DNA from: an uncultured virus (IMG/VR IMGVR_UViG_3300034071_001673)
Lineage: Duplodnaviria; Heunggongvirae; Uroviricota; Caudoviricetes
DNA length: 64,000 nt
Virus record (IMG/VR): IMGVR_UViG_3300034071_001673
Direction: 5' to 3' (one strand)
Under the pieces are notes generated by a model. The model searched no databases and had not been told where the DNA came from. It was given only the letters and a program-made list of their open reading frames with translations. Numbering within the stretch: the stretch's first letter is position 1; the number at the start of each line of letters is the position of its first letter. Position numbers and translations under genes: made by a program. Shown here one piece after another: positions 1-64,000 of the stretch.

Positions 1-284
1 TAGCCGCCTTTCTCAGTATAATTCAACCAAGATTGAGTGATATATAGTTTCACATCATCTCTTGGTTTGTATATCTCAGTCAAGTATTTATTTGCTGACT
101 CAAGTAGAAAATCGCCAAGTTTCTTTAAAGGCTTTTCTTTCAAGACGTAATTGTTTACGCTTGTTTGATTGCCCATATTTGGACGACGTTCTGCATCAGC
201 AATAAACTTTAATTCTTGCTTTGTTAATTCTCTATCTAATTGAAACTTACCGACTGCTGTTGGAAATAATGTAAAAATATTCAA
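1..284 (-). CDS. Putative 2OG-Fe(II) oxygenase, TIGR02466-like (partial, runs off window start)
   Basis: Manually translated from a TTG overlapping the upstream TGA: MNIFTLFPTAVGKF...KLYITQSWLNYTEKGG. The LFPT and SWxN motifs are typical of this phage family. Not in the ORF track. Confidence 0.6.
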   Translation of the reverse strand, partial: MNIFTLFPTAVGKFQLDRELTKQELKFIADAERRPNMGNQTSVNNYVLKEKPLKKLGDFLLESANKYLTEIYKPRDDVKLYITQSWLNYTEKGG

Positions 285-538
285 GTTGTAGCATCCTGTA
301 TTTGTTGTTCATATCCGCGGATCTCTTTGATTTGTTCCTCGGTCCATACTGTATTAATGGAATCTTCAAATGCTTTGATCTTTTCCATTGTCTCTTCGAC
401 TTCTTCTTTTGTAGGAACTGGTCTTGGATCTTCCCAACGAGAGAAACCTACGCCACCAGTCCATTCCCACTTTGCGCCTGGACGCAAGAGTTCAACTGCA
501 GTATTAATTCCATACATACGATAAATTTTGTCAGTCAT
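281..538 (-). CDS. Hypothetical protein, 85 aa (LRPGAKW motif, tail-fibre-associated small protein)
   Basis: ORF with upstream GGAG RBS, directly downstream of a Gly-rich adhesin gene. Confidence 0.6.
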   Translation of the reverse strand: MTDKIYRMYGINTAVELLRPGAKWEWTGGVGFSRWEDPRPVPTKEEVEETMEKIKAFEDSINTVWTEEQIKEIRGYEQQIQDATT

Positions 539-574
539 ACAATTATACTCCCAATTACATATTAAAGAAACTAT

Positions 575-3202
575 TTATGACCAGCGGAGAATGACAATAC
601 CTGAGCCACCAGTTCCACCTTGAGCGCCATTGGAATTAGGTCCACCTGGATTCCAGCCACCACCTCCACCACCGCCACCTGTATTGGTTGTGGCTGAAGT
701 GCTTACAAATCCTGGACCAACTGCGCCATTACCACCGCCTCCAGTGCCACCAACGCCACCTAGTGTGTTATTGGTGCTACTATTATGACAGCCACCACCA
801 CCGCCACCAGCATAATTTACTGCAATACCTGTGATTGTAGAGGATACTCCTGAACCACCAGAACCAGCGCCAGTTGCAGCTGCTGCAGATGTTCCATTTG
901 CACCTGCACCTCCTCCACCACCACCAGAATAAGTTCCACCTGGTGAATTATAATTTGCAGTTCCGCCACCATTTCCTTGCGACGGAGAAGTTGCTGGCGT
1001 ATTTCCTGCGCCTCCAACCCCACCGAGAGATGGTTCACCTATGGCGCCACCGCCACCAGAACCACCAGCAACTCCATTTTGATAAGCAGGACCAGCAGAA
1101 TTATATGCTCCACCACCACCACCACCATTAGATGTAATTGTGCTAAATGTTGAGTTGCCTCCAGAACCGCCGCTTGATGTTGCATAAGGACTACCAGTTG
1201 AACCAGTTGCTGCAGTACCGCCAGCACCCACAGTAACAGTATAAGTTTGACCTGCAGTTACAGATAACCCACTTCCAACGCGAAGACCTCCTGCACCACC
1301 ACCACCTGCACTTAACCAACCACCACCGCCTCCGCCAGCAACAACGAGATATTCAACCTGTGTCGCGCCTGTTGGTGCAGTCCATGAACCTGAAGAAGTA
1401 AACGTGGCTAGATTTGCATTCGCACCAGAGATTGCTTTGATGATAACTATTCCAGATCCGCCAGCACCACCCGCGCCATAGGTGTTAGGATTCCATCCAC
1501 CGCCACCGCCACCACCGCCAGTGTTTGTTATTGCATTATTTCCTGCATATGGAACTGTTGCTGGGTTTCCAGAATTCCCATCGCCGCCACCGCCAGCACC
1601 ACCAACCCCACGTGTTGTATTTTGCTGTGAACCACCACCACCGCCACCAGAATAAAAAGTAGAAACACCAGACATCGTAGATGCTATGCCAATTCCACCA
1701 TTTCCACCTGCAGAACTAGTTCCAGTATTACCTGATGCTCCTCCGCCACCTCCTCCGCCTCCACCATATCCAGGTGGTGCATTTCCAGCTGCATTGCCGC
1801 CATTATTTCCTTGTGATGGACTTACAGCAGGTATATTTCCTGTTCCGCCTGGACCAGAACCACCAGATGATCCACCACCACCACCCGATGCACCATTAAA
1901 TCCTAGATTCGGCGAACCTGCAGCTGGAGAATTGTGACTGCCTCCACCGCCGCCACCAGAAGAAAACACGTTTGATGATGCATTGCTTGTAAGAGCAATA
2001 ATAGATACGCTACCATTTGATGCAGCAGTTGATGATGGATATAATCCACCATTACCACCAGCACCCACTGTAATTGTATATGATGTTGCTGGTGTAACTG
2101 AGTATCCAGATCCAGTTCTGAACCCACCTGCTCCTCCACCACCACCTAAAAATCCTCCACCAGCTCCGCCACCAACTACAAGATAATCGATTAAAGTTGT
2201 ATTGGCTGGAGCAGTCCAAGTTGTTGATGTTCTGAAGACCCAGACATTGGCAGCAGCATTTGCGTTTGGTCTTGTGTATTTGATGACTACGACGCCAGAG
2301 CCACCTGAACCAGAAGCATAAGTTGTTCCTGGATTTGTGCTACCACCACCTCCACCACCACCTGTACTTGCAGTGCCGTTATTGGCTGTGCCGTTAGGAA
2401 CAGAATTTCCACCACCACCAGCACCACCAGTGCTAGCTCCTGCAGCAAATGTTGCGCCGCCAGCACCACCACCAGCGTAAGTTACAGAAGCACCAGCAAT
2501 TGTAGAGGAGGATCCAGCACCGCCATTACCACCAACTCCTGGTGATGATCCATTATTGCCAACTGCTCCTGCGCCACCTCCACCACCAGCTCCACCTAAT
2601 GGACCAGCAGCTCCTGTGCCACCATTGTTTCCTTGCGATGGAGATGTGCTTGGCGTATTTCCGACACCACCGTTGCTTGTGGTTGATCCGCCGCCGCCAC
2701 CGCCTGAGCCACCACTTAATCCTATGTGTAGTGGTGATGCAGCAGCACCGCCACCTCCACCACCCGCCGATGTTATCGCATTTGGAGAATTACCAAATAC
2801 AGAAGAAGATCCATTTGAACCAAGTGCATTAGTAGCAGGAGAAACGCCATTTCCACCTGCTCCAACAGTTACTGTATAAGATACGCCAGGAGTTACAGAA
2901 TATCCAGTGCCTGTTCTAAATCCACCAGCACCGCCGCCACCTCCACCATAGCCAGATGAAGGTCCAGCCCCACCACCACCTCCACCACCGACAACAAGAT
3001 ATTCGACTTCGCTTACACCTGTTGGTGCTGTCCACGTAGTTGTATTAGCGAATACTTCAACAATAATTTCTTGTGCGGCGACTGGTCCTCTAATAAAATC
3101 ATAATATCGCATCTGCGTAATATCTTCAGCACGCCAAATGCCTGCTGTATTTGCAGCATTACTGCCTAGCAAATTGCGTTTACCAAGGAAAAGATAACTC
3201 AT
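575..3202 (-). CDS. Glycine-rich adhesin / tail fibre tip protein, 3 tandem polyglycine (gp38-like) domains
   Basis: 875 aa. Three units of TF..T.WTAP.G...V(E/D)YLVV.GGGGG...GGSG(I/V)VI(I/L), ending ILRWS. Confidence 0.75.
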   Translation of the reverse strand: MSYLFLGKRNLLGSNAANTAGIWRAEDITQMRYYDFIRGPVAAQEIIVEVFANTTTWTAPTGVSEVEYLVVGGGGGGGAGPSSGYGGGGGGAGGFRTGTGYSVTPGVSYTVTVGAGGNGVSPATNALGSNGSSSVFGNSPNAITSAGGGGGGAAASPLHIGLSGGSGGGGGGSTTSNGGVGNTPSTSPSQGNNGGTGAAGPLGGAGGGGGAGAVGNNGSSPGVGGNGGAGSSSTIAGASVTYAGGGAGGATFAAGASTGGAGGGGNSVPNGTANNGTASTGGGGGGGSTNPGTTYASGSGGSGVVVIKYTRPNANAAANVWVFRTSTTWTAPANTTLIDYLVVGGGAGGGFLGGGGGAGGFRTGSGYSVTPATSYTITVGAGGNGGLYPSSTAASNGSVSIIALTSNASSNVFSSGGGGGGSHNSPAAGSPNLGFNGASGGGGGSSGGSGPGGTGNIPAVSPSQGNNGGNAAGNAPPGYGGGGGGGGGASGNTGTSSAGGNGGIGIASTMSGVSTFYSGGGGGGSQQNTTRGVGGAGGGGDGNSGNPATVPYAGNNAITNTGGGGGGGGWNPNTYGAGGAGGSGIVIIKAISGANANLATFTSSGSWTAPTGATQVEYLVVAGGGGGGWLSAGGGGAGGLRVGSGLSVTAGQTYTVTVGAGGTAATGSTGSPYATSSGGSGGNSTFSTITSNGGGGGGAYNSAGPAYQNGVAGGSGGGGAIGEPSLGGVGGAGNTPATSPSQGNGGGTANYNSPGGTYSGGGGGGAGANGTSAAAATGAGSGGSGVSSTITGIAVNYAGGGGGGCHNSSTNNTLGGVGGTGGGGNGAVGPGFVSTSATTNTGGGGGGGGWNPGGPNSNGAQGGTGGSGIVILRWS

Positions 3203-3534
3203 GTCAATTGAAGAATGCTGAGTGAAACATCGATGTGTGCGTTAGAATTTGCATTTGCGGAGATATAATCGCCAGCTTCGAGAACGAGTTTGCCAGTCAA
3301 GAATGTCGTTGCAGAATCAGCAGGAACAGGAATGTCTCTTGCCAAATACTTTGTGCTTGCTCCACTGGCATCAGTTGCAGTGACAGAGAACATTGCAGCA
3401 TTCGCGCCATCACTATTTGCAATCTGCCCCATGAACACAATCGAAGTTGTAAGTGCTGGGGAAGTATAAAGGTTTTGTGAAGTAATCGCTGCTGTCGTTA
3501 GCGTTGCGTTTACAAATTTAAATGTTTCTGCCAT
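3199..3534 (-). CDS. Small beta-rich adaptor protein (111 aa), related to 6297..6623 and 12184..12510
   Basis: LYTSPA.T..IV...I.N...L.LEAGD pattern. Its stop overlaps the adhesin start (ATGA). Confidence 0.65.
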   Translation of the reverse strand: MAETFKFVNATLTTAAITSQNLYTSPALTTSIVFMGQIANSDGANAAMFSVTATDASGASTKYLARDIPVPADSATTFLTGKLVLEAGDYISANANSNAHIDVSLSILQLT

Positions 3535-3546
3535 TATTGACTCCGA

Positions 3547-3714
3547 TTAGGACAACGCGATGACGAGTCCGATTGATGCTTTTGTGTTTGCTTGCGCATA
3601 TGCATTATTTGCCTGTACATAAGCAGCCGTTGGCGCAGCACCAAGAGCAGTCAATGCTGCTGCTGATGTATTTGCTCCTGTTCCACCTTGTGCTACTGAT
3701 ACGACTACTGGCAT
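3547..3714 (-). CDS. 55-aa mini-fibre/anchor protein
   Basis: Manual translation MPVVVSVAQGGTGANTSAAALTALGAAPTAAYVQANNAYAQANTKASIGLVIALS. GAGG RBS, and it shares the AYAQAN heptad with the giant fibre. Confidence 0.7.
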   Translation of the reverse strand: MPVVVSVAQGGTGANTSAAALTALGAAPTAAYVQANNAYAQANTKASIGLVIALS

Positions 3715-3730
3715 GAATGTAACCTCTTTG

Positions 3731-3738
3731 TATTTATT
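3731..3738 (-). promoter_or_regulatory. T4-type late promoter-like element (AATAAATA)
   Basis: NATAAATA in a short intergenic gap before a structural cassette. The same element recurs at 6845, 9795, 14892 and 43171. Confidence 0.5.
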
Positions 3739-6297
3739 TTATGACCAACGAAGGATGACGATTCCAGAGCCACCATTGCCGCCTATAGATTGTGGTTGTG
3801 AACTGCTTTGACCTGATCCACCACCGCCACCACCGAGTCCTGCTGTTCCTGCTGTTGCAATTGCACCAGATGGTGTTGAAGCAGCACCTGCGCCACCACC
3901 GCCAGTTCCACCTGCTCCTGCATTGCCTCCTGGATTTGGATTGTTGCCACCGCCTCCACCACCAGCATATGTAACTGCTGCACCAGTGATGGTTGAACTT
4001 AATCCTGCGCCACCATTGCCACCTTGGTTTGATGCACCATTACTTCCTGCGGCACCTGCGCCTCCACCGCCGCCTCCACAATACAGCGGCTGACCTGTTC
4101 CATTACCACCACTATTTCCTTGTCCTGGAGTTCCTGCTGATCCTGTGGTAGAATAACCATCACCACCACCAGCGCCGCCACCAGAACCTCCTGATGACGC
4201 AGCAGGATTATTTGGTCCGTATCCACCACCAAATCCTCCGCCAATAGAAGTAACTGCATTAAATGTACTGTTGCTTCCTACTGTACCTGTTGTTGTTAAA
4301 CTGCCACTTGGACCTAAACTCCAACCAGTTCCGCCGCCACCAACAGTTACTGTGTATGTTTGTCCAGGAGTAACAGCAAGATTAGTTCCTGTTCTTAAAC
4401 CACCAGCACCACCGCCACCACCAACCCATGCTCCACCACCGCCACCACCAGCAACAACGAGATATTCGACTTGCGTTGCTCCAGTAGGTGCAGTCCAAGA
4501 ACCAGAGGATGTAAATGTTGCTACGTTTGCGTTAGCACCAGAAACTGCTTTAATAATAACAATACCTGAACCACCAGCACCACCTATTCCGCCAACATTT
4601 GGACCAGGAGTAAATCCACCGCCGCCGCCGCCACCGCCTGTTCCTGCTGTTCCTGAAGCGGCAGTAGTTGTGCTAGAAGGAGAAGGCGCACCTGCTCCTC
4701 CGCCACCAGCTCCACCAGCACCATTTGTGCCGTTTTGAGAACCTCCACCACCGCCGCCAGCGTATGTTACTGAGGTGCCAGATAATGATGATGCAGTTCC
4801 TGTTCCACCTGCTCCACCAGCCGTAGAGATTCCATTACTGCCAACTGCACCAGCACCACCGCCACCGCCGCCACCATAATTTGGCGCGCCTGGACCACCG
4901 TTTCCCCCATTATTACCTTGCGATGGTGCAGTTCCTGGCACATTTCCAGAAGCACCTGAGTTACTCCAACCTGATCCACCACCAGAACCACCTGCTAAAC
5001 CAATATTTCCAGGAGCTCCTGGTGATCCAGGATTATTGCCATTTGCTCCTCCCCCTCCGCCAGAAGATGAGACATTTGCTGAGGAGTTTGATGTAAGCGC
5101 AAAAATAGATACAGAGCCGTTTGCTCCTCTTGCATTGGCGTCACCAGCCGAAGGATATGTTCCACCGTTACCACCAGATCCACCAGCGCCCACTGTAACT
5201 GTGTAAGATGTATTTGATGTAACTGTATATCCAGTTCCAGTACGGAATCCACCTGCGCCACCGCCGCCTCCCCAATTGCCGCCGCCACCGCCGCCACCAC
5301 CAACCACCAAATAATCAATCAATGTTGTTCCAGCTGGAGCAGTCCAAGTTGTTGATGTTCTGAAGACCCAAACATTGGCATTAGCGTTTGCGTTTGATTT
5401 TGTGTATTTAAGAATAACTATACCAGAACCGCCAGCACCACCAACTACGGCACCAGATGTTGATGGACCAGGAGAACTTCCCCCACCGCCACCGCCGCCA
5501 GTGTTTGTTGTTCCAGCAGTTACTGCACCGCCATTTGTACTTCCAGTTCCACCTCCACCAGAACCACCAGGACCTGCAGTTCCAGGAGCAGCACCGCCTC
5601 CTCCACCACCAGCATAAGTTACACTAGAACCTAAAATTGTAGATGTAGTACCGTCACCACCTGCGCCTGCAATATTTGTGCTTGGACTTGCGTTGCCACC
5701 AACACCACCAGCTCCACCGCCACCACCACCGCCACGAGATGCTGGAAAATTATTATTTGATGTGCCCCCATTATTTCCTTGCGACGGACTTACAGAAGGG
5801 ACATTGCCTAAACCAAATATATTTGGTGTTCCTGTAGAACCGTCCCAATTTGCACCACCACCAGAACCGCCGTCCGCCCCCTTTATATTTGATGGAGTTC
5901 CATTATAACTTCCACCATAACCGCCGCCAGCAGATGTGATGGTGGAAAATATAGAACTCGATCCGTTAGTTGAACTGTTATATCCACCACTTCCACCAGC
6001 ACCAACAGTTACTGTATATGTGTTACCTGGAGTCACTGCAAATCCAGTGCCTGTTCTGAATCCACCAGCACCGCCGCCACCATGACCAACAACTCCTGGT
6101 CCAGAACCACCAGCTCCACCGCCACCAACAACCAAATATTCAACACTTGTCACACCTTCTGGTGCAGTCCATGTAGTAGTATTGGCAAATGTTTCTACAA
6201 CAATTTCAAAAACAGTTGGTGCTGGCGTTGCCCCTCGCGGATTTAGTATTCGCGAAGAACTTCGAAGTGTGTTGAGGAGAAACGACTTTGTTGCCAT
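3739..6297 (-). CDS. Glycine-rich adhesin, 3 tandem polyglycine domains
   Basis: 852 aa, paralogue of 575..3202 with the same linkers and ILRWS end. Confidence 0.75.
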   Translation of the reverse strand: MATKSFLLNTLRSSSRILNPRGATPAPTVFEIVVETFANTTTWTAPEGVTSVEYLVVGGGGAGGSGPGVVGHGGGGAGGFRTGTGFAVTPGNTYTVTVGAGGSGGYNSSTNGSSSIFSTITSAGGGYGGSYNGTPSNIKGADGGSGGGANWDGSTGTPNIFGLGNVPSVSPSQGNNGGTSNNNFPASRGGGGGGGAGGVGGNASPSTNIAGAGGDGTTSTILGSSVTYAGGGGGGAAPGTAGPGGSGGGGTGSTNGGAVTAGTTNTGGGGGGGSSPGPSTSGAVVGGAGGSGIVILKYTKSNANANANVWVFRTSTTWTAPAGTTLIDYLVVGGGGGGGGNWGGGGGAGGFRTGTGYTVTSNTSYTVTVGAGGSGGNGGTYPSAGDANARGANGSVSIFALTSNSSANVSSSGGGGGANGNNPGSPGAPGNIGLAGGSGGGSGWSNSGASGNVPGTAPSQGNNGGNGGPGAPNYGGGGGGGAGAVGSNGISTAGGAGGTGTASSLSGTSVTYAGGGGGGSQNGTNGAGGAGGGGAGAPSPSSTTTAASGTAGTGGGGGGGGFTPGPNVGGIGGAGGSGIVIIKAVSGANANVATFTSSGSWTAPTGATQVEYLVVAGGGGGGAWVGGGGGAGGLRTGTNLAVTPGQTYTVTVGGGGTGWSLGPSGSLTTTGTVGSNSTFNAVTSIGGGFGGGYGPNNPAASSGGSGGGAGGGDGYSTTGSAGTPGQGNSGGNGTGQPLYCGGGGGGAGAAGSNGASNQGGNGGAGLSSTITGAAVTYAGGGGGGNNPNPGGNAGAGGTGGGGAGAASTPSGAIATAGTAGLGGGGGGSGQSSSQPQSIGGNGGSGIVILRWS

Positions 6298-6623
6298 TAG
6301 GTGATTTCTGAACCGAAGATGCTAATTGATAAACTGTTTGCTGATGCGTTTGCTGAAATCACATCAGTGTTGCCAAGAGTGAGCCCCAAAGTCAAAGCAA
6401 TTGAATCGCTTGCTGCAGCAATTGCATCATAAGCAATGTAGTGCTGATTGGCTAATGCTGCTCCAGCAGGTTGAACTGCGAGTCTGTAGTTTACATTTGA
6501 ACTTGTTCTATTTGTAATCACAACCGTTGAAACAACTGCTTGAGTTGCAGCAGGGACAGTATAGACATTTGCTACCGCTGTTGTTACTGCTGCTTGCCCT
6601 AATACTTTATAATTTGTTGGCAT
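6297..6623 (-). CDS. 108-aa adaptor protein
   Basis: MPTNYKVLGQ...VYTVPAAT...FGSEIT, a close paralogue of 12184..12510. TAATG coupling to the adhesin. Confidence 0.7.
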   Translation of the reverse strand: MPTNYKVLGQAAVTTAVANVYTVPAATQAVVSTVVITNRTSSNVNYRLAVQPAGAALANQHYIAYDAIAAASDSIALTLGLTLGNTDVISANASANSLSISIFGSEIT

Positions 6624-6624
6624 C

Positions 6625-6834
6625 TTACATACCTGCTAATAAAAATGGATTGAACCCTGCATCTGCAGCGGTAAAGGAAACATTCGCGTTTCCTGTTGTT
6701 GTATTCGTTACAGTCACTTGAACAGTTCCAGTGTTCACGAAATTATAATTTGTAACACCAAGATTGACGCGAGCTGCAGCAGCTGTATTCGCTCCTGTTC
6801 CACCGACATCTATTGTTGCGACTGTTGTTGACAT
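6625..6834 (-). CDS. 69-aa mini-fibre/anchor protein
   Basis: GGTGANTAAAAR motif shared with 3547..3714. NFVNTGTVQVTV shared with the N-terminus of 7759..9771. Confidence 0.65.
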   Translation of the reverse strand: MSTTVATIDVGGTGANTAAAARVNLGVTNYNFVNTGTVQVTVTNTTTGNANVSFTAADAGFNPFLLAGM

Positions 6835-6844
6835 TTTCTATTCC

Positions 6845-6852
6845 TATTTATT
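6845..6852 (-). promoter_or_regulatory. Late promoter-like element (AATAAATA)
   Basis: Intergenic, immediately before the RBS of 6625..6834. Confidence 0.5.
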
Positions 6853-7746
6853 TTATGCCACTACCACATATAAAATTCCTGGCGCTCCAGCACCACCTGA
6901 TGGGTTAAGACCTCCATCAATACCGCCAGTTCCACCACCGCCGCCTCCAAAGTATAGCGACGAAACAACAGGGAATCTAACCCCTGCGCCAGCACCACCA
7001 CCGCCACCTGAGTAAAAATAAATTCCACCACGACCAGCAGTCGCAGCAGGAACACTAGTTCCATCATTTTGCGCTGGTCCGCCACCACCACCGCTAGTAC
7101 CTAATGCAAGACTTCCTGGGAAAGTGCTCGTATCTGTAGAACTTCCACCAGAACCACCTGCCGCACCATTAATAGGTGGCGAGTTGTCACCGAATCCACC
7201 GCCACCACCGCCACCTCTTGCTCCTACGCCAGAAGTGCCTGAACCACCAGGATTAAATCTTGGTCCACCCGATCCACCTGGACCACCACCATGACTTCCA
7301 AATGATCCTAGTGTGCCGCCAGTGCCACCAGTTTGACTGACAGAACCGCCGCCACCACCAGCCAACGAGAATATGGTTGAGCCAGATCTTTGAATAATCG
7401 TAGATCCGCCAGCACTTCCATCAGCATCAACGCCACCCGAACCACCTGAACCAACAGAATATGTTAATGTTTCTCCAGGAGTGACGTTTATTGTATATCC
7501 GACAATTTGCGATTCACCACCACCGCCACCAGCACCGCCGTTAGAAGTTGATGGGCTCGAGTCTGATCCACCACCGCCTCCTGCAGCACCATAAACTTTA
7601 ATTTGTGCCACGCCGACTGGTATTGTAAATGACGATGACCCACTGGTAACACCTAAAATCAAAGTTCCAGGAGCTGGACCAGCACGTCCACCACGCCTTC
7701 CATAACTTCCTATTGATCCAGCACCAAATGTTCCAATCATTGGCAT
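6853..7746 (-). CDS. Glycine-rich adhesin, single polyglycine domain
   Basis: 297 aa, FTIPVGV...GAAGGGGG...GILYVV. Confidence 0.7.
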   Translation of the reverse strand: MPMIGTFGAGSIGSYGRRGGRAGPAPGTLILGVTSGSSSFTIPVGVAQIKVYGAAGGGGGSDSSPSTSNGGAGGGGGESQIVGYTINVTPGETLTYSVGSGGSGGVDADGSAGGSTIIQRSGSTIFSLAGGGGGSVSQTGGTGGTLGSFGSHGGGPGGSGGPRFNPGGSGTSGVGARGGGGGGGFGDNSPPINGAAGGSGGSSTDTSTFPGSLALGTSGGGGGPAQNDGTSVPAATAGRGGIYFYSGGGGGAGAGVRFPVVSSLYFGGGGGGTGGIDGGLNPSGGAGAPGILYVVVA

Positions 7747-7758
7747 AGTTTATTCACC

Positions 7759-9771
7759 TTATGCAAACTGAGTTTTGGAACCAAGAACAGTATAAGTTGC
7801 CGAGGCAGTTTTAAAAATTGTAAACGAATACACATCAATTGAATTCGCTGATGCTGTTGGAGCAGAACCACCTGACCATTTAGGTGTGATTGATGTTCCA
7901 TCAATTTGAACATTCGCAACTCTATGTGCAGTAGCGCCAGTTGTAACAGCAAAGGCGATTGTCATAGCCTGATTCGTTGACATCACGCTGTTTAGATTGA
8001 CTGTTGTATTTCCACGAATGTTCAATGTGCTATTCGCAGTTGTATTTGCTGTGTAGTAAACCACTGCGCAATCAAGAACATCAAAGTTGACATTCGCGCC
8101 CATTGCAGTTGCAGTAATATTAGACTTTTCTAAAACTTCTTCAAGAGTTATCGTGCCGTTTACATGAAGTCTGGTGTTGGGCGATGTTGTGCCAATACCA
8201 ATGTTGCCAATATTATCAACATGTAATCTTGCAACTCCACCAGTATAAATGTTCAAAGGTAGATAATCGCCAGTTCCAGTATTAGTTGATTGGAGTCTAG
8301 CATCAGTTGATGTGACGGTAAGTGTGACACGACTCGCATTAGTTGGATCACTATTATTAAATGCACCAAATTCTGCTGTTGTTGTTCCGCTCGTTGGTAT
8401 AGCATCAACACGTGTTGCAGACGATGCTGATGTTGTCTGGAACATCAATCGATTAGCAACTGTTGTATTGCTGAAGTCACCAAAAATTCTTAATCCTGAT
8501 CCAGAGAACGTTAAGTTCCCTGTCATCGTATCACCAGCTTTTAATACAGCATTCGCAGCAACAGCAGCTGCATTATTTGCTTGGCTATACGCCGCAATTG
8601 CTGTATTGTATGCAAGATTGGCTTGACCGTATGCAAGATCACCAGTAGAGGTTGCAAATATAAACGGAGCAACTGATCGAACTTCAATAAATGTTCCTGA
8701 TGGTGGTGCTTCAGTAAATGTAATAATATTGCCACCGACAGAATAATCTGTTACAGGCTTTTGTGCGACACCATCAATAAATGCGAATGTCTTTTTAGTC
8801 GTACTGACTGTTGACATCGTGAACGATACAGTATTACCATCGCCAGTAAAGATATCTGATTCAATTCTTGATTGATTTTCAGATAATCTAAACGCACCGA
8901 CTGTTCTAACTTCAAGAACAGACCCATTGGCAGGTGGACTTGTTAATGTAAGTGTTGTATTACTCACACCACCAACTGTAAAGTCAGTTCCAGGTTTTTG
9001 TGAAACACCGTTTAAGAATACAAACGTCGAATCAGTTGTGCCTGTTTGAGATAAAGTAAACTGAGTGCAAGAACCAGTTCCCGTGAATTTGTCTGAATAC
9101 AACGAAACTGGTGCAACGTTGATGTCAACAGTATCAAATGCGCTGAGTGTTCGAGCTTCGATTACTGTTGCGTTTGCTGGAGCAACATTAAATGACAACG
9201 TTGTTCCGCTAACTTGATAATCATATTCTGGACGCTGAGCAACGCCATCGAGATATATAAACGTTCTTGATGTTGTTGCTGTTTGTGTTAATTGATAACT
9301 AGTGCATGCGCCAGTTCCAGTAAACACATCAGATGTTACGACTGTTGAACCAACACCACCACCGTAGATGTAAACATCGACATTCGCGCCATTATCAGGA
9401 GCAGTTCCGAATGTAAGCGTACTTCCACTAATAGAATATGCTGTTTCACTCTGGAATACAAGATCAACAAACACAAGAGTATGAGTTTGATCTTCTGGTT
9501 CTGTCGAAAGTGTGAAGTTTACTGTATTTCCATCGCCAGTAAAGTTATCGCGAACAACTACTGTTCCACCACTTGATGCAAAAGAAATATTTGCATTACC
9601 GTTTGCACCAGGAGCAACAGTTATTTGAACTGTTGCAGTGTTAACAAAGTTGAACCCATTTGCATTGGTCGAGAACACACCATTTGAAGAAACAGAAATG
9701 TTCGCAACTGCGGATGCTAGACGATTCTCTAGATTCGCAACTTGGGCTATTCTTATAATTGGTTCAGACAT
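7759..9771 (-). CDS. Tail fibre-like structural protein
   Basis: 670 aa. Four repeats of FTG.G...F.L...VF.(D/N)GV.Q.P..DY, a heptad stretch, GNIGIGTTSP, and a C-terminal W.GG.AP...DVYSFT domain. Confidence 0.7.
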   Translation of the reverse strand: MSEPIIRIAQVANLENRLASAVANISVSSNGVFSTNANGFNFVNTATVQITVAPGANGNANISFASSGGTVVVRDNFTGDGNTVNFTLSTEPEDQTHTLVFVDLVFQSETAYSISGSTLTFGTAPDNGANVDVYIYGGGVGSTVVTSDVFTGTGACTSYQLTQTATTSRTFIYLDGVAQRPEYDYQVSGTTLSFNVAPANATVIEARTLSAFDTVDINVAPVSLYSDKFTGTGSCTQFTLSQTGTTDSTFVFLNGVSQKPGTDFTVGGVSNTTLTLTSPPANGSVLEVRTVGAFRLSENQSRIESDIFTGDGNTVSFTMSTVSTTKKTFAFIDGVAQKPVTDYSVGGNIITFTEAPPSGTFIEVRSVAPFIFATSTGDLAYGQANLAYNTAIAAYSQANNAAAVAANAVLKAGDTMTGNLTFSGSGLRIFGDFSNTTVANRLMFQTTSASSATRVDAIPTSGTTTAEFGAFNNSDPTNASRVTLTVTSTDARLQSTNTGTGDYLPLNIYTGGVARLHVDNIGNIGIGTTSPNTRLHVNGTITLEEVLEKSNITATAMGANVNFDVLDCAVVYYTANTTANSTLNIRGNTTVNLNSVMSTNQAMTIAFAVTTGATAHRVANVQIDGTSITPKWSGGSAPTASANSIDVYSFTIFKTASATYTVLGSKTQFA

Positions 9772-9794
9772 TTAACACTCTTAGATTTATTGAA

Positions 9795-9802
9795 TATTTA
9801 TC
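9795..9802 (-). promoter_or_regulatory. Late promoter-like element (GATAAATA)
   Basis: Intergenic, upstream of 7759..9771. Confidence 0.45.
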
Positions 9803-9809
9803 TGCGCAA

Positions 9810-12182
9810 TTACGACCAACGAATAATAACAATACCAGAACCACCTGCACCAGCACCACTGGTGTAAATTCCTCCGCCACCACCACCAGTATTAGGTGAT
9901 GCAGAACTTGCTGGACCAACACCACCCGATGCACCACCACCAGCTCCTCCTGATCCTCCGCCACTTTGACCACCACCGCCACCACCACCAGCATAAATTG
10001 CTGATGATCCGCTGATCGTCGAGAATGCTCCTGGTCCACCTACGCCGCCAGTTGAAGATGCATTTCCGCCAACACCACCAGCTCCGCCGCCTCCACCAGA
10101 TGCATTAGCAGGAGCATTTCCAGTGCCACCATTAAATCCTTGACCTGGAGTACCGAGACCAACTGTTGATGGATATTGTCTTTCAGCACCACCACCAGAA
10201 CCACCTGTTACTTGTCTTCCACCAGCACTATCAACACCACCACCGAGTGATGTAATAGTGCTAAACACTGAGTTAGTTCCATTACTTCCTGCAGCACCAC
10301 CGCCACCAATTGTAACTGTATATGATGATCCAGGCGAAACTGATAATCCAGAACCTGTTCTCAATCCACCAGCACCACCACCACCGCCATTACCGCCAGC
10401 TCCGCCAGCAATCACAAGGTATTCAACTTGTGTTGCTCCAGTGGGTGCTGTCCATGTTCCAGATGAAGTGAATGTTGCAAGGTTTGCGTTTGCGGTTGCA
10501 TATGCTTTGATAATAACGATACCAGAGCCGCCAGTATTTCCTGTTTGATTGCTAGGGAATCCTCCTCCTCCACCACCTCCGCCAAGATTTGCGGTGCCAG
10601 CTTGGGCAATAGAACTTGGATTGCCATTACTTCCATTTCCACCACCACCAGTTCCACCATTACCAGCTGTAGCAGGGCTTCCATTATTAGTTCCACCACC
10701 ACCACCGCCAGCATAAGTTACCGAAGAACCAGACAATGTAGAAGCAGTACCGTTTCCGCCATTACCACCAGTATTTGTTGCTCCATTAGATCCTGCAGCT
10801 GCAGCACCACCACCACCTCCACCTGAATTTCCAGGAGAAACTCCACCAGTGCCACCATTGTTACCTTGTGCTGGTGCAACTGCAGGTGTATTACCTGTTC
10901 CACCAGCACCAGCAGGAGATGTTCCGCCACCACCGCCACCACCGCTTCCGCCACTTAATCCAGTTTGTGTTCCTGAATTGCATCCACCACCACCGCCACC
11001 AGCAGAAGAAACATTTGCTGATGTATTTGATGTTAATGCAAAAATAGAGGCAGCACCATTTGCGCCTCTATTTGAAATATCACCTGCAGCACCACCTGAT
11101 CCGACTGTAATAGTATAAGATGTTGCTGGTGATACTGAGTATCCAGTGCCTGTTCTAAACCCACCTGCACCGCCTGCACCATAACCAGCTCCACCACCGC
11201 CACCACCGACGATCAAATAATCGATCAGCGAGACTCCTGTTGGCGCAGTCCATGATGTTGATGTTCTGAATACCCAGACATTGGCATTTGCACTTACGTT
11301 TGGTTTTGTGTATTTTAAAATTACTACGCCTGAACCGCCACTGCTGCCGTTATATCCACTTGGAGAAGGTCCACCACCAGATCCACCACCACCGCTGCCA
11401 GTGCTTGCTGGTGCTGCGCTCGGAGCATTTGAACCGCCTGCTCCACCATTGGCTCCACCTCCAGTTCCACCAGAACCACCAGAAACATCTGAACCACCCC
11501 CACCTCCACCTGCATAAGTTACAGAAGTTCCAGTAATTGAAGATGCTGTTCCATTTCCACCAGTACCTGCGCTTGATCCGCTGCCATTAGTTCCAACAGC
11601 ACCCGCACCGCCACCACCGCCTCCAGCATAGAAAGGAGCAGAAGAACTACCATTTCCACCGTTATTACCTTGCGATGGAGAAGTTGAAGGGGTGTTTCCA
11701 GTGCCGCCAGCCCCTCCTGCAAAACCACTTCCGCCGCCGCCAGAGCCACCTGCGCGTCCATTTTGAGCAGTTCCTGGTGCAGAATTGTCTAATCCAGCTC
11801 CTGCACCACCGCCAGCAGATGTAATCGTATCAAATACAGAAGATGATCCATTTGATCCATATATGCTTGGTGAGGTTGCACCATTACCGCCAGCGCCCAC
11901 AGTGATTGTATAAGAAGTATTTGGTGTTACAGCATAACCAGTGCCTGCTCGAAATCCGCCAGCACCCCCGCCACCACCGACGAATCTTCCACCCCCTCCG
12001 CCTCCACCGCCAATAACAAGATATTCAACTGATGTGACGCCTTCTGGTGCAGTCCATGTAGTTGTATTGGCGAAAGTTTCTACAACAATTTCTTGCGCTC
12101 CAACTGCGGCAGGTGTCGCGCGAGAATTGAAAATTCTCGTGCTTGATGCAAAACTTTGAAAGGCAAATAACTTCGAAGCCAT
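9810..12182 (-). CDS. Glycine-rich adhesin, 3 tandem polyglycine domains
   Basis: 790 aa paralogue ending IIRWS. Confidence 0.75.
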   Translation of the reverse strand: MASKLFAFQSFASSTRIFNSRATPAAVGAQEIVVETFANTTTWTAPEGVTSVEYLVIGGGGGGGGRFVGGGGGAGGFRAGTGYAVTPNTSYTITVGAGGNGATSPSIYGSNGSSSVFDTITSAGGGAGAGLDNSAPGTAQNGRAGGSGGGGSGFAGGAGGTGNTPSTSPSQGNNGGNGSSSAPFYAGGGGGGAGAVGTNGSGSSAGTGGNGTASSITGTSVTYAGGGGGGSDVSGGSGGTGGGANGGAGGSNAPSAAPASTGSGGGGSGGGPSPSGYNGSSGGSGVVILKYTKPNVSANANVWVFRTSTSWTAPTGVSLIDYLIVGGGGGGAGYGAGGAGGFRTGTGYSVSPATSYTITVGSGGAAGDISNRGANGAASIFALTSNTSANVSSAGGGGGGCNSGTQTGLSGGSGGGGGGGTSPAGAGGTGNTPAVAPAQGNNGGTGGVSPGNSGGGGGGAAAAGSNGATNTGGNGGNGTASTLSGSSVTYAGGGGGGTNNGSPATAGNGGTGGGGNGSNGNPSSIAQAGTANLGGGGGGGGFPSNQTGNTGGSGIVIIKAYATANANLATFTSSGTWTAPTGATQVEYLVIAGGAGGNGGGGGAGGLRTGSGLSVSPGSSYTVTIGGGGAAGSNGTNSVFSTITSLGGGVDSAGGRQVTGGSGGGAERQYPSTVGLGTPGQGFNGGTGNAPANASGGGGGAGGVGGNASSTGGVGGPGAFSTISGSSAIYAGGGGGGGQSGGGSGGAGGGASGGVGPASSASPNTGGGGGGIYTSGAGAGGSGIVIIRWS

Positions 12183-12183
12183 A

Positions 12184-12510
12184 TTAGGTAATTTCTGTTC
12201 CGAACACGCTGAACGTGATTACATTTGAAGATGCATTTACAGTGATCACATCAGTGTTGCCAAGAGTTAATCCAAGTGATAAACCAATCGCATCGCTTCC
12301 TGCAATTACAGAATCATAGGCAATATAATATTGATTTGCAACAGCAGCACCTGCAGGAAGCACTGCGATTCTATAATTCGTATTTGAAGAAGATCGATTC
12401 GTGACAATAATTGATGAGACTACTGTTGATGTTGCTGCTGGAACTGTGTAGACATTTGCAAACGCAGTTGTTCCAGCCACTTGTCCTAGAATTTTATATC
12501 TTTCTGCCAT
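12184..12510 (-). CDS. 108-aa adaptor protein
   Basis: MAERYKILGQ...VYTVPAAT...FGTEIT, paralogue of 6297..6623. Confidence 0.7.
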   Translation of the reverse strand: MAERYKILGQVAGTTAFANVYTVPAATSTVVSSIIVTNRSSSNTNYRIAVLPAGAAVANQYYIAYDSVIAGSDAIGLSLGLTLGNTDVITVNASSNVITFSVFGTEIT

Positions 12511-12522
12511 TGTAATGTCCTG

Positions 12523-12699
12523 TTATAAACTGAAAAAGACTTTTGCGAATCCACCACTAGCACTATTTGCTGCAGCATATGCATTATTCGCTGCAGCATA
12601 TGCAGCGTTGGCTTGACCATAAGCAGTGTTTGCTTGAGTGTGTATTGTTCCAAGATCTGTTTGTAATTCTTGAACTTGATATTGTTTTGGTTTTGCCAT
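12523..12699 (-). CDS. 58-aa mini-fibre/anchor protein
   Basis: Manual translation MAKPKQYQVQELQTDLGTIHTQANTAYGQANAAYAAANNAYAAANSASGGFAKVFFSL. TAATG overlap with the upstream stop. Confidence 0.7.
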   Translation of the reverse strand: MAKPKQYQVQELQTDLGTIHTQANTAYGQANAAYAAANNAYAAANSASGGFAKVFFSL

Positions 12700-14369
12700 T
12701 ATGCTGCAACCTTAATGATTACTATACCTGATCCACCAGTGCCGCCACCCATATAACCAGAAGGACCATTGCCACCGCCACCGCCGCCACCACCAAGACC
12801 AGCGGCTCCATTTGTCCCGTTAAGAGTATTTGATCCAGCACCACCACCACCTGATCCGCCAGTGCCTGCAGGAGCTGGGGCAACGTTGCCAGCTCCACCA
12901 CCGCCACCAGCGTAAGTTACAGATGTGCCTGTGATCGTAGATGCTGCACCATTACCGCCATTACCACCAGCAGAAGGTGCTGTTCCACCACTATCACCTG
13001 CCGCTCCAGCTCCACCTCCGCCACCTGCGCCCTGACCCGCTGCAGCAGAAGGTGTTGCTGCTCCACCATTATTTCCTTGAGATGGTGATGTTGATGGAGT
13101 ATTGCCAGCACCACCTGACGATGGTCCACCATTTAAACCGCCACCACCGCCTGATCCACCAGCACGTCCATTATTGCCAGCACCTGCAGGAGCATTATAC
13201 GATCCGCCACCGCCGCCACCTGCAGACGTTATTGTATCAAAAACTGAACTAGATCCATTGGATGCTTGTGGATTAGTTGAACTAACACTATTTGGTGATC
13301 CTGCACCACCAGATCCGACAGTAATGGTATAAGTGTTTCCAGGTGTAACTGCAAATCCAGTCCCTGTTCGGTATCCACCAGCACCACCGCCTCCGCCAAT
13401 AGTTCCACCTCCTCCACCACCAGCAACAACGAGATAATCAACGGAAGTGACGCCAGTTGGAGCAGTCCAAGTTCCAGATGTGGTAAATGTATAAACAGTT
13501 CCAACAACAGTTGGTTGGGTGTACTTAATAATTGCTAATCCAGAACCACCAGCACCGCCAGCTGCAGCATACCAATTCCCACCTCCTCCACCACCAGTGT
13601 TTGTTTGACCTGCAGTTGCGAGTGCGCCGTTTCGATATCCGCCATTTCCACCACCACCAACTCCTCCTGGTCCGCCATCTTCAGCGCCGCCACCACCACC
13701 TGCTATGTAATATAATCCACCAGACAATACACCAAAACCAGCAGATTGAAGTAACGTGCTGTGTACATTGGTTCCTGCTCCACCACCGCTTCCAGCTGAT
13801 CCTGCTTTACCTGCTTCTCCAGCTCCACCGCCACCGCCAGATCTGCCATAACCACCAGAACCACCACCTGCAGTTCCCTGACCGCCATCATATCCTTGTC
13901 TTGTTGCACTAATAAATGGGGATCCTGGATATACAGCGCTACCGCCTGGACCACTGTATGATGGTGTTGCGCCGCCACCTCCACCTGATCCGCCATTTTT
14001 ACCAGCAGATCCTGATCCACCATTATAAGCACCGCTTGTCCCACCACCAACAGCTGTTGTCATACTGAATGCACTTGAATTCACACCATTGCTGGCAGCA
14101 GCTCCACCAGCACCAACTGTAATTGTATATGTTGTTCCTGGTGTTACTGAAACTGAATTATTGTATACAACTCCACCTGCACCTGCTCCGCCAGCAAGGT
14201 CATTTGTTCCACCGCCACCACCAGCAACTAAAAGACATTCAACAGAAGTAACGCCTGTTGGGCATGTCCAAGAACCAGTTGATGTGAATGATTGAATGAC
14301 AGTTCCTGTGCCGAAACTGACACCAGTGGTAGAAAACGAAGCCATCAATGCTAAATGAATACCACCCAT
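12699..14369 (-). CDS. Glycine-rich adhesin, 2 polyglycine domains
   Basis: 556 aa, two FTS.G.WT.PTGVTSV..L.VAGGGGG units. Confidence 0.75.
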   Translation of the reverse strand: MGGIHLALMASFSTTGVSFGTGTVIQSFTSTGSWTCPTGVTSVECLLVAGGGGGTNDLAGGAGAGGVVYNNSVSVTPGTTYTITVGAGGAAASNGVNSSAFSMTTAVGGGTSGAYNGGSGSAGKNGGSGGGGGATPSYSGPGGSAVYPGSPFISATRQGYDGGQGTAGGGSGGYGRSGGGGGAGEAGKAGSAGSGGGAGTNVHSTLLQSAGFGVLSGGLYYIAGGGGGAEDGGPGGVGGGGNGGYRNGALATAGQTNTGGGGGGNWYAAAGGAGGSGLAIIKYTQPTVVGTVYTFTTSGTWTAPTGVTSVDYLVVAGGGGGGTIGGGGGAGGYRTGTGFAVTPGNTYTITVGSGGAGSPNSVSSTNPQASNGSSSVFDTITSAGGGGGGSYNAPAGAGNNGRAGGSGGGGGLNGGPSSGGAGNTPSTSPSQGNNGGAATPSAAAGQGAGGGGGAGAAGDSGGTAPSAGGNGGNGAASTITGTSVTYAGGGGGAGNVAPAPAGTGGSGGGGAGSNTLNGTNGAAGLGGGGGGGGNGPSGYMGGGTGGSGIVIIKVAA

Positions 14370-14370
14370 C

Positions 14371-14865
14371 TTATGATACGCTTCCTGTAATTACGCAAGA
14401 ATTTGAACTAATATAAAGAACTGTTGCAATGCCGCGAGTTGCTAGATTAAGAGATGTTCTATTTGTATTATTGCCAGAAACATATGCTGCCGCAGTGCTC
14501 AATGTAAGCACAACGTTGCTGCTTGTGTTATTGTAAACTGAAACAACATTACCACCACCAAATGTGGTGTTCGGAACTGTAATGCTTCCGCTAGTTGTTA
14601 CGATCACCAAACGACCAACATCATTTGCAGCGAGCGTATAACTGGTAGATTTTTCTGAACCAGAAATCGGAATTCCACGAAGATTTCCGAACGTGTCGCT
14701 GATCGTTGCAGCGCCATCTCTTACGAGCGCATACCCACCAGCCGTGGATCCGTCATGAACGACGACTGTTTCTTTATCAGTATCAATCGTCAATTCACCA
14801 TTTGCACCAGTAACTGATGCAGTGGCTGCAGTTCCATAACGTCTAAATTGTAATGTTGTTGGCAT
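14371..14865 (-). CDS. Short fibre protein with Mtd-N-like N-terminal domain
   Basis: MPTTLQFRRYG...GELTIDTDK...VHDGSTAGG resembles the major tropism determinant N-terminal domain. Confidence 0.55.
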   Translation of the reverse strand: MPTTLQFRRYGTAATASVTGANGELTIDTDKETVVVHDGSTAGGYALVRDGAATISDTFGNLRGIPISGSEKSTSYTLAANDVGRLVIVTTSGSITVPNTTFGGGNVVSVYNNTSSNVVLTLSTAAAYVSGNNTNRTSLNLATRGIATVLYISSNSCVITGSVS

Positions 14866-14891
14866 TTTAGTTCTCTCTTAAATCGTACAAT

Positions 14892-14899
14892 TATTTATC
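14892..14899 (-). promoter_or_regulatory. Late promoter-like element (GATAAATA)
   Basis: Intergenic, upstream of 14371..14865. Confidence 0.45.
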
Positions 14900-14910
14900 G
14901 TAAGAAGTCC

Positions 14911-17900
14911 TTAATTGAGGTCTGTTGGGTTAAATGGTAGAGTCAACATGAGATCATACGCATCGCTTCCAGTCATCAAATCTGTCGGTAACGATTCAGA
15001 AGATCTCTTTGTCAAAAGAACTCTATTATAAGTTACAAACGAAGTGGAATCAGTTGCAGTAAACAATAGTCGAACGTTGCTTCCGCTTATGTCAGAAGAA
15101 AACACGCCAACATTCGAACCAAAAGAAGATGTTCCATACTGTATTAAATTTGTAGTAGAGTCATCATGAATAATCATGATTTCAGTGGCATAATATCCAG
15201 CGCCACTTTCAACTTGAACTTGATACTTACCGCTGCGATAGGTATTCTTAGACCAAGAATCGACTGTTTCAACAGAAGATGTGCTTGTGTTATAGTTGTA
15301 TTCTGTTAAACCAGAACCTTCTAATGGTCCCAAATCACGAATATGTGTAAAGGTCAATACATCGTTAATCTCAGCAGCTGTATTTAACGTTACAGTATTT
15401 CCAGTCACTGTGAAGTGTAGATTTGGTGTGAGCAACAAACCATTCTTAGAGATAGAGAGTCGGCTTATTGCAGCAACATTACTCGTGACATAGAATGTAT
15501 TCGTTTGCGAAGCGACAGTGTTTGAATCAACTTCAATTTTTGTATTTGGATACTCTACAATATTAACTTGATCAAAATAACGAACTTCGATCGCATCGTT
15601 TGCCGCACCAGATTCGATTACAGTAAGTGTATTTCCACTGAGGCTATAATCCGTATTTGGTGTAAGAACAATACCGTTCTTAATCACAAAGATATATGAA
15701 GGATCTGATGGTGTTAATGGTAGAGCATACGTTAAATTTGCTGCAGCATTTGTGGAAGTATAAGAAACAGTTTTGATGATTGTATTTGACAATCCAACTG
15801 GAACAGAAATTGTTACATTACTTCCACTTGCTGTTGCAGTTACACCACCACCAGTAAAGTCAATCGAAGTTACAGCTGATGTAAGAGTTGTTCCTTCGTC
15901 TTTAACGATAACGTTAGCTGCGCCACCGCCACCACCAGTACTGGTGAATGTAATAGATTTTGGTGATGCATTATTGTTTGCAGCAATCGAAATTCCACTG
16001 CCAGCAATAAAGTTTACAGTATCAAGACCAACTGCAACAAGTCCAGCATTTCCATCTACGTTCCAATTCTTGAATGTACTATTCAACTGAATCGTGACTG
16101 TGTTCGAAGCAGCATTTACAACTGCCATTCCAGAGTCAGAATCAAATTGAATTGTATTGATATTGGTGTAAGTATTGACTACTGTTGAATTGCCAGCATA
16201 AATTTCCTTAACGGTGATTGGCGCATTTGCCTTTTCATACGCTGCATTTGCTTGAGCATAAACGATATTCGCTTGAGCGTATGCACCGTTAGCCTGTGCA
16301 TAGGCACCATTGGCTTGAGAATAAGCTCCATTTGCTTGAGCATAAGCACCGTTGGCTTGCGCATATGCGCCGTTTGCATCATTGTATGCAGCATTTGCTT
16401 GTGCATAGACAATATTTGCATGGGCATATGCACCGTTGGCGGTATCAAATGCTGCATTCGCTTGAGCATAAGCAACAATCACTGATGGTTCAATAACAAT
16501 GTTGCCAACCATACCACCATGAATTGAACACTGATAAACATAAGTGTTGCCAACAATATTATACGGAACCTTCCAATACAATGTTCCTGAAACTTGCCCC
16601 TGAGCGCTACCGTCAGTAGAAACAACACCAGTTGAAGAAACGTGAGTCAATCCAGTGTTATAATTTGCTCCGCCGCTTGACTGACGAATCATGAATGGGT
16701 GACCAGAAACGTTTAGATCGAACGCTAATGTTTCACCGCCTCTAACGTATACAGTTGGATTATTGCCAGGATATTGATCAAGTAAATATGCAGAGAAGCC
16801 AGAGTTTGTTACGTTGAGTCGTGTGACTGCAGGTTGGTAATTTGAATTGGCTTGAGCATATGCTAGATTTGCCGTTGCGTTTGCAGTATTTGCTGTGTTA
16901 TACGCAGCGTTCGCTTGTCCGTATGCATCATTTGCCGTAGCGCGAGCGGTATTTGCTTGAGCGTAAGAATCATTGGCTGTATTACGAGCAGTGTTTGCCT
17001 GCGCATAGGAATCATTCGCAGTAGTGCGTGCTGTGTTCGCCTGAGCATAAGCATCATTAGCTGTTGTTCGAGCAGTATTCGCCTGAGCGTAAGAGTCGTT
17101 AGCCGTATTTCTTGCAGTATTGGCTTGAGCATAAGAATCGTTAGCGGTCGTACGAGCTGTATTCGCTTGACCGTATGCGTCATTGGCAGTAGTTCTTGCA
17201 GTATTCGCTTGATCGTAAGATGCATTTGCAGTATCGCGAGCAGTGTTCGCTTGCAAATACGAGTCATTGGCAGTCGCACGAGCAACGTTGGCTTGTCCAT
17301 ATGCATCATTGGCGGTCGCGCGTGCCGTATTTGCTTGAGCATAAGCATCCAACGCAGAATCAAACGCATAGAAGAATGTGTCGCCGTCTGACCACTTCCA
17401 TTGATCAGTATTCTCATCCCACTTAATGACAGCGTTTGTTGAACTGCCGCGATTGATTGTGATGAAACTATCAAGAGTTGGCGATCCAGTAACATTCGAA
17501 TTGAGGATAATTTCGTTATCTTCAATTTTTAAAGTTTCAACATTAAGTGTGGTGCTATTTCCGAGTACAGAAAGATTACCAGAAACAACCAAATCACCAG
17601 AAATGGTTCCACCAGAAATATTAACTTTTAGATTTGCCTCATCATATGCATTATTGGCTTGGAGATAAGCAGCATTTGCTTGACCATATGCATCATTCGC
17701 AGTTCCACGCGCTGTGTTTGCCTGACCATAAGCATCATTGGCTGTAGTGCGCGCTGTGTTTGCTTGATTATAAGAATCATTCGCGGTTGTTCTGGCGGTA
17801 TTTGCTTGACCATAAGCATCGTTTGCTGTGTCTCGAGCAGTATTGGCTTGAGCATATGCATTGTTACCAGTATCACGTGCAGTATTTGCTTGAGCATACG

Positions 17901-20900
17901 CATCGTTAGCAGTTCCACGAGCAGTATTGGCTTGGTCATAAGCAGCATTTGCCTGAGCATATACTATGTTAGCATGCGCATATGCACCGTTCGCCTGATT
18001 GAACGCACCGTTTGCTTGATTGTATGCAGCATTGGCAGTATCTCTAGCAGTATTTGCTTGGTCATAAGAATCAAACGCAGCGATTAGATTTCCACTGCCA
18101 TCAATTTCAACACCAGAAACAACTAGTGTTGATCCATTTGATGTGATTACCGCATCACCCAAATGTAGTGCATTATTTGAAAGATAAAGATTCTTATATC
18201 TCTTGGTTGGTGAACCAAGGTCGTATGTAACATTTAAATTTGGCTGAACATTATTAGTAATGATGAAGGCACTCACATTGAGATTGCCTGTCATTGTATC
18301 GCCAGATTTTAGAACTCTGGTATTTGCATTATCATATGCAGCGTTAGCCTGAGCATAAACAATATTCGCGTGGGCATAAGCACCGTTCGCTTGAGAATAT
18401 GCACCATTAGCAGTATCAAATGCGCCATTTGCCTTATCATAAGCAGCGTTGGCTTGATTAAATGCAGCATTGGCTTGTGCATAAACTATATTAGCGTGAG
18501 CATAGGCTCCATTGGCTTGAGAATATGCACCATTCGCAGTATTATTTGCAGTATTGGCTTGATTATGAGCGAGTGTTAGATTTGCTTGAGTCGCAACAAC
18601 ATTACCCATCAAGAGTATGCTATTTGCAGCAATGTTTGCGCGAAGTGTTGCGAGTGTGGTATTTGCGAAGTCGACTATGTTATTTTGGTGACCAGAATCT
18701 AATAGATTATCAAACAAATACCAAGTAGCATCTCCAGCATCGCGAGCAAACCCAGTATGACTCAAGTTGCCGCTGGTATTTTTCGTGGCAATAAATCCTA
18801 TATCAACAATATCATTCAGAATATTATTTGCGCCAAGATAAATTAATGGGTCATCAACAGCATAAGTTGCCACATTGTAATATGTTGTATTACCAGTTAT
18901 GCTTAAATTACCAGAAACGTTCAATGAACCATTAATTGTACCGCCAGCAATATTAAGTTTTAGATTGGCTGTATCGTATGCATTATTGGCTTGAGCGTAG
19001 ACAATGTTAGCGTGAGCGTAGGCTCCATTTGCTTGGGCATATGCTCCATTCGCTGTGTCTAGAGCAGTATTGGCTTTGTCATATGCTGCATTCGCTTGAT
19101 TAAATGCGCTATTTGCCTGACCATAAGCGTCATTCGCAGTTGTTCTGGCAGTGTTTGCTTGATTATAAGCAGCGTTCGCTTGATCGAATGCACCATTTGC
19201 TTGACCATAAGCGGCATTTGCAGTATCACGAGCCGTATTTGCTTGAGCATATACAATATTTGCGTGAGCATAAGCCCCATTTGCTTGGGCATATGCGCCG
19301 TTTGCCGTATCTAGAGCAGTATTTGCTTGAGCATATGCGTCATTGGCAGTTGTGCGAGCTGTGTTCGCTTGTCCATATGCATTGTTGCCAGTATCGCGTG
19401 CAGTATTTGCTTGTGCATAGGCTGCATTTGCAGAGTCATTTCCAGTATTTGCCTGATTGAATGCAGCATTTGCTTGAGCGTAAACAATATTAGCATGCGC
19501 ATAAGCACCATTTGCTTGAGCGTATGCACCATTGGCTTGACCAAATGCTAGATTTGCTTGTGCATACGCTCCGTTGGCTTGAGCATAGGCGCCATTTGCT
19601 TGAGCGTATGCACCATTAGCGGTATCAAGAGCTGTATTCGCTTGAGCGTAAGCATTGTTGCCAGTATCACGTGCCGTATTTGCCTGGTCGCGAGCAGTAT
19701 TGGCTTGAAGGTAAGCGTCGTTTGCTGTTGTTCTTGCAGTGTTGGCTTGACCATAGGCATCATTGCCAGTTTCTCTAGCGGTATTGGCTTGATCACGTGC
19801 AGTATTTGCTTGAGCATAAGCATCTAAAGCAGAGTCAAATGCATAGAAGAATGTATCACCATCCGTCCACTTCCACTGATTCGTATTTTCATCCCACTTA
19901 ATCGAAGCATTTGTGTTGCTGCCACGATTGATTGTAATAAAGCCATCAAGTGTTGGTGATCCAGTTACATTTGAGTTGAGAATAATCTCATTGTCTTCAA
20001 TTGCAAGAGTTTCAACATTTAATGTTGTGCTGTTTCCTAGAACTTCTAGATTTCCAGAAACGATCAAATCACCAGTGATCGATCCACCAGAGATGTTAAG
20101 TTTTATATTGGCTTCAGCGTATGCATTATTGGCTTGTAAGTATGCATCATTAGCAGTATTGCGAGCAGTGTTCGCTTGACTATATGCATCGTTACCAGTA
20201 TCTCTAGCGGTATTCGCCTGAGCATATGCGTTGTTGCCAGTGTCTCTAGCAGTATTGGCTTGCAGATAAGCATTGTTACCAGTGTCTCTAGCGGTGTTTG
20301 CTTGAGCGTAAGAATCATTTGCTGTATCGCGAGCGGTGTTTGCTTGAGCATATGCGTTGTTGCCAGTATCACGTGCCGTATTCGCTTGAGCATATGAATC
20401 GTTGGCTGTGCTTCTTGCAGTGTTTGCTTGCTCATATGCATCATTTGCTGTTGTTCTAGCAGTATTCGCTTGATCAAAACTTGCGTTGGCTTGAGCGTAA
20501 ACTATGTTTGCATGAGCATATGCTGAGTTGGCTTGAGCATAGGCACCATTTGCCTGCGCATACGCACCGTTGGCTTGTGCATAAGCGCCATTGGCTTGGC
20601 TATATGCACCATTTGCTTGTGAGTACGCACCATTGGCAGTATCAAATGCAACATTCGCTTGAGCATAAATGATCGTTGATGGTGGCTCAATAACAATATT
20701 GCCAACCATCGCAGAATGCACTTGACATTGATAAACGTAAGTGTTGCCTTGAAGTTCAAATGGAACTTTCCAATAAAGAACACCTGTTGTTTTACCTTGT
20801 GCACTCGCCCCTGTAGAAATTACACCTGTAGTTTCAACGTGAGTCAATCCAGTATTATAATTTGCTCCACCATTTGATTGGCGGATCATGAATGGATGCC

Positions 20901-22323
20901 CAACTACATTCAAATTGAATGCAAGAGTTTCACCAGCACGAACATAAAGTGTTGGATCGTCAACGATTGAGCCATATTGATCGAATCTGTATGCTGATGT
21001 TCCGCTAGAGGTCACATCAAATCTTGTTACAGCAGGTTGATAGTCTGCATTGGCTTGAGCATATGCAGCGTTTGCAACATCATAAATTCCATTAGCGTGA
21101 GCATAAACACCATTCGCTTGTGCATAGGCACCATTGGCTTGCGCATAAGCACCATTTGCCTGAGCGTATGCGCCATTTGCCTGAGCGTAAGCCCCATTAG
21201 CCTGTGCATAAGCGCCGTTGGCTTGTAAGTATGCACCATTTGCTGTTGTTCTAGCATTATTGGCTTGCTCGTAAGCATTTGCTGCTTGAGCAGTAACATT
21301 TAATCCAGCTGTTGTTGAGAATGTTCCAGCATAAATGGTATTGACGCCAGTTATGTCGCCACTTGCACCAGTTGTAACAATATTGCCAGTGACAACAAGA
21401 CCGCCTGAACTGATGTTCAGCTGACCAGTCATTGTATCGCCAGCTTTTAGAACTCTCGTGTTTGCATTATCGCTTGCTGCATTTGCTTGCGCATACGCTC
21501 CGTTTGCTTGGGCGTAAGCACCGTTAGCCTGAGCATATGCTCCGTTTGCTTGCGCAAATGCACCATTGGCTTGAGAATAGGCTCCGTTTGCTTGAGCATA
21601 GGCACCATTGGCTTGTGCATACGCTCCGTTGGCTTGAGCATATGCGCCCAAAGAAGAATCTAGTGCATAATATACGCCATTGCCATCCGACCACTTCCAT
21701 TGATCAGTGCTTTCATCCCACTTAAGAACAGCATTTGTCATTGATCCACGATTGATCGTTATGAACGAGTCAAGTAATGGTGGACCAGTTACATTTGAAT
21801 TGAGAATAATTTCATTGTCTTCGAGTGACAATGTTTCAACATTAAGTGTTGTTGTATTACCGAGAACTTCGAGGTTTCCAGTTACAGTAAGACTTCCTGT
21901 AATTGTACCGCCACCAAGACCGAGTTTTAAGTTGGCTTCAGCATATGCAGCATTTGCTTGGTCTAGAACGTTTAAGCCACCACTAACAAATGATGTTGTA
22001 GCAATAAATGTATTTGTTAAAAGACTGTTTGCTTGTGCTGATAGTATAGAGTCGCCGATGTATACAGTGTTACCACCAAAGTATGCATCTTTGTATCGAT
22101 AAGTTGGACTACCAAGATTGTATGTATTATTGACAGACGGAATTACGTTTTGCGTAATAATTGTCGCAGCAACATTTAAGTTGCCTGTCATCGTTGAGCC
22201 TGATCTATAAACGACTGTGTTTATAAGATCTAGAATATCGTTTGCATATAGATCGCCGACTCTCGTCACTTTGCCGAAAGTAACCTTACCGATCTGATTA
22301 TTATTCGTAATCGTTATCTTCAT
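14911..22323 (-). CDS. Giant heptad-repeat (AYAQANG/ARDTAND) coiled-coil fibre with interspersed globular domains
   Basis: 2470 aa with long 7-aa periodic tracts, three LNVETL.(L/I)EDNEIILNS...KWDE..QWKW domains and two cupredoxin-like domains. Confidence 0.75.
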   Translation of the reverse strand: MKITITNNNQIGKVTFGKVTRVGDLYANDILDLINTVVYRSGSTMTGNLNVAATIITQNVIPSVNNTYNLGSPTYRYKDAYFGGNTVYIGDSILSAQANSLLTNTFIATTSFVSGGLNVLDQANAAYAEANLKLGLGGGTITGSLTVTGNLEVLGNTTTLNVETLSLEDNEIILNSNVTGPPLLDSFITINRGSMTNAVLKWDESTDQWKWSDGNGVYYALDSSLGAYAQANGAYAQANGAYAQANGAYSQANGAFAQANGAYAQANGAYAQANGAYAQANAASDNANTRVLKAGDTMTGQLNISSGGLVVTGNIVTTGASGDITGVNTIYAGTFSTTAGLNVTAQAANAYEQANNARTTANGAYLQANGAYAQANGAYAQANGAYAQANGAYAQANGAYAQANGVYAHANGIYDVANAAYAQANADYQPAVTRFDVTSSGTSAYRFDQYGSIVDDPTLYVRAGETLAFNLNVVGHPFMIRQSNGGANYNTGLTHVETTGVISTGASAQGKTTGVLYWKVPFELQGNTYVYQCQVHSAMVGNIVIEPPSTIIYAQANVAFDTANGAYSQANGAYSQANGAYAQANGAYAQANGAYAQANSAYAHANIVYAQANASFDQANTARTTANDAYEQANTARSTANDSYAQANTARDTGNNAYAQANTARDTANDSYAQANTARDTGNNAYLQANTARDTGNNAYAQANTARDTGNDAYSQANTARNTANDAYLQANNAYAEANIKLNISGGSITGDLIVSGNLEVLGNSTTLNVETLAIEDNEIILNSNVTGSPTLDGFITINRGSNTNASIKWDENTNQWKWTDGDTFFYAFDSALDAYAQANTARDQANTARETGNDAYGQANTARTTANDAYLQANTARDQANTARDTGNNAYAQANTALDTANGAYAQANGAYAQANGAYAQANLAFGQANGAYAQANGAYAHANIVYAQANAAFNQANTGNDSANAAYAQANTARDTGNNAYGQANTARTTANDAYAQANTALDTANGAYAQANGAYAHANIVYAQANTARDTANAAYGQANGAFDQANAAYNQANTARTTANDAYGQANSAFNQANAAYDKANTALDTANGAYAQANGAYAHANIVYAQANNAYDTANLKLNIAGGTINGSLNVSGNLSITGNTTYYNVATYAVDDPLIYLGANNILNDIVDIGFIATKNTSGNLSHTGFARDAGDATWYLFDNLLDSGHQNNIVDFANTTLATLRANIAANSILLMGNVVATQANLTLAHNQANTANNTANGAYSQANGAYAHANIVYAQANAAFNQANAAYDKANGAFDTANGAYSQANGAYAHANIVYAQANAAYDNANTRVLKSGDTMTGNLNVSAFIITNNVQPNLNVTYDLGSPTKRYKNLYLSNNALHLGDAVITSNGSTLVVSGVEIDGSGNLIAAFDSYDQANTARDTANAAYNQANGAFNQANGAYAHANIVYAQANAAYDQANTARGTANDAYAQANTARDTGNNAYAQANTARDTANDAYGQANTARTTANDSYNQANTARTTANDAYGQANTARGTANDAYGQANAAYLQANNAYDEANLKVNISGGTISGDLVVSGNLSVLGNSTTLNVETLKIEDNEIILNSNVTGSPTLDSFITINRGSSTNAVIKWDENTDQWKWSDGDTFFYAFDSALDAYAQANTARATANDAYGQANVARATANDSYLQANTARDTANASYDQANTARTTANDAYGQANTARTTANDSYAQANTARNTANDSYAQANTARTTANDAYAQANTARTTANDSYAQANTARNTANDSYAQANTARATANDAYGQANAAYNTANTANATANLAYAQANSNYQPAVTRLNVTNSGFSAYLLDQYPGNNPTVYVRGGETLAFDLNVSGHPFMIRQSSGGANYNTGLTHVSSTGVVSTDGSAQGQVSGTLYWKVPYNIVGNTYVYQCSIHGGMVGNIVIEPSVIVAYAQANAAFDTANGAYAHANIVYAQANAAYNDANGAYAQANGAYAQANGAYSQANGAYAQANGAYAQANIVYAQANAAYEKANAPITVKEIYAGNSTVVNTYTNINTIQFDSDSGMAVVNAASNTVTIQLNSTFKNWNVDGNAGLVAVGLDTVNFIAGSGISIAANNNASPKSITFTSTGGGGGAANVIVKDEGTTLTSAVTSIDFTGGGVTATASGSNVTISVPVGLSNTIIKTVSYTSTNAAANLTYALPLTPSDPSYIFVIKNGIVLTPNTDYSLSGNTLTVIESGAANDAIEVRYFDQVNIVEYPNTKIEVDSNTVASQTNTFYVTSNVAAISRLSISKNGLLLTPNLHFTVTGNTVTLNTAAEINDVLTFTHIRDLGPLEGSGLTEYNYNTSTSSVETVDSWSKNTYRSGKYQVQVESGAGYYATEIMIIHDDSTTNLIQYGTSSFGSNVGVFSSDISGSNVRLLFTATDSTSFVTYNRVLLTKRSSESLPTDLMTGSDAYDLMLTLPFNPTDLN

Positions 22324-22655
22324 TATCTGGACACCTGTGGTGTCACAGTTAGAATACCTTCTACGACTCGAGTTGTTATGTTATCTGTATCAGTCATCTT
22401 TACGTCATAAAGATAACGACCTGCTCTAATGTTTGCAGTGACTGCTGAATTTAAAGACATGATTAGATTTCCACCTGTATTACTTAAAGTGGTAATTGTC
22501 AGATTTGCAGTTACATTGGAAGAATAATAAGATTTGCGAACTTGACCCAAGAAAACGCACCCTGCGATATTGATCGCAGCGCCATCATCGCCAACTAAAT
22601 CTATAGAAGTTTCGAAAGTTGTGCCCTGATCAACCGTTAACTCTGCGTATGGCAT
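22323..22655 (-). CDS. Conserved T4-like virion structural protein (BppU-like)
   Basis: DQG..F...GRYLYDV...TRVVEG..TVTPQV pattern. Translationally coupled to the giant fibre. Confidence 0.6.
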   Translation of the reverse strand: MPYAELTVDQGTTFETSIDLVGDDGAAINIAGCVFLGQVRKSYYSSNVTANLTITTLSNTGGNLIMSLNSAVTANIRAGRYLYDVKMTDTDNITTRVVEGILTVTPQVSR

Positions 22656-22680
22656 GAAAATTCTCTATGAACTATGTTTT

Positions 22681-23628
22681 TTATTCAGAATCGCCTACTT
22701 CCCAGTCAATATCGATGCTTGGTTTAATCACTCGGGTTATGGCACGTTCTTCTATTTTCTTATTTATATAATTCACGCCAGAGTAGACTCGGTATTCCTC
22801 GAGTAAATCGTCCTCGAGAGAGTCTAAAAATGCTCTAAATTCAATTTCTGATCTACGTTTTCTCTCTTCAATGATCTCTAAAGGAACAACAGGTTTAAAG
22901 TCCTGCTTTGATGTATGTTCATTAGATCCTTTATAGTGATAGCACGACATCCTCTTTCCGTGGAAAAATCGATATCCTGCAGCAAACGATGAGAGAGTTA
23001 TCGCTTGCTCCTCTCCATGAAAGAATATTCTAGGATTGATTCCGACATTTCGAACCCAATCAGAGTGTGTAAACATATTTCCAGCAAAGATGTGTATCGC
23101 TGGCATCACGGTTTCAGTTGGAGGAATATGTTCGCCGTGAGCAAAAAGCCAAAGATTTGGATTAAACTGATAGAATCTTGCTCTGCATGTATAGTCCATG
23201 CCATGCTCTAAAACGACATTACCATCGACCATCTCGAAATTTTTACAGTTCGAACTGATAATGACTCTGTTTGACTCGATCGCTCTACAGCCTTCTTTAT
23301 AATCGTTAATTAAATCGCGATCCCAATTCTTATCGAAAACCATGTGAGAGTCGATCTGATAATAAAAATCCTCGTCAGTTAACTGGAGAGCATTAATATT
23401 TCGAGCCCAACCAACACCTTCCGAGTATTGTGGATCGATTCGTTTATATTTTACATCGCTTCTGGCGACTAGATCTGGAAATAGAGTTTCTAAACTATTT
23501 TCTTTTTCATTTTGTTCAAATATGCCGTACACAACTTCTGTAATTGCAGACTTGGTCTGCATTAATGCTTTTAGAGTGTATACTAACAGAGGGTCTCTGT
23601 ATGAGCATATGCTTACAAATATCTTCAT
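22681..23628 (-). CDS. Glycosyltransferase, Gnt1/GT60-like (Skp1-hydroxyproline GlcNAc transferase family)
   Basis: IFVSICSYRDP, QIDSHMVF..NWD and FHGEE motifs. Confidence 0.75.
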   Translation of the reverse strand: MKIFVSICSYRDPLLVYTLKALMQTKSAITEVVYGIFEQNEKENSLETLFPDLVARSDVKYKRIDPQYSEGVGWARNINALQLTDEDFYYQIDSHMVFDKNWDRDLINDYKEGCRAIESNRVIISSNCKNFEMVDGNVVLEHGMDYTCRARFYQFNPNLWLFAHGEHIPPTETVMPAIHIFAGNMFTHSDWVRNVGINPRIFFHGEEQAITLSSFAAGYRFFHGKRMSCYHYKGSNEHTSKQDFKPVVPLEIIEERKRRSEIEFRAFLDSLEDDLLEEYRVYSGVNYINKKIEERAITRVIKPSIDIDWEVGDSE

Positions 23629-24443
23629 TCTTTATTGCTTTCTTCTAGTGCGAAACTCTTTTTAATCATATGATTCTTTCGATAAAATTGCGTTTCGTGG
23701 ATTTTAGGATCGTATGATAATATGCTTTTTTGTTCTATGTTTGGTGGTCCATAACCACATTCAATTTGTTTATTATAAAACGGAATGACGTGTAATAAAG
23801 GATCTCCCGCTTTAATCGTATACTCACACTTTCTTTTTGGAGAAAGAATGACATTCATAGTATGAAATGTATTATAATCAACAACTCCAGGATAAACATA
23901 AAAATTATCTAAAAACTCTACGTCTGCATGATACCAAGCAGGAAGAAGTAATGCTGATATATCTTTGTCGTAAGAAAATATTTTCCAAGGAGAATTGATA
24001 TTATATGTTTTAAGTGGAATTCCGTCGCTTAATTTAAAAAGACCATCGACAACATCAGTTGCCATCGGAACTGGAGGCTTAAATGGAGATGCTTTTTGTC
24101 CCCCACCAACTAATGCAGCACATCCAGCTTTATTTATCTTAAAATGATAGTCTGACCAGGCTGGAACAATGTAGCCAAGTCGCGAATAGTCAAACATGCC
24201 AGGGCAGACTGGAAATGTGAACTTATTTCCGAGCTTTTCTACATGTGCTTGCGAGTTTACAGGAACATCTTTTGCTAATTGAATTGGTAAACTAGCAAAT
24301 ACGAGTTCTGATGAATCGATAAATTCTAACTTGTTTCTACCAATAGTCGATTGAACAACAGAAGTGTTTGAGATTTCCTTAATCTCATCGTCAATCGAAT
24401 CATTAAATGTTTCTTTAGGTTTAAAAAAATCAAAAAATTTCAT
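23625..24443 (-). CDS. Hypothetical protein, DUF6065-like (dUTPase-like fold suspected)
   Basis: CPGMFDY..LGYIVP, PGVVDY and IKAGDPLLHVIPF motifs. Paralogue of the next gene. Confidence 0.5.
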   Translation of the reverse strand: MKFFDFFKPKETFNDSIDDEIKEISNTSVVQSTIGRNKLEFIDSSELVFASLPIQLAKDVPVNSQAHVEKLGNKFTFPVCPGMFDYSRLGYIVPAWSDYHFKINKAGCAALVGGGQKASPFKPPVPMATDVVDGLFKLSDGIPLKTYNINSPWKIFSYDKDISALLLPAWYHADVEFLDNFYVYPGVVDYNTFHTMNVILSPKRKCEYTIKAGDPLLHVIPFYNKQIECGYGPPNIEQKSILSYDPKIHETQFYRKNHMIKKSFALEESNKE

Positions 24444-25168
24444 CGTTCATCTCTCAATTCATTTGTGTATACATTTTTTCTGGTCACTTGTTTCTTTCGA
24501 ATCAATTCAATCTCATTAAATTCTTTATCTTTAATTTTTCTGACTTTTGGTTTTTTCGGAAATGAATTTCTCTTAATTGGGATTGCAGTCACCAGAGGAG
24601 TTCCTGCACGAATTAATCCATCAAAACCAGGCTGATTCCAAATTGCTGGAAAATTAACTTCCTTTGGATATCTATCAGTGTCAACTAATCCACCCAAACA
24701 AGTAAATGGAGTTCCAACATGATTAATTGGAGGAATAAACAATGTCGACCAGCCTGGAGCAGTCTTAATAATCCAATAATTGATAAACTTGATCGGATTG
24801 ATTGGAAATCCTGGGGCTGACTCTCCACCAATTTGTTCAACGTTATGGCTATCTGCCAATTTCATTTCTGGTGGGCTTGTATACTTCATTTCTGTCATAT
24901 CGTTATTGACCATGACATGAATATCACCACACAATGGTATTGTATATCCCAAAGACATTGCATCAATCATTGGGAAACACTTTTTAGCATTCATCGCAAA
25001 GTCATTGTATTCATCTCTCCGAGTCTTTGAAACTGGAGGAATAATTCTAAACCACTCAGGCAAATATTTGATTGCTGGCTTTGGTTCAGGAATGACATTC
25101 TCAAACTTTGGGTGACAGTAAAATTCAATCACATCATTTTTAAAAACACGAATCAATTTGTTTAGCAT
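24440..25168 (-). CDS. Hypothetical protein, DUF6065-like
   Basis: KKCFPMIDAMSLGYTIP, GLVDTD and IRAGTPLVTAIPIKR motifs. Confidence 0.55.
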   Translation of the reverse strand: MLNKLIRVFKNDVIEFYCHPKFENVIPEPKPAIKYLPEWFRIIPPVSKTRRDEYNDFAMNAKKCFPMIDAMSLGYTIPLCGDIHVMVNNDMTEMKYTSPPEMKLADSHNVEQIGGESAPGFPINPIKFINYWIIKTAPGWSTLFIPPINHVGTPFTCLGGLVDTDRYPKEVNFPAIWNQPGFDGLIRAGTPLVTAIPIKRNSFPKKPKVRKIKDKEFNEIELIRKKQVTRKNVYTNELRDER

Positions 25169-25752
25169 ACTCTTTTACCCATAATCCAAGCAACCAAAGA
25201 TTTACGAACTCCAGATTTAACTGGCGCAACTCTATGCGGCATCCAAGAAGCAAAGAATATTACAGAACCTTTTGGTGGTTTTATTGAGTGCGGTTTTTCT
25301 ATATTTCCATCCGCAACAATTTGAAATTCTCCACCAGAATATTTTTTGGGGTCTGATAAAATTACCACTGCACTAATCTTTCGTTCGAAGCCATGAAATT
25401 CTGTGAAGGCATCAAAGTGCCAATTATAATGTTGCTTTGGTTTATACTTGGTGTATTGAAACGCATCAAAACCATCAATATCATACATGAAGTGAGAGTG
25501 GTTTACTTGACCCATCAATGAACCAAATTTATCAAATATCCATCTAGAATCTGGGCTCCATTTCAACCAAGAAATGTCACTGTCGCGATATTGTTTATTA
25601 GTGGTTGTTGATGGACCAGTTCCCATCTTACCCTCACTGAATTCTTGCAATTCTTCAAGATCAATAATTTTATCGACTTCTTCTTCAGTGAAATAATTAT
25701 CAACAATACAAAACTGAGGAAGTGGTTTTATGTACTTTGTGAATGATGGCAT
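25162..25752 (-). CDS. 2OG-Fe(II) oxygenase, prolyl-4-hydroxylase/PKHD-type
   Basis: WHFD (HxD), YSGGEF, and PHRVAPVKSGVRKSLVAW (distal His and 2OG-binding Arg). Confidence 0.85.
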   Translation of the reverse strand: MPSFTKYIKPLPQFCIVDNYFTEEEVDKIIDLEELQEFSEGKMGTGPSTTTNKQYRDSDISWLKWSPDSRWIFDKFGSLMGQVNHSHFMYDIDGFDAFQYTKYKPKQHYNWHFDAFTEFHGFERKISAVVILSDPKKYSGGEFQIVADGNIEKPHSIKPPKGSVIFFASWMPHRVAPVKSGVRKSLVAWIMGKRVC

Positions 25753-25806
25753 AATATAACTCCAAGATTTAAATCATTATACTACAATCTATAAAAAATT
25801 TCAAGT

Positions 25807-27756
25807 TTATTCAATCTTCACTACTATGTATGCACCTGTTGGAACAGTGACTGGATAGGTCGCATTATCTGGATAGTCCCAATAATTCACTACAGTTTCT
25901 GGAACATATGGAGCAACGCCAGCAACACCGCCTGGGAAGTATACACCAAGAACAGTTGTTGGTGTTCCAGGAACTCCTGGAGTAAATGGATACACTGTTG
26001 GATTTGTTGTTCCTGGCACAGTATTATAACTTGCAGGGACGAATGGATACACTGTTGGATTTGTTGTTCCTGGCACAGTATTATAACTTGCAGGCACGAA
26101 TGGATACGACGGTGGATTTGTCGTTCCTGGAACCGTGTTATAACTTGCAGGAACGAATGGATAATTGGTTGGATTTAAGTTTCCTGATACTGTGTTATAC
26201 GATGCTGGTGTATACGGATAATTGGTTGGATTTGTTGTCCCAGGAACAGTATTGTAAGACGCTGGTGTGTATGGATAAGTTGGTGGATTGCTGTTACCAG
26301 GAACCGTATTATACGATGCAGGAGTAAACGGATAATTAGTCGGATTCAAGTTACCAGGAACTGTATTATAACTTTCTGGAGTATATGGATACACTGTCGG
26401 ATTTACATTTCCTGGAACAGTGTTATAACTTGCAGGAACATAAGGATAGTTCGTTGGATTTAAGTTTCCAGGAACTGTATTATACGATGCTGGTGTGTAT
26501 GGATAATTGGTTGGATTTAAATTGCCAGGAACAGTGTTATAACTTGCAGGAACATAAGGATAGTTCGTTGGATTTAAATTTCCTGGGACTGTATTGTACG
26601 ATGCAGGGGTAAACGGATAATTGGTTGGATTTACATTTCCTGGAACTGTATTATACGACGCAGGTGTATATGGATAATTGGTAACTGTGTTATAACTCGC
26701 AGGATTTTCAGTATTTCCAGCTGGGAAACATTCATATGTGAATTCGTCTGGACCAAACGGAGTTGGTGTGCTATATGGTGATGGGCAATTTGTATCAAAT
26801 CCGTCACCAATTATTGTTGCAACACCACCGTAACTTGGTCCGATTGCAGTCAAATTCCAACTAACACCTGTTGGTGCGTTATATGAGCCTGGAGTATATG
26901 GATAGTTTGTTACAGTGTTATAACTCTCTGGAGTGTACGGATAATTCGTTGGATTTGTATTTCCAGGAACTGTGTTATAACTTTCTGGGGTATATGGATA
27001 GTTAGTTGGATTAGTATTTCCAGGAACAGTATTATAGGAAGCTGGTGTATATGGATAGTTTGTTGGATTTGTATTTCCAGGAACAGTGTTGTAACTCTCT
27101 GGTGTATATGGATACACTGTTGGATTCAAATTACCAGGAACAGTATTATATGATGCAGGAACGAATGGGTAGTTAGTTGGATTAGTGTTTCCAGGAACTG
27201 TATTGTACGAAGCTGGTGTGTATGGATAATTGGTTGGATTTAAGTTTCCTGGCACTGTATTGTATGATTCAGGAGTAAATGGATAATTTGGCGGATTACT
27301 ATTTCCTGGAACAGTGTTATAACTTTCTGGAGTATATGGATACACTGTTGGATTGGTTGTTCCAGGAACAGTGTTGTAACTATCTGGTGTGTAAGGATAG
27401 TTTGGTGGATTTGTATTTCCAGGCACAGTATTATAACTAGCAGGAACAAAGGGAAACGTTGTAGGATTTGTCGTTCCAGGCACTGTATTATATGATGCTG
27501 GAGTAAACGGATAAGTTGTTGGATTTAAATTTCCAGGAACCGTATTATACGATGCTGGTGTGTATGGAAATGTAGTGGGATTAGTTGTTCCTGGAACAGT
27601 GTTGTATGAAGCACCTGAACCAGAACCACCACGACCTGAAACTGTGGTTTTATTTCTACCATAAGCAATATTAATATTGCCAGTAGTATTGAATGTCGTT
27701 GTTCCTCTGGAAGGACCAGGAATCCAAGTTTTGTTTAAGCCAAAACTATTCGGCAT
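25807..27756 (-). CDS. Pro/Tyr/Thr/Asn-rich repeat structural protein (19-aa repeats around a central unique domain)
   Basis: 649 aa with 24 full ASYNTVPGNxNPTxYPxTP units plus two 13-aa units. Confidence 0.75.
   Translation of the reverse strand: MPNSFGLNKTWIPGPSRGTTTFNTTGNINIAYGRNKTTVSGRGGSGSGASYNTVPGTTNPTTFPYTPASYNTVPGNLNPTTYPFTPASYNTVPGTTNPTTFPFVPASYNTVPGNTNPPNYPYTPDSYNTVPGTTNPTVYPYTPESYNTVPGNSNPPNYPFTPESYNTVPGNLNPTNYPYTPASYNTVPGNTNPTNYPFVPASYNTVPGNLNPTVYPYTPESYNTVPGNTNPTNYPYTPASYNTVPGNTNPTNYPYTPESYNTVPGNTNPTNYPYTPESYNTVTNYPYTPGSYNAPTGVSWNLTAIGPSYGGVATIIGDGFDTNCPSPYSTPTPFGPDEFTYECFPAGNTENPASYNTVTNYPYTPASYNTVPGNVNPTNYPFTPASYNTVPGNLNPTNYPYVPASYNTVPGNLNPTNYPYTPASYNTVPGNLNPTNYPYVPASYNTVPGNVNPTVYPYTPESYNTVPGNLNPTNYPFTPASYNTVPGNSNPPTYPYTPASYNTVPGTTNPTNYPYTPASYNTVSGNLNPTNYPFVPASYNTVPGTTNPPSYPFVPASYNTVPGTTNPTVYPFVPASYNTVPGTTNPTVYPFTPGVPGTPTTVLGVYFPGGVAGVAPYVPETVVNYWDYPDNATYPVTVPTGAYIVVKIE
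25979..27612 (-). repeat. 57-bp degenerate tandem coding repeat (two arrays of 12 units plus one short unit each)
   Basis: Units counted from the translation. Boundaries approximate. Confidence 0.8.
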
Positions 27757-27758
27757 GA

Positions 27759-28802
27759 TTATCTCGCGTCTTTAACAGCAAGTGTGCCAATATATGTTGT
27801 TCCACCATCATATGTGGTAAATGTCCAGATATCCTGTGCGCTTGCGTCAGTTGTTGGCGGAGGAATTTGTCCACCAGCCCAATACACTGTATTTGTCCAA
27901 TTTGGAGTTTTACCGCCTGTTCCATCTTGAATCACAATCATTGTGAACGTATATGCATTGCCAGAAGCAGGAGGATTTGTGAATGTCAAATTACGATTGC
28001 CAGATGATCCTGTCAATGTATACTTGAACCAGTTTGACACATTTAGTCTTACAGTGTTTGCAGAATCAACTGCAGTGTTGATTAGAATTGGATCACCAGC
28101 AAGAACATTACCGCTTGGCGCAGTTGAGTATGTGATTTCGCCAGTTGTTACGTTGTAATACAAACAATTGCCTGCATTTGCAGAAGCAACTGGCATGATG
28201 AATAGAGAATTGCTTCGAAGGTCTAGAACGGGTTGCCAACCAGATTCATATCCTGTTGTTGGTGCTGATGTTCCAACGATTGTACTGACACCAAAAATCG
28301 TACCATTTTTGGTCGGAGAAACATTGTAAGCAGAGTCACCGATGACAACCACTTGAGTTGCATTCTCCTCTTCATTCGCAATGACCATTGTGCCATTGGA
28401 GTGGAAGGTGAATCCGTAATATGGATTATTTGATTTCTGATTTGCAGTATACCAAGTTGCGTTTCCAGCCTCTACAGTATTTGCTGGCTCTTGTGTCATC
28501 TTAATGACAGAAGCAATGTCGCTAGTTCTTAATCCAAACCAGAGTTCTGAGTTTGTTGCAAGAGTATTTGCATTGACCCAACCACCGACAGCAACGTTAC
28601 CAGAGTTTGCGACTGTTAGAACTGTGCCGTTGCTTGAACGGCTGATCGTCATGGTTCCGTTTGCAATGTCAAAAGAAGAATTATCTTTGACATAATGAGC
28701 ATTTCGAAGAATATTTCTATCTTCAATTAAGTCATTAGTTGCTGCACGCCACTCATTAAAGGTGTTCACTAATTGGACATGTGAAATATTTGTGTTCGCC
28801 AT
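27759..28802 (-). CDS. Short fibre / baseplate-attached protein
   Basis: N-terminal NTFNEWR..TN motif, and a C-terminal YWAGG..P...DIWTFTTYDGG domain like that of 7759..9771. Confidence 0.6.
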   Translation of the reverse strand: MANTNISHVQLVNTFNEWRAATNDLIEDRNILRNAHYVKDNSSFDIANGTMTISRSSNGTVLTVANSGNVAVGGWVNANTLATNSELWFGLRTSDIASVIKMTQEPANTVEAGNATWYTANQKSNNPYYGFTFHSNGTMVIANEEENATQVVVIGDSAYNVSPTKNGTIFGVSTIVGTSAPTTGYESGWQPVLDLRSNSLFIMPVASANAGNCLYYNVTTGEITYSTAPSGNVLAGDPILINTAVDSANTVRLNVSNWFKYTLTGSSGNRNLTFTNPPASGNAYTFTMIVIQDGTGGKTPNWTNTVYWAGGQIPPPTTDASAQDIWTFTTYDGGTTYIGTLAVKDAR

Positions 28803-29026
28803 TATTTACCTCTGGAACTCAACATTTCTAGAATCTTAGAAATGTCGCCTTTAATCGAAGATACTTCTTCTCTGAGAGTATTTATTGAGGACTCTACCTC
28901 TTGTTGTTTCTTTAGTTTCTCTTGATACATCTGATCTTTAAGCAAAACGTTTTTATTAACATTCAAGATTGCTCTTGACTTCACATCTCTTGCAAGATCA
29001 TCATTGTCTTTTATCTTAACTAACAT
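28802..29026 (-). CDS. Small conserved T4-like protein (LARD..SRAILN, coiled coil)
   Basis: ORF coupled to its neighbours. The motif is commonly found after VrlC-like genes. Confidence 0.55.
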   Translation of the reverse strand: MLVKIKDNDDLARDVKSRAILNVNKNVLLKDQMYQEKLKKQQEVESSINTLREEVSSIKGDISKILEMLSSRGK

Positions 29027-29028
29027 GA

Positions 29029-31878
29029 TCAACCTGCAGGAGTTGCAATTGCTCTAAAGTTTGCGATATAAGGGATGACAGATGAACTGGCAGCAGTCAT
29101 CACGATCTTGATTGCATAGTATTTAAACTTCCCACCAAGCGGATAAGTCACGCCATTCTCAACATAAGAAACTCTATTTACATCAAGACTTGCACGATAT
29201 TCTAACTCGATGACCTGATTTTGATCCTTCGAGAAATTATCATTGACTTTTGACATACGTTGCCATTTTTTATTTTCGAATGGATCTGTATCGTCTCCAG
29301 ACTTGACCTTATAATAAACATTCACATCTGTGCCAACAGGGCGATTGCAATCCAAGTAAACTCGAATATCGCCAGCATCGAATCCGTCAGCAAGAGTAAT
29401 TGTTTTTGTTACATACTTCGCCTTACAGTTACCACCTGATGCTCCATTTTCACCAGCAACGACAGCTGTCGCATTATCTGTACTTCCGACCTCAGAAATT
29501 GTGATCGTAGGAGCAGTATAATACCCAGAGCCTGGTTCGTCAACTACAATCATCGCAATATTGGCAGAATATGAAGGGAATGTATTTGACACATACGAAG
29601 TTGCATTTACAAGAGCAGCAACATAAGCATTTGCAGTCACGCCGTCTGAACGATCAGGTGCAGAGAAAGTGATGGTGATATTGGACACATTTGAATGTCT
29701 ACCAAGATTTGTAAAGGTAATATCAGATGCAGAAATACCAGCATCATTGATAATATATTCAAAGGCAACCGCACTGATTCTTTCCATGTCAACCAATGGT
29801 GCAATGTTTTCATCAGTAGTTGACAAATCTGCCTTCACAAGTAGCGATTCATTATTACCTGCAATGATTCTTCTTCTGCGATTAGATGATTTTGTAGATG
29901 TCTCAAAATCTTCGCTGAAGTCAAAGATCTTTCCTGGTCTAACATTTTTCCAACCATCATCAAACGATCCATCGATGTTCGTTGTCTTAAACGCATAATT
30001 GATGCTTGTTGGCTTGAAATTATAATCTGTGCTGTGAATCAAAATAGAGTCAACATTAACATTAGATAGAATATTCTCTGGAACAAAGGTGATCGTATTT
30101 GATGTTGCACCACTCCAATTTGCATAACGAACACGGAACATCAAATCCTCGTTCGGGATTGGTGACCAATTTGATGCATTTTGCGCCTTGAAGAGATCTC
30201 CAATATATGGTTGCTCTGAGACTCTTCTTGCAGGAGTTGTTCCTAGAATTTCTCCACCAACTTCTGCAACAAACAATGCGTAGTCTGGTGAAGAAGTTGA
30301 CACTGTGATCGCATACTCTTTAGATGGCTTCACGATGACTGGTGGAGAGAATCTAAATGTTGTCACTGTTGTAATCTGAGATGAGTCTGGAATCAATGAG
30401 GTATTAATATCTTTTGCTTCGACGATGCTTTGACCAAGAACCTTCGTAGATGGAAGATCGTTTTCCACTTCATTGATCGTAACTTTTACAGGAAGCTGTA
30501 AATCACCACTGGTTGGTTTCTCAGCAAAGAACAAATCAATACCACTAATTTGCAGTACGTTAAATTCTGATGTGATGCCATCTGAGTGAGTATTTGATGA
30601 TGATGGAGTAAAGAATGTTTGAGAAAGTGGGAAGAACTTTCTATTATTCTTTAAAATGTCATTAGCATTAAGTGCAACTTCTTTCGAAGGCGCAATTGTG
30701 TCATATGCGACTCTTGCATAATCAGACATGAGACCCATATTACCCACTACAGAGTAATAGTTAAATGCTCTCATCTTATAATCTGTACTGTCGCTAGATG
30801 CAGCGTCAGTGATCGTAAGAAGTCTCTTGCCAGCTGAGAAATACGCATCAGAAACTTCTGGAATATGGAACAAACCAGCAAGAACACCAAAATCATCAAC
30901 TTCATGCTTTCCATAAGAATATTTGGAGTTGGATGTTACTGACACTGCAGCATTCAATGTGACCATAAATCCATTTGAAGAAACGCTATTGATTGTTCTT
31001 TCAGAAGCAATACCAGCTCCTGAGGCAATTCTAAGTGTCTCACCAACAGCAGGAGCAACATTTCCAGATAGATGAATCTCAGTTGTGCTATTGCTGCTTG
31101 CATACGACACTACACCAGAGTAATGATTATGCGAAGCAACGTTTGCTGTTTTTGTAATATCTCGCTTACTATAGATTGTTGATCCTGCTGGGAAATTGTT
31201 GCCTGCTGTTTGAACTGCAGCAACATTCACTCTCTTTGAGTTATCGTCTCTAAAGAAAATTACTGAATTGGCTGAGAATTTTCTAAATGATCCAGCAATA
31301 GGCTTGATTACAAGATAGGCATGTTGATTGGTTGTTCTTTCGTAACGCTCAACAGTTCCAGCAAAAGTAATTGGACCAGAATAATTGTTAGATGATGTTT
31401 GATAGATGACGTCATCTTCATAAACCACAGTTAAATTAACTCCTGTGGTTGTACTCAATGAGTTAGATCCATATGGAGCAATATTCACATTAATAAAGTT
31501 TTCATTAACATAAACGAAGTTATTCGAAGATGTTAGAACTTTTGCGTACGCATTAGTTGTTGAATTGATAATTTCTTCATCTTGAAAGAACGGCACTGAC
31601 ATATTCGTCACAGTCAGTTTGTTCGCCTTTTGCGTAAAGCGATTTACGTTGACCTTATCGAAGAAAATATTTGCATTAGCGTCTGGACATAAACCATTTG
31701 AAACAAATGTGATTTCTTGATTTCGCATGAAGCGAGTATACTGGGCTCTTTGCGACTCATTGTCTTGAAATGACGTTTGCATGTCATCGTTAACGAACCC
31801 GAGTGTTCTTTGTAGCCCAACGTCCTCGTACTGGCGTCGAATAGAAGGCTCAAAAATTGTTCTTGGTATATATCCCAT
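29029..31878 (-). CDS. Virion structural protein, C-terminal part of a DUF4815/VrlC-like protein
   Basis: PLSQTF, IDLFF..K, LFKAQNAS.W...EDL.F, KYVTK.ITL and YAIKIVM motifs. Confidence 0.65.
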   Translation of the reverse strand: MGYIPRTIFEPSIRRQYEDVGLQRTLGFVNDDMQTSFQDNESQRAQYTRFMRNQEITFVSNGLCPDANANIFFDKVNVNRFTQKANKLTVTNMSVPFFQDEEIINSTTNAYAKVLTSSNNFVYVNENFINVNIAPYGSNSLSTTTGVNLTVVYEDDVIYQTSSNNYSGPITFAGTVERYERTTNQHAYLVIKPIAGSFRKFSANSVIFFRDDNSKRVNVAAVQTAGNNFPAGSTIYSKRDITKTANVASHNHYSGVVSYASSNSTTEIHLSGNVAPAVGETLRIASGAGIASERTINSVSSNGFMVTLNAAVSVTSNSKYSYGKHEVDDFGVLAGLFHIPEVSDAYFSAGKRLLTITDAASSDSTDYKMRAFNYYSVVGNMGLMSDYARVAYDTIAPSKEVALNANDILKNNRKFFPLSQTFFTPSSSNTHSDGITSEFNVLQISGIDLFFAEKPTSGDLQLPVKVTINEVENDLPSTKVLGQSIVEAKDINTSLIPDSSQITTVTTFRFSPPVIVKPSKEYAITVSTSSPDYALFVAEVGGEILGTTPARRVSEQPYIGDLFKAQNASNWSPIPNEDLMFRVRYANWSGATSNTITFVPENILSNVNVDSILIHSTDYNFKPTSINYAFKTTNIDGSFDDGWKNVRPGKIFDFSEDFETSTKSSNRRRRIIAGNNESLLVKADLSTTDENIAPLVDMERISAVAFEYIINDAGISASDITFTNLGRHSNVSNITITFSAPDRSDGVTANAYVAALVNATSYVSNTFPSYSANIAMIVVDEPGSGYYTAPTITISEVGSTDNATAVVAGENGASGGNCKAKYVTKTITLADGFDAGDIRVYLDCNRPVGTDVNVYYKVKSGDDTDPFENKKWQRMSKVNDNFSKDQNQVIELEYRASLDVNRVSYVENGVTYPLGGKFKYYAIKIVMTAASSSVIPYIANFRAIATPAG

Positions 31879-31893
31879 AATTGGTATCCCTAA

Positions 31894-34800
31894 TTAATGT
31901 AATGCTATTCTATCTTCATAAACAAGATCTCTCAACATTCCGCCACCGCCGATGGAGATTTCTGGATCGGTACTAACTGGTGCAGCATACCAGGTATCAA
32001 CAGTTGATACGATTGGAGCCAAGCCCGTAATATCCGCTGGAATAGGATCTAGTGGAGGTGGCACAAAATCGATTAATGAAATCGTTCCCACTCCGTCAAT
32101 GTAGATTGGTGGCGGAGTTGGTGGAGACACTGGAGCTGGTGGTTGTGGAAGTACCAAAACCTGACCAATCGTTGCTGGATCTGGATATGGAACTGGATCC
32201 ATCACAATTTGTGGATATGCTGTTGGTGGATCCACTGTTTGAGTTGGAATCAAGTATGCTGGAGGTGCTACAGGCTCAAAGACGATAGCTGGAACTGGTA
32301 CTGCTGGCGGCAATACTGGTTCAACTCGAGTATCAAGAACTGGAGAGTAAACATCAATAACAGGTGGTGGTTCCACAAATTTCACTGGAGGATCACATTT
32401 AATAAGTTCTGGAACATAATGTATTGATGGTGGTGGAACAATTTCTGTATCTGAATTGAGCACAGGTGGAAGCATCACAGAATAGTAATGATCCGTTGAT
32501 GGGAACAAATGCACATCACCCTCAAACTTACCAGCAAGAACTGGTGGAATGATTGCAGTGTTTTTTGTTGCCGCTGTTTGAGCATTAATAATCTTTTCTG
32601 TTCCAGGAATTGTCCACATGACTTTCTTAGGCATGGTTGGATAATCTGGCGTTGTGTATGTCTTAGATTGTGGAACTAAATTAATATTAGTTGTTTTAGC
32701 ATATGGTTTTAATTTACCACCATCAATAGAGCACACAAAGTCTCCACTGGTGCTATCACCAACTTTAAACCCTGTAAAGTTGTCTACAATAATGCCATAC
32801 TTCTCTTTCTGCGTTGCGTTGTCTTCATATAGAATTGCAGAGTCTTTAGCCTTTGTTTCAGCTAAAGTAAGTGCAGAATAGTATTCAACGTTTCTGATTC
32901 GCTGTTCAAGTTTACCAATGTCACGCATTGTATATCTCTTATGATCAAGAGCTCTTGCTGTGACATGAGTATGTGAACTTGTGTAGGCTGGAATATCCAT
33001 CGTAAACAAAGTCATAGCATCACTTTGATCTGGCGGATACTTTGGATCTTTATTCGGAATACCGCTGACAACCTTCAATTCTTTTGACGACGTCAATACA
33101 ATCTTATCTCTTCTTGGGAGATAGTATTCATAAGTCAATTCCATTGGCTCATATGGTAATGGAATTCTTGCGCCGAAGAATGTGTTGGCTGTTGTTCCGA
33201 GTGTTCTCGTTGGACGGAAATCAATACAATCTCTAAGAACGTATTCAACACCATCACCAGATTTAAAGATACCGATTTGACCGTTCGAATACTGTGTCTC
33301 TGGATAAGAATCAACGCTGAAGTATCCAGTTGTTGTGGCGTGTTGATAGTATTCAACAAAGACCACTGTCTGACCACTTGGGGCTGTTCTTCCTGGCTTG
33401 AGGACTAACTTAGAATGATCATAGTATTCTGCTGTTTGTCCAGTATCAAGCATAAAGTTATTTGTCACATCAATTGCATTTGTCGTGTTCGGCATGTATG
33501 CAGGATTTCCAGAAGTATAAACCTTAATAAGTTTATAAACGTCTGGAATATAGAGTGATGTGTTGCCACCAGAAGTTTTATTAATTGTACTCGCTGGATC
33601 TGTGAACCAAATACGACCATTTGAAGAGTCAATATAAACTGAAGTGCATCCAGTAACTGTAGTGTGTGGCGTGTAACTATCTGTTGCCAACAGTGTTGTA
33701 TTTGCAACGTTGCCAACTCTTGTCTTACTACGAACATTGTTTCCGCTGTTCTCAGAATTTTCCATCTTGACTCTGACATAGATGTCAGCAGTGAAAGATC
33801 CATTGATTCCAGAGGTGATACTTAACCCTGTTGATGACGTTCTTGTAACACTTGATGGTGTAAAGATTTGTCCATTTGCAACTGGAGTAGAGTTTCCGCT
33901 ATATGCCGTTGCAGTCCCAAGAGTTTTAATTACAAAGATGAAATTTTGACCAAGTAGTGTGGAAGAAATCGTGCTGCCGTCAGATCCAAAATCGAGCACT
34001 TCATTACCAGTCAAAGTGAGCGTTGAAACACCACTTGAATTAAATGATTGCGCTTCGAAGAATCGATTTGTCACATAATCAGCATTGTCAATTGAACCAC
34101 GCTCAATTTGAACATCTGGGAATTTGAATAATAAAGTTTTTCTATTTGAGTCGTAAACAATAGTTCGACCAGTGACGTCTTTACTATTATTCGAAACATT
34201 CATTGAAACATTGAATGCTGTTTTGGCTGCATTTGCTTGAATAAGAGAATCAATATCTCGAGTGCTGTATAGAAGCGAGAATGTTTGACCAGATCCAATC
34301 AATCCAGTAAATGGAACATCAACAACACCAACTCTTGTTGTTGAGTTGTAATCAACAATACGACGAACATCGCCAGAAGATGCACCAGAAGTAATTCTTA
34401 CTGAGACATTTTGGTATGCATTAGCGATGTTTGCATAGTTGACTGGGAAATTGATTGCAAGAGTATTTGCACCAGTCGTTCCAGCAGTAACGGTGTTCGA
34501 TGTTAATTGCATATCGCTCAAGTAAACAATAAATTCTTCTCCAGAATTTCGAGTGATATGCTTTAATTTTGCGCTACCCATAAAGGTTGCGTTGTAAGTA
34601 ATAGCATTTGTCAAATTGACACTGTTCTTTGGAACGCAGTGCAACTCGAGTGTTGGTAGATTTGCTGAATTTAAGAATCCGCTAGTATTTGATGCTAAGA
34701 TTGAATTTGCATACAAATAGTTGCCATATTCTAAAGACAGATCATAGTCTGTTGAGATTTGAGTTGTGCGTGCTTTCGGAATCGTAAGTCTTTGTGGACC

Positions 34801-35802
34801 GATTGCCTCATACTCAAATCCTTTTACATATGCTTTTCCTGGAGCGACAACAGCAATGAAACTATCGGTGTTGCCAGCTGCAGTTGATGTATTTGCTTCA
34901 AACGCGACTTTAAATGGGCTTACTGTATAATCGCCAGACTCATCGTAAGTGCGACGAGCAAGTGTCTTTTCAAGTTCAGAGTAAATTGGATACTTGACTT
35001 GTTTTGTAATGACACCATTTTCGATGCGCAATAGTTCGAAGAACTTCGTGTCATCAACTGAATCTAATGCTCTTTTTGCAAGATCCAAAGAGAATTGGTA
35101 TCGATGCGCACCAGGAGCTTGGTAGTTGAATGATTGTTGAGCAGGATCGAGGAGATTTGCATCAGCACTTTCGTCAATAATTGTTTCGACGATTTCAAGT
35201 CCGACTTTATATGACGGAGTGCTTGCATATGGATCTAAAACGATTGATTGCTGTGGAACCTGAACAAAGTATCCGTCAACATAGAACACACCAGGTTGAA
35301 TCGTTGCAACTGATCCAATTCCTGTTGCGCTTGAAGCCAATAGTTTTGCTTCGTTACCGCCTGATTCTGCGTTCGAAATAACTTCGTTGTCGATAAATCG
35401 AGTGCCTCTCAAATACTTAACCATTAGTGTTGGATAAGTTTGAGTATCGTCTGTGGCAATTACTCTTGCTCTAGCCTTTGATGTACCAGCAATGTTGCGA
35501 ATAACAGCGTTCTCATAATCTTCCACGTCGACGTCAGCACCGTTATAAGCAGTTTGCAATTTAATGTAAGGAACATTTAGATCATAAGTGATGTGACCGC
35601 CAAAAACTGGAGATCCATTCTTAAAAATGTGGTCACCGAATTGTTTAATCTGATTCTGAATAATGCTCTGAATTTGAGTTAATTCGCGAGCCTGTACAGC
35701 ATACCCAGGACGAAACAAGATACGAACATAGTTCTGTTCCTTGGCTCCGTTCGAAGCATTAAAATCGTCATAAAATGGTTCTACATTAAAATCTATTGCC
35801 AT
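31894..35802 (-). CDS. Virion structural protein, DUF4815/VrlC-like N-terminal part, with Pro-rich tail
   Basis: PFYDDF...ILFRPGYAVQARELTQIQS, LARRTYDESGDY and KRYTMRDIGKLEQRI motifs. Confidence 0.75.
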   Translation of the reverse strand: MAIDFNVEPFYDDFNASNGAKEQNYVRILFRPGYAVQARELTQIQSIIQNQIKQFGDHIFKNGSPVFGGHITYDLNVPYIKLQTAYNGADVDVEDYENAVIRNIAGTSKARARVIATDDTQTYPTLMVKYLRGTRFIDNEVISNAESGGNEAKLLASSATGIGSVATIQPGVFYVDGYFVQVPQQSIVLDPYASTPSYKVGLEIVETIIDESADANLLDPAQQSFNYQAPGAHRYQFSLDLAKRALDSVDDTKFFELLRIENGVITKQVKYPIYSELEKTLARRTYDESGDYTVSPFKVAFEANTSTAAGNTDSFIAVVAPGKAYVKGFEYEAIGPQRLTIPKARTTQISTDYDLSLEYGNYLYANSILASNTSGFLNSANLPTLELHCVPKNSVNLTNAITYNATFMGSAKLKHITRNSGEEFIVYLSDMQLTSNTVTAGTTGANTLAINFPVNYANIANAYQNVSVRITSGASSGDVRRIVDYNSTTRVGVVDVPFTGLIGSGQTFSLLYSTRDIDSLIQANAAKTAFNVSMNVSNNSKDVTGRTIVYDSNRKTLLFKFPDVQIERGSIDNADYVTNRFFEAQSFNSSGVSTLTLTGNEVLDFGSDGSTISSTLLGQNFIFVIKTLGTATAYSGNSTPVANGQIFTPSSVTRTSSTGLSITSGINGSFTADIYVRVKMENSENSGNNVRSKTRVGNVANTTLLATDSYTPHTTVTGCTSVYIDSSNGRIWFTDPASTINKTSGGNTSLYIPDVYKLIKVYTSGNPAYMPNTTNAIDVTNNFMLDTGQTAEYYDHSKLVLKPGRTAPSGQTVVFVEYYQHATTTGYFSVDSYPETQYSNGQIGIFKSGDGVEYVLRDCIDFRPTRTLGTTANTFFGARIPLPYEPMELTYEYYLPRRDKIVLTSSKELKVVSGIPNKDPKYPPDQSDAMTLFTMDIPAYTSSHTHVTARALDHKRYTMRDIGKLEQRIRNVEYYSALTLAETKAKDSAILYEDNATQKEKYGIIVDNFTGFKVGDSTSGDFVCSIDGGKLKPYAKTTNINLVPQSKTYTTPDYPTMPKKVMWTIPGTEKIINAQTAATKNTAIIPPVLAGKFEGDVHLFPSTDHYYSVMLPPVLNSDTEIVPPPSIHYVPELIKCDPPVKFVEPPPVIDVYSPVLDTRVEPVLPPAVPVPAIVFEPVAPPAYLIPTQTVDPPTAYPQIVMDPVPYPDPATIGQVLVLPQPPAPVSPPTPPPIYIDGVGTISLIDFVPPPLDPIPADITGLAPIVSTVDTWYAAPVSTDPEISIGGGGMLRDLVYEDRIALH

Positions 35803-35813
35803 GAGTTATATTC

Positions 35814-37226
35814 CTAAAACCTTAATACAATTTTAAATTGCTGGTGTTCTGTTGGATCTCGAGTAATATATGCACTATTCTGAACGTAGAGCAATTGTCC
35901 AGAATACAATTTAACCGTAGTTCCTTCTAGTGCAGTCACAGTTGCTGTTGCTCCAGAATTTGCTCCAGTAATTGAGAACGAGTTGCTCACATTGATATTT
36001 GCAGTGTTTACGATATTATTCACAAATATTGCAGAGTTAGCACCGTCAAAATGATCAACGACAGCAGTTAGATTCGCATTTGCCAAAGTAGACCCAGAGT
36101 AAACAATCTCTCTATTTTGGAAACTTCCGACCTGACTTGCTAAGAAATATTTAGTTGTCGTTCTATAAACCGTTCCTGTCGCTACAGTATTTGAGGTGAG
36201 TTGAGGATTCTTCAGAACAGAGATTTGTCTATATCTATTCTGACCACCTGAAACTGCAGGAAGAGTTTCGTTCTCATTTCCCTCAATTGTTGCGCTGATC
36301 ATGAGAGCAGAAGCTCCGAGTTCGCTTGCGACGTTAGATCCATGTCCACCTGGAGGACCGATAATTGCGATTAGATTCGCGTTTGCAGTTCCAGGAGTCT
36401 TGTTTGGGTCGATAAGAGAAATAGATGCTCTGGTGTAGTTGTTACCACCAGAGATGACGGTATATCCTGTGATATTTCCACCGTTTGCAGCGGTTGAAAA
36501 GACATTTACACGAATATTGGCGTCTGTTCCGTCGCCATTTACAGTTACGATGTTTAGGAAGTTGTTGTTATTATTTGCGTTAAATCCAGCGCCACTTGTA
36601 ATAATCTTAAGAATATCAAGTCGACCGTTATCAGCACTTCCAGCCACGTTACTCTCAACATAGATTGGCATATAATCGTTCGTAAAAAACTTCTTCTTCA
36701 ATCCATATGGAATCGTGTACATATATTTCCACTTATATCCATCGGAAGTTTCAATATATGGGTTCTCAGGGAGCTGGCCACCAAGATCAATGTCTGGCAT
36801 AATCGTGGAGGCAATGTTTCCGTTATTAAACAAACACTTGAACACCTGATCTTTCGTATTTCTTGCATAGAACTTATTATCATATGCGATGTTTGCTGTG
36901 TTGGCTTTTGCGAATAGATTTAGATCTTGTGTGTACTCAACGTATGTTGTTCCGTTAGACCAGTCAACACGAGGAACAACTAGATTCATATCGGCTGAAG
37001 TGATTCTCTTCATACCGATCATATCGTTCCAGAGATTGTAGAACGCATTTGACGATTCAACTGGACTTGGAACAGTGATGTCATCTAGAATAGATGAGTT
37101 TGAAGTGTTCGCCCATTCTTGTGGACGACCAATTGTTATGTACAAATAAGCATAGTTACTTGCAATAAAATTCTCAAAGCAAGTTGCTGCAAACGTTCCA
37201 AAGTTTCGAGTGAATAGTGATGACAT
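35814..37226 (-). CDS. gp8: Baseplate wedge subunit gp8-like
   Basis: VPRVDW, VFKCLFN, ETSDGYKWKYMYTI and PPGGHG motifs, plus synteny. Confidence 0.8.
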   Translation of the reverse strand: MSSLFTRNFGTFAATCFENFIASNYAYLYITIGRPQEWANTSNSSILDDITVPSPVESSNAFYNLWNDMIGMKRITSADMNLVVPRVDWSNGTTYVEYTQDLNLFAKANTANIAYDNKFYARNTKDQVFKCLFNNGNIASTIMPDIDLGGQLPENPYIETSDGYKWKYMYTIPYGLKKKFFTNDYMPIYVESNVAGSADNGRLDILKIITSGAGFNANNNNNFLNIVTVNGDGTDANIRVNVFSTAANGGNITGYTVISGGNNYTRASISLIDPNKTPGTANANLIAIIGPPGGHGSNVASELGASALMISATIEGNENETLPAVSGGQNRYRQISVLKNPQLTSNTVATGTVYRTTTKYFLASQVGSFQNREIVYSGSTLANANLTAVVDHFDGANSAIFVNNIVNTANINVSNSFSITGANSGATATVTALEGTTVKLYSGQLLYVQNSAYITRDPTEHQQFKIVLRF

Positions 37227-37235
37227 ATTAGGTCC

Positions 37236-40200
37236 TCATGTCGTCCTTACGATCTCATATGCGACATTACTGAATGACGGAACAACATAGTATACAATGG
37301 CTGGCACATTTGGATTTCCATAGTTTCTTGGATTTGATGTGTCGATCGTAAGGTTTGTTGTATTAGTGATTCCAGTATTGCTATTCAATGTGATCGCATT
37401 ACCAGAAATGCTATTAATTGTTTTCGTGAGTAAGTTTCCATCAACACTGATCATAATTCGATCGCCAGTCGATATAAATCGAGCGATCGGATTCGTATTT
37501 CCAGCAATTTGAACAACTGCATTTCCGCTGTTGATTTTCGCCTTACCTTCTCCCACAAGAATGCAAGGACTTTCAATATTTAGTGAGTAATTATTAGAGA
37601 TTCCAGTAATAATCTTGGAGAATGCGCGGAAGGTGTTTGCAGAATTAATGACAATGATATCATTCACATTTGCAACAGTGTCAAACGTTCCGTCTCCACT
37701 GATCACGTTATTCGATTCAAATGCAACAGAGCAATTATCGATTAAATTGTTCGTTGTTAGTACAACTTCATGAGCACTAATATCTGATTCAAATTCTAGA
37801 TTATAATCTTCTGGGATGACGTGCGTTGGAAGCAGTCTAGTTCCTGCAGGGTGAGCCACATCTAGAATGGTTTTCTTGTATGTGTCAAAACTTTCTTCAG
37901 AAACAAGTTCATATGAGAAGTTGTGATACCTTTCTTTATCCTGAAGTCTCTTATCAGAACTGATAAATCCGTCACTGTTTAGATAATATCCGTTGTATCG
38001 GATCAGTCCTTGCAAGAATTCTGCATTCGCTTTCGCTTTCGCATTTCCGTATGTTTTTGGATAACTTACTCCATTAAACACGGTAGCCGTAACATTAATT
38101 CCAGTATTGTGAACATTCACAAGGTTTCCAGTGATATTTGCTCTTGTTACAACCAACTGTCCATTTGCTGGTGCGCCAGAGTAGTTATAAACGCGAAGGA
38201 AATTATTTGATCCCCATTGCCCGTCAACAATTCCCGTGAATGTCTTGGCGCTTGGCGTTCCTTGATACACAACATCATTTTCGAGAATCTCGGCAACATT
38301 CGTTGTGTTGCTTGATGGATCAAGATAGAGATCGTAAATCTTAAGGGAAACGTTTGGTGTTGAGATATATCCTGCGCCGCGACTTGTAAGTTTAAAGTCG
38401 ATAATTTCTCCGAGAGTCGTCGCAGTTGGAGTGATGTCTTCACCATCACCTAACAAATATGCTTTTAAAATTGCACCAGTTCCAGATCCATTTACTGTAA
38501 CATTAGGAGCAATAGGATATCCCTCACCGCGATTTGTCAATTCAATAGCCGTGATGAATCCACCACTCACTGCAGAAACGCGACCAGCAGCACCAACTCC
38601 AGTTCCAGTGAAATTTAATACATCGTTGACTGCATAACCAGTTCCACCATTGATGACCTCAACGTTGGCAAGAATTCCCATCCCGAGAATGATTGGACGA
38701 TTATCCATTCTAATGGTTTTTGTCAAGATGTTTATCTGATTAATATTCGTCTCAAACTGTCTATCTAAGAAAGCAGTTTTCGAAGCACCATCATAATCAA
38801 TGATGGTTCTATATTGACTTTCAAGAAGCAATCTTCTTCCGTTATACCAGTCATCAGTTGTTGAGAATCCAGAACCACTTAATTTGATTGAAGCATTTAC
38901 TGGATTGTACGTGCTGAAACTTCCTGGATTAATCGTAATAAATCCATCAGATGAATAGTCTGTTTCATACGTTGCAACTACATTTAATGACGCTGGTGGT
39001 TCGCTATCGAAATCTGCACCACCAGAAATAATTGCTGTAGTCAATATTGGATTGACATTAAATGTTTCAAACGCAAGTGAATTGTATAGTTTCGTATCGC
39101 CAAGAGAATTGATTTGAACTAGACTTGTTACATCTGGTGTGGTTGTGAGAATTGAATTTGCATTCAATTTCTTATTCGTTGCGCTACCCGAGAAAGCAGA
39201 AGTCACTGTTAAGTGATTCGCATTTGTGACAACATCAATCACTCTTTCTTCACCGTTAATTTCAATGGTCTTTCCAGAGTACAGGTAATTATAAAATCCT
39301 GGTGTGCCACCAATAAAATTGGTGAGATTTGGATATGTTGTATTGCCAACAACCTCAACACCAGAAATATTCACAGTGCCTTCGATTGGAGTGTTTGCAT
39401 TCAGAATAGCCATGGTGTTTGAACCATAGTAGTCTGAGATTACAACAGTATTGATATTTGCTCCAAATCCATTTGATGCTGTTCCAGAAAGAATTCGAAG
39501 TATCGTACTATTATAATAGTCGTTTGTGGAACTTACTGTTGGAGCATTCGCAATGTTGACAGTTGTTTGCGTTGTTCCAGCTGGCGTGACCAAGAACGTT
39601 GTATCTGGATTTGTGTTTGGTAAATCGTATGCAACGTTCAATGTCAAGTTAGCAGAAAGAAGAATAGCATCTAATCCCCAGCTGAGTTGTATGTTAGCAT
39701 TTGGCGATGTTGTGTCAATGACGCTGACAACAATGTTACCACCAGAACCGTTTCCTGTACCATCATAAACGCCAGACGATGTATTTTTAGTGATAATATC
39801 AACGTAACTATTCGGAGCGATTCTAAAACCATAACCTCTTCGAACAATGGTTGTTGAGTCAATACTTGCGCTCGTTACGTTATTAACATATGCAACTGCT
39901 TTTTGTCTTGATGTGAGACCAGGATCCAATCCACCGTAAATTACGACAGGATCGCCAGTAACATATCTTCTGCCTCTCTTTCGAGGATTAATACGAACAT
40001 TTGACAAACTGCCGATAATCGTTTCAGTGAAAACTAATTTTGTTCCATTAGTATCAACATATTCAATATCTAATGTCTCACCGTTTACGAATGGTCTTGT
40101 AACGCCAGAAACATAAGCCTCATAAATTTCAGTATTTGTGCCAGCATCATATGATCTATAAACTCTTTCAATGATGCAAGTTGCGCGAGATATTGTGCCA

Positions 40201-40679
40201 ATACCTTTTCTATTTTTCAATGCATTCAAATCAACTGATTGGTTGCCAGGAGATATTGTTAGTCGGAATGCTTGAGGTAATACCCACTTACCGTCAGATG
40301 CTCTAAAAATCTGAAGTTTTGGGAAAAAGATTTCTAGATCTTTATCATATAAAACATGGAATAGAAACTTAAAAGAGTCAGGAGTTCCTTTTTTAGCATA
40401 GAAATCTCTTGCACTTTTAATAATTCTTTCTGTGCTTAATTGAGATTCTTCTGGAAATGAAGGAAGAACTTTTGTTCTGAAATAAGAAAGCAAACTCTCA
40501 CGAGTTAAATCAACATCATGATTTTGTTGGAATAACTTAATTTCATAAGTAGGATTTCCAGGTTGCTCTAAGAACTCATAATATTTTTGTAGAAACTCAA
40601 CAAATGTGGGAAACTCTGAGCGAATAAACTCAGGAAGTTGAGACTCAATTAACGTTGATACTTTATTCAATGTCGACAT
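37236..40679 (-). CDS. gp7: Baseplate wedge initiator gp7-like
   Basis: SQLPEFIR, FY..KGT..SFKFLF, YHNFSYEL...HPAG motifs. Lies between gp6 and gp8. Confidence 0.7.
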   Translation of the reverse strand: MSTLNKVSTLIESQLPEFIRSEFPTFVEFLQKYYEFLEQPGNPTYEIKLFQQNHDVDLTRESLLSYFRTKVLPSFPEESQLSTERIIKSARDFYAKKGTPDSFKFLFHVLYDKDLEIFFPKLQIFRASDGKWVLPQAFRLTISPGNQSVDLNALKNRKGIGTISRATCIIERVYRSYDAGTNTEIYEAYVSGVTRPFVNGETLDIEYVDTNGTKLVFTETIIGSLSNVRINPRKRGRRYVTGDPVVIYGGLDPGLTSRQKAVAYVNNVTSASIDSTTIVRRGYGFRIAPNSYVDIITKNTSSGVYDGTGNGSGGNIVVSVIDTTSPNANIQLSWGLDAILLSANLTLNVAYDLPNTNPDTTFLVTPAGTTQTTVNIANAPTVSSTNDYYNSTILRILSGTASNGFGANINTVVISDYYGSNTMAILNANTPIEGTVNISGVEVVGNTTYPNLTNFIGGTPGFYNYLYSGKTIEINGEERVIDVVTNANHLTVTSAFSGSATNKKLNANSILTTTPDVTSLVQINSLGDTKLYNSLAFETFNVNPILTTAIISGGADFDSEPPASLNVVATYETDYSSDGFITINPGSFSTYNPVNASIKLSGSGFSTTDDWYNGRRLLLESQYRTIIDYDGASKTAFLDRQFETNINQINILTKTIRMDNRPIILGMGILANVEVINGGTGYAVNDVLNFTGTGVGAAGRVSAVSGGFITAIELTNRGEGYPIAPNVTVNGSGTGAILKAYLLGDGEDITPTATTLGEIIDFKLTSRGAGYISTPNVSLKIYDLYLDPSSNTTNVAEILENDVVYQGTPSAKTFTGIVDGQWGSNNFLRVYNYSGAPANGQLVVTRANITGNLVNVHNTGINVTATVFNGVSYPKTYGNAKAKANAEFLQGLIRYNGYYLNSDGFISSDKRLQDKERYHNFSYELVSEESFDTYKKTILDVAHPAGTRLLPTHVIPEDYNLEFESDISAHEVVLTTNNLIDNCSVAFESNNVISGDGTFDTVANVNDIIVINSANTFRAFSKIITGISNNYSLNIESPCILVGEGKAKINSGNAVVQIAGNTNPIARFISTGDRIMISVDGNLLTKTINSISGNAITLNSNTGITNTTNLTIDTSNPRNYGNPNVPAIVYYVVPSFSNVAYEIVRTT

Positions 40680-40680
40680 A

Positions 40681-42756
40681 TTAGGTTACTTTAACAATAT
40701 CAATTGAAACTTGAGATTGATTGTCAATGTCTAGTGTAATGATTGTATTTCGAGCAGAATTAAACAGAGTGTTCTTTGGGGTTGCATAGAACTTCAAGAT
40801 TTTAAAATTATCTCTAACATCGATTGGGCTAAATTGCGTAAGAGTAATTGTTCCAGTAATATAGTCGATCACACCTGCAGAATCAGAATAAATCACTTTG
40901 ATGTTATTATTATCGAAATAGTAAGATCTTAATCTGCCAGTCGTGTTTTCCACGATTGGTTTTAAGATAATATTTGTCAATAAATTATTATCTTGATCAT
41001 ATGCTCTAATTGCTGCAGTCGTATAATCCGCACCAGGCTTTTTAACATTGACTGCTGTAATCTTTCCGTTTGTTACAATAGCCTCAAGTTCAGCACCGAT
41101 ACCATCACCAATAACGTCAAGTCTTGGCGTGGTTGTTAATCCAGAACCACCAAGAACAACTTGAACTGAAGAGACACCAGTAGAAGACAATGGAACTTCT
41201 TCAAAGTAGAATTCGCGCAAGATGCCTTCGTTGTCATATGCAGTATATGCAGGGCTTGAACTGATTCTATCAGCACCTGTTGAACGTTTTAATTCAGTGT
41301 AGTATTTGATGACGTAACTTCTAGATGTACCAAGTATTGGTGTTAGTCGTTTTTCGATCTTAACGTCAACATCATTACTTACAATTGATGGATGTGCCAT
41401 GTCAATTTCATGCATTAATCTTGAGATCTTAAAGTATGAATTGAATTGATCCAAGTAGGTATTTGCATATCCATTAATTTTATCACGAACAAGAGTTGAG
41501 AGTTCGCCTGGAGTTAAAGTCGTTGCAGTCGGATCATATGTAACTTTTACATTTAAATTTAAGAAGTTATAATCTGGATCAACGAACTCAGGCGTCACTG
41601 TCAAAATACTAATTGGATCAATAACTGTATTAATGATATAGTCTTTTTCTGTTCTAGAAATTTCGTATCCAGCTGCAGGTTTAGCTGAAACAAACACTTT
41701 ACCATAAACTGGAGGAATATTTTCTTCACCACCCCAAACGTTTACTGATTCGAATGCAGGGTATCTTTGTTGAATCAATGCAATATAATCGTTCTTAGTT
41801 ATCGCTCTGCCATTTGAGGCATATGATTTTGGTGCGATATTTTTAATCTTCTCGATTGACTCTGCAGCGGCACCGCCCAAAGCAATTTGATCAACGACGA
41901 TGGTGCCTTCAGTTAAGCCACCAACAGAATCCATCAATCTAAATCCTTTTGCTTTATTTGCTTCTGCGCCTTTACTTACGACATAAGAAACAATAACGAT
42001 ATTTCCATCAGAAAGTTTCTTTCCAAGAATATCATCTCCAAAATAAATCTTATAATTTCCATTAGTGATTTCGTCTAGGAAATAAACTTTACTTGTTTGA
42101 GATAAGATTGTTGAATCTGTTGCAAGAGTATATGTTTCTTGTGTTAAATCTAAACTTGAATTTTGCACAATCACTTCAAGAGTTGACGTGTCAATGTTTT
42201 GATCTAGAAGTTTAAATTCTTGAAGAGGATTGATCAGCTCATTGTATACAAAAACCTGAGAAACAGGATTGCCTTCATAAATCTCTAGATCTGCAAAGGT
42301 AAATGCATTATTTGATTTAGTTACAGTGACTTCATCTAAATTTGTGAAGATATAATTGACGCCATCAATTGCTGATGATGCAAATCGTGTGAACTTCGGA
42401 AGAGTTAGCGAAGTGATGGATCCAACTCCAGGATTATTTGCCAATGTGAAACTTAAATCGATTTTTGCTTGAGCACTGCGAATGGAAGAAGGAGTGTATC
42501 CTAACATCTTCGCATGAGAAACAACAGAGTCTCTCAGTGCGGCGGTATCTAAAAACGACTCATTTGCAATCATATTCATATAGAATGATAGGTAATGAGT
42601 ATTATATGACAATAGATCGATCAATTGAGATAAAGTTGATCCCTCAAAGTCGTAATCTGCAAACGTACTCTGAGACTTCAAAAAGTTCTTGAGACTCGCC
42701 TTTATTGTAAAGAAATCTGGTTCTGAAATAACGAGTTTACTTTCGACATTTGCCAT
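40681..42756 (-). CDS. gp6: Baseplate wedge subunit gp6
   Basis: DYDFEGS, LSYNTHY, ESFLDTA.LR.SVVSHAK.LGY and RAIT..DY motifs. Confidence 0.9.
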   Translation of the reverse strand: MANVESKLVISEPDFFTIKASLKNFLKSQSTFADYDFEGSTLSQLIDLLSYNTHYLSFYMNMIANESFLDTAALRDSVVSHAKMLGYTPSSIRSAQAKIDLSFTLANNPGVGSITSLTLPKFTRFASSAIDGVNYIFTNLDEVTVTKSNNAFTFADLEIYEGNPVSQVFVYNELINPLQEFKLLDQNIDTSTLEVIVQNSSLDLTQETYTLATDSTILSQTSKVYFLDEITNGNYKIYFGDDILGKKLSDGNIVIVSYVVSKGAEANKAKGFRLMDSVGGLTEGTIVVDQIALGGAAAESIEKIKNIAPKSYASNGRAITKNDYIALIQQRYPAFESVNVWGGEENIPPVYGKVFVSAKPAAGYEISRTEKDYIINTVIDPISILTVTPEFVDPDYNFLNLNVKVTYDPTATTLTPGELSTLVRDKINGYANTYLDQFNSYFKISRLMHEIDMAHPSIVSNDVDVKIEKRLTPILGTSRSYVIKYYTELKRSTGADRISSSPAYTAYDNEGILREFYFEEVPLSSTGVSSVQVVLGGSGLTTTPRLDVIGDGIGAELEAIVTNGKITAVNVKKPGADYTTAAIRAYDQDNNLLTNIILKPIVENTTGRLRSYYFDNNNIKVIYSDSAGVIDYITGTITLTQFSPIDVRDNFKILKFYATPKNTLFNSARNTIITLDIDNQSQVSIDIVKVT

Positions 42757-42757
42757 G

Positions 42758-43150
42758 TTATCTTAACCTTTGCAAAAATATAGCCGTTGTGACTGGTCTT
42801 ATAGAGTTTAGTAAGTAGAATCGAATCGTAACATCGAATCCATCTGCATCAAAATTAGGCGATACACTTACATAATCTACTTTTACTCTTGGCTCAAAAT
42901 TTGTAATACTTGTGAGGATTTCTTCTCTAATGTTCATAGCAGTCATGTCATCGAGAGGTTCGAATAACTGCGAAAACACATCGGAACCAAATAAAGGAGT
43001 AAACCGACGTTCTCCTTTATTCGTCAATACAATGTTTTTAACCGATGCAATAATGGCGTTTTCGTTTAATTTGAGTGCAACATCTCCAGTCACAGGATGT
43101 TTTGTGAACTTTAGATCCAGATCAGAATAAACGCGAACAGCTCTTGCCAT
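42758..43150 (-). CDS. gp25: Baseplate wedge subunit gp25
   Basis: YSDLDL.F..HP, GERRF.P.FGS and FEPRV motifs. Confidence 0.9.
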   Translation of the reverse strand: MARAVRVYSDLDLKFTKHPVTGDVALKLNENAIIASVKNIVLTNKGERRFTPLFGSDVFSQLFEPLDDMTAMNIREEILTSITNFEPRVKVDYVSVSPNFDADGFDVTIRFYLLNSIRPVTTAIFLQRLR

Positions 43151-43170
43151 TTATGAGTCCTCTAAATGAT

Positions 43171-43178
43171 TATTTATG
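43171..43178 (-). promoter_or_regulatory. Late promoter-like element (CATAAATA)
   Basis: Overlaps the gp5 stop, upstream of gp25. Confidence 0.45.
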
Positions 43179-46137
43179 TCTTAGACGGACGAAGAATTGC
43201 AACAATTTGCGCACCTCCGCTGCTGACAAGAGAGACGTCACCAATGCGACCATCACCGATATTACCGTTATACGGTGGTTGAGATCCTCCGATAAAGGTT
43301 AGAGATCCATTTATGTTTTCATAAACGAAGTTGGTATGGTCATTATTCCACAAAACAACATCTCCAGGCTGAGCATCTGATGGCTTAACACGAGTGAAAC
43401 GATAATCATCGATTCGAATTTCAAGATCTCTTGGATTTGGAGTCTGAACATATCGATAGCCATTCTGTTTCAATCCGAAGTTGACGAATGCGATTGCCCA
43501 TCTCGATTGATCGCTCAAATTCCAAAATTCTCTAGAGAATCCGAGATTTCTCCAGAGATCAGTGATATTTGGATTCGACGGTTCGATTCTACCAGAAATT
43601 TCAACACCAGTTTCTCTCCAATAACCGTTTGCTGCGAGAACTAATTGTTTTCTCAGCCAAGCAGATATATCCGCACCATCATTAATCACAATCAAACTCT
43701 CTCCCACAACATCATTAAAGATCACATCAGAGCCTGAAGTTGATGGTGGTGCAATAAATCTCTTAACGTTTGAATATGGTGAAGAATATGCATAAGGATT
43801 TGCAAGATAATCTCTTAATAACTTATTGTTTTCTTCTGTTATCGAGTCTTTAAATCTAAAGATTCTATCTGGTTCTAGATGTTTTTGTGTATCAGTTGGA
43901 GTTCCTAATTTAATTGGTTTCTCAAGATAAGATGTCGCATTTACAACTTCTTGCACTTGATTTACATTAATTTGGAACTGATCAGCGATTTCGATTAGAA
44001 CAAATTGCTCTTCACTGCTATTTCTTCTCATTCTATCCTTGTTCGTTTTATCTTCATGATACAAGTAAACAATACCATTTGCATCTATCGCAGGCATGCG
44101 AGTTAAGGAAGGATCTGGTATCAATGCAGCAATTCCTCCGCTGCCTGCTACAGATAGAACATGAGAATCCCCGTTCGAATCATATCCTGTCGCTTCCATA
44201 TTGGTCGCACCAGCATTTAACAATCCATTAATCTCAACAGAGGATCCAGTGACTCGAGTTGAACTTCCTTTTAGGTGAAGAACATTACTTGAAGTGAAGT
44301 ATCCATTTCCTACACTGTTGATTGAGATATTTCCAGAGGATTGGATCGCCACGTTTCCAGATCTATAATGAATCGTATTCGCAACGTTGAAGTATTGATT
44401 TGATTTAGAGTAAAGAGTGAAATCATTCGCAGTTGATATGTTAGAAGTATTCGAATTTATAATAAGTTTATCATCAACTGAAATGTATTGATTATTAGCA
44501 GTGATTGTCGATGTATTTGCAATGTCGAAGTGCAGAGTATTGGCTCGCATATTAAATGCGCCACCAACCGATACATTCATATTTGCACTCACATTTGCCT
44601 CTAGATTATTCTCGACTTGCAAGAAACAATCACCAACGACTTTAATATGAGCGTTAGATTCTAAGACAATATTAACCTTTCCTGCAACATAAAGATAATC
44701 ATCGTTGAGAACAATTCTATAATTACTCTTGACGACTTTTTCTACTTTAGTTCCACTTGGATAAAATTCAACAAAACTTCCAGATCTATGCGCTAGATGA
44801 ACACGCTCACTTCCAGGAGTATCATCAAGTTCGAACACATGACCAGATTCTGTTTCCATAGCCTTGTTATATGGATATTCAGCTATGTATGGAGAGGCAG
44901 GTTCTGACCATGATTGATCATTTGCTCCAATTGCAATGATTGAAGATCGCTCTCGGAATTTTTGTGTAACGCTCTTTTCTAATGAGGTTGCAAAATCATT
45001 CAATGAAGGCTTGCCTTGCTCTTCTGGAAGCGGATACTTTAGAGATTTTGCATCTGAATCTGCAGATAAATCTGATTCGTGAATTTGAACACCAAGTCCA
45101 GCCCCTGCAGCTGAGATTGGATTTCTTTTTGTTAAAGTATTTCTTCTTTGCTCAGCCAATGATGACTTTGGAATTGATTTGAATAGATTAGCAGCAATAT
45201 GTGACAGCGAATCTTCACTGATCAGATATTTCCCAGTTGAAGATTTGAGTTTATCGGAACTGATTAACTGAGCTGCTCTAACGAGGTCGCCAGAAGTGAT
45301 TGCAGAACGAACACCGATTCTCTCAAAATCCACATTAAGACCGATGTGATACGCATGAAACGCCAAACCTGCTTTTTGAGCAACGTTTAATCCGTTCCAA
45401 ACACCATCGCTAATTGAACTTCGAGCGCGATTTATAGAGTTGTTAATATCAATTCGAAGAAGTGCTGTTGCTTGTTGTGGTGTTATAACAGTGTCAATTC
45501 CATTAATACCATAAATTGGCACTGTCTCAAAAGAACTGATTGAAACATAACCTTGTCGTAATTCTTGTTGTGTAAACTGATGATCATATCCGATCATACT
45601 CTGATCACTTTCTGTAAGAGACTGTTTGGCTTTTAAAGACAATGGAACATGCAATTTGATACTATTCTCAATGATTTTCAATAATCCGATTCCATCATTA
45701 ATAATATTCGCACTCACTGGATTTTCTGTTCCAGTTCTAGCCTCAGGATAATCAATGGCTGATGGTTTTCTTGGTGAGTTTCTTATTTTACTTGCATCTC
45801 TAACGTCACCAAATCCGCGACCATCTGGAGGATTTTGTTTATTAATTCCAGGAAGAACTCCTAGAATGGCTGGTGATTGAGCGAATGATCCATCAAGGAA
45901 AAACCCAACAACATACTCGCCTTCTTTTGGTGCAGAGAATGATTCGTTGTTATTGACAGAATATACTGGAATTGCCCATGGTAAATCTTCTGTTGGGATT
46001 GCAACAGTATCATCTGTGTGTATTCCAAAGATGCGAACACGACATCTTCCAATCTTTTCTGGATCATTGCGATCTTCAACGACGCCAATCCACCATTGAA
46101 ATCCGTCTTGTCCAATAAAATTCTTTCTTAATTTCAT
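43174..46137 (-). CDS. gp5: Baseplate hub/needle gp5 with degenerate lysozyme-like and CHAP-like domains
   Basis: N-terminal GVVEDRNDP..GRCRVR OB-fold, YPYNK..ETESGHVFELDDTPG.ER and beta-helix repeats. Confidence 0.85.
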   Translation of the reverse strand: MKLRKNFIGQDGFQWWIGVVEDRNDPEKIGRCRVRIFGIHTDDTVAIPTEDLPWAIPVYSVNNNESFSAPKEGEYVVGFFLDGSFAQSPAILGVLPGINKQNPPDGRGFGDVRDASKIRNSPRKPSAIDYPEARTGTENPVSANIINDGIGLLKIIENSIKLHVPLSLKAKQSLTESDQSMIGYDHQFTQQELRQGYVSISSFETVPIYGINGIDTVITPQQATALLRIDINNSINRARSSISDGVWNGLNVAQKAGLAFHAYHIGLNVDFERIGVRSAITSGDLVRAAQLISSDKLKSSTGKYLISEDSLSHIAANLFKSIPKSSLAEQRRNTLTKRNPISAAGAGLGVQIHESDLSADSDAKSLKYPLPEEQGKPSLNDFATSLEKSVTQKFRERSSIIAIGANDQSWSEPASPYIAEYPYNKAMETESGHVFELDDTPGSERVHLAHRSGSFVEFYPSGTKVEKVVKSNYRIVLNDDYLYVAGKVNIVLESNAHIKVVGDCFLQVENNLEANVSANMNVSVGGAFNMRANTLHFDIANTSTITANNQYISVDDKLIINSNTSNISTANDFTLYSKSNQYFNVANTIHYRSGNVAIQSSGNISINSVGNGYFTSSNVLHLKGSSTRVTGSSVEINGLLNAGATNMEATGYDSNGDSHVLSVAGSGGIAALIPDPSLTRMPAIDANGIVYLYHEDKTNKDRMRRNSSEEQFVLIEIADQFQINVNQVQEVVNATSYLEKPIKLGTPTDTQKHLEPDRIFRFKDSITEENNKLLRDYLANPYAYSSPYSNVKRFIAPPSTSGSDVIFNDVVGESLIVINDGADISAWLRKQLVLAANGYWRETGVEISGRIEPSNPNITDLWRNLGFSREFWNLSDQSRWAIAFVNFGLKQNGYRYVQTPNPRDLEIRIDDYRFTRVKPSDAQPGDVVLWNNDHTNFVYENINGSLTFIGGSQPPYNGNIGDGRIGDVSLVSSGGAQIVAILRPSKT

Positions 46138-47462
46138 GAGTTAATTACCAAATTCCACGCAGAATTAAATTGTGGGTTAAATCCTATATTGACATTCACT
46201 GAGTCTTTGCAAAGCTCTGCATGACAATAGTAATAATTTTCAATAAGTTGATGACGTATTCCAGTGATTAGATATCTTCCTGACATCATATTGTCTTCTT
46301 TGATATTATTTGGATCTGTTTGTGCATCATTTTTAGGCAAACTGACATTCACAATATCGCCGACTGACAACGAACTATCCCCTGGCAGATCAACATGCAA
46401 TCTTGTGTTATTTAAGAGAGCTATTCGAGCAGCACGCGAAAGTAACCATTTACTTGTGAGCATGTCTTGAAATTTAGGAAACATGCGAACATAACCAGAA
46501 GCCTGATTTAAAGAATTGCCCATTCTATTTTTTGCGTAACTATACGGCAAATATTCATTCAACAGTTTAAGAGATGACTGATTCACACCAAACTGTTCGT
46601 ATTCAGTCGTTCGATTCATAATATCAAGTTTCAATAGTTCAGATGCGTATGCTCCATTATTCATGCTATCCAAAACATCAAATACTTGTTTAAATTCCAT
46701 CTCATCTAATTTATCATGTCTTGATCCGATGGATTCTAAGAAGTTTTGATTTTTTGGTGAGTAATAAATTGTTTTCTTTGCTGGTCTGGAATATAAACTG
46801 CTCAAGGAAACAAAATTAAAGCCATTGATGTTCTCGTAAAACATGTATCCAGGAGATAAATCTTTTGGATTTATTGCAAAGGATGCAATCCAATTGATAG
46901 CCTCAAATGGTCTTAAGTTTGGAACAATTAGAGGACTTTTTTCTGGATTAATTAGTAGGCTTGATTGCTCGATGTTATCATCGGTTAGTTTTTCTGGAGA
47001 AATCTTTAAAAAATTTCTAGAAATAATTTTAATAATATCTGAAAGTCTACTCTCCTTAAATGATTTGGAGATGTAGTATTGTTGATTCAACATGAATTCT
47101 TCAGAGCAGAAATGCAATTTAAAAGTTGCATTTGATGTTCCACGCAAAGTATAATCACTTATCTTGTAGATTCTAAAAACTTTTTGATACCTTTGCATTC
47201 CAGGTGTGCTAAATGCGACAGAAATAAATTCGTTTCCGTGCATCTTCAATCTGTTTAGCAAATCATTTGAGTCAACAAGAGTCGCATCACCACTGATGAC
47301 ATTGTTGAACAGATCCTCGTATAAATTTATTTCTTGAAAAACGAAATCGACGTCAATGTTAACCCCAAGACAATTGATTAACTTTAATTCTGTTAAAGAA
47401 AAATCATACTCAGAGTACAGACCATCACCAGCTGATCTTCCGCTCGAATTAACATCTTTCAT
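46134..47462 (-). CDS. Baseplate hub protein (gp27-like / tail protein)
   Basis: Position between gp53 and gp5. INLYED, FYEN..GFNF and PGD..L.VGD...SGRYLIT.IRH motifs. Confidence 0.55.
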   Translation of the reverse strand: MKDVNSSGRSAGDGLYSEYDFSLTELKLINCLGVNIDVDFVFQEINLYEDLFNNVISGDATLVDSNDLLNRLKMHGNEFISVAFSTPGMQRYQKVFRIYKISDYTLRGTSNATFKLHFCSEEFMLNQQYYISKSFKESRLSDIIKIISRNFLKISPEKLTDDNIEQSSLLINPEKSPLIVPNLRPFEAINWIASFAINPKDLSPGYMFYENINGFNFVSLSSLYSRPAKKTIYYSPKNQNFLESIGSRHDKLDEMEFKQVFDVLDSMNNGAYASELLKLDIMNRTTEYEQFGVNQSSLKLLNEYLPYSYAKNRMGNSLNQASGYVRMFPKFQDMLTSKWLLSRAARIALLNNTRLHVDLPGDSSLSVGDIVNVSLPKNDAQTDPNNIKEDNMMSGRYLITGIRHQLIENYYYCHAELCKDSVNVNIGFNPQFNSAWNLVINS

Positions 47463-47463
47463 A

Positions 47464-48390
47464 TTATTTTGCCAGCATTAATGAACTAAATTGATTCTCA
47501 ATAGCACCGATTATTGAAGACTGTGGCACTATAATTTTTCTTCGCTCTTCGTTTAATTCAACCTCATAATCATAATATGATACAGGAGAAACTGTTGTTG
47601 CAATTGTCATTTGAGCATTTCCGCCAGTCACTGAACTTACAACATTAAATGTATTCGAATAAGAAGTATTTGTGTTGAGAGCAATTACAGTATTTGTTGA
47701 GTAATTAAATCCATTTGCTGTGATTCTATACTTTTTGACTTCAGAAAATGTTGGATCATCTGAGTTTGTTTTTGTCTCTGTTACTTCATAATGACTTACA
47801 GTGTTAACAGCCCACTGGTATCCATCTAAGTTGTTTGTGATTGCAATAACAGTATGTGTTTGCGCTGCCGAGTTAGCAGTTACACCTTTAATGGTGCTAC
47901 CATTTGCAAACATCTGAGAAGGAAATTTTAATTTTAAAACTTTATTTGTTGAATCATAGGCGACAATTGTTGCATCTGCTGTTGATTTATCGTAAGTAGA
48001 TGCCCCCTGATAGACAATCTCACCTGCAGTATAATAGGTTCCTGGAGTTGCATACGACTCCGCAGTGCTCAAACTTACATTAATTGATCCATACTTTTGT
48101 TTGATATATTTTTCAAAGTCATATGGACCTAGTGGCCAATCAAATTGAGGATCAATGATTTGATTGACAAGAAAAAGAATCCAATGTTTCTCAGGATTTC
48201 CATAAACTCTGTTCGCAATTTGCTCTGCTGTTTCTTCACCCTTTACTTCATATTTAAAAAATAAACTTTGATTTGACAGAATAGAGTCGATAAATTTAAC
48301 TCTAGCGAGCATATCTGGAACAATTTTTGCATTTGTTCCTTCTTTATTGATAGAGTATAATACTCTTGGAAATTTTGAGAAATAAGACAT
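47464..48390 (-). CDS. gp53: Baseplate wedge subunit gp53
   Basis: YFSKFP, LysM-like E.IA..VYG....HW, DWPL and YDYEVELNE.RR.I motifs. Confidence 0.85.
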   Translation of the reverse strand: MSYFSKFPRVLYSINKEGTNAKIVPDMLARVKFIDSILSNQSLFFKYEVKGEETAEQIANRVYGNPEKHWILFLVNQIIDPQFDWPLGPYDFEKYIKQKYGSINVSLSTAESYATPGTYYTAGEIVYQGASTYDKSTADATIVAYDSTNKVLKLKFPSQMFANGSTIKGVTANSAAQTHTVIAITNNLDGYQWAVNTVSHYEVTETKTNSDDPTFSEVKKYRITANGFNYSTNTVIALNTNTSYSNTFNVVSSVTGGNAQMTIATTVSPVSYYDYEVELNEERRKIIVPQSSIIGAIENQFSSLMLAK

Positions 48391-49589
48391 TAGTAACCGT
48401 TCTTAATATCGTTTTTAGTGAGAACGACGCTTTCTATAAATTCAAGATCAAGGCTTATAGAAACTGGAGTGCCGTCTTGGTGTGTTGCAAAGGTATCTAA
48501 CTGCGCTGCATAGTTTGTGTTGATCGAGGCTATCATGCATGTCGTAACTCTAGGCATCGCTAAATTTTCTACAAATTTTCCTGTGCTATCTCTACGAAGG
48601 AACTGAATTTCGAAATGATTTGGTGGAACCAAATATCGAGTTCCGCTACCTTCTGCAGCTGTGCCCTGTCCACCAGCATTCTCAGAGTGTGAATGGAATC
48701 TGAAGGTCTTAATGATTTTCTTAACTTCTTCTGCTTCTTTTAAATTTCTTGGAGCAAATCTAAATTGGAACAAGAAGGATCTTGGTTGCGTTCCACCGTA
48801 TGTCATTTCAAGCATCGGATTTAATGCATAACCGAGTCCTGATAGAATCGCTTCAGTTGATCGTGTCCCAAATATTCCTGCTCTTCCAGCCAGCTCTGCA
48901 AATACTTCTGTTCTTCCTAAAGCAGATCCAAGTCCACCTAAAGCAGCAGGAAATCCTGCGGAATATAGTCCTGCTCTACCTGAAGCCTGATTAATAGAAA
49001 TTGATTGATAATCATGTTTGTCTTGATTGATTACTGTATCAGGCATATACAAAGTGATTGAACTGTCTAATTCAACTGTTCTTTGTCCATAGGAAATGTC
49101 GCGACCACCAGTAAAAAATTCGATTCCATTTGCTCCAATTCCAATCAAATCTTCTGTAACTGTACCGATATTAAATTTAGAAGATTGAACTAGTGAACTT
49201 CTAAACAAAAAAGAAGTATTAAACGCACCTTGAGTTACAGGAAACTTTCTTGGTCTTCCAGGATCAAATTGATCTGGCGGATTTTTAAAAGATGGTGTTT
49301 CATTTGGGTCATCTAGGAACGATCTGCGCTGTGCATATGCAACGAAACGAACTGCATTCTTAAAACCACCACTCGGATCAGTCATATTAAGTGGATATCT
49401 TAAATGCTTTGGTTCAGATTTTGATCTAGATCTTCCAATTACATCGATGCCTTCTAAAAGTTCTGCATCTCGCGGAGCAGAACCAGGAGTTCTTCCAATG
49501 ACATTAATATCTGTCAAGACTTCATCGCCTCTTCGATCGACTCCAGGTCGTCGACCTATGACGTCGATGTTCTCTAATACTTCGGTCAT
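48390..49589 (-). CDS. gp48: Baseplate tail-tube cap gp48 with N-terminal repeat extension
   Basis: I.LYMPD, NP.LE..Y....RSF.F.F.FAPRN..EA and P..I.L.L.F.E motifs. Confidence 0.8.
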   Translation of the reverse strand: MTEVLENIDVIGRRPGVDRRGDEVLTDINVIGRTPGSAPRDAELLEGIDVIGRSRSKSEPKHLRYPLNMTDPSGGFKNAVRFVAYAQRRSFLDDPNETPSFKNPPDQFDPGRPRKFPVTQGAFNTSFLFRSSLVQSSKFNIGTVTEDLIGIGANGIEFFTGGRDISYGQRTVELDSSITLYMPDTVINQDKHDYQSISINQASGRAGLYSAGFPAALGGLGSALGRTEVFAELAGRAGIFGTRSTEAILSGLGYALNPMLEMTYGGTQPRSFLFQFRFAPRNLKEAEEVKKIIKTFRFHSHSENAGGQGTAAEGSGTRYLVPPNHFEIQFLRRDSTGKFVENLAMPRVTTCMIASINTNYAAQLDTFATHQDGTPVSISLDLEFIESVVLTKNDIKNGY

Positions 49590-49599
49590 TGAGATTTCC

Positions 49600-49607
49600 T
49601 ATAAATA
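49600..49607 (+). promoter_or_regulatory. T4 late promoter TATAAATA
   Basis: Exact consensus 4 nt before the gp4 ATG at the divergence point. Confidence 0.75.
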
Positions 49608-49611
49608 ATTG

Positions 49612-50046
49612 ATGGCATACAGCGGCAAATACAGTCCGAAAAACATCAGTAAATATTTAGGTGACCATACGAACATTTGGTATCGATCGTTATGGGAACG
49701 CCGAGTCATGGTGCATCTGGATGAAAATCCAAGTGTAATCGGATGGTCGAACGAAGAGATCGTTATTCCTTATTTATCCCCAGTAGATGGAAGATGGCAT
49801 CGGTACTTTCCAGACTTTTTCGTGAAAGTTAAGAATAGAAATGGTCTAGAAGAAAGTATGATTCTAGAAGTTAAGCCAAAGAGTCAAGCATCTCCTCCTA
49901 AACCAAAGAGTCGTATCACAAAGCAATACATCCAAGAAGTTGCAACTTGGGGTGTGAACGAAGCAAAGTGGAAGGCAGCAAATGAATACTGTATGGATAG
50001 AAAATGGAGATTTAGTCTAATCACAGAGGATGAATTAGGAATCTGA
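49612..50046 (+). CDS. gp4: Head completion nuclease gp4
   Basis: YSGKY.P.N..KY.GD, YRSLWE, HRYFPDF, EVKP and N.AKW.AA motifs. Confidence 0.9.
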   Translation: MAYSGKYSPKNISKYLGDHTNIWYRSLWERRVMVHLDENPSVIGWSNEEIVIPYLSPVDGRWHRYFPDFFVKVKNRNGLEESMILEVKPKSQASPPKPKSRITKQYIQEVATWGVNEAKWKAANEYCMDRKWRFSLITEDELGI

Positions 50047-50597
50047 TGGGAGCACTACTCGAAAAAATTGAAAAGGGAATGGCAAAGAAAGGGATCAAGC
50101 CAAGAACTGAAGAAGCCAAAAAGTTCATACAAGGCATGGTAGCCAAAGCCTCAATTCCATCCAATAGATCTAATATTCTGAACGATGCAAAGCGAGTTAC
50201 TGCATTCGCTGCAGTTGGAAGAATGTTCTTCTTTCGATATGATCCACTCACAAAAGAAAGACTCTCGCAATGGGATGAATTTCCTCTAGTTCTTCCAATG
50301 GTTGTAGATGGTGATGGGTTCGCTGGCATCAATCTACACTTTCTAGGTCCAGGAGAAAGAATGAGTATTCTGGATGGATTGTCGATGTTCTTAAACAACG
50401 ATAAATATGACGATTCTACAAGATTTTTATTGTCCTATGATCTCCTATCCAACATGAGCCAATTCTCTGGTGCTGTTCGAAGTTGCTATAGAAGATATCT
50501 TTATGATCAACTAGTTTCACCACTGATATATGTAGAACCAAACTTCTGGGAGACTGCAGTATTTCTTCCAGTTGAACGAATGAGGAGTTTTGGTTAA
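50046..50597 (+). CDS. gp2: DNA end protector gp2
   Basis: F.YDP.TK..L..WD.FPLV, GINLHFL and W.TA.FLP motifs. Confidence 0.85.
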   Translation: MGALLEKIEKGMAKKGIKPRTEEAKKFIQGMVAKASIPSNRSNILNDAKRVTAFAAVGRMFFFRYDPLTKERLSQWDEFPLVLPMVVDGDGFAGINLHFLGPGERMSILDGLSMFLNNDKYDDSTRFLLSYDLLSNMSQFSGAVRSCYRRYLYDQLVSPLIYVEPNFWETAVFLPVERMRSFG

Positions 50598-51385
50598 TGG
50601 CGCTCAATCCAAGAAAAACACTAAACATCAACAACTTTCTCTCAGAGGTTCGAAAGAGCGGATTTTCACGACTCAATAAGATTGCCATTGTAATCAAGCC
50701 ACCAACAGAACTAGTCAACATTCTGAATTATAAAAATAAAGATAATTATCTCACATACTATGCTGAGTCTGTTTTGATTCCAGGATATGAGATACTCACA
50801 AACGATCTTTACTTGGGTGGACCAAAAATGAACATCCCAGTTCGTTCTGAGTATAAAGATGTCTCAACCACATTCTTAGTTGATGATGATATGCGTCAAA
50901 AAACCTTCTTTGATGCTTGGTTGAATTATATCAATCCAAAAGAAAATAAATTCGACTTTAGATATAGAGATGATTACATCGGAGAAATTGATGTGTATCA
51001 AATCTCCGAAGATGGAAATAGGATTTCATATGGAGTGAGATTATATGAAGTATTTCCGATTGCTGTGAGTGAAGTAAAGGGATCATGGGCTGAGCAAGAA
51101 GCAGTAAGAATAGATGTCAACTTCTCATATCGTTACTGGAGAAGTTTCAATGCAGACCGATATGAACGAAATGATAACGAGGCACCAGAAGTCCTTGAAG
51201 ATATTGAGGTCGTTGGAAGAGCAGCAGACAGAGAAGTTCTTACTGGTATCGATGTTGTTGGAAGAACTGGTGATGGAAATGAGGTTTTGACAGATATTGA
51301 TGTCAGAGGAACAACAAGTGACAGAGAAGTCTTGACGAGCATTGATGTGGTGGGTCGAGGAAGAAGAAACGTCGACCCACGATAA
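50597..51385 (+). CDS. gp54: Baseplate tail-tube initiator gp54-like (gp19 fold) with C-terminal repeat extension
   Basis: Tube-like motifs (F..W...I, Y.DDY.G.I, L.E.FP..V, V.FSYRYW) and synteny after gp2. Confidence 0.65.
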   Translation: MALNPRKTLNINNFLSEVRKSGFSRLNKIAIVIKPPTELVNILNYKNKDNYLTYYAESVLIPGYEILTNDLYLGGPKMNIPVRSEYKDVSTTFLVDDDMRQKTFFDAWLNYINPKENKFDFRYRDDYIGEIDVYQISEDGNRISYGVRLYEVFPIAVSEVKGSWAEQEAVRIDVNFSYRYWRSFNADRYERNDNEAPEVLEDIEVVGRAADREVLTGIDVVGRTGDGNEVLTDIDVRGTTSDREVLTSIDVVGRGRRNVDPR

Positions 51386-51399
51386 CTATGGAGTGATTT

Positions 51400-52122
51400 A
51401 TGGCTATACCAAAAATTGATTTACCAACATTTAAACTTAAACTAGAATCTCTAGGCAAAGACATAACCTTTCGCCCTTTTGTTGTCAAAGAAGAAAAAAT
51501 TCTTTTGATGGCTTTAGAGTCCAGAGATTATGAGACAAGTCTTGATGCAATTAAACAAATTGTCAACAATTGTGTTGTTGATCAGATAGATGTTGAGTCT
51601 TTACCATTATATGAGATTGAATATTTGTTCTTGAATCTACGAGCAAGATCAATTGGAGAAATTGTTTCATTAGAATACGTTTGTGAAAATATTGTGGATA
51701 AGAATAAGAAGTGTAAAGGAAAGATGCAGCTTGATATTGACTTACTTAAAGTTGCATATGAACATAAACCCTCAAACAGTTTGGTTCCGTTAACAAGCAA
51801 TGTTGGAATTAAATTGAGATATCCGACAATAGAAATCTCTAAAGTATTAGTTGAGAAACTCAACACAAAAGATGCTCCAACAGAAATTATCAAGCAATGT
51901 ACTGAGTATCTTTACGATGAGAATCAGGTGTATAATATTAATGAGATGCAACAAGGCGAGTTTGATGAATTCATAAACAATTTAACCACTGAGCAATTCA
52001 AGAAAATTAAAAACTTTTTCTTAGAGATGCCAATGTTAAGATATAAGAATGAATTAGTTTGTGGTAAGTGTGATAGAAACCATACCATCAAACTGGAGGG
52101 TCTCCTCGATTTTTTCGTATAA
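51400..52122 (+). CDS. gp26: Baseplate hub assembly protein gp26
   Basis: FRPFVVKEEKILLMA, EYLFLNLRARSIGE and LEGL.DFF motifs. Confidence 0.85.
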   Translation: MAIPKIDLPTFKLKLESLGKDITFRPFVVKEEKILLMALESRDYETSLDAIKQIVNNCVVDQIDVESLPLYEIEYLFLNLRARSIGEIVSLEYVCENIVDKNKKCKGKMQLDIDLLKVAYEHKPSNSLVPLTSNVGIKLRYPTIEISKVLVEKLNTKDAPTEIIKQCTEYLYDENQVYNINEMQQGEFDEFINNLTTEQFKKIKNFFLEMPMLRYKNELVCGKCDRNHTIKLEGLLDFFV

Positions 52123-52154
52123 GCCTTCGTAATGAGAGTTTGAAAACATATTAT

Positions 52155-52316
52155 ATGACTAATTTTGCATTAATGCAGCATCATGGATATAGTTTAAGTG
52201 AACTCGAAAATATGCTCCCGTGGGAAAGAGCGACATATGTTGCATTAGTGGCGCAACATGTGAAAGAAGAAAATGATAAGATAAGAGAACGACAATTACA
52301 GAGAAAGAATAAATGA
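52155..52316 (+). CDS. gp51: Baseplate hub assembly catalyst gp51-like (53 aa, possibly expressed as a -1 frameshift extension of gp26)
   Basis: Manual translation MTNFALMQHHGYSLSELENMLPWERATYVALVAQHVKEENDKIRERQLQRKNK. Confidence 0.8.
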   Translation: MTNFALMQHHGYSLSELENMLPWERATYVALVAQHVKEENDKIRERQLQRKNK

Positions 52317-53665
52317 TTGATCGATCAGAATTTATGTCTCCTTTTGCAAAAAAAGGTGATCAGTTAAAAAACGGATTTGCCAAACGATTTGGTGGCGGAA
52401 CGTTTGCATCAGCTGATCTAGTTGACATGTTTAAGCCTGATGCATCTCAAATGATGAAAGATGCGGTTGGTACAGACACAAAGATGATCAACGATATGAT
52501 TTCATCTGCAATCGACGAAAGGTTGGGTGAGATGCCAGAGAAGGCTGAAGAACCAACATATTCAAAACAAGACATTCAATTTGACCCGAGTCAAATGCCT
52601 CAATCGTTCTCTAATTTAGAGGACATTCAAGAGGCAATGAGAAAAACCTTTAATTCTGGTGCACAAGATCCAACAATGCAAAATGCTGCAGCTGCATTGT
52701 CAACAACAGACACTGGAACATTAGCTGGATTGGAAGGTTTAGATTTCAATTTCAATGATGGTACGTGGGACTTTCTGCAAAACATTCAGCCAAATAGTGC
52801 GCAGGAAGAACCAGTTCTAGAACAAACACAAGTTGAACCATTTGTTCAACCAATTATAGATTCATTAGTAGAACAAGATTTTGTTCAAACACCGACTGAT
52901 GACACAGAGCAACCTACACCATCATACATTAATGACAAATTCAATGAAACGTTAGATAACATATATGATGAGATTGAAGAAATAAAAGTCATTGGTAAGA
53001 CGCAAGATGATACTCTAGATGACATCTATGATGAGATTGAGGATATTACTGTAATTGGAAAAACCCAAGACGAAAATATCGATGATCTTTCTGAAGAAAT
53101 TGAAAGCATTGATGTTGAGGGATTGACTGACGAAGAAGATATAGAAGATATCTTAGTAAGTGGGAAACGAGAAGAAGAATCATATTGTAAAAAAGTGTAT
53201 AAAGATGTTAGTGATATGAAAGAAAAAAATGAAGAAGAGGAAAGTAATAACCCATGGGAAAGATTTAAACGATTGTATGCTGACTTTTATGGCGGAGATA
53301 ATGCAGGAGAAATTTTAAAACAAGTCAAGATGCGAGAAAATGAATATGATGCATCGCTCGAAGAATCATCTGCAGCAGATTTAGATGAATCTTCGATGAA
53401 CCCAATTACATCTGACACACAACAAATTTTAAATGCTAAGAAAGAGAAAGACGATTTAGATGCTTTCTCAGAAATGCTTGATGATTATAAGAGTTCAACA
53501 GAAGAAAAGAAATCGTCAGCACCAATTGTAATCAATAACAATAGAACAATCACTGCAAAGGCAGCAGACGCAAAAACTGAAAGAGTATTCAGTAACGAAA
53601 ATACTTTCAATCGTCTTGCTGGTGCAGACTCTAATCACCCACAATACATTGGTTATGGAAGATAA
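52313..53665 (+). CDS. Acidic protein at the tape-measure/gp29 position
   Basis: 450 aa directly after gp26/gp51 with ATGA coupling. C-terminal APIVINNN segment. Function inferred from position. Confidence 0.5.
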   Translation: MIDRSEFMSPFAKKGDQLKNGFAKRFGGGTFASADLVDMFKPDASQMMKDAVGTDTKMINDMISSAIDERLGEMPEKAEEPTYSKQDIQFDPSQMPQSFSNLEDIQEAMRKTFNSGAQDPTMQNAAAALSTTDTGTLAGLEGLDFNFNDGTWDFLQNIQPNSAQEEPVLEQTQVEPFVQPIIDSLVEQDFVQTPTDDTEQPTPSYINDKFNETLDNIYDEIEEIKVIGKTQDDTLDDIYDEIEDITVIGKTQDENIDDLSEEIESIDVEGLTDEEDIEDILVSGKREEESYCKKVYKDVSDMKEKNEEEESNNPWERFKRLYADFYGGDNAGEILKQVKMRENEYDASLEESSAADLDESSMNPITSDTQQILNAKKEKDDLDAFSEMLDDYKSSTEEKKSSAPIVINNNRTITAKAADAKTERVFSNENTFNRLAGADSNHPQYIGYGR

Positions 53666-53686
53666 AAAAAGGGGACCGAAGTCCCC
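53664..53686 (-). terminator. Rho-independent terminator of gp32 (cUUCGg tetraloop)
   Basis: Minus strand GGGGAC-TTCG-GTCCCC-TTTTTTT between convergent genes. Confidence 0.85.
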
Positions 53687-53716
53687 CTGAAAACATCTAC
53701 GGTTTTCTAATCGAAA

Positions 53717-54616
53717 TTACTCAGCAGCAAGTTTCTCGAAGAATGCCATATCGTCATCATCGACGCTGACTTCTTCAGCAGTTACTTTCTTGGCTGGAGC
53801 AGAGCGAATGACAGGAGCGGCTGCTTCCTCATCATCAACTCGCTTGGCGGTTGCGCCAGACACGCCACCAGCACCAAGAACCTTGTCCAACTTCGCTTTA
53901 AGTTCATCATAGGTCTTGAAGTTTTCAGGCTTCAGGAAATCCTTGAGTGAATATGCAGACTTCCAAACCTGCTCAATCTTCGCATCATCACCATTCAACA
54001 ATGCAGCAGGAGCCTCAAACTCCGACTTGTCATAGTTGCGATAGCCTTCGACGTTACGAATCTTGACCTTGAAGTTCGCACCCTTCCAGAAGTCAAACGG
54101 ATTCATTGGAGTCTCATCAGCAAACTGCGGCTCAAGTTGCTCCTTGATCTTGTCGAAAATTTTCTTTCCGAACTTGAACAAGAAAACCTTGCCTTCATTT
54201 TGCGGACGCTTGGCGTCAGAGATCACAAGAACGTTTGCAATGTACGTCAACTTGCGCTTTTGTTTGCGAGCAATTTCTTTGTTTGCTTCGATACCTGAGT
54301 TCCACAGAACAGTGTTGTACTCAGAAACAGGATCGGTCTTGCCAAGTGTAGTGAGAGAATTCTCAATGTACCAACCACCTGGACCTTGGAAACCGTGTGA
54401 CCAGATTTGTACCCACGGTAGACCATCTTCACCGTCAACGGCTGGCGTATCGAGGAAACGGATAACTGCGTATCCGTTGCCAGCAGCGTCAACTTCTGGT
54501 TGCCAAAAACGCTCATCAACGTTCTTGCCACCACCGTTACCAGCAGAGGATTGCTCAACTGCCTTCTTCAACTTATCAAGAGAAGAACTCTTGTTCTTTA
54601 GATTTGCTAGACTCAT
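53717..54616 (-). CDS. gp32: Single-stranded DNA-binding protein gp32
   Basis: DERFW, GNGYAVIRFL, WYIENSLTT, FDFWKGANF and acidic C-terminal tail. Confidence 0.95.
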   Translation of the reverse strand: MSLANLKNKSSSLDKLKKAVEQSSAGNGGGKNVDERFWQPEVDAAGNGYAVIRFLDTPAVDGEDGLPWVQIWSHGFQGPGGWYIENSLTTLGKTDPVSEYNTVLWNSGIEANKEIARKQKRKLTYIANVLVISDAKRPQNEGKVFLFKFGKKIFDKIKEQLEPQFADETPMNPFDFWKGANFKVKIRNVEGYRNYDKSEFEAPAALLNGDDAKIEQVWKSAYSLKDFLKPENFKTYDELKAKLDKVLGAGGVSGATAKRVDDEEAAAPVIRSAPAKKVTAEEVSVDDDDMAFFEKLAAE

Positions 54617-54685
54617 TTGTATTCTCCGTATAGCGTAGTATTAATGTATATCGACTTGTCCACTTTTTTCATCATCACAACATCA

Positions 54686-55294
54686 TTATATAGTATTTTC
54701 GTCAGCAAGTAAAGTTTCCTTTGTCAATTGCTTATACTTGTCAACGTTCACCGCAAGAAAAGCACCATACTTGCGCACCTTTCTTGACACTTTGGGATAG
54801 ATGATATCATCTGAAATCTTCTTGTCCCAAATTTGTATAAAGTTGAAGATGTTATTAAGAATCACAAGAGTCTCAATCGTTACATCTTTTTGGAGGAATG
54901 CGACTAACAATTTTGGAAATTGTCCATCTTCAACTTTAAATAAATTGTTAAACTCTTTTGGATCTGGACAAATCTTCTGCAGATCTTCCAAATATACTTT
55001 GCTCATGGAATCGGTGGTTCGTTTCCAATACCGATAAGTTTCTTCAGCCTGGTCTTCAAGCAATGACTTGGTCCAGTTATCATCACTGTGTACAAAATTA
55101 GCAACCAGAAATGGAACCATCTCATCGTCGCGATACTTGCGCGCAAGGCGGTGGAATAGAAACTTGTCACGGCGTTTTTGAAATGCATCTACTGATACTC
55201 GAGTTTTGCCATCATATTGAAAGAAGTTATAACTCTCTGAAGTGAAATGCAACTTGATGGCTTGATAGATGCAATACAAATCGTATCCATTCAT
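54686..55294 (-). CDS. gp59: Helicase loader gp59
   Basis: Y.AIKLHF...Y.FF.Y.GK and KRRDK..F..L motifs, adjacent to gp32. Confidence 0.85.
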   Translation of the reverse strand: MNGYDLYCIYQAIKLHFTSESYNFFQYDGKTRVSVDAFQKRRDKFLFHRLARKYRDDEMVPFLVANFVHSDDNWTKSLLEDQAEETYRYWKRTTDSMSKVYLEDLQKICPDPKEFNNLFKVEDGQFPKLLVAFLQKDVTIETLVILNNIFNFIQIWDKKISDDIIYPKVSRKVRKYGAFLAVNVDKYKQLTKETLLADENTI

Positions 55295-55512
55295 AGAGGC
55301 AATCGACTTCCTCGCGGCAAGAATCTCAACTCCATTGCTTCACCTTCAATGATACTCTTTAGAGAATCATTGATCAAACTTGCAGCAACTTCAATCTCAA
55401 GATTGTTACGCTCGCAGTATGAAGTGATTGCATCCATGTGATCAATCTTTTCTTGAATCGCCAAATTCATGATCATCATAGAAAAGTTATTTTTTTCTTC
55501 GCGACTTGCCAT
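55291..55512 (-). CDS. gp33: Late transcription coactivator gp33
   Basis: MDAI..YCE.N.LEIE..A.LI..SLK..I..EA..L.FLP, plus synteny. Confidence 0.8.
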   Translation of the reverse strand: MASREEKNNFSMMIMNLAIQEKIDHMDAITSYCERNNLEIEVAASLINDSLKSIIEGEAMELRFLPRGSRLPL

Positions 55513-55513
55513 A

Positions 55514-56536
55514 TTAGATCTCATATTCACTCAAGGAATTGTTCAACTGCTGAGTCACACGAACAAACGTTGTGCGCTTACTCAACTCTTTCAATTCACT
55601 TGCTCCCACATAAGTACATGCCGAACGTAATCCACCCAAAATATCTTGCATAGTTCGTTTTACCTCACCGCGATATGGAATCTCTACAGTCTTGCCTTCA
55701 GATGCTCTGTAATTGGCAACACCACCATTATGCAGATCCATTGCAGTATCAGAACTCATTCCGTAGAATTTATTTCCGCCCAGTGCACTCGCTCCGCCTT
55801 CCTTATGACCTGCCAACATTCCACCAAGCATCACGAAATCGGCTCCCGCAGCAAATGCTTTCACAACGTCCCCAGGAACGGAACACCCTCCATCCGCTAT
55901 GATATGACCCTTGAGACCATGAGCAGCATCCGCACACTCAATCACTGCACTCAACTGCGGGTAGCCGACGCCTGTCTTTTTGCGTGTAGTGCAAACAGAG
56001 CCAGGACCAATACCAACTTTCACGATGTCAACACCGCCGATAATTAGTTCTTCTGTCATTTCTGGTGTGACAACATTACCTGCCATCAATACAACATAAG
56101 GATAACGATCGCGAAAATGACGAACGAAATTTACAAAGGCTTGTGTATAACCATTCGCAACATCAATACAAACTCTCATGTTTCGATTTCCGACGATATT
56201 ATACACTTCATCGAATTTCTTTAAATCTTCGCCAGAAGTGCCAAGAGAATAGATGCTACTGTCTAATCTTCGCGCAAAGTGACTGTTTAATTCAGACTCA
56301 CCATAATGTTTGGTCAAAGCAACCATACAATTATGTTTGGCAAACTCTAAATCCATCTCTAGAGTGCCAATACCATCCATGTTTGCAGCAATAATTGGAA
56401 CGCCTTTCCAACTGTTGCCACTTCTGAAAGTGAATATTCTTTCTAGATTTACTTCGCTTCTTGAAGAAAGGTTAGAACGTTTCGGAGTGATGAGGACATC
56501 TTTATAGTCCAACTTAACGTCTTCAATAATTCTCAT
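55514..56536 (-). CDS. guaC: GMP reductase
   Basis: [44 protein letters not shown] and YRASEGK motifs. Confidence 0.92.
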
Positions 56537-56542
56537 AAAGCC

Positions 56543-57181
56543 TCAATGATAAAATATATGATTGCCAATCTTGCGAATCAGTTTCTTTTTCTCTGCCCAA
56601 GATGGATCAACATAGTCTGCGTGAAAATACTTTGCAGATCCAATTATACCGTACTTCCTGTCTAAAATCAATATAGTCTCAGCAATTTGCAAAGACTCTT
56701 TCCATGCTGCACGATTGCGAATTACTTTCTTTCCCTCACACACCCAAGAGAATTGGCAAGTGCCTTTGGTCTTTTGATAAACTACTGCACAAACAGAACG
56801 AGGGAATTGCTTGCTCTTTACACGATTCATTGTGACTTCAGCCACGGCAATTTTACCTGCGCGTGGTTCACCCTTTGCCTCGAAGTAAATGTTTTTTGCA
56901 AGGCAATCAACTTCTCGCATGACGTTTTGCTTTTCGTCATAACTGAGTTTCAAAAATTTCATTTCATGAGACATATCATTGACCTGAGTGGCAAGATATG
57001 AATTTTGAGTTTGGTATGCTGACAATTGAGCATTAAGATTTGCTTCTTGTATTGCCAACATTCTGTATGGGATAAAGATTCCGAAAAATATTAGGGAGAA
57101 TAATCCACCCCACATACAGAACAAATTGTGATTGCGATCAAAATATTTTTCAACATTATGTAATATATCTACTGCATTCAT
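56543..57181 (-). CDS. SleB-like cell wall hydrolase (Hydrolase_2) with N-terminal TM segment and coiled coil
   Basis: CLAKNIYFEA.GE, V.MNRV, CQFSW and IGNHIFY motifs. GGAGG RBS. Confidence 0.85.
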   Translation of the reverse strand: MNAVDILHNVEKYFDRNHNLFCMWGGLFSLIFFGIFIPYRMLAIQEANLNAQLSAYQTQNSYLATQVNDMSHEMKFLKLSYDEKQNVMREVDCLAKNIYFEAKGEPRAGKIAVAEVTMNRVKSKQFPRSVCAVVYQKTKGTCQFSWVCEGKKVIRNRAAWKESLQIAETILILDRKYGIIGSAKYFHADYVDPSWAEKKKLIRKIGNHIFYH

Positions 57182-57207
57182 GTTAGTTGCCTCCATTATT
57201 GCAGTGG

Positions 57208-57239
57208 AAAGAAAAGGTTGGTGGTTCGCACCACCAACC
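57208..57239 (-). terminator. Rho-independent terminator after the tmRNA coding piece
   Basis: GGTTGGTGGT-GCGA-ACCACCAACC-TTTTCTTT. Confidence 0.8.
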
Positions 57240-57521
57240 CAGACCTTTCTGTTACCAAGCGGTCAACTCTGGTAATCTCATACTGCAATTAAGCAGCGAG
57301 AGCCATTTCGAAGTAATCGTCGTTTGCGTTTACTTTGTTTGCGCTGATTAAGTCAGTCGCCTCACTGGTTGCTGTCAGGTTATTACTTGCCCTGTCGAAG
57401 CCAAATTCATCCCCATAAGATAGCCACCACGTACATTAATGCAGAGGTGATGGGCATTTGGTGGAGATGTCGGGGGTCGAACCCGAGTCCAGAACACCTT
57501 TAATTGTCAGTTTACAACCAT
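57208..57521 (-). ncRNA. ssrA: Circularly permuted (two-piece) tmRNA, tag peptide ANDDYFEMALAA
   Basis: The acceptor piece (T-arm TCGGG-TTCGACC-CCCGA, then CATCTCC-A-CCA ending 57459) precedes the coding piece starting GGGGATG at 57414. G3:U70 pair present. Tag ORF 57327..57289. Confidence 0.92.
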
Positions 57522-57679
57522 TAATCAACTAGAAACTGTGGCTTTGTCTGTTCATTCAATGATTTCTGTTGCTCTTCAAGATACTTCTTGTATTGCTCAG
57601 ATGTCATTGCATGCAAACCAATGCAATAGCCAGTCGGACTGCGTCCGCATGCGCATGGATATTGTTTCACTTCAGACAT
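57521..57679 (-). CDS. 52-aa protein with CDGSH-like iron-sulfur motif
   Basis: Manual translation MSEVKQYPCACGRSPTGYCIGLHAMT...FLVD. GGAG RBS. Confidence 0.6.
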   Translation of the reverse strand: MSEVKQYPCACGRSPTGYCIGLHAMTSEQYKKYLEEQQKSLNEQTKPQFLVD

Positions 57680-57714
57680 ATTATACTCCCAATAATAGAA
57701 AAAGGTAGTATTAT

Positions 57715-58227
57715 TTAGCCAGCAAGAACTTTTGCGACTGAATTGACAACAGCAGCAATTCGACCAATGTCGCGGAGTTGCTCAACTGTCATACCCTCTT
57801 TCTTGAGAGTATCATAGTGAGCCTTGACACAGAATTGGCATTTGCCTACGATTGAGGCAGCGAGAGAGTATGCTTCAAAATTGACCTTTGAAGTGCCACC
57901 ATGATTGATGATTCCGTTCATACGAAGTAATGCAGGAAGTCCCTTCAATGCAGGATCTTCTACCATTTCAATGTATGGATACCAAACATTATTCTGTGCC
58001 ATAATAGAGGCAGCAGTCAACGCAGCGTCGGCTTCCTTACGATCCTCAAACTCTGCGTCGATTGCTGTTGCTAATCGAGAATTTCCTGCAGCGAATGCCG
58101 CTGCAAGTGCGCATCCTTGCGCAACCAAAGGGTCAAGTGAACTGCGAAGCAGAACTGCATCAAGATTCAATCTTGTATCTTTTGCATATTCTGGTAAACC
58201 TTCTTTAACTACATTGACCCAATTCAT
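57715..58227 (-). CDS. ahpD: Alkyl hydroperoxide reductase AhpD
   Basis: LPEYAKD.RLNL, MAQNNVWY, LRMN and S...KCQFCV.AH (CxxC) motifs. Confidence 0.9.
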   Translation of the reverse strand: MNWVNVVKEGLPEYAKDTRLNLDAVLLRSSLDPLVAQGCALAAAFAAGNSRLATAIDAEFEDRKEADAALTAASIMAQNNVWYPYIEMVEDPALKGLPALLRMNGIINHGGTSKVNFEAYSLAASIVGKCQFCVKAHYDTLKKEGMTVEQLRDIGRIAAVVNSVAKVLAG

Positions 58228-58228
58228 A

Positions 58229-58477
58229 TTAAGCGTCCTTTGGTACTTCTGCGCAGCGTGAGAACAAATAGGCTTTTGCTTGACGCATTTCTGAGTTGCT
58301 CAAAAAGCCATCTTGATTTTTGTCTGCTCTTTCAAACAAACCACTCGTTACTGTGCAGTAACGATTTACATCTTCAAATGAAACTTTGCCGTCCTTGTCA
58401 AAGTCATACTGAGCCACACGATCTTGAGCCATCGCTGGCGCAGATAACATCATCAATCCAATGATTAGTTTTTTCAT
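58229..58477 (-). CDS. Secreted EF-hand protein
   Basis: Signal peptide ending AMA, two EF loops DFDKDGKVSFED and DKNQDGFLSNSE. Confidence 0.75.
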   Translation of the reverse strand: MKKLIIGLMMLSAPAMAQDRVAQYDFDKDGKVSFEDVNRYCTVTSGLFERADKNQDGFLSNSEMRQAKAYLFSRCAEVPKDA

Positions 58478-58492
58478 TTAAGTTTCTTTCCT

Positions 58493-59068
58493 TTATTTTG
58501 AGAGAGTTGCTTCACCAACCTGACGATTGCACTGGCAAAGTTCACCCGTCTGCAATGCATCGAGGATACGAAGTGTTTCCTCAGGATTGCGTCCGACGTT
58601 TAGATTATTCACAGTGACATGCTGAATGATTCCATCTGGATCAACGATAAACGTTGCGCGAAGAGCAGCACCTGCTGGCTTGTAGAACACACCGAGTTGC
58701 TGAACGAGGCTGTTTGTATCTTCATCCCATACATCTTCAAGATCGCGTGCTGTGTCAGCAAAGAACCAGCAAGTGGTTTTCTTGAGATCTTCGTGAGCAT
58801 TTTTCCATGCCAACTTACAGAATTCGTTGTCTGTTGAACCGATCAAAAGAACCGCATCGCGGTCAGCGAAATCTTTGTTCAACTTATCATAGGCAACAAT
58901 TTCTGTTGGGCAAACAAAGGTGAAGTCCTTTGGATAAAACACAACGACCTTCCATTTGCCTTCAAAAGAAAGATCTGTAATAGTTTCAAAAGCATTATCT
59001 GGAGTGAGAGCACCAGGCTTGACACCAGTAACTGCGAAATTCTTTACCTTATCTCCAACTGTCTTCAT
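58493..59068 (-). CDS. ahpC: 2-Cys peroxiredoxin AhpC
   Basis: FYPKDFTFVCPTEI, RATFIVDP, GRN..E.LR.LDALQT.ELC motifs. Confidence 0.93.
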   Translation of the reverse strand: MKTVGDKVKNFAVTGVKPGALTPDNAFETITDLSFEGKWKVVVFYPKDFTFVCPTEIVAYDKLNKDFADRDAVLLIGSTDNEFCKLAWKNAHEDLKKTTCWFFADTARDLEDVWDEDTNSLVQQLGVFYKPAGAALRATFIVDPDGIIQHVTVNNLNVGRNPEETLRILDALQTGELCQCNRQVGEATLSK

Positions 59069-59156
59069 GTTCAAACTCCTGTATAATGAAAACCTATACG
59101 AAACCTATACGAGTAATTATATATGACAAAAGATGCCTCTGTCGCATCTTTTTGCG

Positions 59157-59193
59157 ATAATTTAATTCAATAGAAATGATTGATAGAGGCTAT
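59157..59193 (-). promoter_or_regulatory. Putative OxyR-binding site
   Basis: Minus strand ATAG-N7-CAAT-N7-ATTG-N7-TTAT against consensus ATAG-N7-CTAT-N7-ATAG-N7-CTAT. TATAAT lies downstream at 59121..59116. Confidence 0.65.
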
Positions 59194-59357
59194 TAGGCGA
59201 CGAGATTATACTCTTCGCGGAGAATCTTCTTGTATGGTTTGCCTTCTTTGATCAATTGCTCGACAAGAGCGAGACGATCACGCAATTCCCAACGACCATC
59301 TCGCTGTAGTGCTTCGATGATCACACTCAATTCATAATCATTAATTGGCAGGTCCAT
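59193..59357 (-). CDS. Hypothetical protein (54 aa)
   Basis: MDLPIND... start chosen from the overlap with the upstream gene. Confidence 0.5.
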   Translation of the reverse strand: MDLPINDYELSVIIEALQRDGRWELRDRLALVEQLIKEGKPYKKILREEYNLVA

Positions 59358-59742
59358 AATATCCATCCTCATATGCTTCACGTTCAAGTTCACGTTGTTG
59401 ACGATTCAATCGACTCACGCAACCAGAAATCCACTGGTTGCGCAAATTTCTATCATAATCATATCGATGAGGAACTCGGTGTTGACACCATCTTCGAAAG
59501 TCATGATGATCTAATCTCGAGAATTCGTCTCGATAATTTGAATTCAAGACTTGATCACCCATATTGTAGCCAAGAATCGCGCCAATTACAGTCGCAGCCT
59601 TACGACCATCACCGTCGCCGATAGTGCTGCCAAGTGCGCCGCCAGCAATTGCACCCAACACTTGTTCCGTACTTTGAGCGTTTGCTACGATGCTTGAGCA
59701 ACCAAGCAGGAGGGTGGCAGTGATAGCAGGAAAACATTTCAT
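59341..59742 (-). CDS. Glycine-zipper 2TM outer-membrane/lipoprotein-like protein
   Basis: LLLGC lipobox-like segment and GAIAGGALGSTIG.G.GR.AATVIGAILG. Confidence 0.7.
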   Translation of the reverse strand: MKCFPAITATLLLGCSSIVANAQSTEQVLGAIAGGALGSTIGDGDGRKAATVIGAILGYNMGDQVLNSNYRDEFSRLDHHDFRRWCQHRVPHRYDYDRNLRNQWISGCVSRLNRQQRELEREAYEDGYYGPAN

Positions 59743-59765
59743 TTAACTCTCCAACTGATAGGATT

Positions 59766-59794
59766 ATTATACTAAATTACACAAGCAAAGGCAA
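59766..59794 (-). promoter_or_regulatory. Sigma70-type promoter
   Basis: TTGCCT-N17-TATAAT upstream of the glycine-zipper gene. Confidence 0.6.
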
Positions 59795-60463
59795 GTTATT
59801 CTTGGTTCGATATGCCTCGATGTATTTAAGCAATTCTTGCTTGTGTGATTCTAACTCATCCTCTTTGACCACAAGAGTTTGGCAAAAATTAGCGGTATCA
59901 ACGCCGATGAGGATAATGACTTGCTTGGCATCTAGACCAGTCATCTCGTAGAACATCTGGCGATAGGCAGCGGCTTGCATAAAGTAGTTGCCGATGTTCT
60001 CTTTCTTCTTGAGACGAACTGAAGTCTTAAAGTCGATTACAGAAAGGATCCCGTTATGCTCAGCAATACAGTCTACAGTCCCAGCAAGTTTGAGTTCGTG
60101 AGAGAAAAGGCGATCTTCCAAGCAATGGATGTTATTGACCTTTGCGTCTATTTCTTGCTTCATTCGAACGAAAAGAGACTTGACGTTCGGTAACATTTCG
60201 AGAGAGGAGATGTCCTCATTCTTAAGATACATCTCGAGTGCTTTGTGGACGCTAGTCCCTCGAGTGGTTGCTTTGCGAGAGACTTCGTTTGCTTTGGCTT
60301 CACCGACTCTCTTGCGCCATTCTAGAATTGCTTCTTTCCCATAATCAGAAAGAACTGTGGTGACAGACGGATACCTCTCACCAGTCGGAGTGACGTAACA
60401 GCGAGTGCCGTCGACGTTCTCTTGCAAGAGTTTGGGGAAATCATGGTGTATATGGTTAAACAT
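59777..60463 (-). CDS. PD-(D/E)XK exonuclease
   Basis: YPSVTTVL, RGT.VH, AGTVDC, IDFKTS and Q..AY motifs. Confidence 0.85.
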   Translation of the reverse strand: MFNHIHHDFPKLLQENVDGTRCYVTPTGERYPSVTTVLSDYGKEAILEWRKRVGEAKANEVSRKATTRGTSVHKALEMYLKNEDISSLEMLPNVKSLFVRMKQEIDAKVNNIHCLEDRLFSHELKLAGTVDCIAEHNGILSVIDFKTSVRLKKKENIGNYFMQAAAYRQMFYEMTGLDAKQVIILIGVDTANFCQTLVVKEDELESHKQELLKYIEAYRTKNNLPLLV

Positions 60464-60496
60464 TATAAAGTATCTCTATCATGACCGACATAGTCT

Positions 60497-60525
60497 ATTG
60501 TATAACAAAGTCAAGTAAAAGTCAA
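60497..60525 (-). promoter_or_regulatory. Sigma70-type promoter
   Basis: TTGACT-N17-TACAAT upstream of the exonuclease. Confidence 0.65.
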
Positions 60526-61277
60526 GTATTTTCTTGCTTTTCATATTTCTCAACAGCAATCAAGAAGTCTTTGACAAGACTACTGCGAACGATATCTTCT
60601 GTTGTGAATTCGATATTCGTAAACGAGTTCATAGTCTTGGCAACTTCGTGGAACTTTCGAAGTCCACTCTTGTCTTTGGTATTGCGATAAAGATCTGTTT
60701 GTTTGTAATCACCACAGAAGATAATCTTCGAACGATGACCAACTCGAGTCATAATTGTCGTCAATTCTTCCCAAGTCATATTCTGACATTCGTCGACGAT
60801 GATGACAGCATCATCGAAACTCATACCGCGAATGAAACTAGTAGAGATGAATTCAATACGACCACATTCTTTCATTGCGTCATATGCATCACGACGACCG
60901 AACAACGTATGACAGATCTGCATATAAGGTTGTTCATACAGACTCATCTTTTCTTCTACGGATCCTGGAGTAAAACCAAGATCACGAGACTGAACAGCAG
61001 AACGTACAATCACGATGCGATGAAATGGTGACGAACGATCGAGGACTTCTTCAATGGCTTTATAACAGGCAATGAATGATTTACCAGTACCTGCTGAACC
61101 ACAGAGCATCGTGAAGTAATCTCCACGAGCATATGCCTCGAAAAACTTTGCTTGATTTGGTGTGAGTGGTTCGAACTTTTTTAATTCCGCTGCTTTGATT
61201 CGCGGCGGTTTCTTCTCAGTAACCTCTGAAGTGATTTCTATGTAACTGTTTGAGTTTCCATTTTTCTTCTTAGACAA
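60522..61277 (-). CDS. phoH: PhoH-like ATPase
   Basis: GSAGTGKS, LGFTPG, IRGMSFD, DECQN and GDY.Q.DL motifs. Confidence 0.92.
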   Translation of the reverse strand: MSKKKNGNSNSYIEITSEVTEKKPPRIKAAELKKFEPLTPNQAKFFEAYARGDYFTMLCGSAGTGKSFIACYKAIEEVLDRSSPFHRIVIVRSAVQSRDLGFTPGSVEEKMSLYEQPYMQICHTLFGRRDAYDAMKECGRIEFISTSFIRGMSFDDAVIIVDECQNMTWEELTTIMTRVGHRSKIIFCGDYKQTDLYRNTKDKSGLRKFHEVAKTMNSFTNIEFTTEDIVRSSLVKDFLIAVEKYEKQENT

Positions 61278-61279
61278 AA

Positions 61280-61591
61280 TTATCCCCCCAATACTTTATG
61301 TTTCTTTAGAACCTGCTCTGTCTTAATTTGTTTTGTTTTCTTCTTCAAAACTTTATCTGCAAGTGGGCTGATTGGATTCTGTTCAGCAATTTTGTGCATG
61401 ACTTCTTTCCAAGTATTATCTGTTTTCTTTCCAGCCATATCACCAGTGCCACTGTAACTGAATAGTGGTGCTTCACTGTAATATCTTTCTAGGTGCGGAT
61501 TCTCTGCCTTGAATGAATCATAGGCAGTAATTGACATCGTATGTTCTTCGATCGCTTTTGTTTTCGTATTCAAAAACTCATAAATTGGCAT
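61280..61591 (-). CDS. Hypothetical protein (FmdB-like N-terminus)
   Basis: MPIYEF...W.EV..KI pattern, commonly next to phoH in T4-like phages. Confidence 0.55.
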   Translation of the reverse strand: MPIYEFLNTKTKAIEEHTMSITAYDSFKAENPHLERYYSEAPLFSYSGTGDMAGKKTDNTWKEVMHKIAEQNPISPLADKVLKKKTKQIKTEQVLKKHKVLGG

Positions 61592-61594
61592 AAC

Positions 61595-62209
61595 TCACCC
61601 ACTATATCTTTTTGACTTCCCATCTGGCTTGACATGATGAGCAACAAACTTCACGTTTGGAAATTCATTCTTAAGAGCAAGAAAATGGTTTAAATTTTCT
61701 TCGCTGTCATCATGAAGGCTTACATGAGTAAAGTCTCCGTTTGACAATTGATTTCGAATAATATCTGTTTTCTTTTGCGCAACTGTTCCTTCGCCTTTGT
61801 TGCCTGCGCGATAGACATGAATGTTATCGATGTCTACCTTTTGTTTTCTAAAGGCATCTAGGAAACGATCTTTGTCATCGAAGTCTGCTCGAGCGGTGTT
61901 AATAATCACTTTGCCGCCAGTTTCTTTCGTGCGATCATGGAGGCGACGCATCTTTTCGAGCATGCGCTGATTCGGTTTCGATTCAGTATCGAACTTCTCT
62001 GCAGAACGAAACTCCGAGTAATCGTACTGGTGACCTGGAGGAAGTTTGTGTGTGTTATATTCGGAGTTTGAGAGAGACTGAACGACCTTATTGTCCTTCA
62101 TTACGCGAATCTTTGCTGTGGTGTGAAACAGCGTATCGTCCACGTCAAAGACATGGAGTCCGCGACCTTGACTTTTCTCTTCCAGTAAAAAGGTATAAAA
62201 ATCTAGCAT
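61595..62209 (-). CDS. HAD-superfamily protein, probably head-packaged
   Basis: FDVDDTLF, NTAR and HDDS..NL motifs. Start revised to MLDFYTFLLEE. Confidence 0.65.
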   Translation of the reverse strand: MLDFYTFLLEEKSQGRGLHVFDVDDTLFHTTAKIRVMKDNKVVQSLSNSEYNTHKLPPGHQYDYSEFRSAEKFDTESKPNQRMLEKMRRLHDRTKETGGKVIINTARADFDDKDRFLDAFRKQKVDIDNIHVYRAGNKGEGTVAQKKTDIIRNQLSNGDFTHVSLHDDSEENLNHFLALKNEFPNVKFVAHHVKPDGKSKRYSG

Positions 62210-62213
62210 ACCT

Positions 62214-62762
62214 TTATTTATACCAGGAAGGCACCTCACGATTCGTCCATCGAGCAAAACGTTTCTTGTAGACTCGATAATAGTTATGATAAGCAGCGAT
62301 CGAGTTCCCAGGAACCTTCACATCCTCTGGCATGGCTTGCGGAGGCTCAGAGAATATACCCGTTCGAGGAATATTGTCAGGAGCGAAACTGAGTTTCTGA
62401 ATGACCAACGACGACTTGTGCTGCTTATCATTCGCGCCGCCATAGCGGTGGCGATATTCCTGACAGAGTTCAGAAGCCATATTCCAGAGCCACTGGTAGT
62501 GATCGAAAGACTCACGAACCCAAATAGCAGAAGGATGATTCCAACTCACTGCATGATACATCGTATCTTCGCGATACTGATCTAACTTCCAGCGATGAAT
62601 CTTGCGATTGTTTTTGCTTTTGTCGAAATAATGATTGCCATCTAGAATACGATGTGCTGTTGAAAGCAATTGCGCATACTCAACAATCATCTTGACAACA
62701 TGTTTGTCGCAATGATGTTGCGCGCAGGTTTTATGATCCGTATCCAGGTAGAAGATGTTCAT
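62214..62762 (-). CDS. Pyrimidine-dimer DNA glycosylase (DenV-like family)
   Basis: MNIFYLD, DKHVVKMIVEYAQLLSTAH, NHPSAIWVRES and PQAMP motifs. Confidence 0.7.
   Translation of the reverse strand: MNIFYLDTDHKTCAQHHCDKHVVKMIVEYAQLLSTAHRILDGNHYFDKSKNNRKIHRWKLDQYREDTMYHAVSWNHPSAIWVRESFDHYQWLWNMASELCQEYRHRYGGANDKQHKSSLVIQKLSFAPDNIPRTGIFSEPPQAMPEDVKVPGNSIAAYHNYYRVYKKRFARWTNREVPSWYK
62215..62222 (-). promoter_or_regulatory. T4 late promoter TATAAATA
   Basis: Exact consensus 5 nt before the ATG at 62209. Confidence 0.7.
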
Positions 62763-62994
62763 GTGGCACCTCTAAAGTTCTATCTTTATCTTCCCAATAT
62801 TCTTCAATTGCACGTTTGGCGTATTCAAGTTCAACGTACTGACCAAGGATCAATTCCTCAGCAGCATTGATTGGAATCTTGGCACCCCAAACAATCGTAT
62901 GAACAACATTGTACGCATGACCTACAATTAATCCATTATGCGATTGATGATAGTAATGATTGTTTTTATCGGCAAGACGCCATTGACGTTTCAT
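62731..62994 (-). CDS. Hypothetical protein
   Basis: MKRQWRLAD... start coupled by TAATG. Confidence 0.55.
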   Translation of the reverse strand: MKRQWRLADKNNHYYHQSHNGLIVGHAYNVVHTIVWGAKIPINAAEELILGQYVELEYAKRAIEEYWEDKDRTLEVPHEHLLPGYGS

Positions 62995-63197
62995 TATTTG
63001 ACTCGAGTGATTAATGCACCACACTTATTTGTGTAGATGCTTGGTGAGATTTTGTTGATTCTAAATTTTCTATTGGTCATGTGATGGGCGATAGAACGAA
63101 TCGTGCTCAAATGATTTTGTAACGTTAAGTTAGATTTTCGATTGATAAAGGTTTGTTGTTTTGGTTCTAACGACATTATGATCTTTGTGATGTTCAT
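62994..63197 (-). CDS. Hypothetical protein (67 aa)
   Basis: Fills the operon gap, coupled at both ends. Confidence 0.45.
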   Translation of the reverse strand: MNITKIIMSLEPKQQTFINRKSNLTLQNHLSTIRSIAHHMTNRKFRINKISPSIYTNKCGALITRVK

Positions 63198-63724
63198 TAG
63201 TTTGTACTCAATACTCTTTTAACACGACCGTTGACTTTGTAAACCAGACGGCAGCGATTTTCTGAACGAGAGTCGTTGGAAAGGAAATTATCGAACATGG
63301 ACTCAGCAACACTTTCGTTGTTTGATCCAGGACCATCGATCCAACTACCATGACGACGATATTGTATCACATATGAACCATAACCATCACTGGAGTAAGA
63401 AGATGAACCACCACCTTTCGAAAAGGCACCAAACAATCCTTGCAAAAATGCTCGTTGATGTTCGGGATTAGACCAGTCCATTTTACGAAATGCAATAATG
63501 ATTAATGCAAGAACATTAATCGCAACAAAGCAGAACGCAAAGATTAATGATAGTGCAAATCCGAGACTGAATAATTCACTACCACTCTCATCGGCAAGAC
63601 TTAAAAATGCACCAAACAATCCAATTGGAACATATAGAAACAAACTATACTTTCCGACTTTGTCACCCCAGAACATTTTAGTCAACCACCAAGCAAGAGT
63701 GATTGTAATGATGAAAATGATCAT
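63197..63724 (-). CDS. Hypothetical membrane protein
   Basis: About 3 hydrophobic segments in the N-terminal half. Confidence 0.55.
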   Translation of the reverse strand: MIIFIITITLAWWLTKMFWGDKVGKYSLFLYVPIGLFGAFLSLADESGSELFSLGFALSLIFAFCFVAINVLALIIIAFRKMDWSNPEHQRAFLQGLFGAFSKGGGSSSYSSDGYGSYVIQYRRHGSWIDGPGSNNESVAESMFDNFLSNDSRSENRCRLVYKVNGRVKRVLSTN

Positions 63725-63975
63725 CAGTTCAATCTTCCTGAACTTCCATATTCTGTAAAAGACTTGATCTTATCTCGATTGTCAGAGATTTCATTGATCA
63801 TTGTATCATAATCTTCAGCATTCAATGAAGTCTTGTAGATCATGAATGCTAACTTGGTCATCACAGCAGCACAGGCAAATGGATTGATGCCTTCTTCTGC
63901 GAATCTTCGAGTCAACTCGCCATATGACATTTCAATAGCAAGCAACTCATCATCACTAGTCGTAATTTTGCTCAT
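63724..63975 (-). CDS. Hypothetical protein (83 aa)
   Basis: ORF with AGGTG RBS. Confidence 0.55.
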   Translation of the reverse strand: MSKITTSDDELLAIEMSYGELTRRFAEEGINPFACAAVMTKLAFMIYKTSLNAEDYDTMINEISDNRDKIKSFTEYGSSGRLN

Positions 63976-64000
63976 ATTTCACCTGTAGAAAAAAGTGGGG

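What the first reader, a model, noticed from the sequence alone, without database searches (positions are those of the whole stretch)
49420..53170. TonB-box-like repeats grafted onto three tail-tip proteins (gp48, gp54, tape-measure-position protein)
Seen: one short motif recurs 11 times in three otherwise unrelated proteins. gp48 N-terminus (~49420-49589): VLENIDVIGR, VLTDINVIGR, LLEGIDVIGR. gp54 C-terminus (~51185-51365): VLEDIEVVGR, VLTGIDVVGR, VLTDIDVRG, VLTSIDVVGR. Protein 52313..53665 (~52967-53170): IEEIKVIGK, IEDITVIGK, IESIDVEG, IEDILVSGKR. In gp48 and gp54 the repeats are terminal extensions outside the conserved core. Established: TonB boxes of TonB-dependent transporters read like LEEIVVTG.R/DTLVVTA, group B colicins use such boxes to exploit TonB, and in T4 gp48, gp54 and gp29 sit at the tube end that enters the periplasm. 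Inference: the tail tip displays arrays of TonB-box mimics to recruit host TonB-ExbBD, so the proton motive force could dock or uncap the tube or pull out the tape measure. I know of no description of this for a contractile T4-like tail.
Basis: partly seen in the sequence, partly recalled or inferred. Interest (0 to 1): 0.9.

Follow-up and report, generated by a model that had tools for sequence, protein, structure and literature searches.

The report
TonB-box-like repeats on phage tail tip
A freshwater T4-like phage carries eleven copies of one short strand-forming peptide on three proteins at the far end of its tail tube, and in sister phages that peptide closely resembles the tag bacterial outer-membrane transporters use to dock the TonB energy motor, so the phage may use that motor during DNA entry, though binding is untested.

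Summary
Observation confirmed. There are 11 copies of one ~10-residue motif (E-Φ-[LI]-[ET]-x-I-x-V-x-G-[RK]) in three proteins: the N-terminus of the gp48 tube cap (3), the C-terminus of a gp19 paralogue that by elimination is the gp54-type tube initiator (4), and the middle of the orphan protein in the tape-measure slot (4). In six frames of the 108-kb contig the motif was found in no other gene.

The copies use different codons and lie outside the conserved cores. Copy number varies (0-5) among relatives, and the motif co-occurs in all three proteins across about 8 related lineages.

A PSSM from 23 TonB boxes of transporters in three freshwater gammaproteobacterial MAGs scores sister-lineage repeats at 20-28 bits. 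Real boxes score 6.8-36 leave-one-out, and no shuffle reached 16 bits. The window's own copies reach only 9.0 bits, which is not above shuffles.

The phage encodes a TonB-dependent transporter, so its host should have TonB. The tape-measure-slot protein lacks the hydrophobic segment of the T4 and Mosig tape measures.

TonB binding is untested. In T4 the gp48 N-terminal loop is a baseplate anchor, so a structural role is a live rival. No paper describing this was found. The scan noted the same system in a related genome (e1-5989820).

The parts
48390..49589 (-). gp48-type baseplate tail tube cap, 399 aa
   Evidence: phrog_230 E 6.6e-49 over residues 54-398; Pfam PF11091 at 20.3 bits against a cut-off of 20.2
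49425..49583 (-). N-terminal arm of gp48 with 3 motif copies (49545-49583, 49485-49523, 49425-49463), joined by G/R/P/D-rich linkers
   Evidence: AF2 pLDDT below 50 and no secondary structure over nearly all of residues 1-69 (1-18, 21-56, 58-69), but the whole model is weak, mean pLDDT 50
50597..51385 (+). tube-fold paralogue (gp19/gp3/gp54 family), 262 aa; probable gp54-type tube initiator
   Evidence: phrog_45 E 1e-31 and phrog_3629 E 1.1e-15. Of T4 gp3, gp19 and gp54, only gp54 also hits phrog_3629. Separate gp19 and gp3 genes exist in Mosig and Cr30.
51188..51364 (+). C-terminal arm of the tube-fold protein with 4 motif copies
   Evidence: lies beyond the PHROG core (residues 5-192)
52313..53665 (+). 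orphan 450-aa acidic protein in the tape-measure slot (after gp26 and gp51)
   Evidence: no Pfam, PHROG or phage tblastn hit; 28 relatives among 1.84 billion representatives; same slot as the Cr30 annotated tape measure; helices plus a disordered middle; no hydrophobic 19-mer above KD 0.65
52967..53173 (+). 4 motif copies in the predicted-coil middle of the 450-aa protein (52967-53005, 53030-53068, 53093-53131, 53135-53173)
   Evidence: pLDDT below 50 over residues 220-282 and 284-307
51400..52316 (+). gp26 baseplate hub (51400-52122) and gp51 hub assembly catalyst (52140-52316); context that defines the hub/tape-measure slot
   Evidence: PF12322 E 9.1e-58; phrog_634 E 4.7e-22
49609..50597 (+). 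gp4 head completion (49609-50046) and gp2 DNA end protector (50046-50597); context
   Evidence: phrog_218 E 6.8e-59; phrog_429 E 6.6e-35
43177..48390 (-). gp5 hub/lysozyme (43177-46137), phrog_350 tail protein in the hub position (46134-47462), gp53 wedge (47464-48390); none carries the motif

Best explanation
The repeats are arrays of a short linear motif of the TonB-box type. They sit on flexible arms of the proteins at the far end of the tail tube (gp48 cap, gp54-type initiator) and on the protein that fills the tape-measure slot. Shown: the motif, its restriction to these three proteins, its conservation and variable copy number, its strong likeness to real TonB boxes in sister lineages, and a phage-borne TonB-dependent transporter. 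Inferred: after sheath contraction and release of the gp5/gp27 hub, the arms are exposed in the periplasm. There they add as beta-strands to the C-terminal domain of host TonB, as transporter and bacteriocin TonB boxes do. The PMF-driven ExbB-ExbD-TonB motor then either pulls the tape-measure-slot protein out of the tube, in the way it pulls the plug of a transporter, or tethers the tube end to the inner membrane. This may make up for the missing membrane-insertion segment in this clade's tape-measure-slot protein.
For: (1) The motif occurs in these three proteins and in no other gene of the 108-kb contig. (2) In 20 related IMG/VR loci, many of them near-identical (about 8 distinct lineages), 19 of 19 gp48 copies with an intact N-terminus, 15 of 15 tube-fold proteins with the C-terminal region aligned, and 8 of 8 slot proteins with the region present carry the motif. 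The loose-regex rate is 9.1 per 1000 residues in these ORFs and 0.68 per 1000 in the 616 other ORFs. (3) A 12-column PSSM was built from 23 distinct TonB boxes, taken from 30 of the 86 Plug matches in three MAGs. In L015 the ten best of 6,327 positions are all repeats in the three proteins, and six score at least 16 bits, against 0 in 100 shuffles. Real boxes score 6.8-36.0 bits leave-one-out. (4) Across database homologues, 10 of 34 gp48 proteins with at least 52% identity have a hit of at least 12 bits (shuffled 0 of 680). The figure is 14 of 29 for tube-fold proteins with at least 49% identity (shuffled 2 of 580). It is 0 of 17 for gp48 proteins with 40% identity or less. T4, Cr30, Mosig and GR28A homologues reach at most 5.0 bits, so 0 of 10 reach 8 bits. 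(5) Copy number varies from 0 to 5 and the linkers are G/R/P/D-rich or acidic. Two gp48 relatives (P0026, P0033) have lost the repeats, so the arms are dispensable for folding. (6) The phage encodes a full-length transporter with a signal peptide and its own TonB box. That box scores 7.9 bits, about the same as the window's best repeats at 9.0 and 8.4 bits. (7) All 23 members of the slot-protein family have a maximal KD19 of 1.07 or less, against 2.20 for T4 gp29 and 2.31 for the Mosig 655-aa protein. (8) The T4 preprint, sections 7-9 read, shows that the hub is released, (gp48)6 is the distal tube end that meets the membrane, and the tape measure is expelled there. (9) Precedent: bacteriocins carry TonB boxes in disordered N-terminal regions and are pulled in by TonB-ExbBD (passages of PMC12927319).
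Against: The window's own copies are among the least TonB-box-like of the clade. The best scores are 9.0 and 8.4 bits and the others are 3.5 or less. Hits of at least 8 bits number 3 observed against 1.6 expected from shuffles. They have Asp/Asn/Glu at the centre and Arg directly after Gly. The slot-protein repeats score like TonB boxes in only 1 of 21 family members at 12 bits or more (shuffled 1 of 420). The PSSM comes from MAGs chosen only because they hold the nearest cellular homologues of the phage transporter (55-57% identity). The host is unknown. In T4 the gp48 N-terminal loop (residues 7-32) is a structural anchor wedged between gp53 and the sheath, so an N-terminal extension here could have that role. 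By gene order (4-2-X) the tube-fold gene sits where T4 has gene 3, the tube terminator at the head end, and profile comparison favours gp19 and gp3 over gp54. Cr30 and a Vibrio phage, whose hosts have TonB systems by recall, lack the motif. No binding data exist.
Confidence: 0.5

Rival explanations
1. The repeats are structural strands inside the virion. They would interlace the distal tube proteins with the inner baseplate and sheath, like the T4 gp48 anchor loop, or with each other and the lumenal slot protein during hub and tube assembly. On this reading the likeness to TonB boxes is convergence on a generic amphipathic beta-strand.
For: The T4 gp48 N-terminal loop (7-32) inserts between gp53 and the first sheath layer and holds the tube until the baseplate opens (preprint section 7). 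The repeats occupy the N-terminal end of gp48, ahead of the conserved core. The motif flavour changes in concert in all three proteins (IDVIG type versus VVVTG type), as expected if the copies pair with one another or with one phage partner. The window's copies score poorly as TonB boxes.
Against: Copy number varies from 0 to 5 among close relatives, and two gp48 lineages lack the repeats. That is unusual for a fixed structural joint. The same motif occurs in the slot protein, which in T4 lies inside the lumen and cannot reach the gp53-sheath interface. Sister-lineage copies match real TonB boxes over about 10 positions, including the flanking L-E-E and T-G-x-R, at 20-28 bits with none at 16 bits or more in 100 shuffles. 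T4, Cr30 and Mosig homologues assemble without the motif.
Confidence: 0.3
2. The arms bind another host envelope protein by strand addition, for example a TonB paralogue, TolA or another periplasmic domain. Alternatively they act as decoys that occupy TonB and so block TonB-dependent entry of competing phages or bacteriocins. In neither case would they draw force from TonB.
For: The window-type motif departs from the MAG transporter consensus, which could reflect a different partner. The phage also brings its own transporter with an atypical box (T-I-T-S in place of V-V-T-G/A). Use of Tol by filamentous phage is a recalled precedent for envelope-motor capture.
Against: No known motif for another partner was recognised. 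A virion brings only about 54-66 copies (6x3 + 6x4 + 3-6x4; stoichiometry inferred from T4), which is few for a decoy. Sister-lineage copies match TonB boxes specifically.
Confidence: 0.12
3. The repeats are neutral low-complexity repeats without a function of their own.
For: The arms are low-complexity, and one pair of copies is a recent 63-nt tandem duplication.
Against: The motif residues are conserved while codons and linkers diverge. It persists in three unlinked positions across lineages down to 27-54% identity of the host proteins.
Confidence: 0.03

Closest known systems
TonB box of TonB-dependent outer-membrane transporters (here the LEEVVVTG/A-x-R form seen in freshwater gammaproteobacterial MAGs)
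   Same: Both are short amphipathic strand motifs in a flexible segment near a chain end, with the same residue pattern. Sister-lineage phage copies score within the range of real boxes.
   Different: The phage motif sits on virion proteins, not at the N-terminus of a plug domain. It comes in tandem arrays of 2-5 per chain, not one. The window's copies have an acidic or polar central residue and Arg right after Gly, and they score low.
TonB boxes of TonB-dependent bacteriocins (pyocin S2 and klebicin C in PMC12927319, passages read; colicins B, D, Ia, M and pesticin by recall)
   Same: In both cases a parasitic agent carries a TonB-box mimic in a disordered region, so that the host's PMF-driven TonB-ExbBD pulls on it in the periplasm.
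   Different: Bacteriocins are single soluble proteins that thread one box through a transporter or TolC. Here the arrays would be delivered by a contractile tail that has already crossed the outer membrane. The review states that a single box suffices.
T4 distal tube end: gp48 anchor loop, (gp48)6-tape-measure gate and tape-measure transmembrane segment (bioRxiv 10.64898/2026.03.06.709160, sections 7-9 read)
   Same: The proteins and topology are the same: gp48 and gp54 rings at the tube end, with the tape measure expelled there.
   Different: The T4 proteins have no such motif (at most 2.0 bits). The T4 tape measure has a hydrophobic segment (KD19 2.20) that the slot protein here lacks (0.65 or less in the window).
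TonB-dependent phages such as T1 and phi80, and Tol-dependent entry of filamentous phage (recalled, not checked here)
   Same: Phage entry depends on an envelope-spanning, PMF-coupled host motor.
   Different: As recalled, in T1 and phi80 the dependence runs through the receptor's own TonB box, and Ff binds TolA through a folded domain. No TonB-box motif on a tail protein was found in print (searches).

Membership tests
TonB box (TonB-binding short linear motif) | Sequence fits the TonB-box consensus of real transporters | tested here: inconclusive
   Window copies: best 9.0 and 8.4 bits (ranks 2 and 3 of 72,289 positions), the rest 3.5 or less, not above shuffles. Real boxes score 6.8-36.0 bits leave-one-out. 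Positional homologues in sister lineages score 20-28 bits, with none at 16 bits or more in 100 shuffles.
TonB box (TonB-binding short linear motif) | Lies in a flexible, accessible segment near a chain end | tested here: inconclusive
   The motif lies outside the PHROG cores. The segments are coil with pLDDT below 50 in AF2 models, but both models are weak overall, with mean pLDDT 50.1 and 51.7.
TonB box (TonB-binding short linear motif) | Binds the TonB C-terminal domain by strand addition | not testable with these tools
   This needs a binding assay or a structure with the true host's TonB. See Tried and rejected.
TonB box (TonB-binding short linear motif) | Host has TonB-ExbB-ExbD and the motif reaches the periplasm | tested here: inconclusive
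   The host is unknown. The phage encodes a complete transporter with a signal peptide and TonB box. The candidate-host MAGs have tonB-exbB-exbD operons. Periplasmic exposure is inferred from T4.
T4 gp48 baseplate tail tube cap | Family profile match over the core | tested here: met
   phrog_230 E 6.6e-49 (T4 gp48 hits the same family); PF11091 at 20.3 bits against a cut-off of 20.2. hhalign against T4 gp48 alone aligns only 45 columns, probability 32%.
T4 gp54 tube initiator | Tube-fold paralogue distinct from gp19 (tube) and gp3 (terminator) | tested here: inconclusive
   For: phrog_3629 is shared with T4 gp54 only, and Mosig and Cr30 each have three phrog_45 genes, the other two being gp19 next to the sheath gene and a gp3-type gene next to the capsid and UvsY genes. 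Against: hhalign gives gp19 88.7%, gp3 77.0% and gp54 36.4%; the PDB profile search hits gp19 and gp3 but not gp54; the gene order 4-2-X matches T4's 4-2-3.
Tape measure protein (T4 gp29 type) | Sequence or profile similarity to gp29 | tested here: not met
   No PHROG or Pfam hit, whereas T4 gp29 is in phrog_1283. tblastn against 50,697 phage records found nothing.
Tape measure protein (T4 gp29 type) | Gene position in the hub cluster after gp26 and gp51; helical, elongated protein | tested here: met
   It occupies the same slot as the Cr30 annotated tape measure and the Mosig 655-aa gene. The AF2 model shows only helices and coil.
Tape measure protein (T4 gp29 type) | Hydrophobic or transmembrane segment (stated as a common feature in the T4 preprint) | tested here: not met
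   Maximal KD19 is 0.65 in the window protein and 1.07 or less in all 23 family members, against T4 2.20, Mosig 2.31 and Cr30 1.55.

The most novel reading that the evidence does not exclude
A clade of freshwater T4-like phages has replaced the membrane-inserting segment of its tape-measure-slot protein with TonB-box arrays, and has put the same arrays on the gp48 and gp54 rings. The host's PMF-driven TonB-ExbBD motor would then pull the plug out of the tail tube and dock the tube to the inner membrane. This would be TonB-energised genome delivery by a contractile tail, mechanistically parallel to plug removal in transporters and to bacteriocin import.
Probability: 0.3. Interest if true: 0.9.

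Novelty: new variant of a known kind. Interest (0 to 1): 0.75.

Why it matters
How contractile-tailed phages get DNA from the tube tip across the periplasm and inner membrane, and why this step needs an energised membrane, is still open. [quoted passage not shown] A phage that displays dozens of TonB-box mimics exactly at the tube end would give a concrete, testable host partner for that step. It would extend TonB parasitism from bacteriocins to virions. It would also predict that tonB or exbBD mutations and TonB-box competition affect infection after adsorption. In addition it suggests a sequence signature, tandem TonB-box-like motifs on distal tube proteins, that can be searched for in other phages. 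Its flavour might also report on the host.

Tried and rejected
1. Complex prediction. The TonB C-terminal domain of a candidate-host MAG (residues 112-211, 3-row alignment) was folded with gp48 residues 1-60 (31-row alignment). The tool gave no verdict: scores 0.25 and 0.24 against a mark of 0.32, and the controls were not folded. This is not evidence either way. The TonB was a stand-in from a guessed host.

2. Profile of 61 repeat copies against all PDB sequences. There was one hit at E 10 or less (AlkZ, E 4.9) and no transporter. The 13-column profile is too short for HMMER's filters.

3. NCBIfam scan of 8 proteins at E 10 or less. No transporter or TonB-related family was hit.

4. Search for unrelated phages with such arrays.
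- The search for related loci with the sister-lineage gp48 arm found only 4 close relatives.
- A degenerate DNA pattern for two nearby boxes gave 7 loci, all in short non-coding or low-complexity frames.
- tblastn of the arm against 50,697 phage records gave no match at E 10 or less.
So no independent occurrence was found here. These queries were narrow and do not show absence.

5. TonB_C (PF03544) in the phage contig: none. The contig is about 63% complete.

6. A 'Klebsiella' MAG contig with a 54% transporter homologue (L088) was checked as a possible mis-binned relative. No gp48 was found with this query.

7. The AF2 models of gp48 and the slot protein were too weak (mean pLDDT 50.1 and 51.7) for fold searches, so none was run.

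8. Reading the tube-fold gene as the major tube protein was rejected. Relatives carry a separate gp19 gene beside the sheath gene. PF06841 finds nothing in this incomplete contig.

9. Reading it as gp3 was considered and not excluded.

Full report
WHAT IS THERE

The window is part of a 108,214-bp linear virus contig, about 63% complete, of a T4-like myovirus. Around the finding lie these genes:
- gp5 hub/lysozyme (43177-46137, -)
- a phrog_350 tail protein in the hub position (46134-47462, -)
- gp53 (47464-48390, -)
- gp48 tube cap (48390-49589, -)
- on the other strand: gp4 (49609-50046), gp2 (50046-50597), a tube-fold protein (50597-51385), gp26 (51400-52122), gp51 (52140-52316) and an orphan 450-aa protein (52313-53665)
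- then gp32 and gp59

There are three at the very N-terminus of gp48, four at the C-terminus of the tube-fold protein, and four in the middle of the 450-aa protein.

In six frames of the whole contig, a strict pattern hits only these proteins (7 of 7 hits). A looser pattern gives 10 of 11 hits in them. Identical residues are mostly encoded by different codons, and only one pair of copies is a DNA-level tandem repeat. The motif is therefore held by selection on the peptide.

WHICH PROTEINS

gp48 is secure: phrog_230 with E 6.6e-49, the same family as T4 gp48.

The tube-fold protein belongs to phrog_45, which also holds T4 gp19, gp3 and gp54.
- It is not the major tube protein. The related complete genomes Mosig and Cr30 each have three phrog_45 genes. 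One lies beside the sheath gene (gp19). One lies beside the major capsid and UvsY genes and is annotated in Cr30 as tail completion and sheath stabilizer (gp3). The third follows gp2 and is annotated in Mosig as a putative tube initiator.
- By elimination, and through the phrog_3629 hit shared only with T4 gp54, it is the gp54 equivalent.
- Three results point the other way. hhalign gives gp19 88.7%, gp3 77.0% and gp54 36.4%. A PDB profile search finds gp19 and gp3 but not gp54. The order 4-2-X is T4's 4-2-3.
- I therefore call it a probable gp54-type initiator.

The 450-aa protein has no Pfam, PHROG or phage-database match. It has only 28 relatives among 1.84 billion representatives. It sits where Cr30 annotates its tape measure. 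Its AF2 model is helices plus a long disordered middle that holds the repeats. I call it the tape-measure-slot protein. Its identity rests on position alone.

RELATIVES

Twenty IMG/VR loci with gp48 at 52-100% identity were fetched. Many are near-identical, and about eight lineages are distinct.
- The motif is present in 19 of 19 gp48 copies with an intact N-terminus.
- It is present in 15 of 15 tube-fold proteins with the C-terminal region aligned.
- It is present in 8 of 8 slot proteins with the region present.

Database homologues show 0-5 copies per protein. Two gp48 relatives (P0026, P0033) have lost the repeats. gp48 proteins at 40% identity or less, and the homologues in T4, Cr30, a Vibrio phage and Pelagibacter phage Mosig, have none.

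The motif flavour changes in concert in all three proteins. It is an IDVIG type in the window's lineage and a VVVTG or VTVTG type in the most distant lineages (L015-L017, L019-L020). There are intermediates, such as VLESVTVTGRRR as the last copy of otherwise IDV-type arrays.

TEST OF THE TONB-BOX IDEA

The phage contig itself encodes, outside the window, a complete TonB-dependent transporter. It has a Plug domain and a barrel, is 834 aa long, and carries a signal peptide and its own TonB box. Its nearest cellular homologues, at 55-57% identity, are in freshwater-lake MAGs labelled Steroidobacteraceae or Gammaproteobacteria.

From three such MAGs I took 30 of the 86 Plug-domain matches and read the TonB box upstream of each. 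This gave 23 distinct boxes, mostly LEEVVVTG/A-x-R. I built a 12-column PSSM from them. Real boxes score 6.8-36.0 bits leave-one-out.

Results in the distant phage lineages:
- The repeats are the top hits of the whole locus. In L015 the ten best of 6,327 positions are all repeats, and six score at least 16 bits, up to 28.4. No position reached 16 bits in 100 shuffles.
- Among database homologues, 10 of 34 gp48 proteins and 14 of 29 tube-fold proteins have a hit of at least 12 bits, against 0 of 680 and 2 of 580 shuffled proteins.
- Only 1 of 21 slot proteins does.

Results in the window itself:
- The best copies score 9.0 and 8.4 bits, ranks 2 and 3 of 72,289 positions. The phage transporter's own box is close by at 7.9 bits.
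- The remaining copies score 3.5 bits or less.
- The number of hits is not above shuffles.

So the TonB-box likeness is strong for the family of repeats. It is weak for this window's members, which have an acidic or polar centre and Arg directly after Gly.

A FURTHER ODDITY

None of the 23 slot-protein family members has a hydrophobic 19-residue stretch above KD 1.07. T4 gp29 reaches 2.20, at the place the T4 preprint calls the tape-measure transmembrane segment. The Mosig 655-aa protein reaches 2.31 and the Cr30 tape measure 1.55. If this protein is the tape measure, the clade lacks the segment that in T4 is thought to enter the membrane. It has acidic arms with the repeats instead.

CONTEXT FROM PAPERS

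bioRxiv 10.64898/2026.03.06.709160 (abstract, sections 8 and 9, and passages of sections 3, 7 and 10 read) reports the following for T4:
- After contraction, gp5.4-gp5-gp27 is released.
[quoted passage not shown] It grips a tape-measure helix and flares open on a lipid bilayer.
- Six tape-measure copies have their C-terminal loops at the distal end.
- The gp48 N-terminal loop (7-32) is wedged between gp53 and the sheath before contraction.

The first three points support the view that arms on gp48 and the slot protein would meet the periplasm. The last point supports a structural rival.

PMC12927319 (passages read) describes bacteriocin TonB boxes in disordered N-termini that are pulled by TonB-ExbBD.

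Six full-text searches that paired 'TonB box' or 'TonB' with phage-tail terms found only papers on the receptor's TonB box (T5/FhuA), on bacteriocins, or on unrelated topics. Those papers were seen as search listings only. The terms used included tape measure, baseplate, tail tube, tail, mimic, T4-like, tail protein, DNA ejection and periplasm. I found no description of TonB-box-like motifs on phage tail proteins. Subscription journals are not covered.

READING

Best explanation (0.5): these are TonB-box-type linear-motif arrays on the distal tube proteins, and they engage host TonB after penetration.

Shown:
- the motif, its restriction to three proteins and its conservation
- its array-like and dispensable character
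- its quantitative match to real boxes in sister lineages
- the phage-borne transporter
- the slot protein without a hydrophobic segment

Inferred: periplasmic exposure, binding to TonB, and force transmission.

Main rival (0.3): the repeats are strands that interlace tube-end proteins with the baseplate or with each other, as the T4 anchor loop does. Variable copy number, loss in two lineages, presence in a presumably lumenal protein and the 10-position match to real boxes speak against it. The concerted change of flavour and the weak scores in this window speak for it. The two readings are not exclusive: an arm tucked into the baseplate before contraction would be exposed on the tube tip afterwards.

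PRIOR NOTES OF THIS SCAN

The scan noted the same system in a related genome, e1-5989820, which shares 32 of 180 short words with this gp48. It also noted a claimed analogous case in a giant phage, e1-5978064. I repeated the PSSM-type test independently here. I did not check the giant-phage note.

VERDICT

This is a new variant of a known kind: TonB-box parasitism, known for bacteriocins, here carried on a contractile tail. It is of high interest and needs a binding or genetic test.

Noticed in passing
outside the window: G000:C1:9793-12297 (+), locus L025:9793-12294: The phage contig encodes a full-length TonB-dependent transporter (Plug plus barrel, 834 aa, signal peptide, own TonB box). Homologues at 70-90% identity occur in metagenomes. 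The nearest cellular homologues, at 55-57% identity, are in freshwater Steroidobacteraceae/Gammaproteobacteria MAGs. An LpxH-like metallophosphoesterase (8991-9767) and a GDP-mannose-dehydratase-like gene (7049-7987) lie just upstream.
   Followed up: partly
window 578-14369 (-): Four paralogous fibre-like genes (875, 852, 790 and 556 aa; phrog_2295/phrog_863). Three of them are each accompanied by a 108-111-aa phrog_1276 gene. Most of the stretch has GC 0.47-0.52, against 0.34-0.44 in the rest of the window. It looks like an array of alternative receptor-binding cassettes.
   Followed up: no
window 14914-22323 (-): A 2470-aa tail-fibre protein with several internally repeated fibre modules (multiple PHROG fibre families, 2-6 matched stretches each).
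   Followed up: no
window 52313-53665 (+) and 22 relatives: The tape-measure-slot protein family has no hydrophobic segment (maximal KD19 1.07 or less), unlike T4 gp29, the Mosig 655-aa protein and, less clearly, the Cr30 tape measure. It has a conserved C-terminal block (RVF-x-DDNTFNRL...HPQY) and an NPWERFK-x-LY block.
   Followed up: partly
window 55517-56536 (-), 60525-61277 (-), 25165-25752 (-): Auxiliary genes: a GMP-reductase/IMP-dehydrogenase-like dehydrogenase (phrog_9582), PhoH, and a 2OG-Fe(II) oxygenase.
   Followed up: no
P0197 (tube-fold homologue) and P0224 (slot-protein homologue): In some relatives the invariant Gly of the motif is Ser (GIDI-x-S, GVDVQS). This recalls the T-I-T-S box of the phage-borne transporter. 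Whether it reflects a shared partner preference is unexplained.
   Followed up: no
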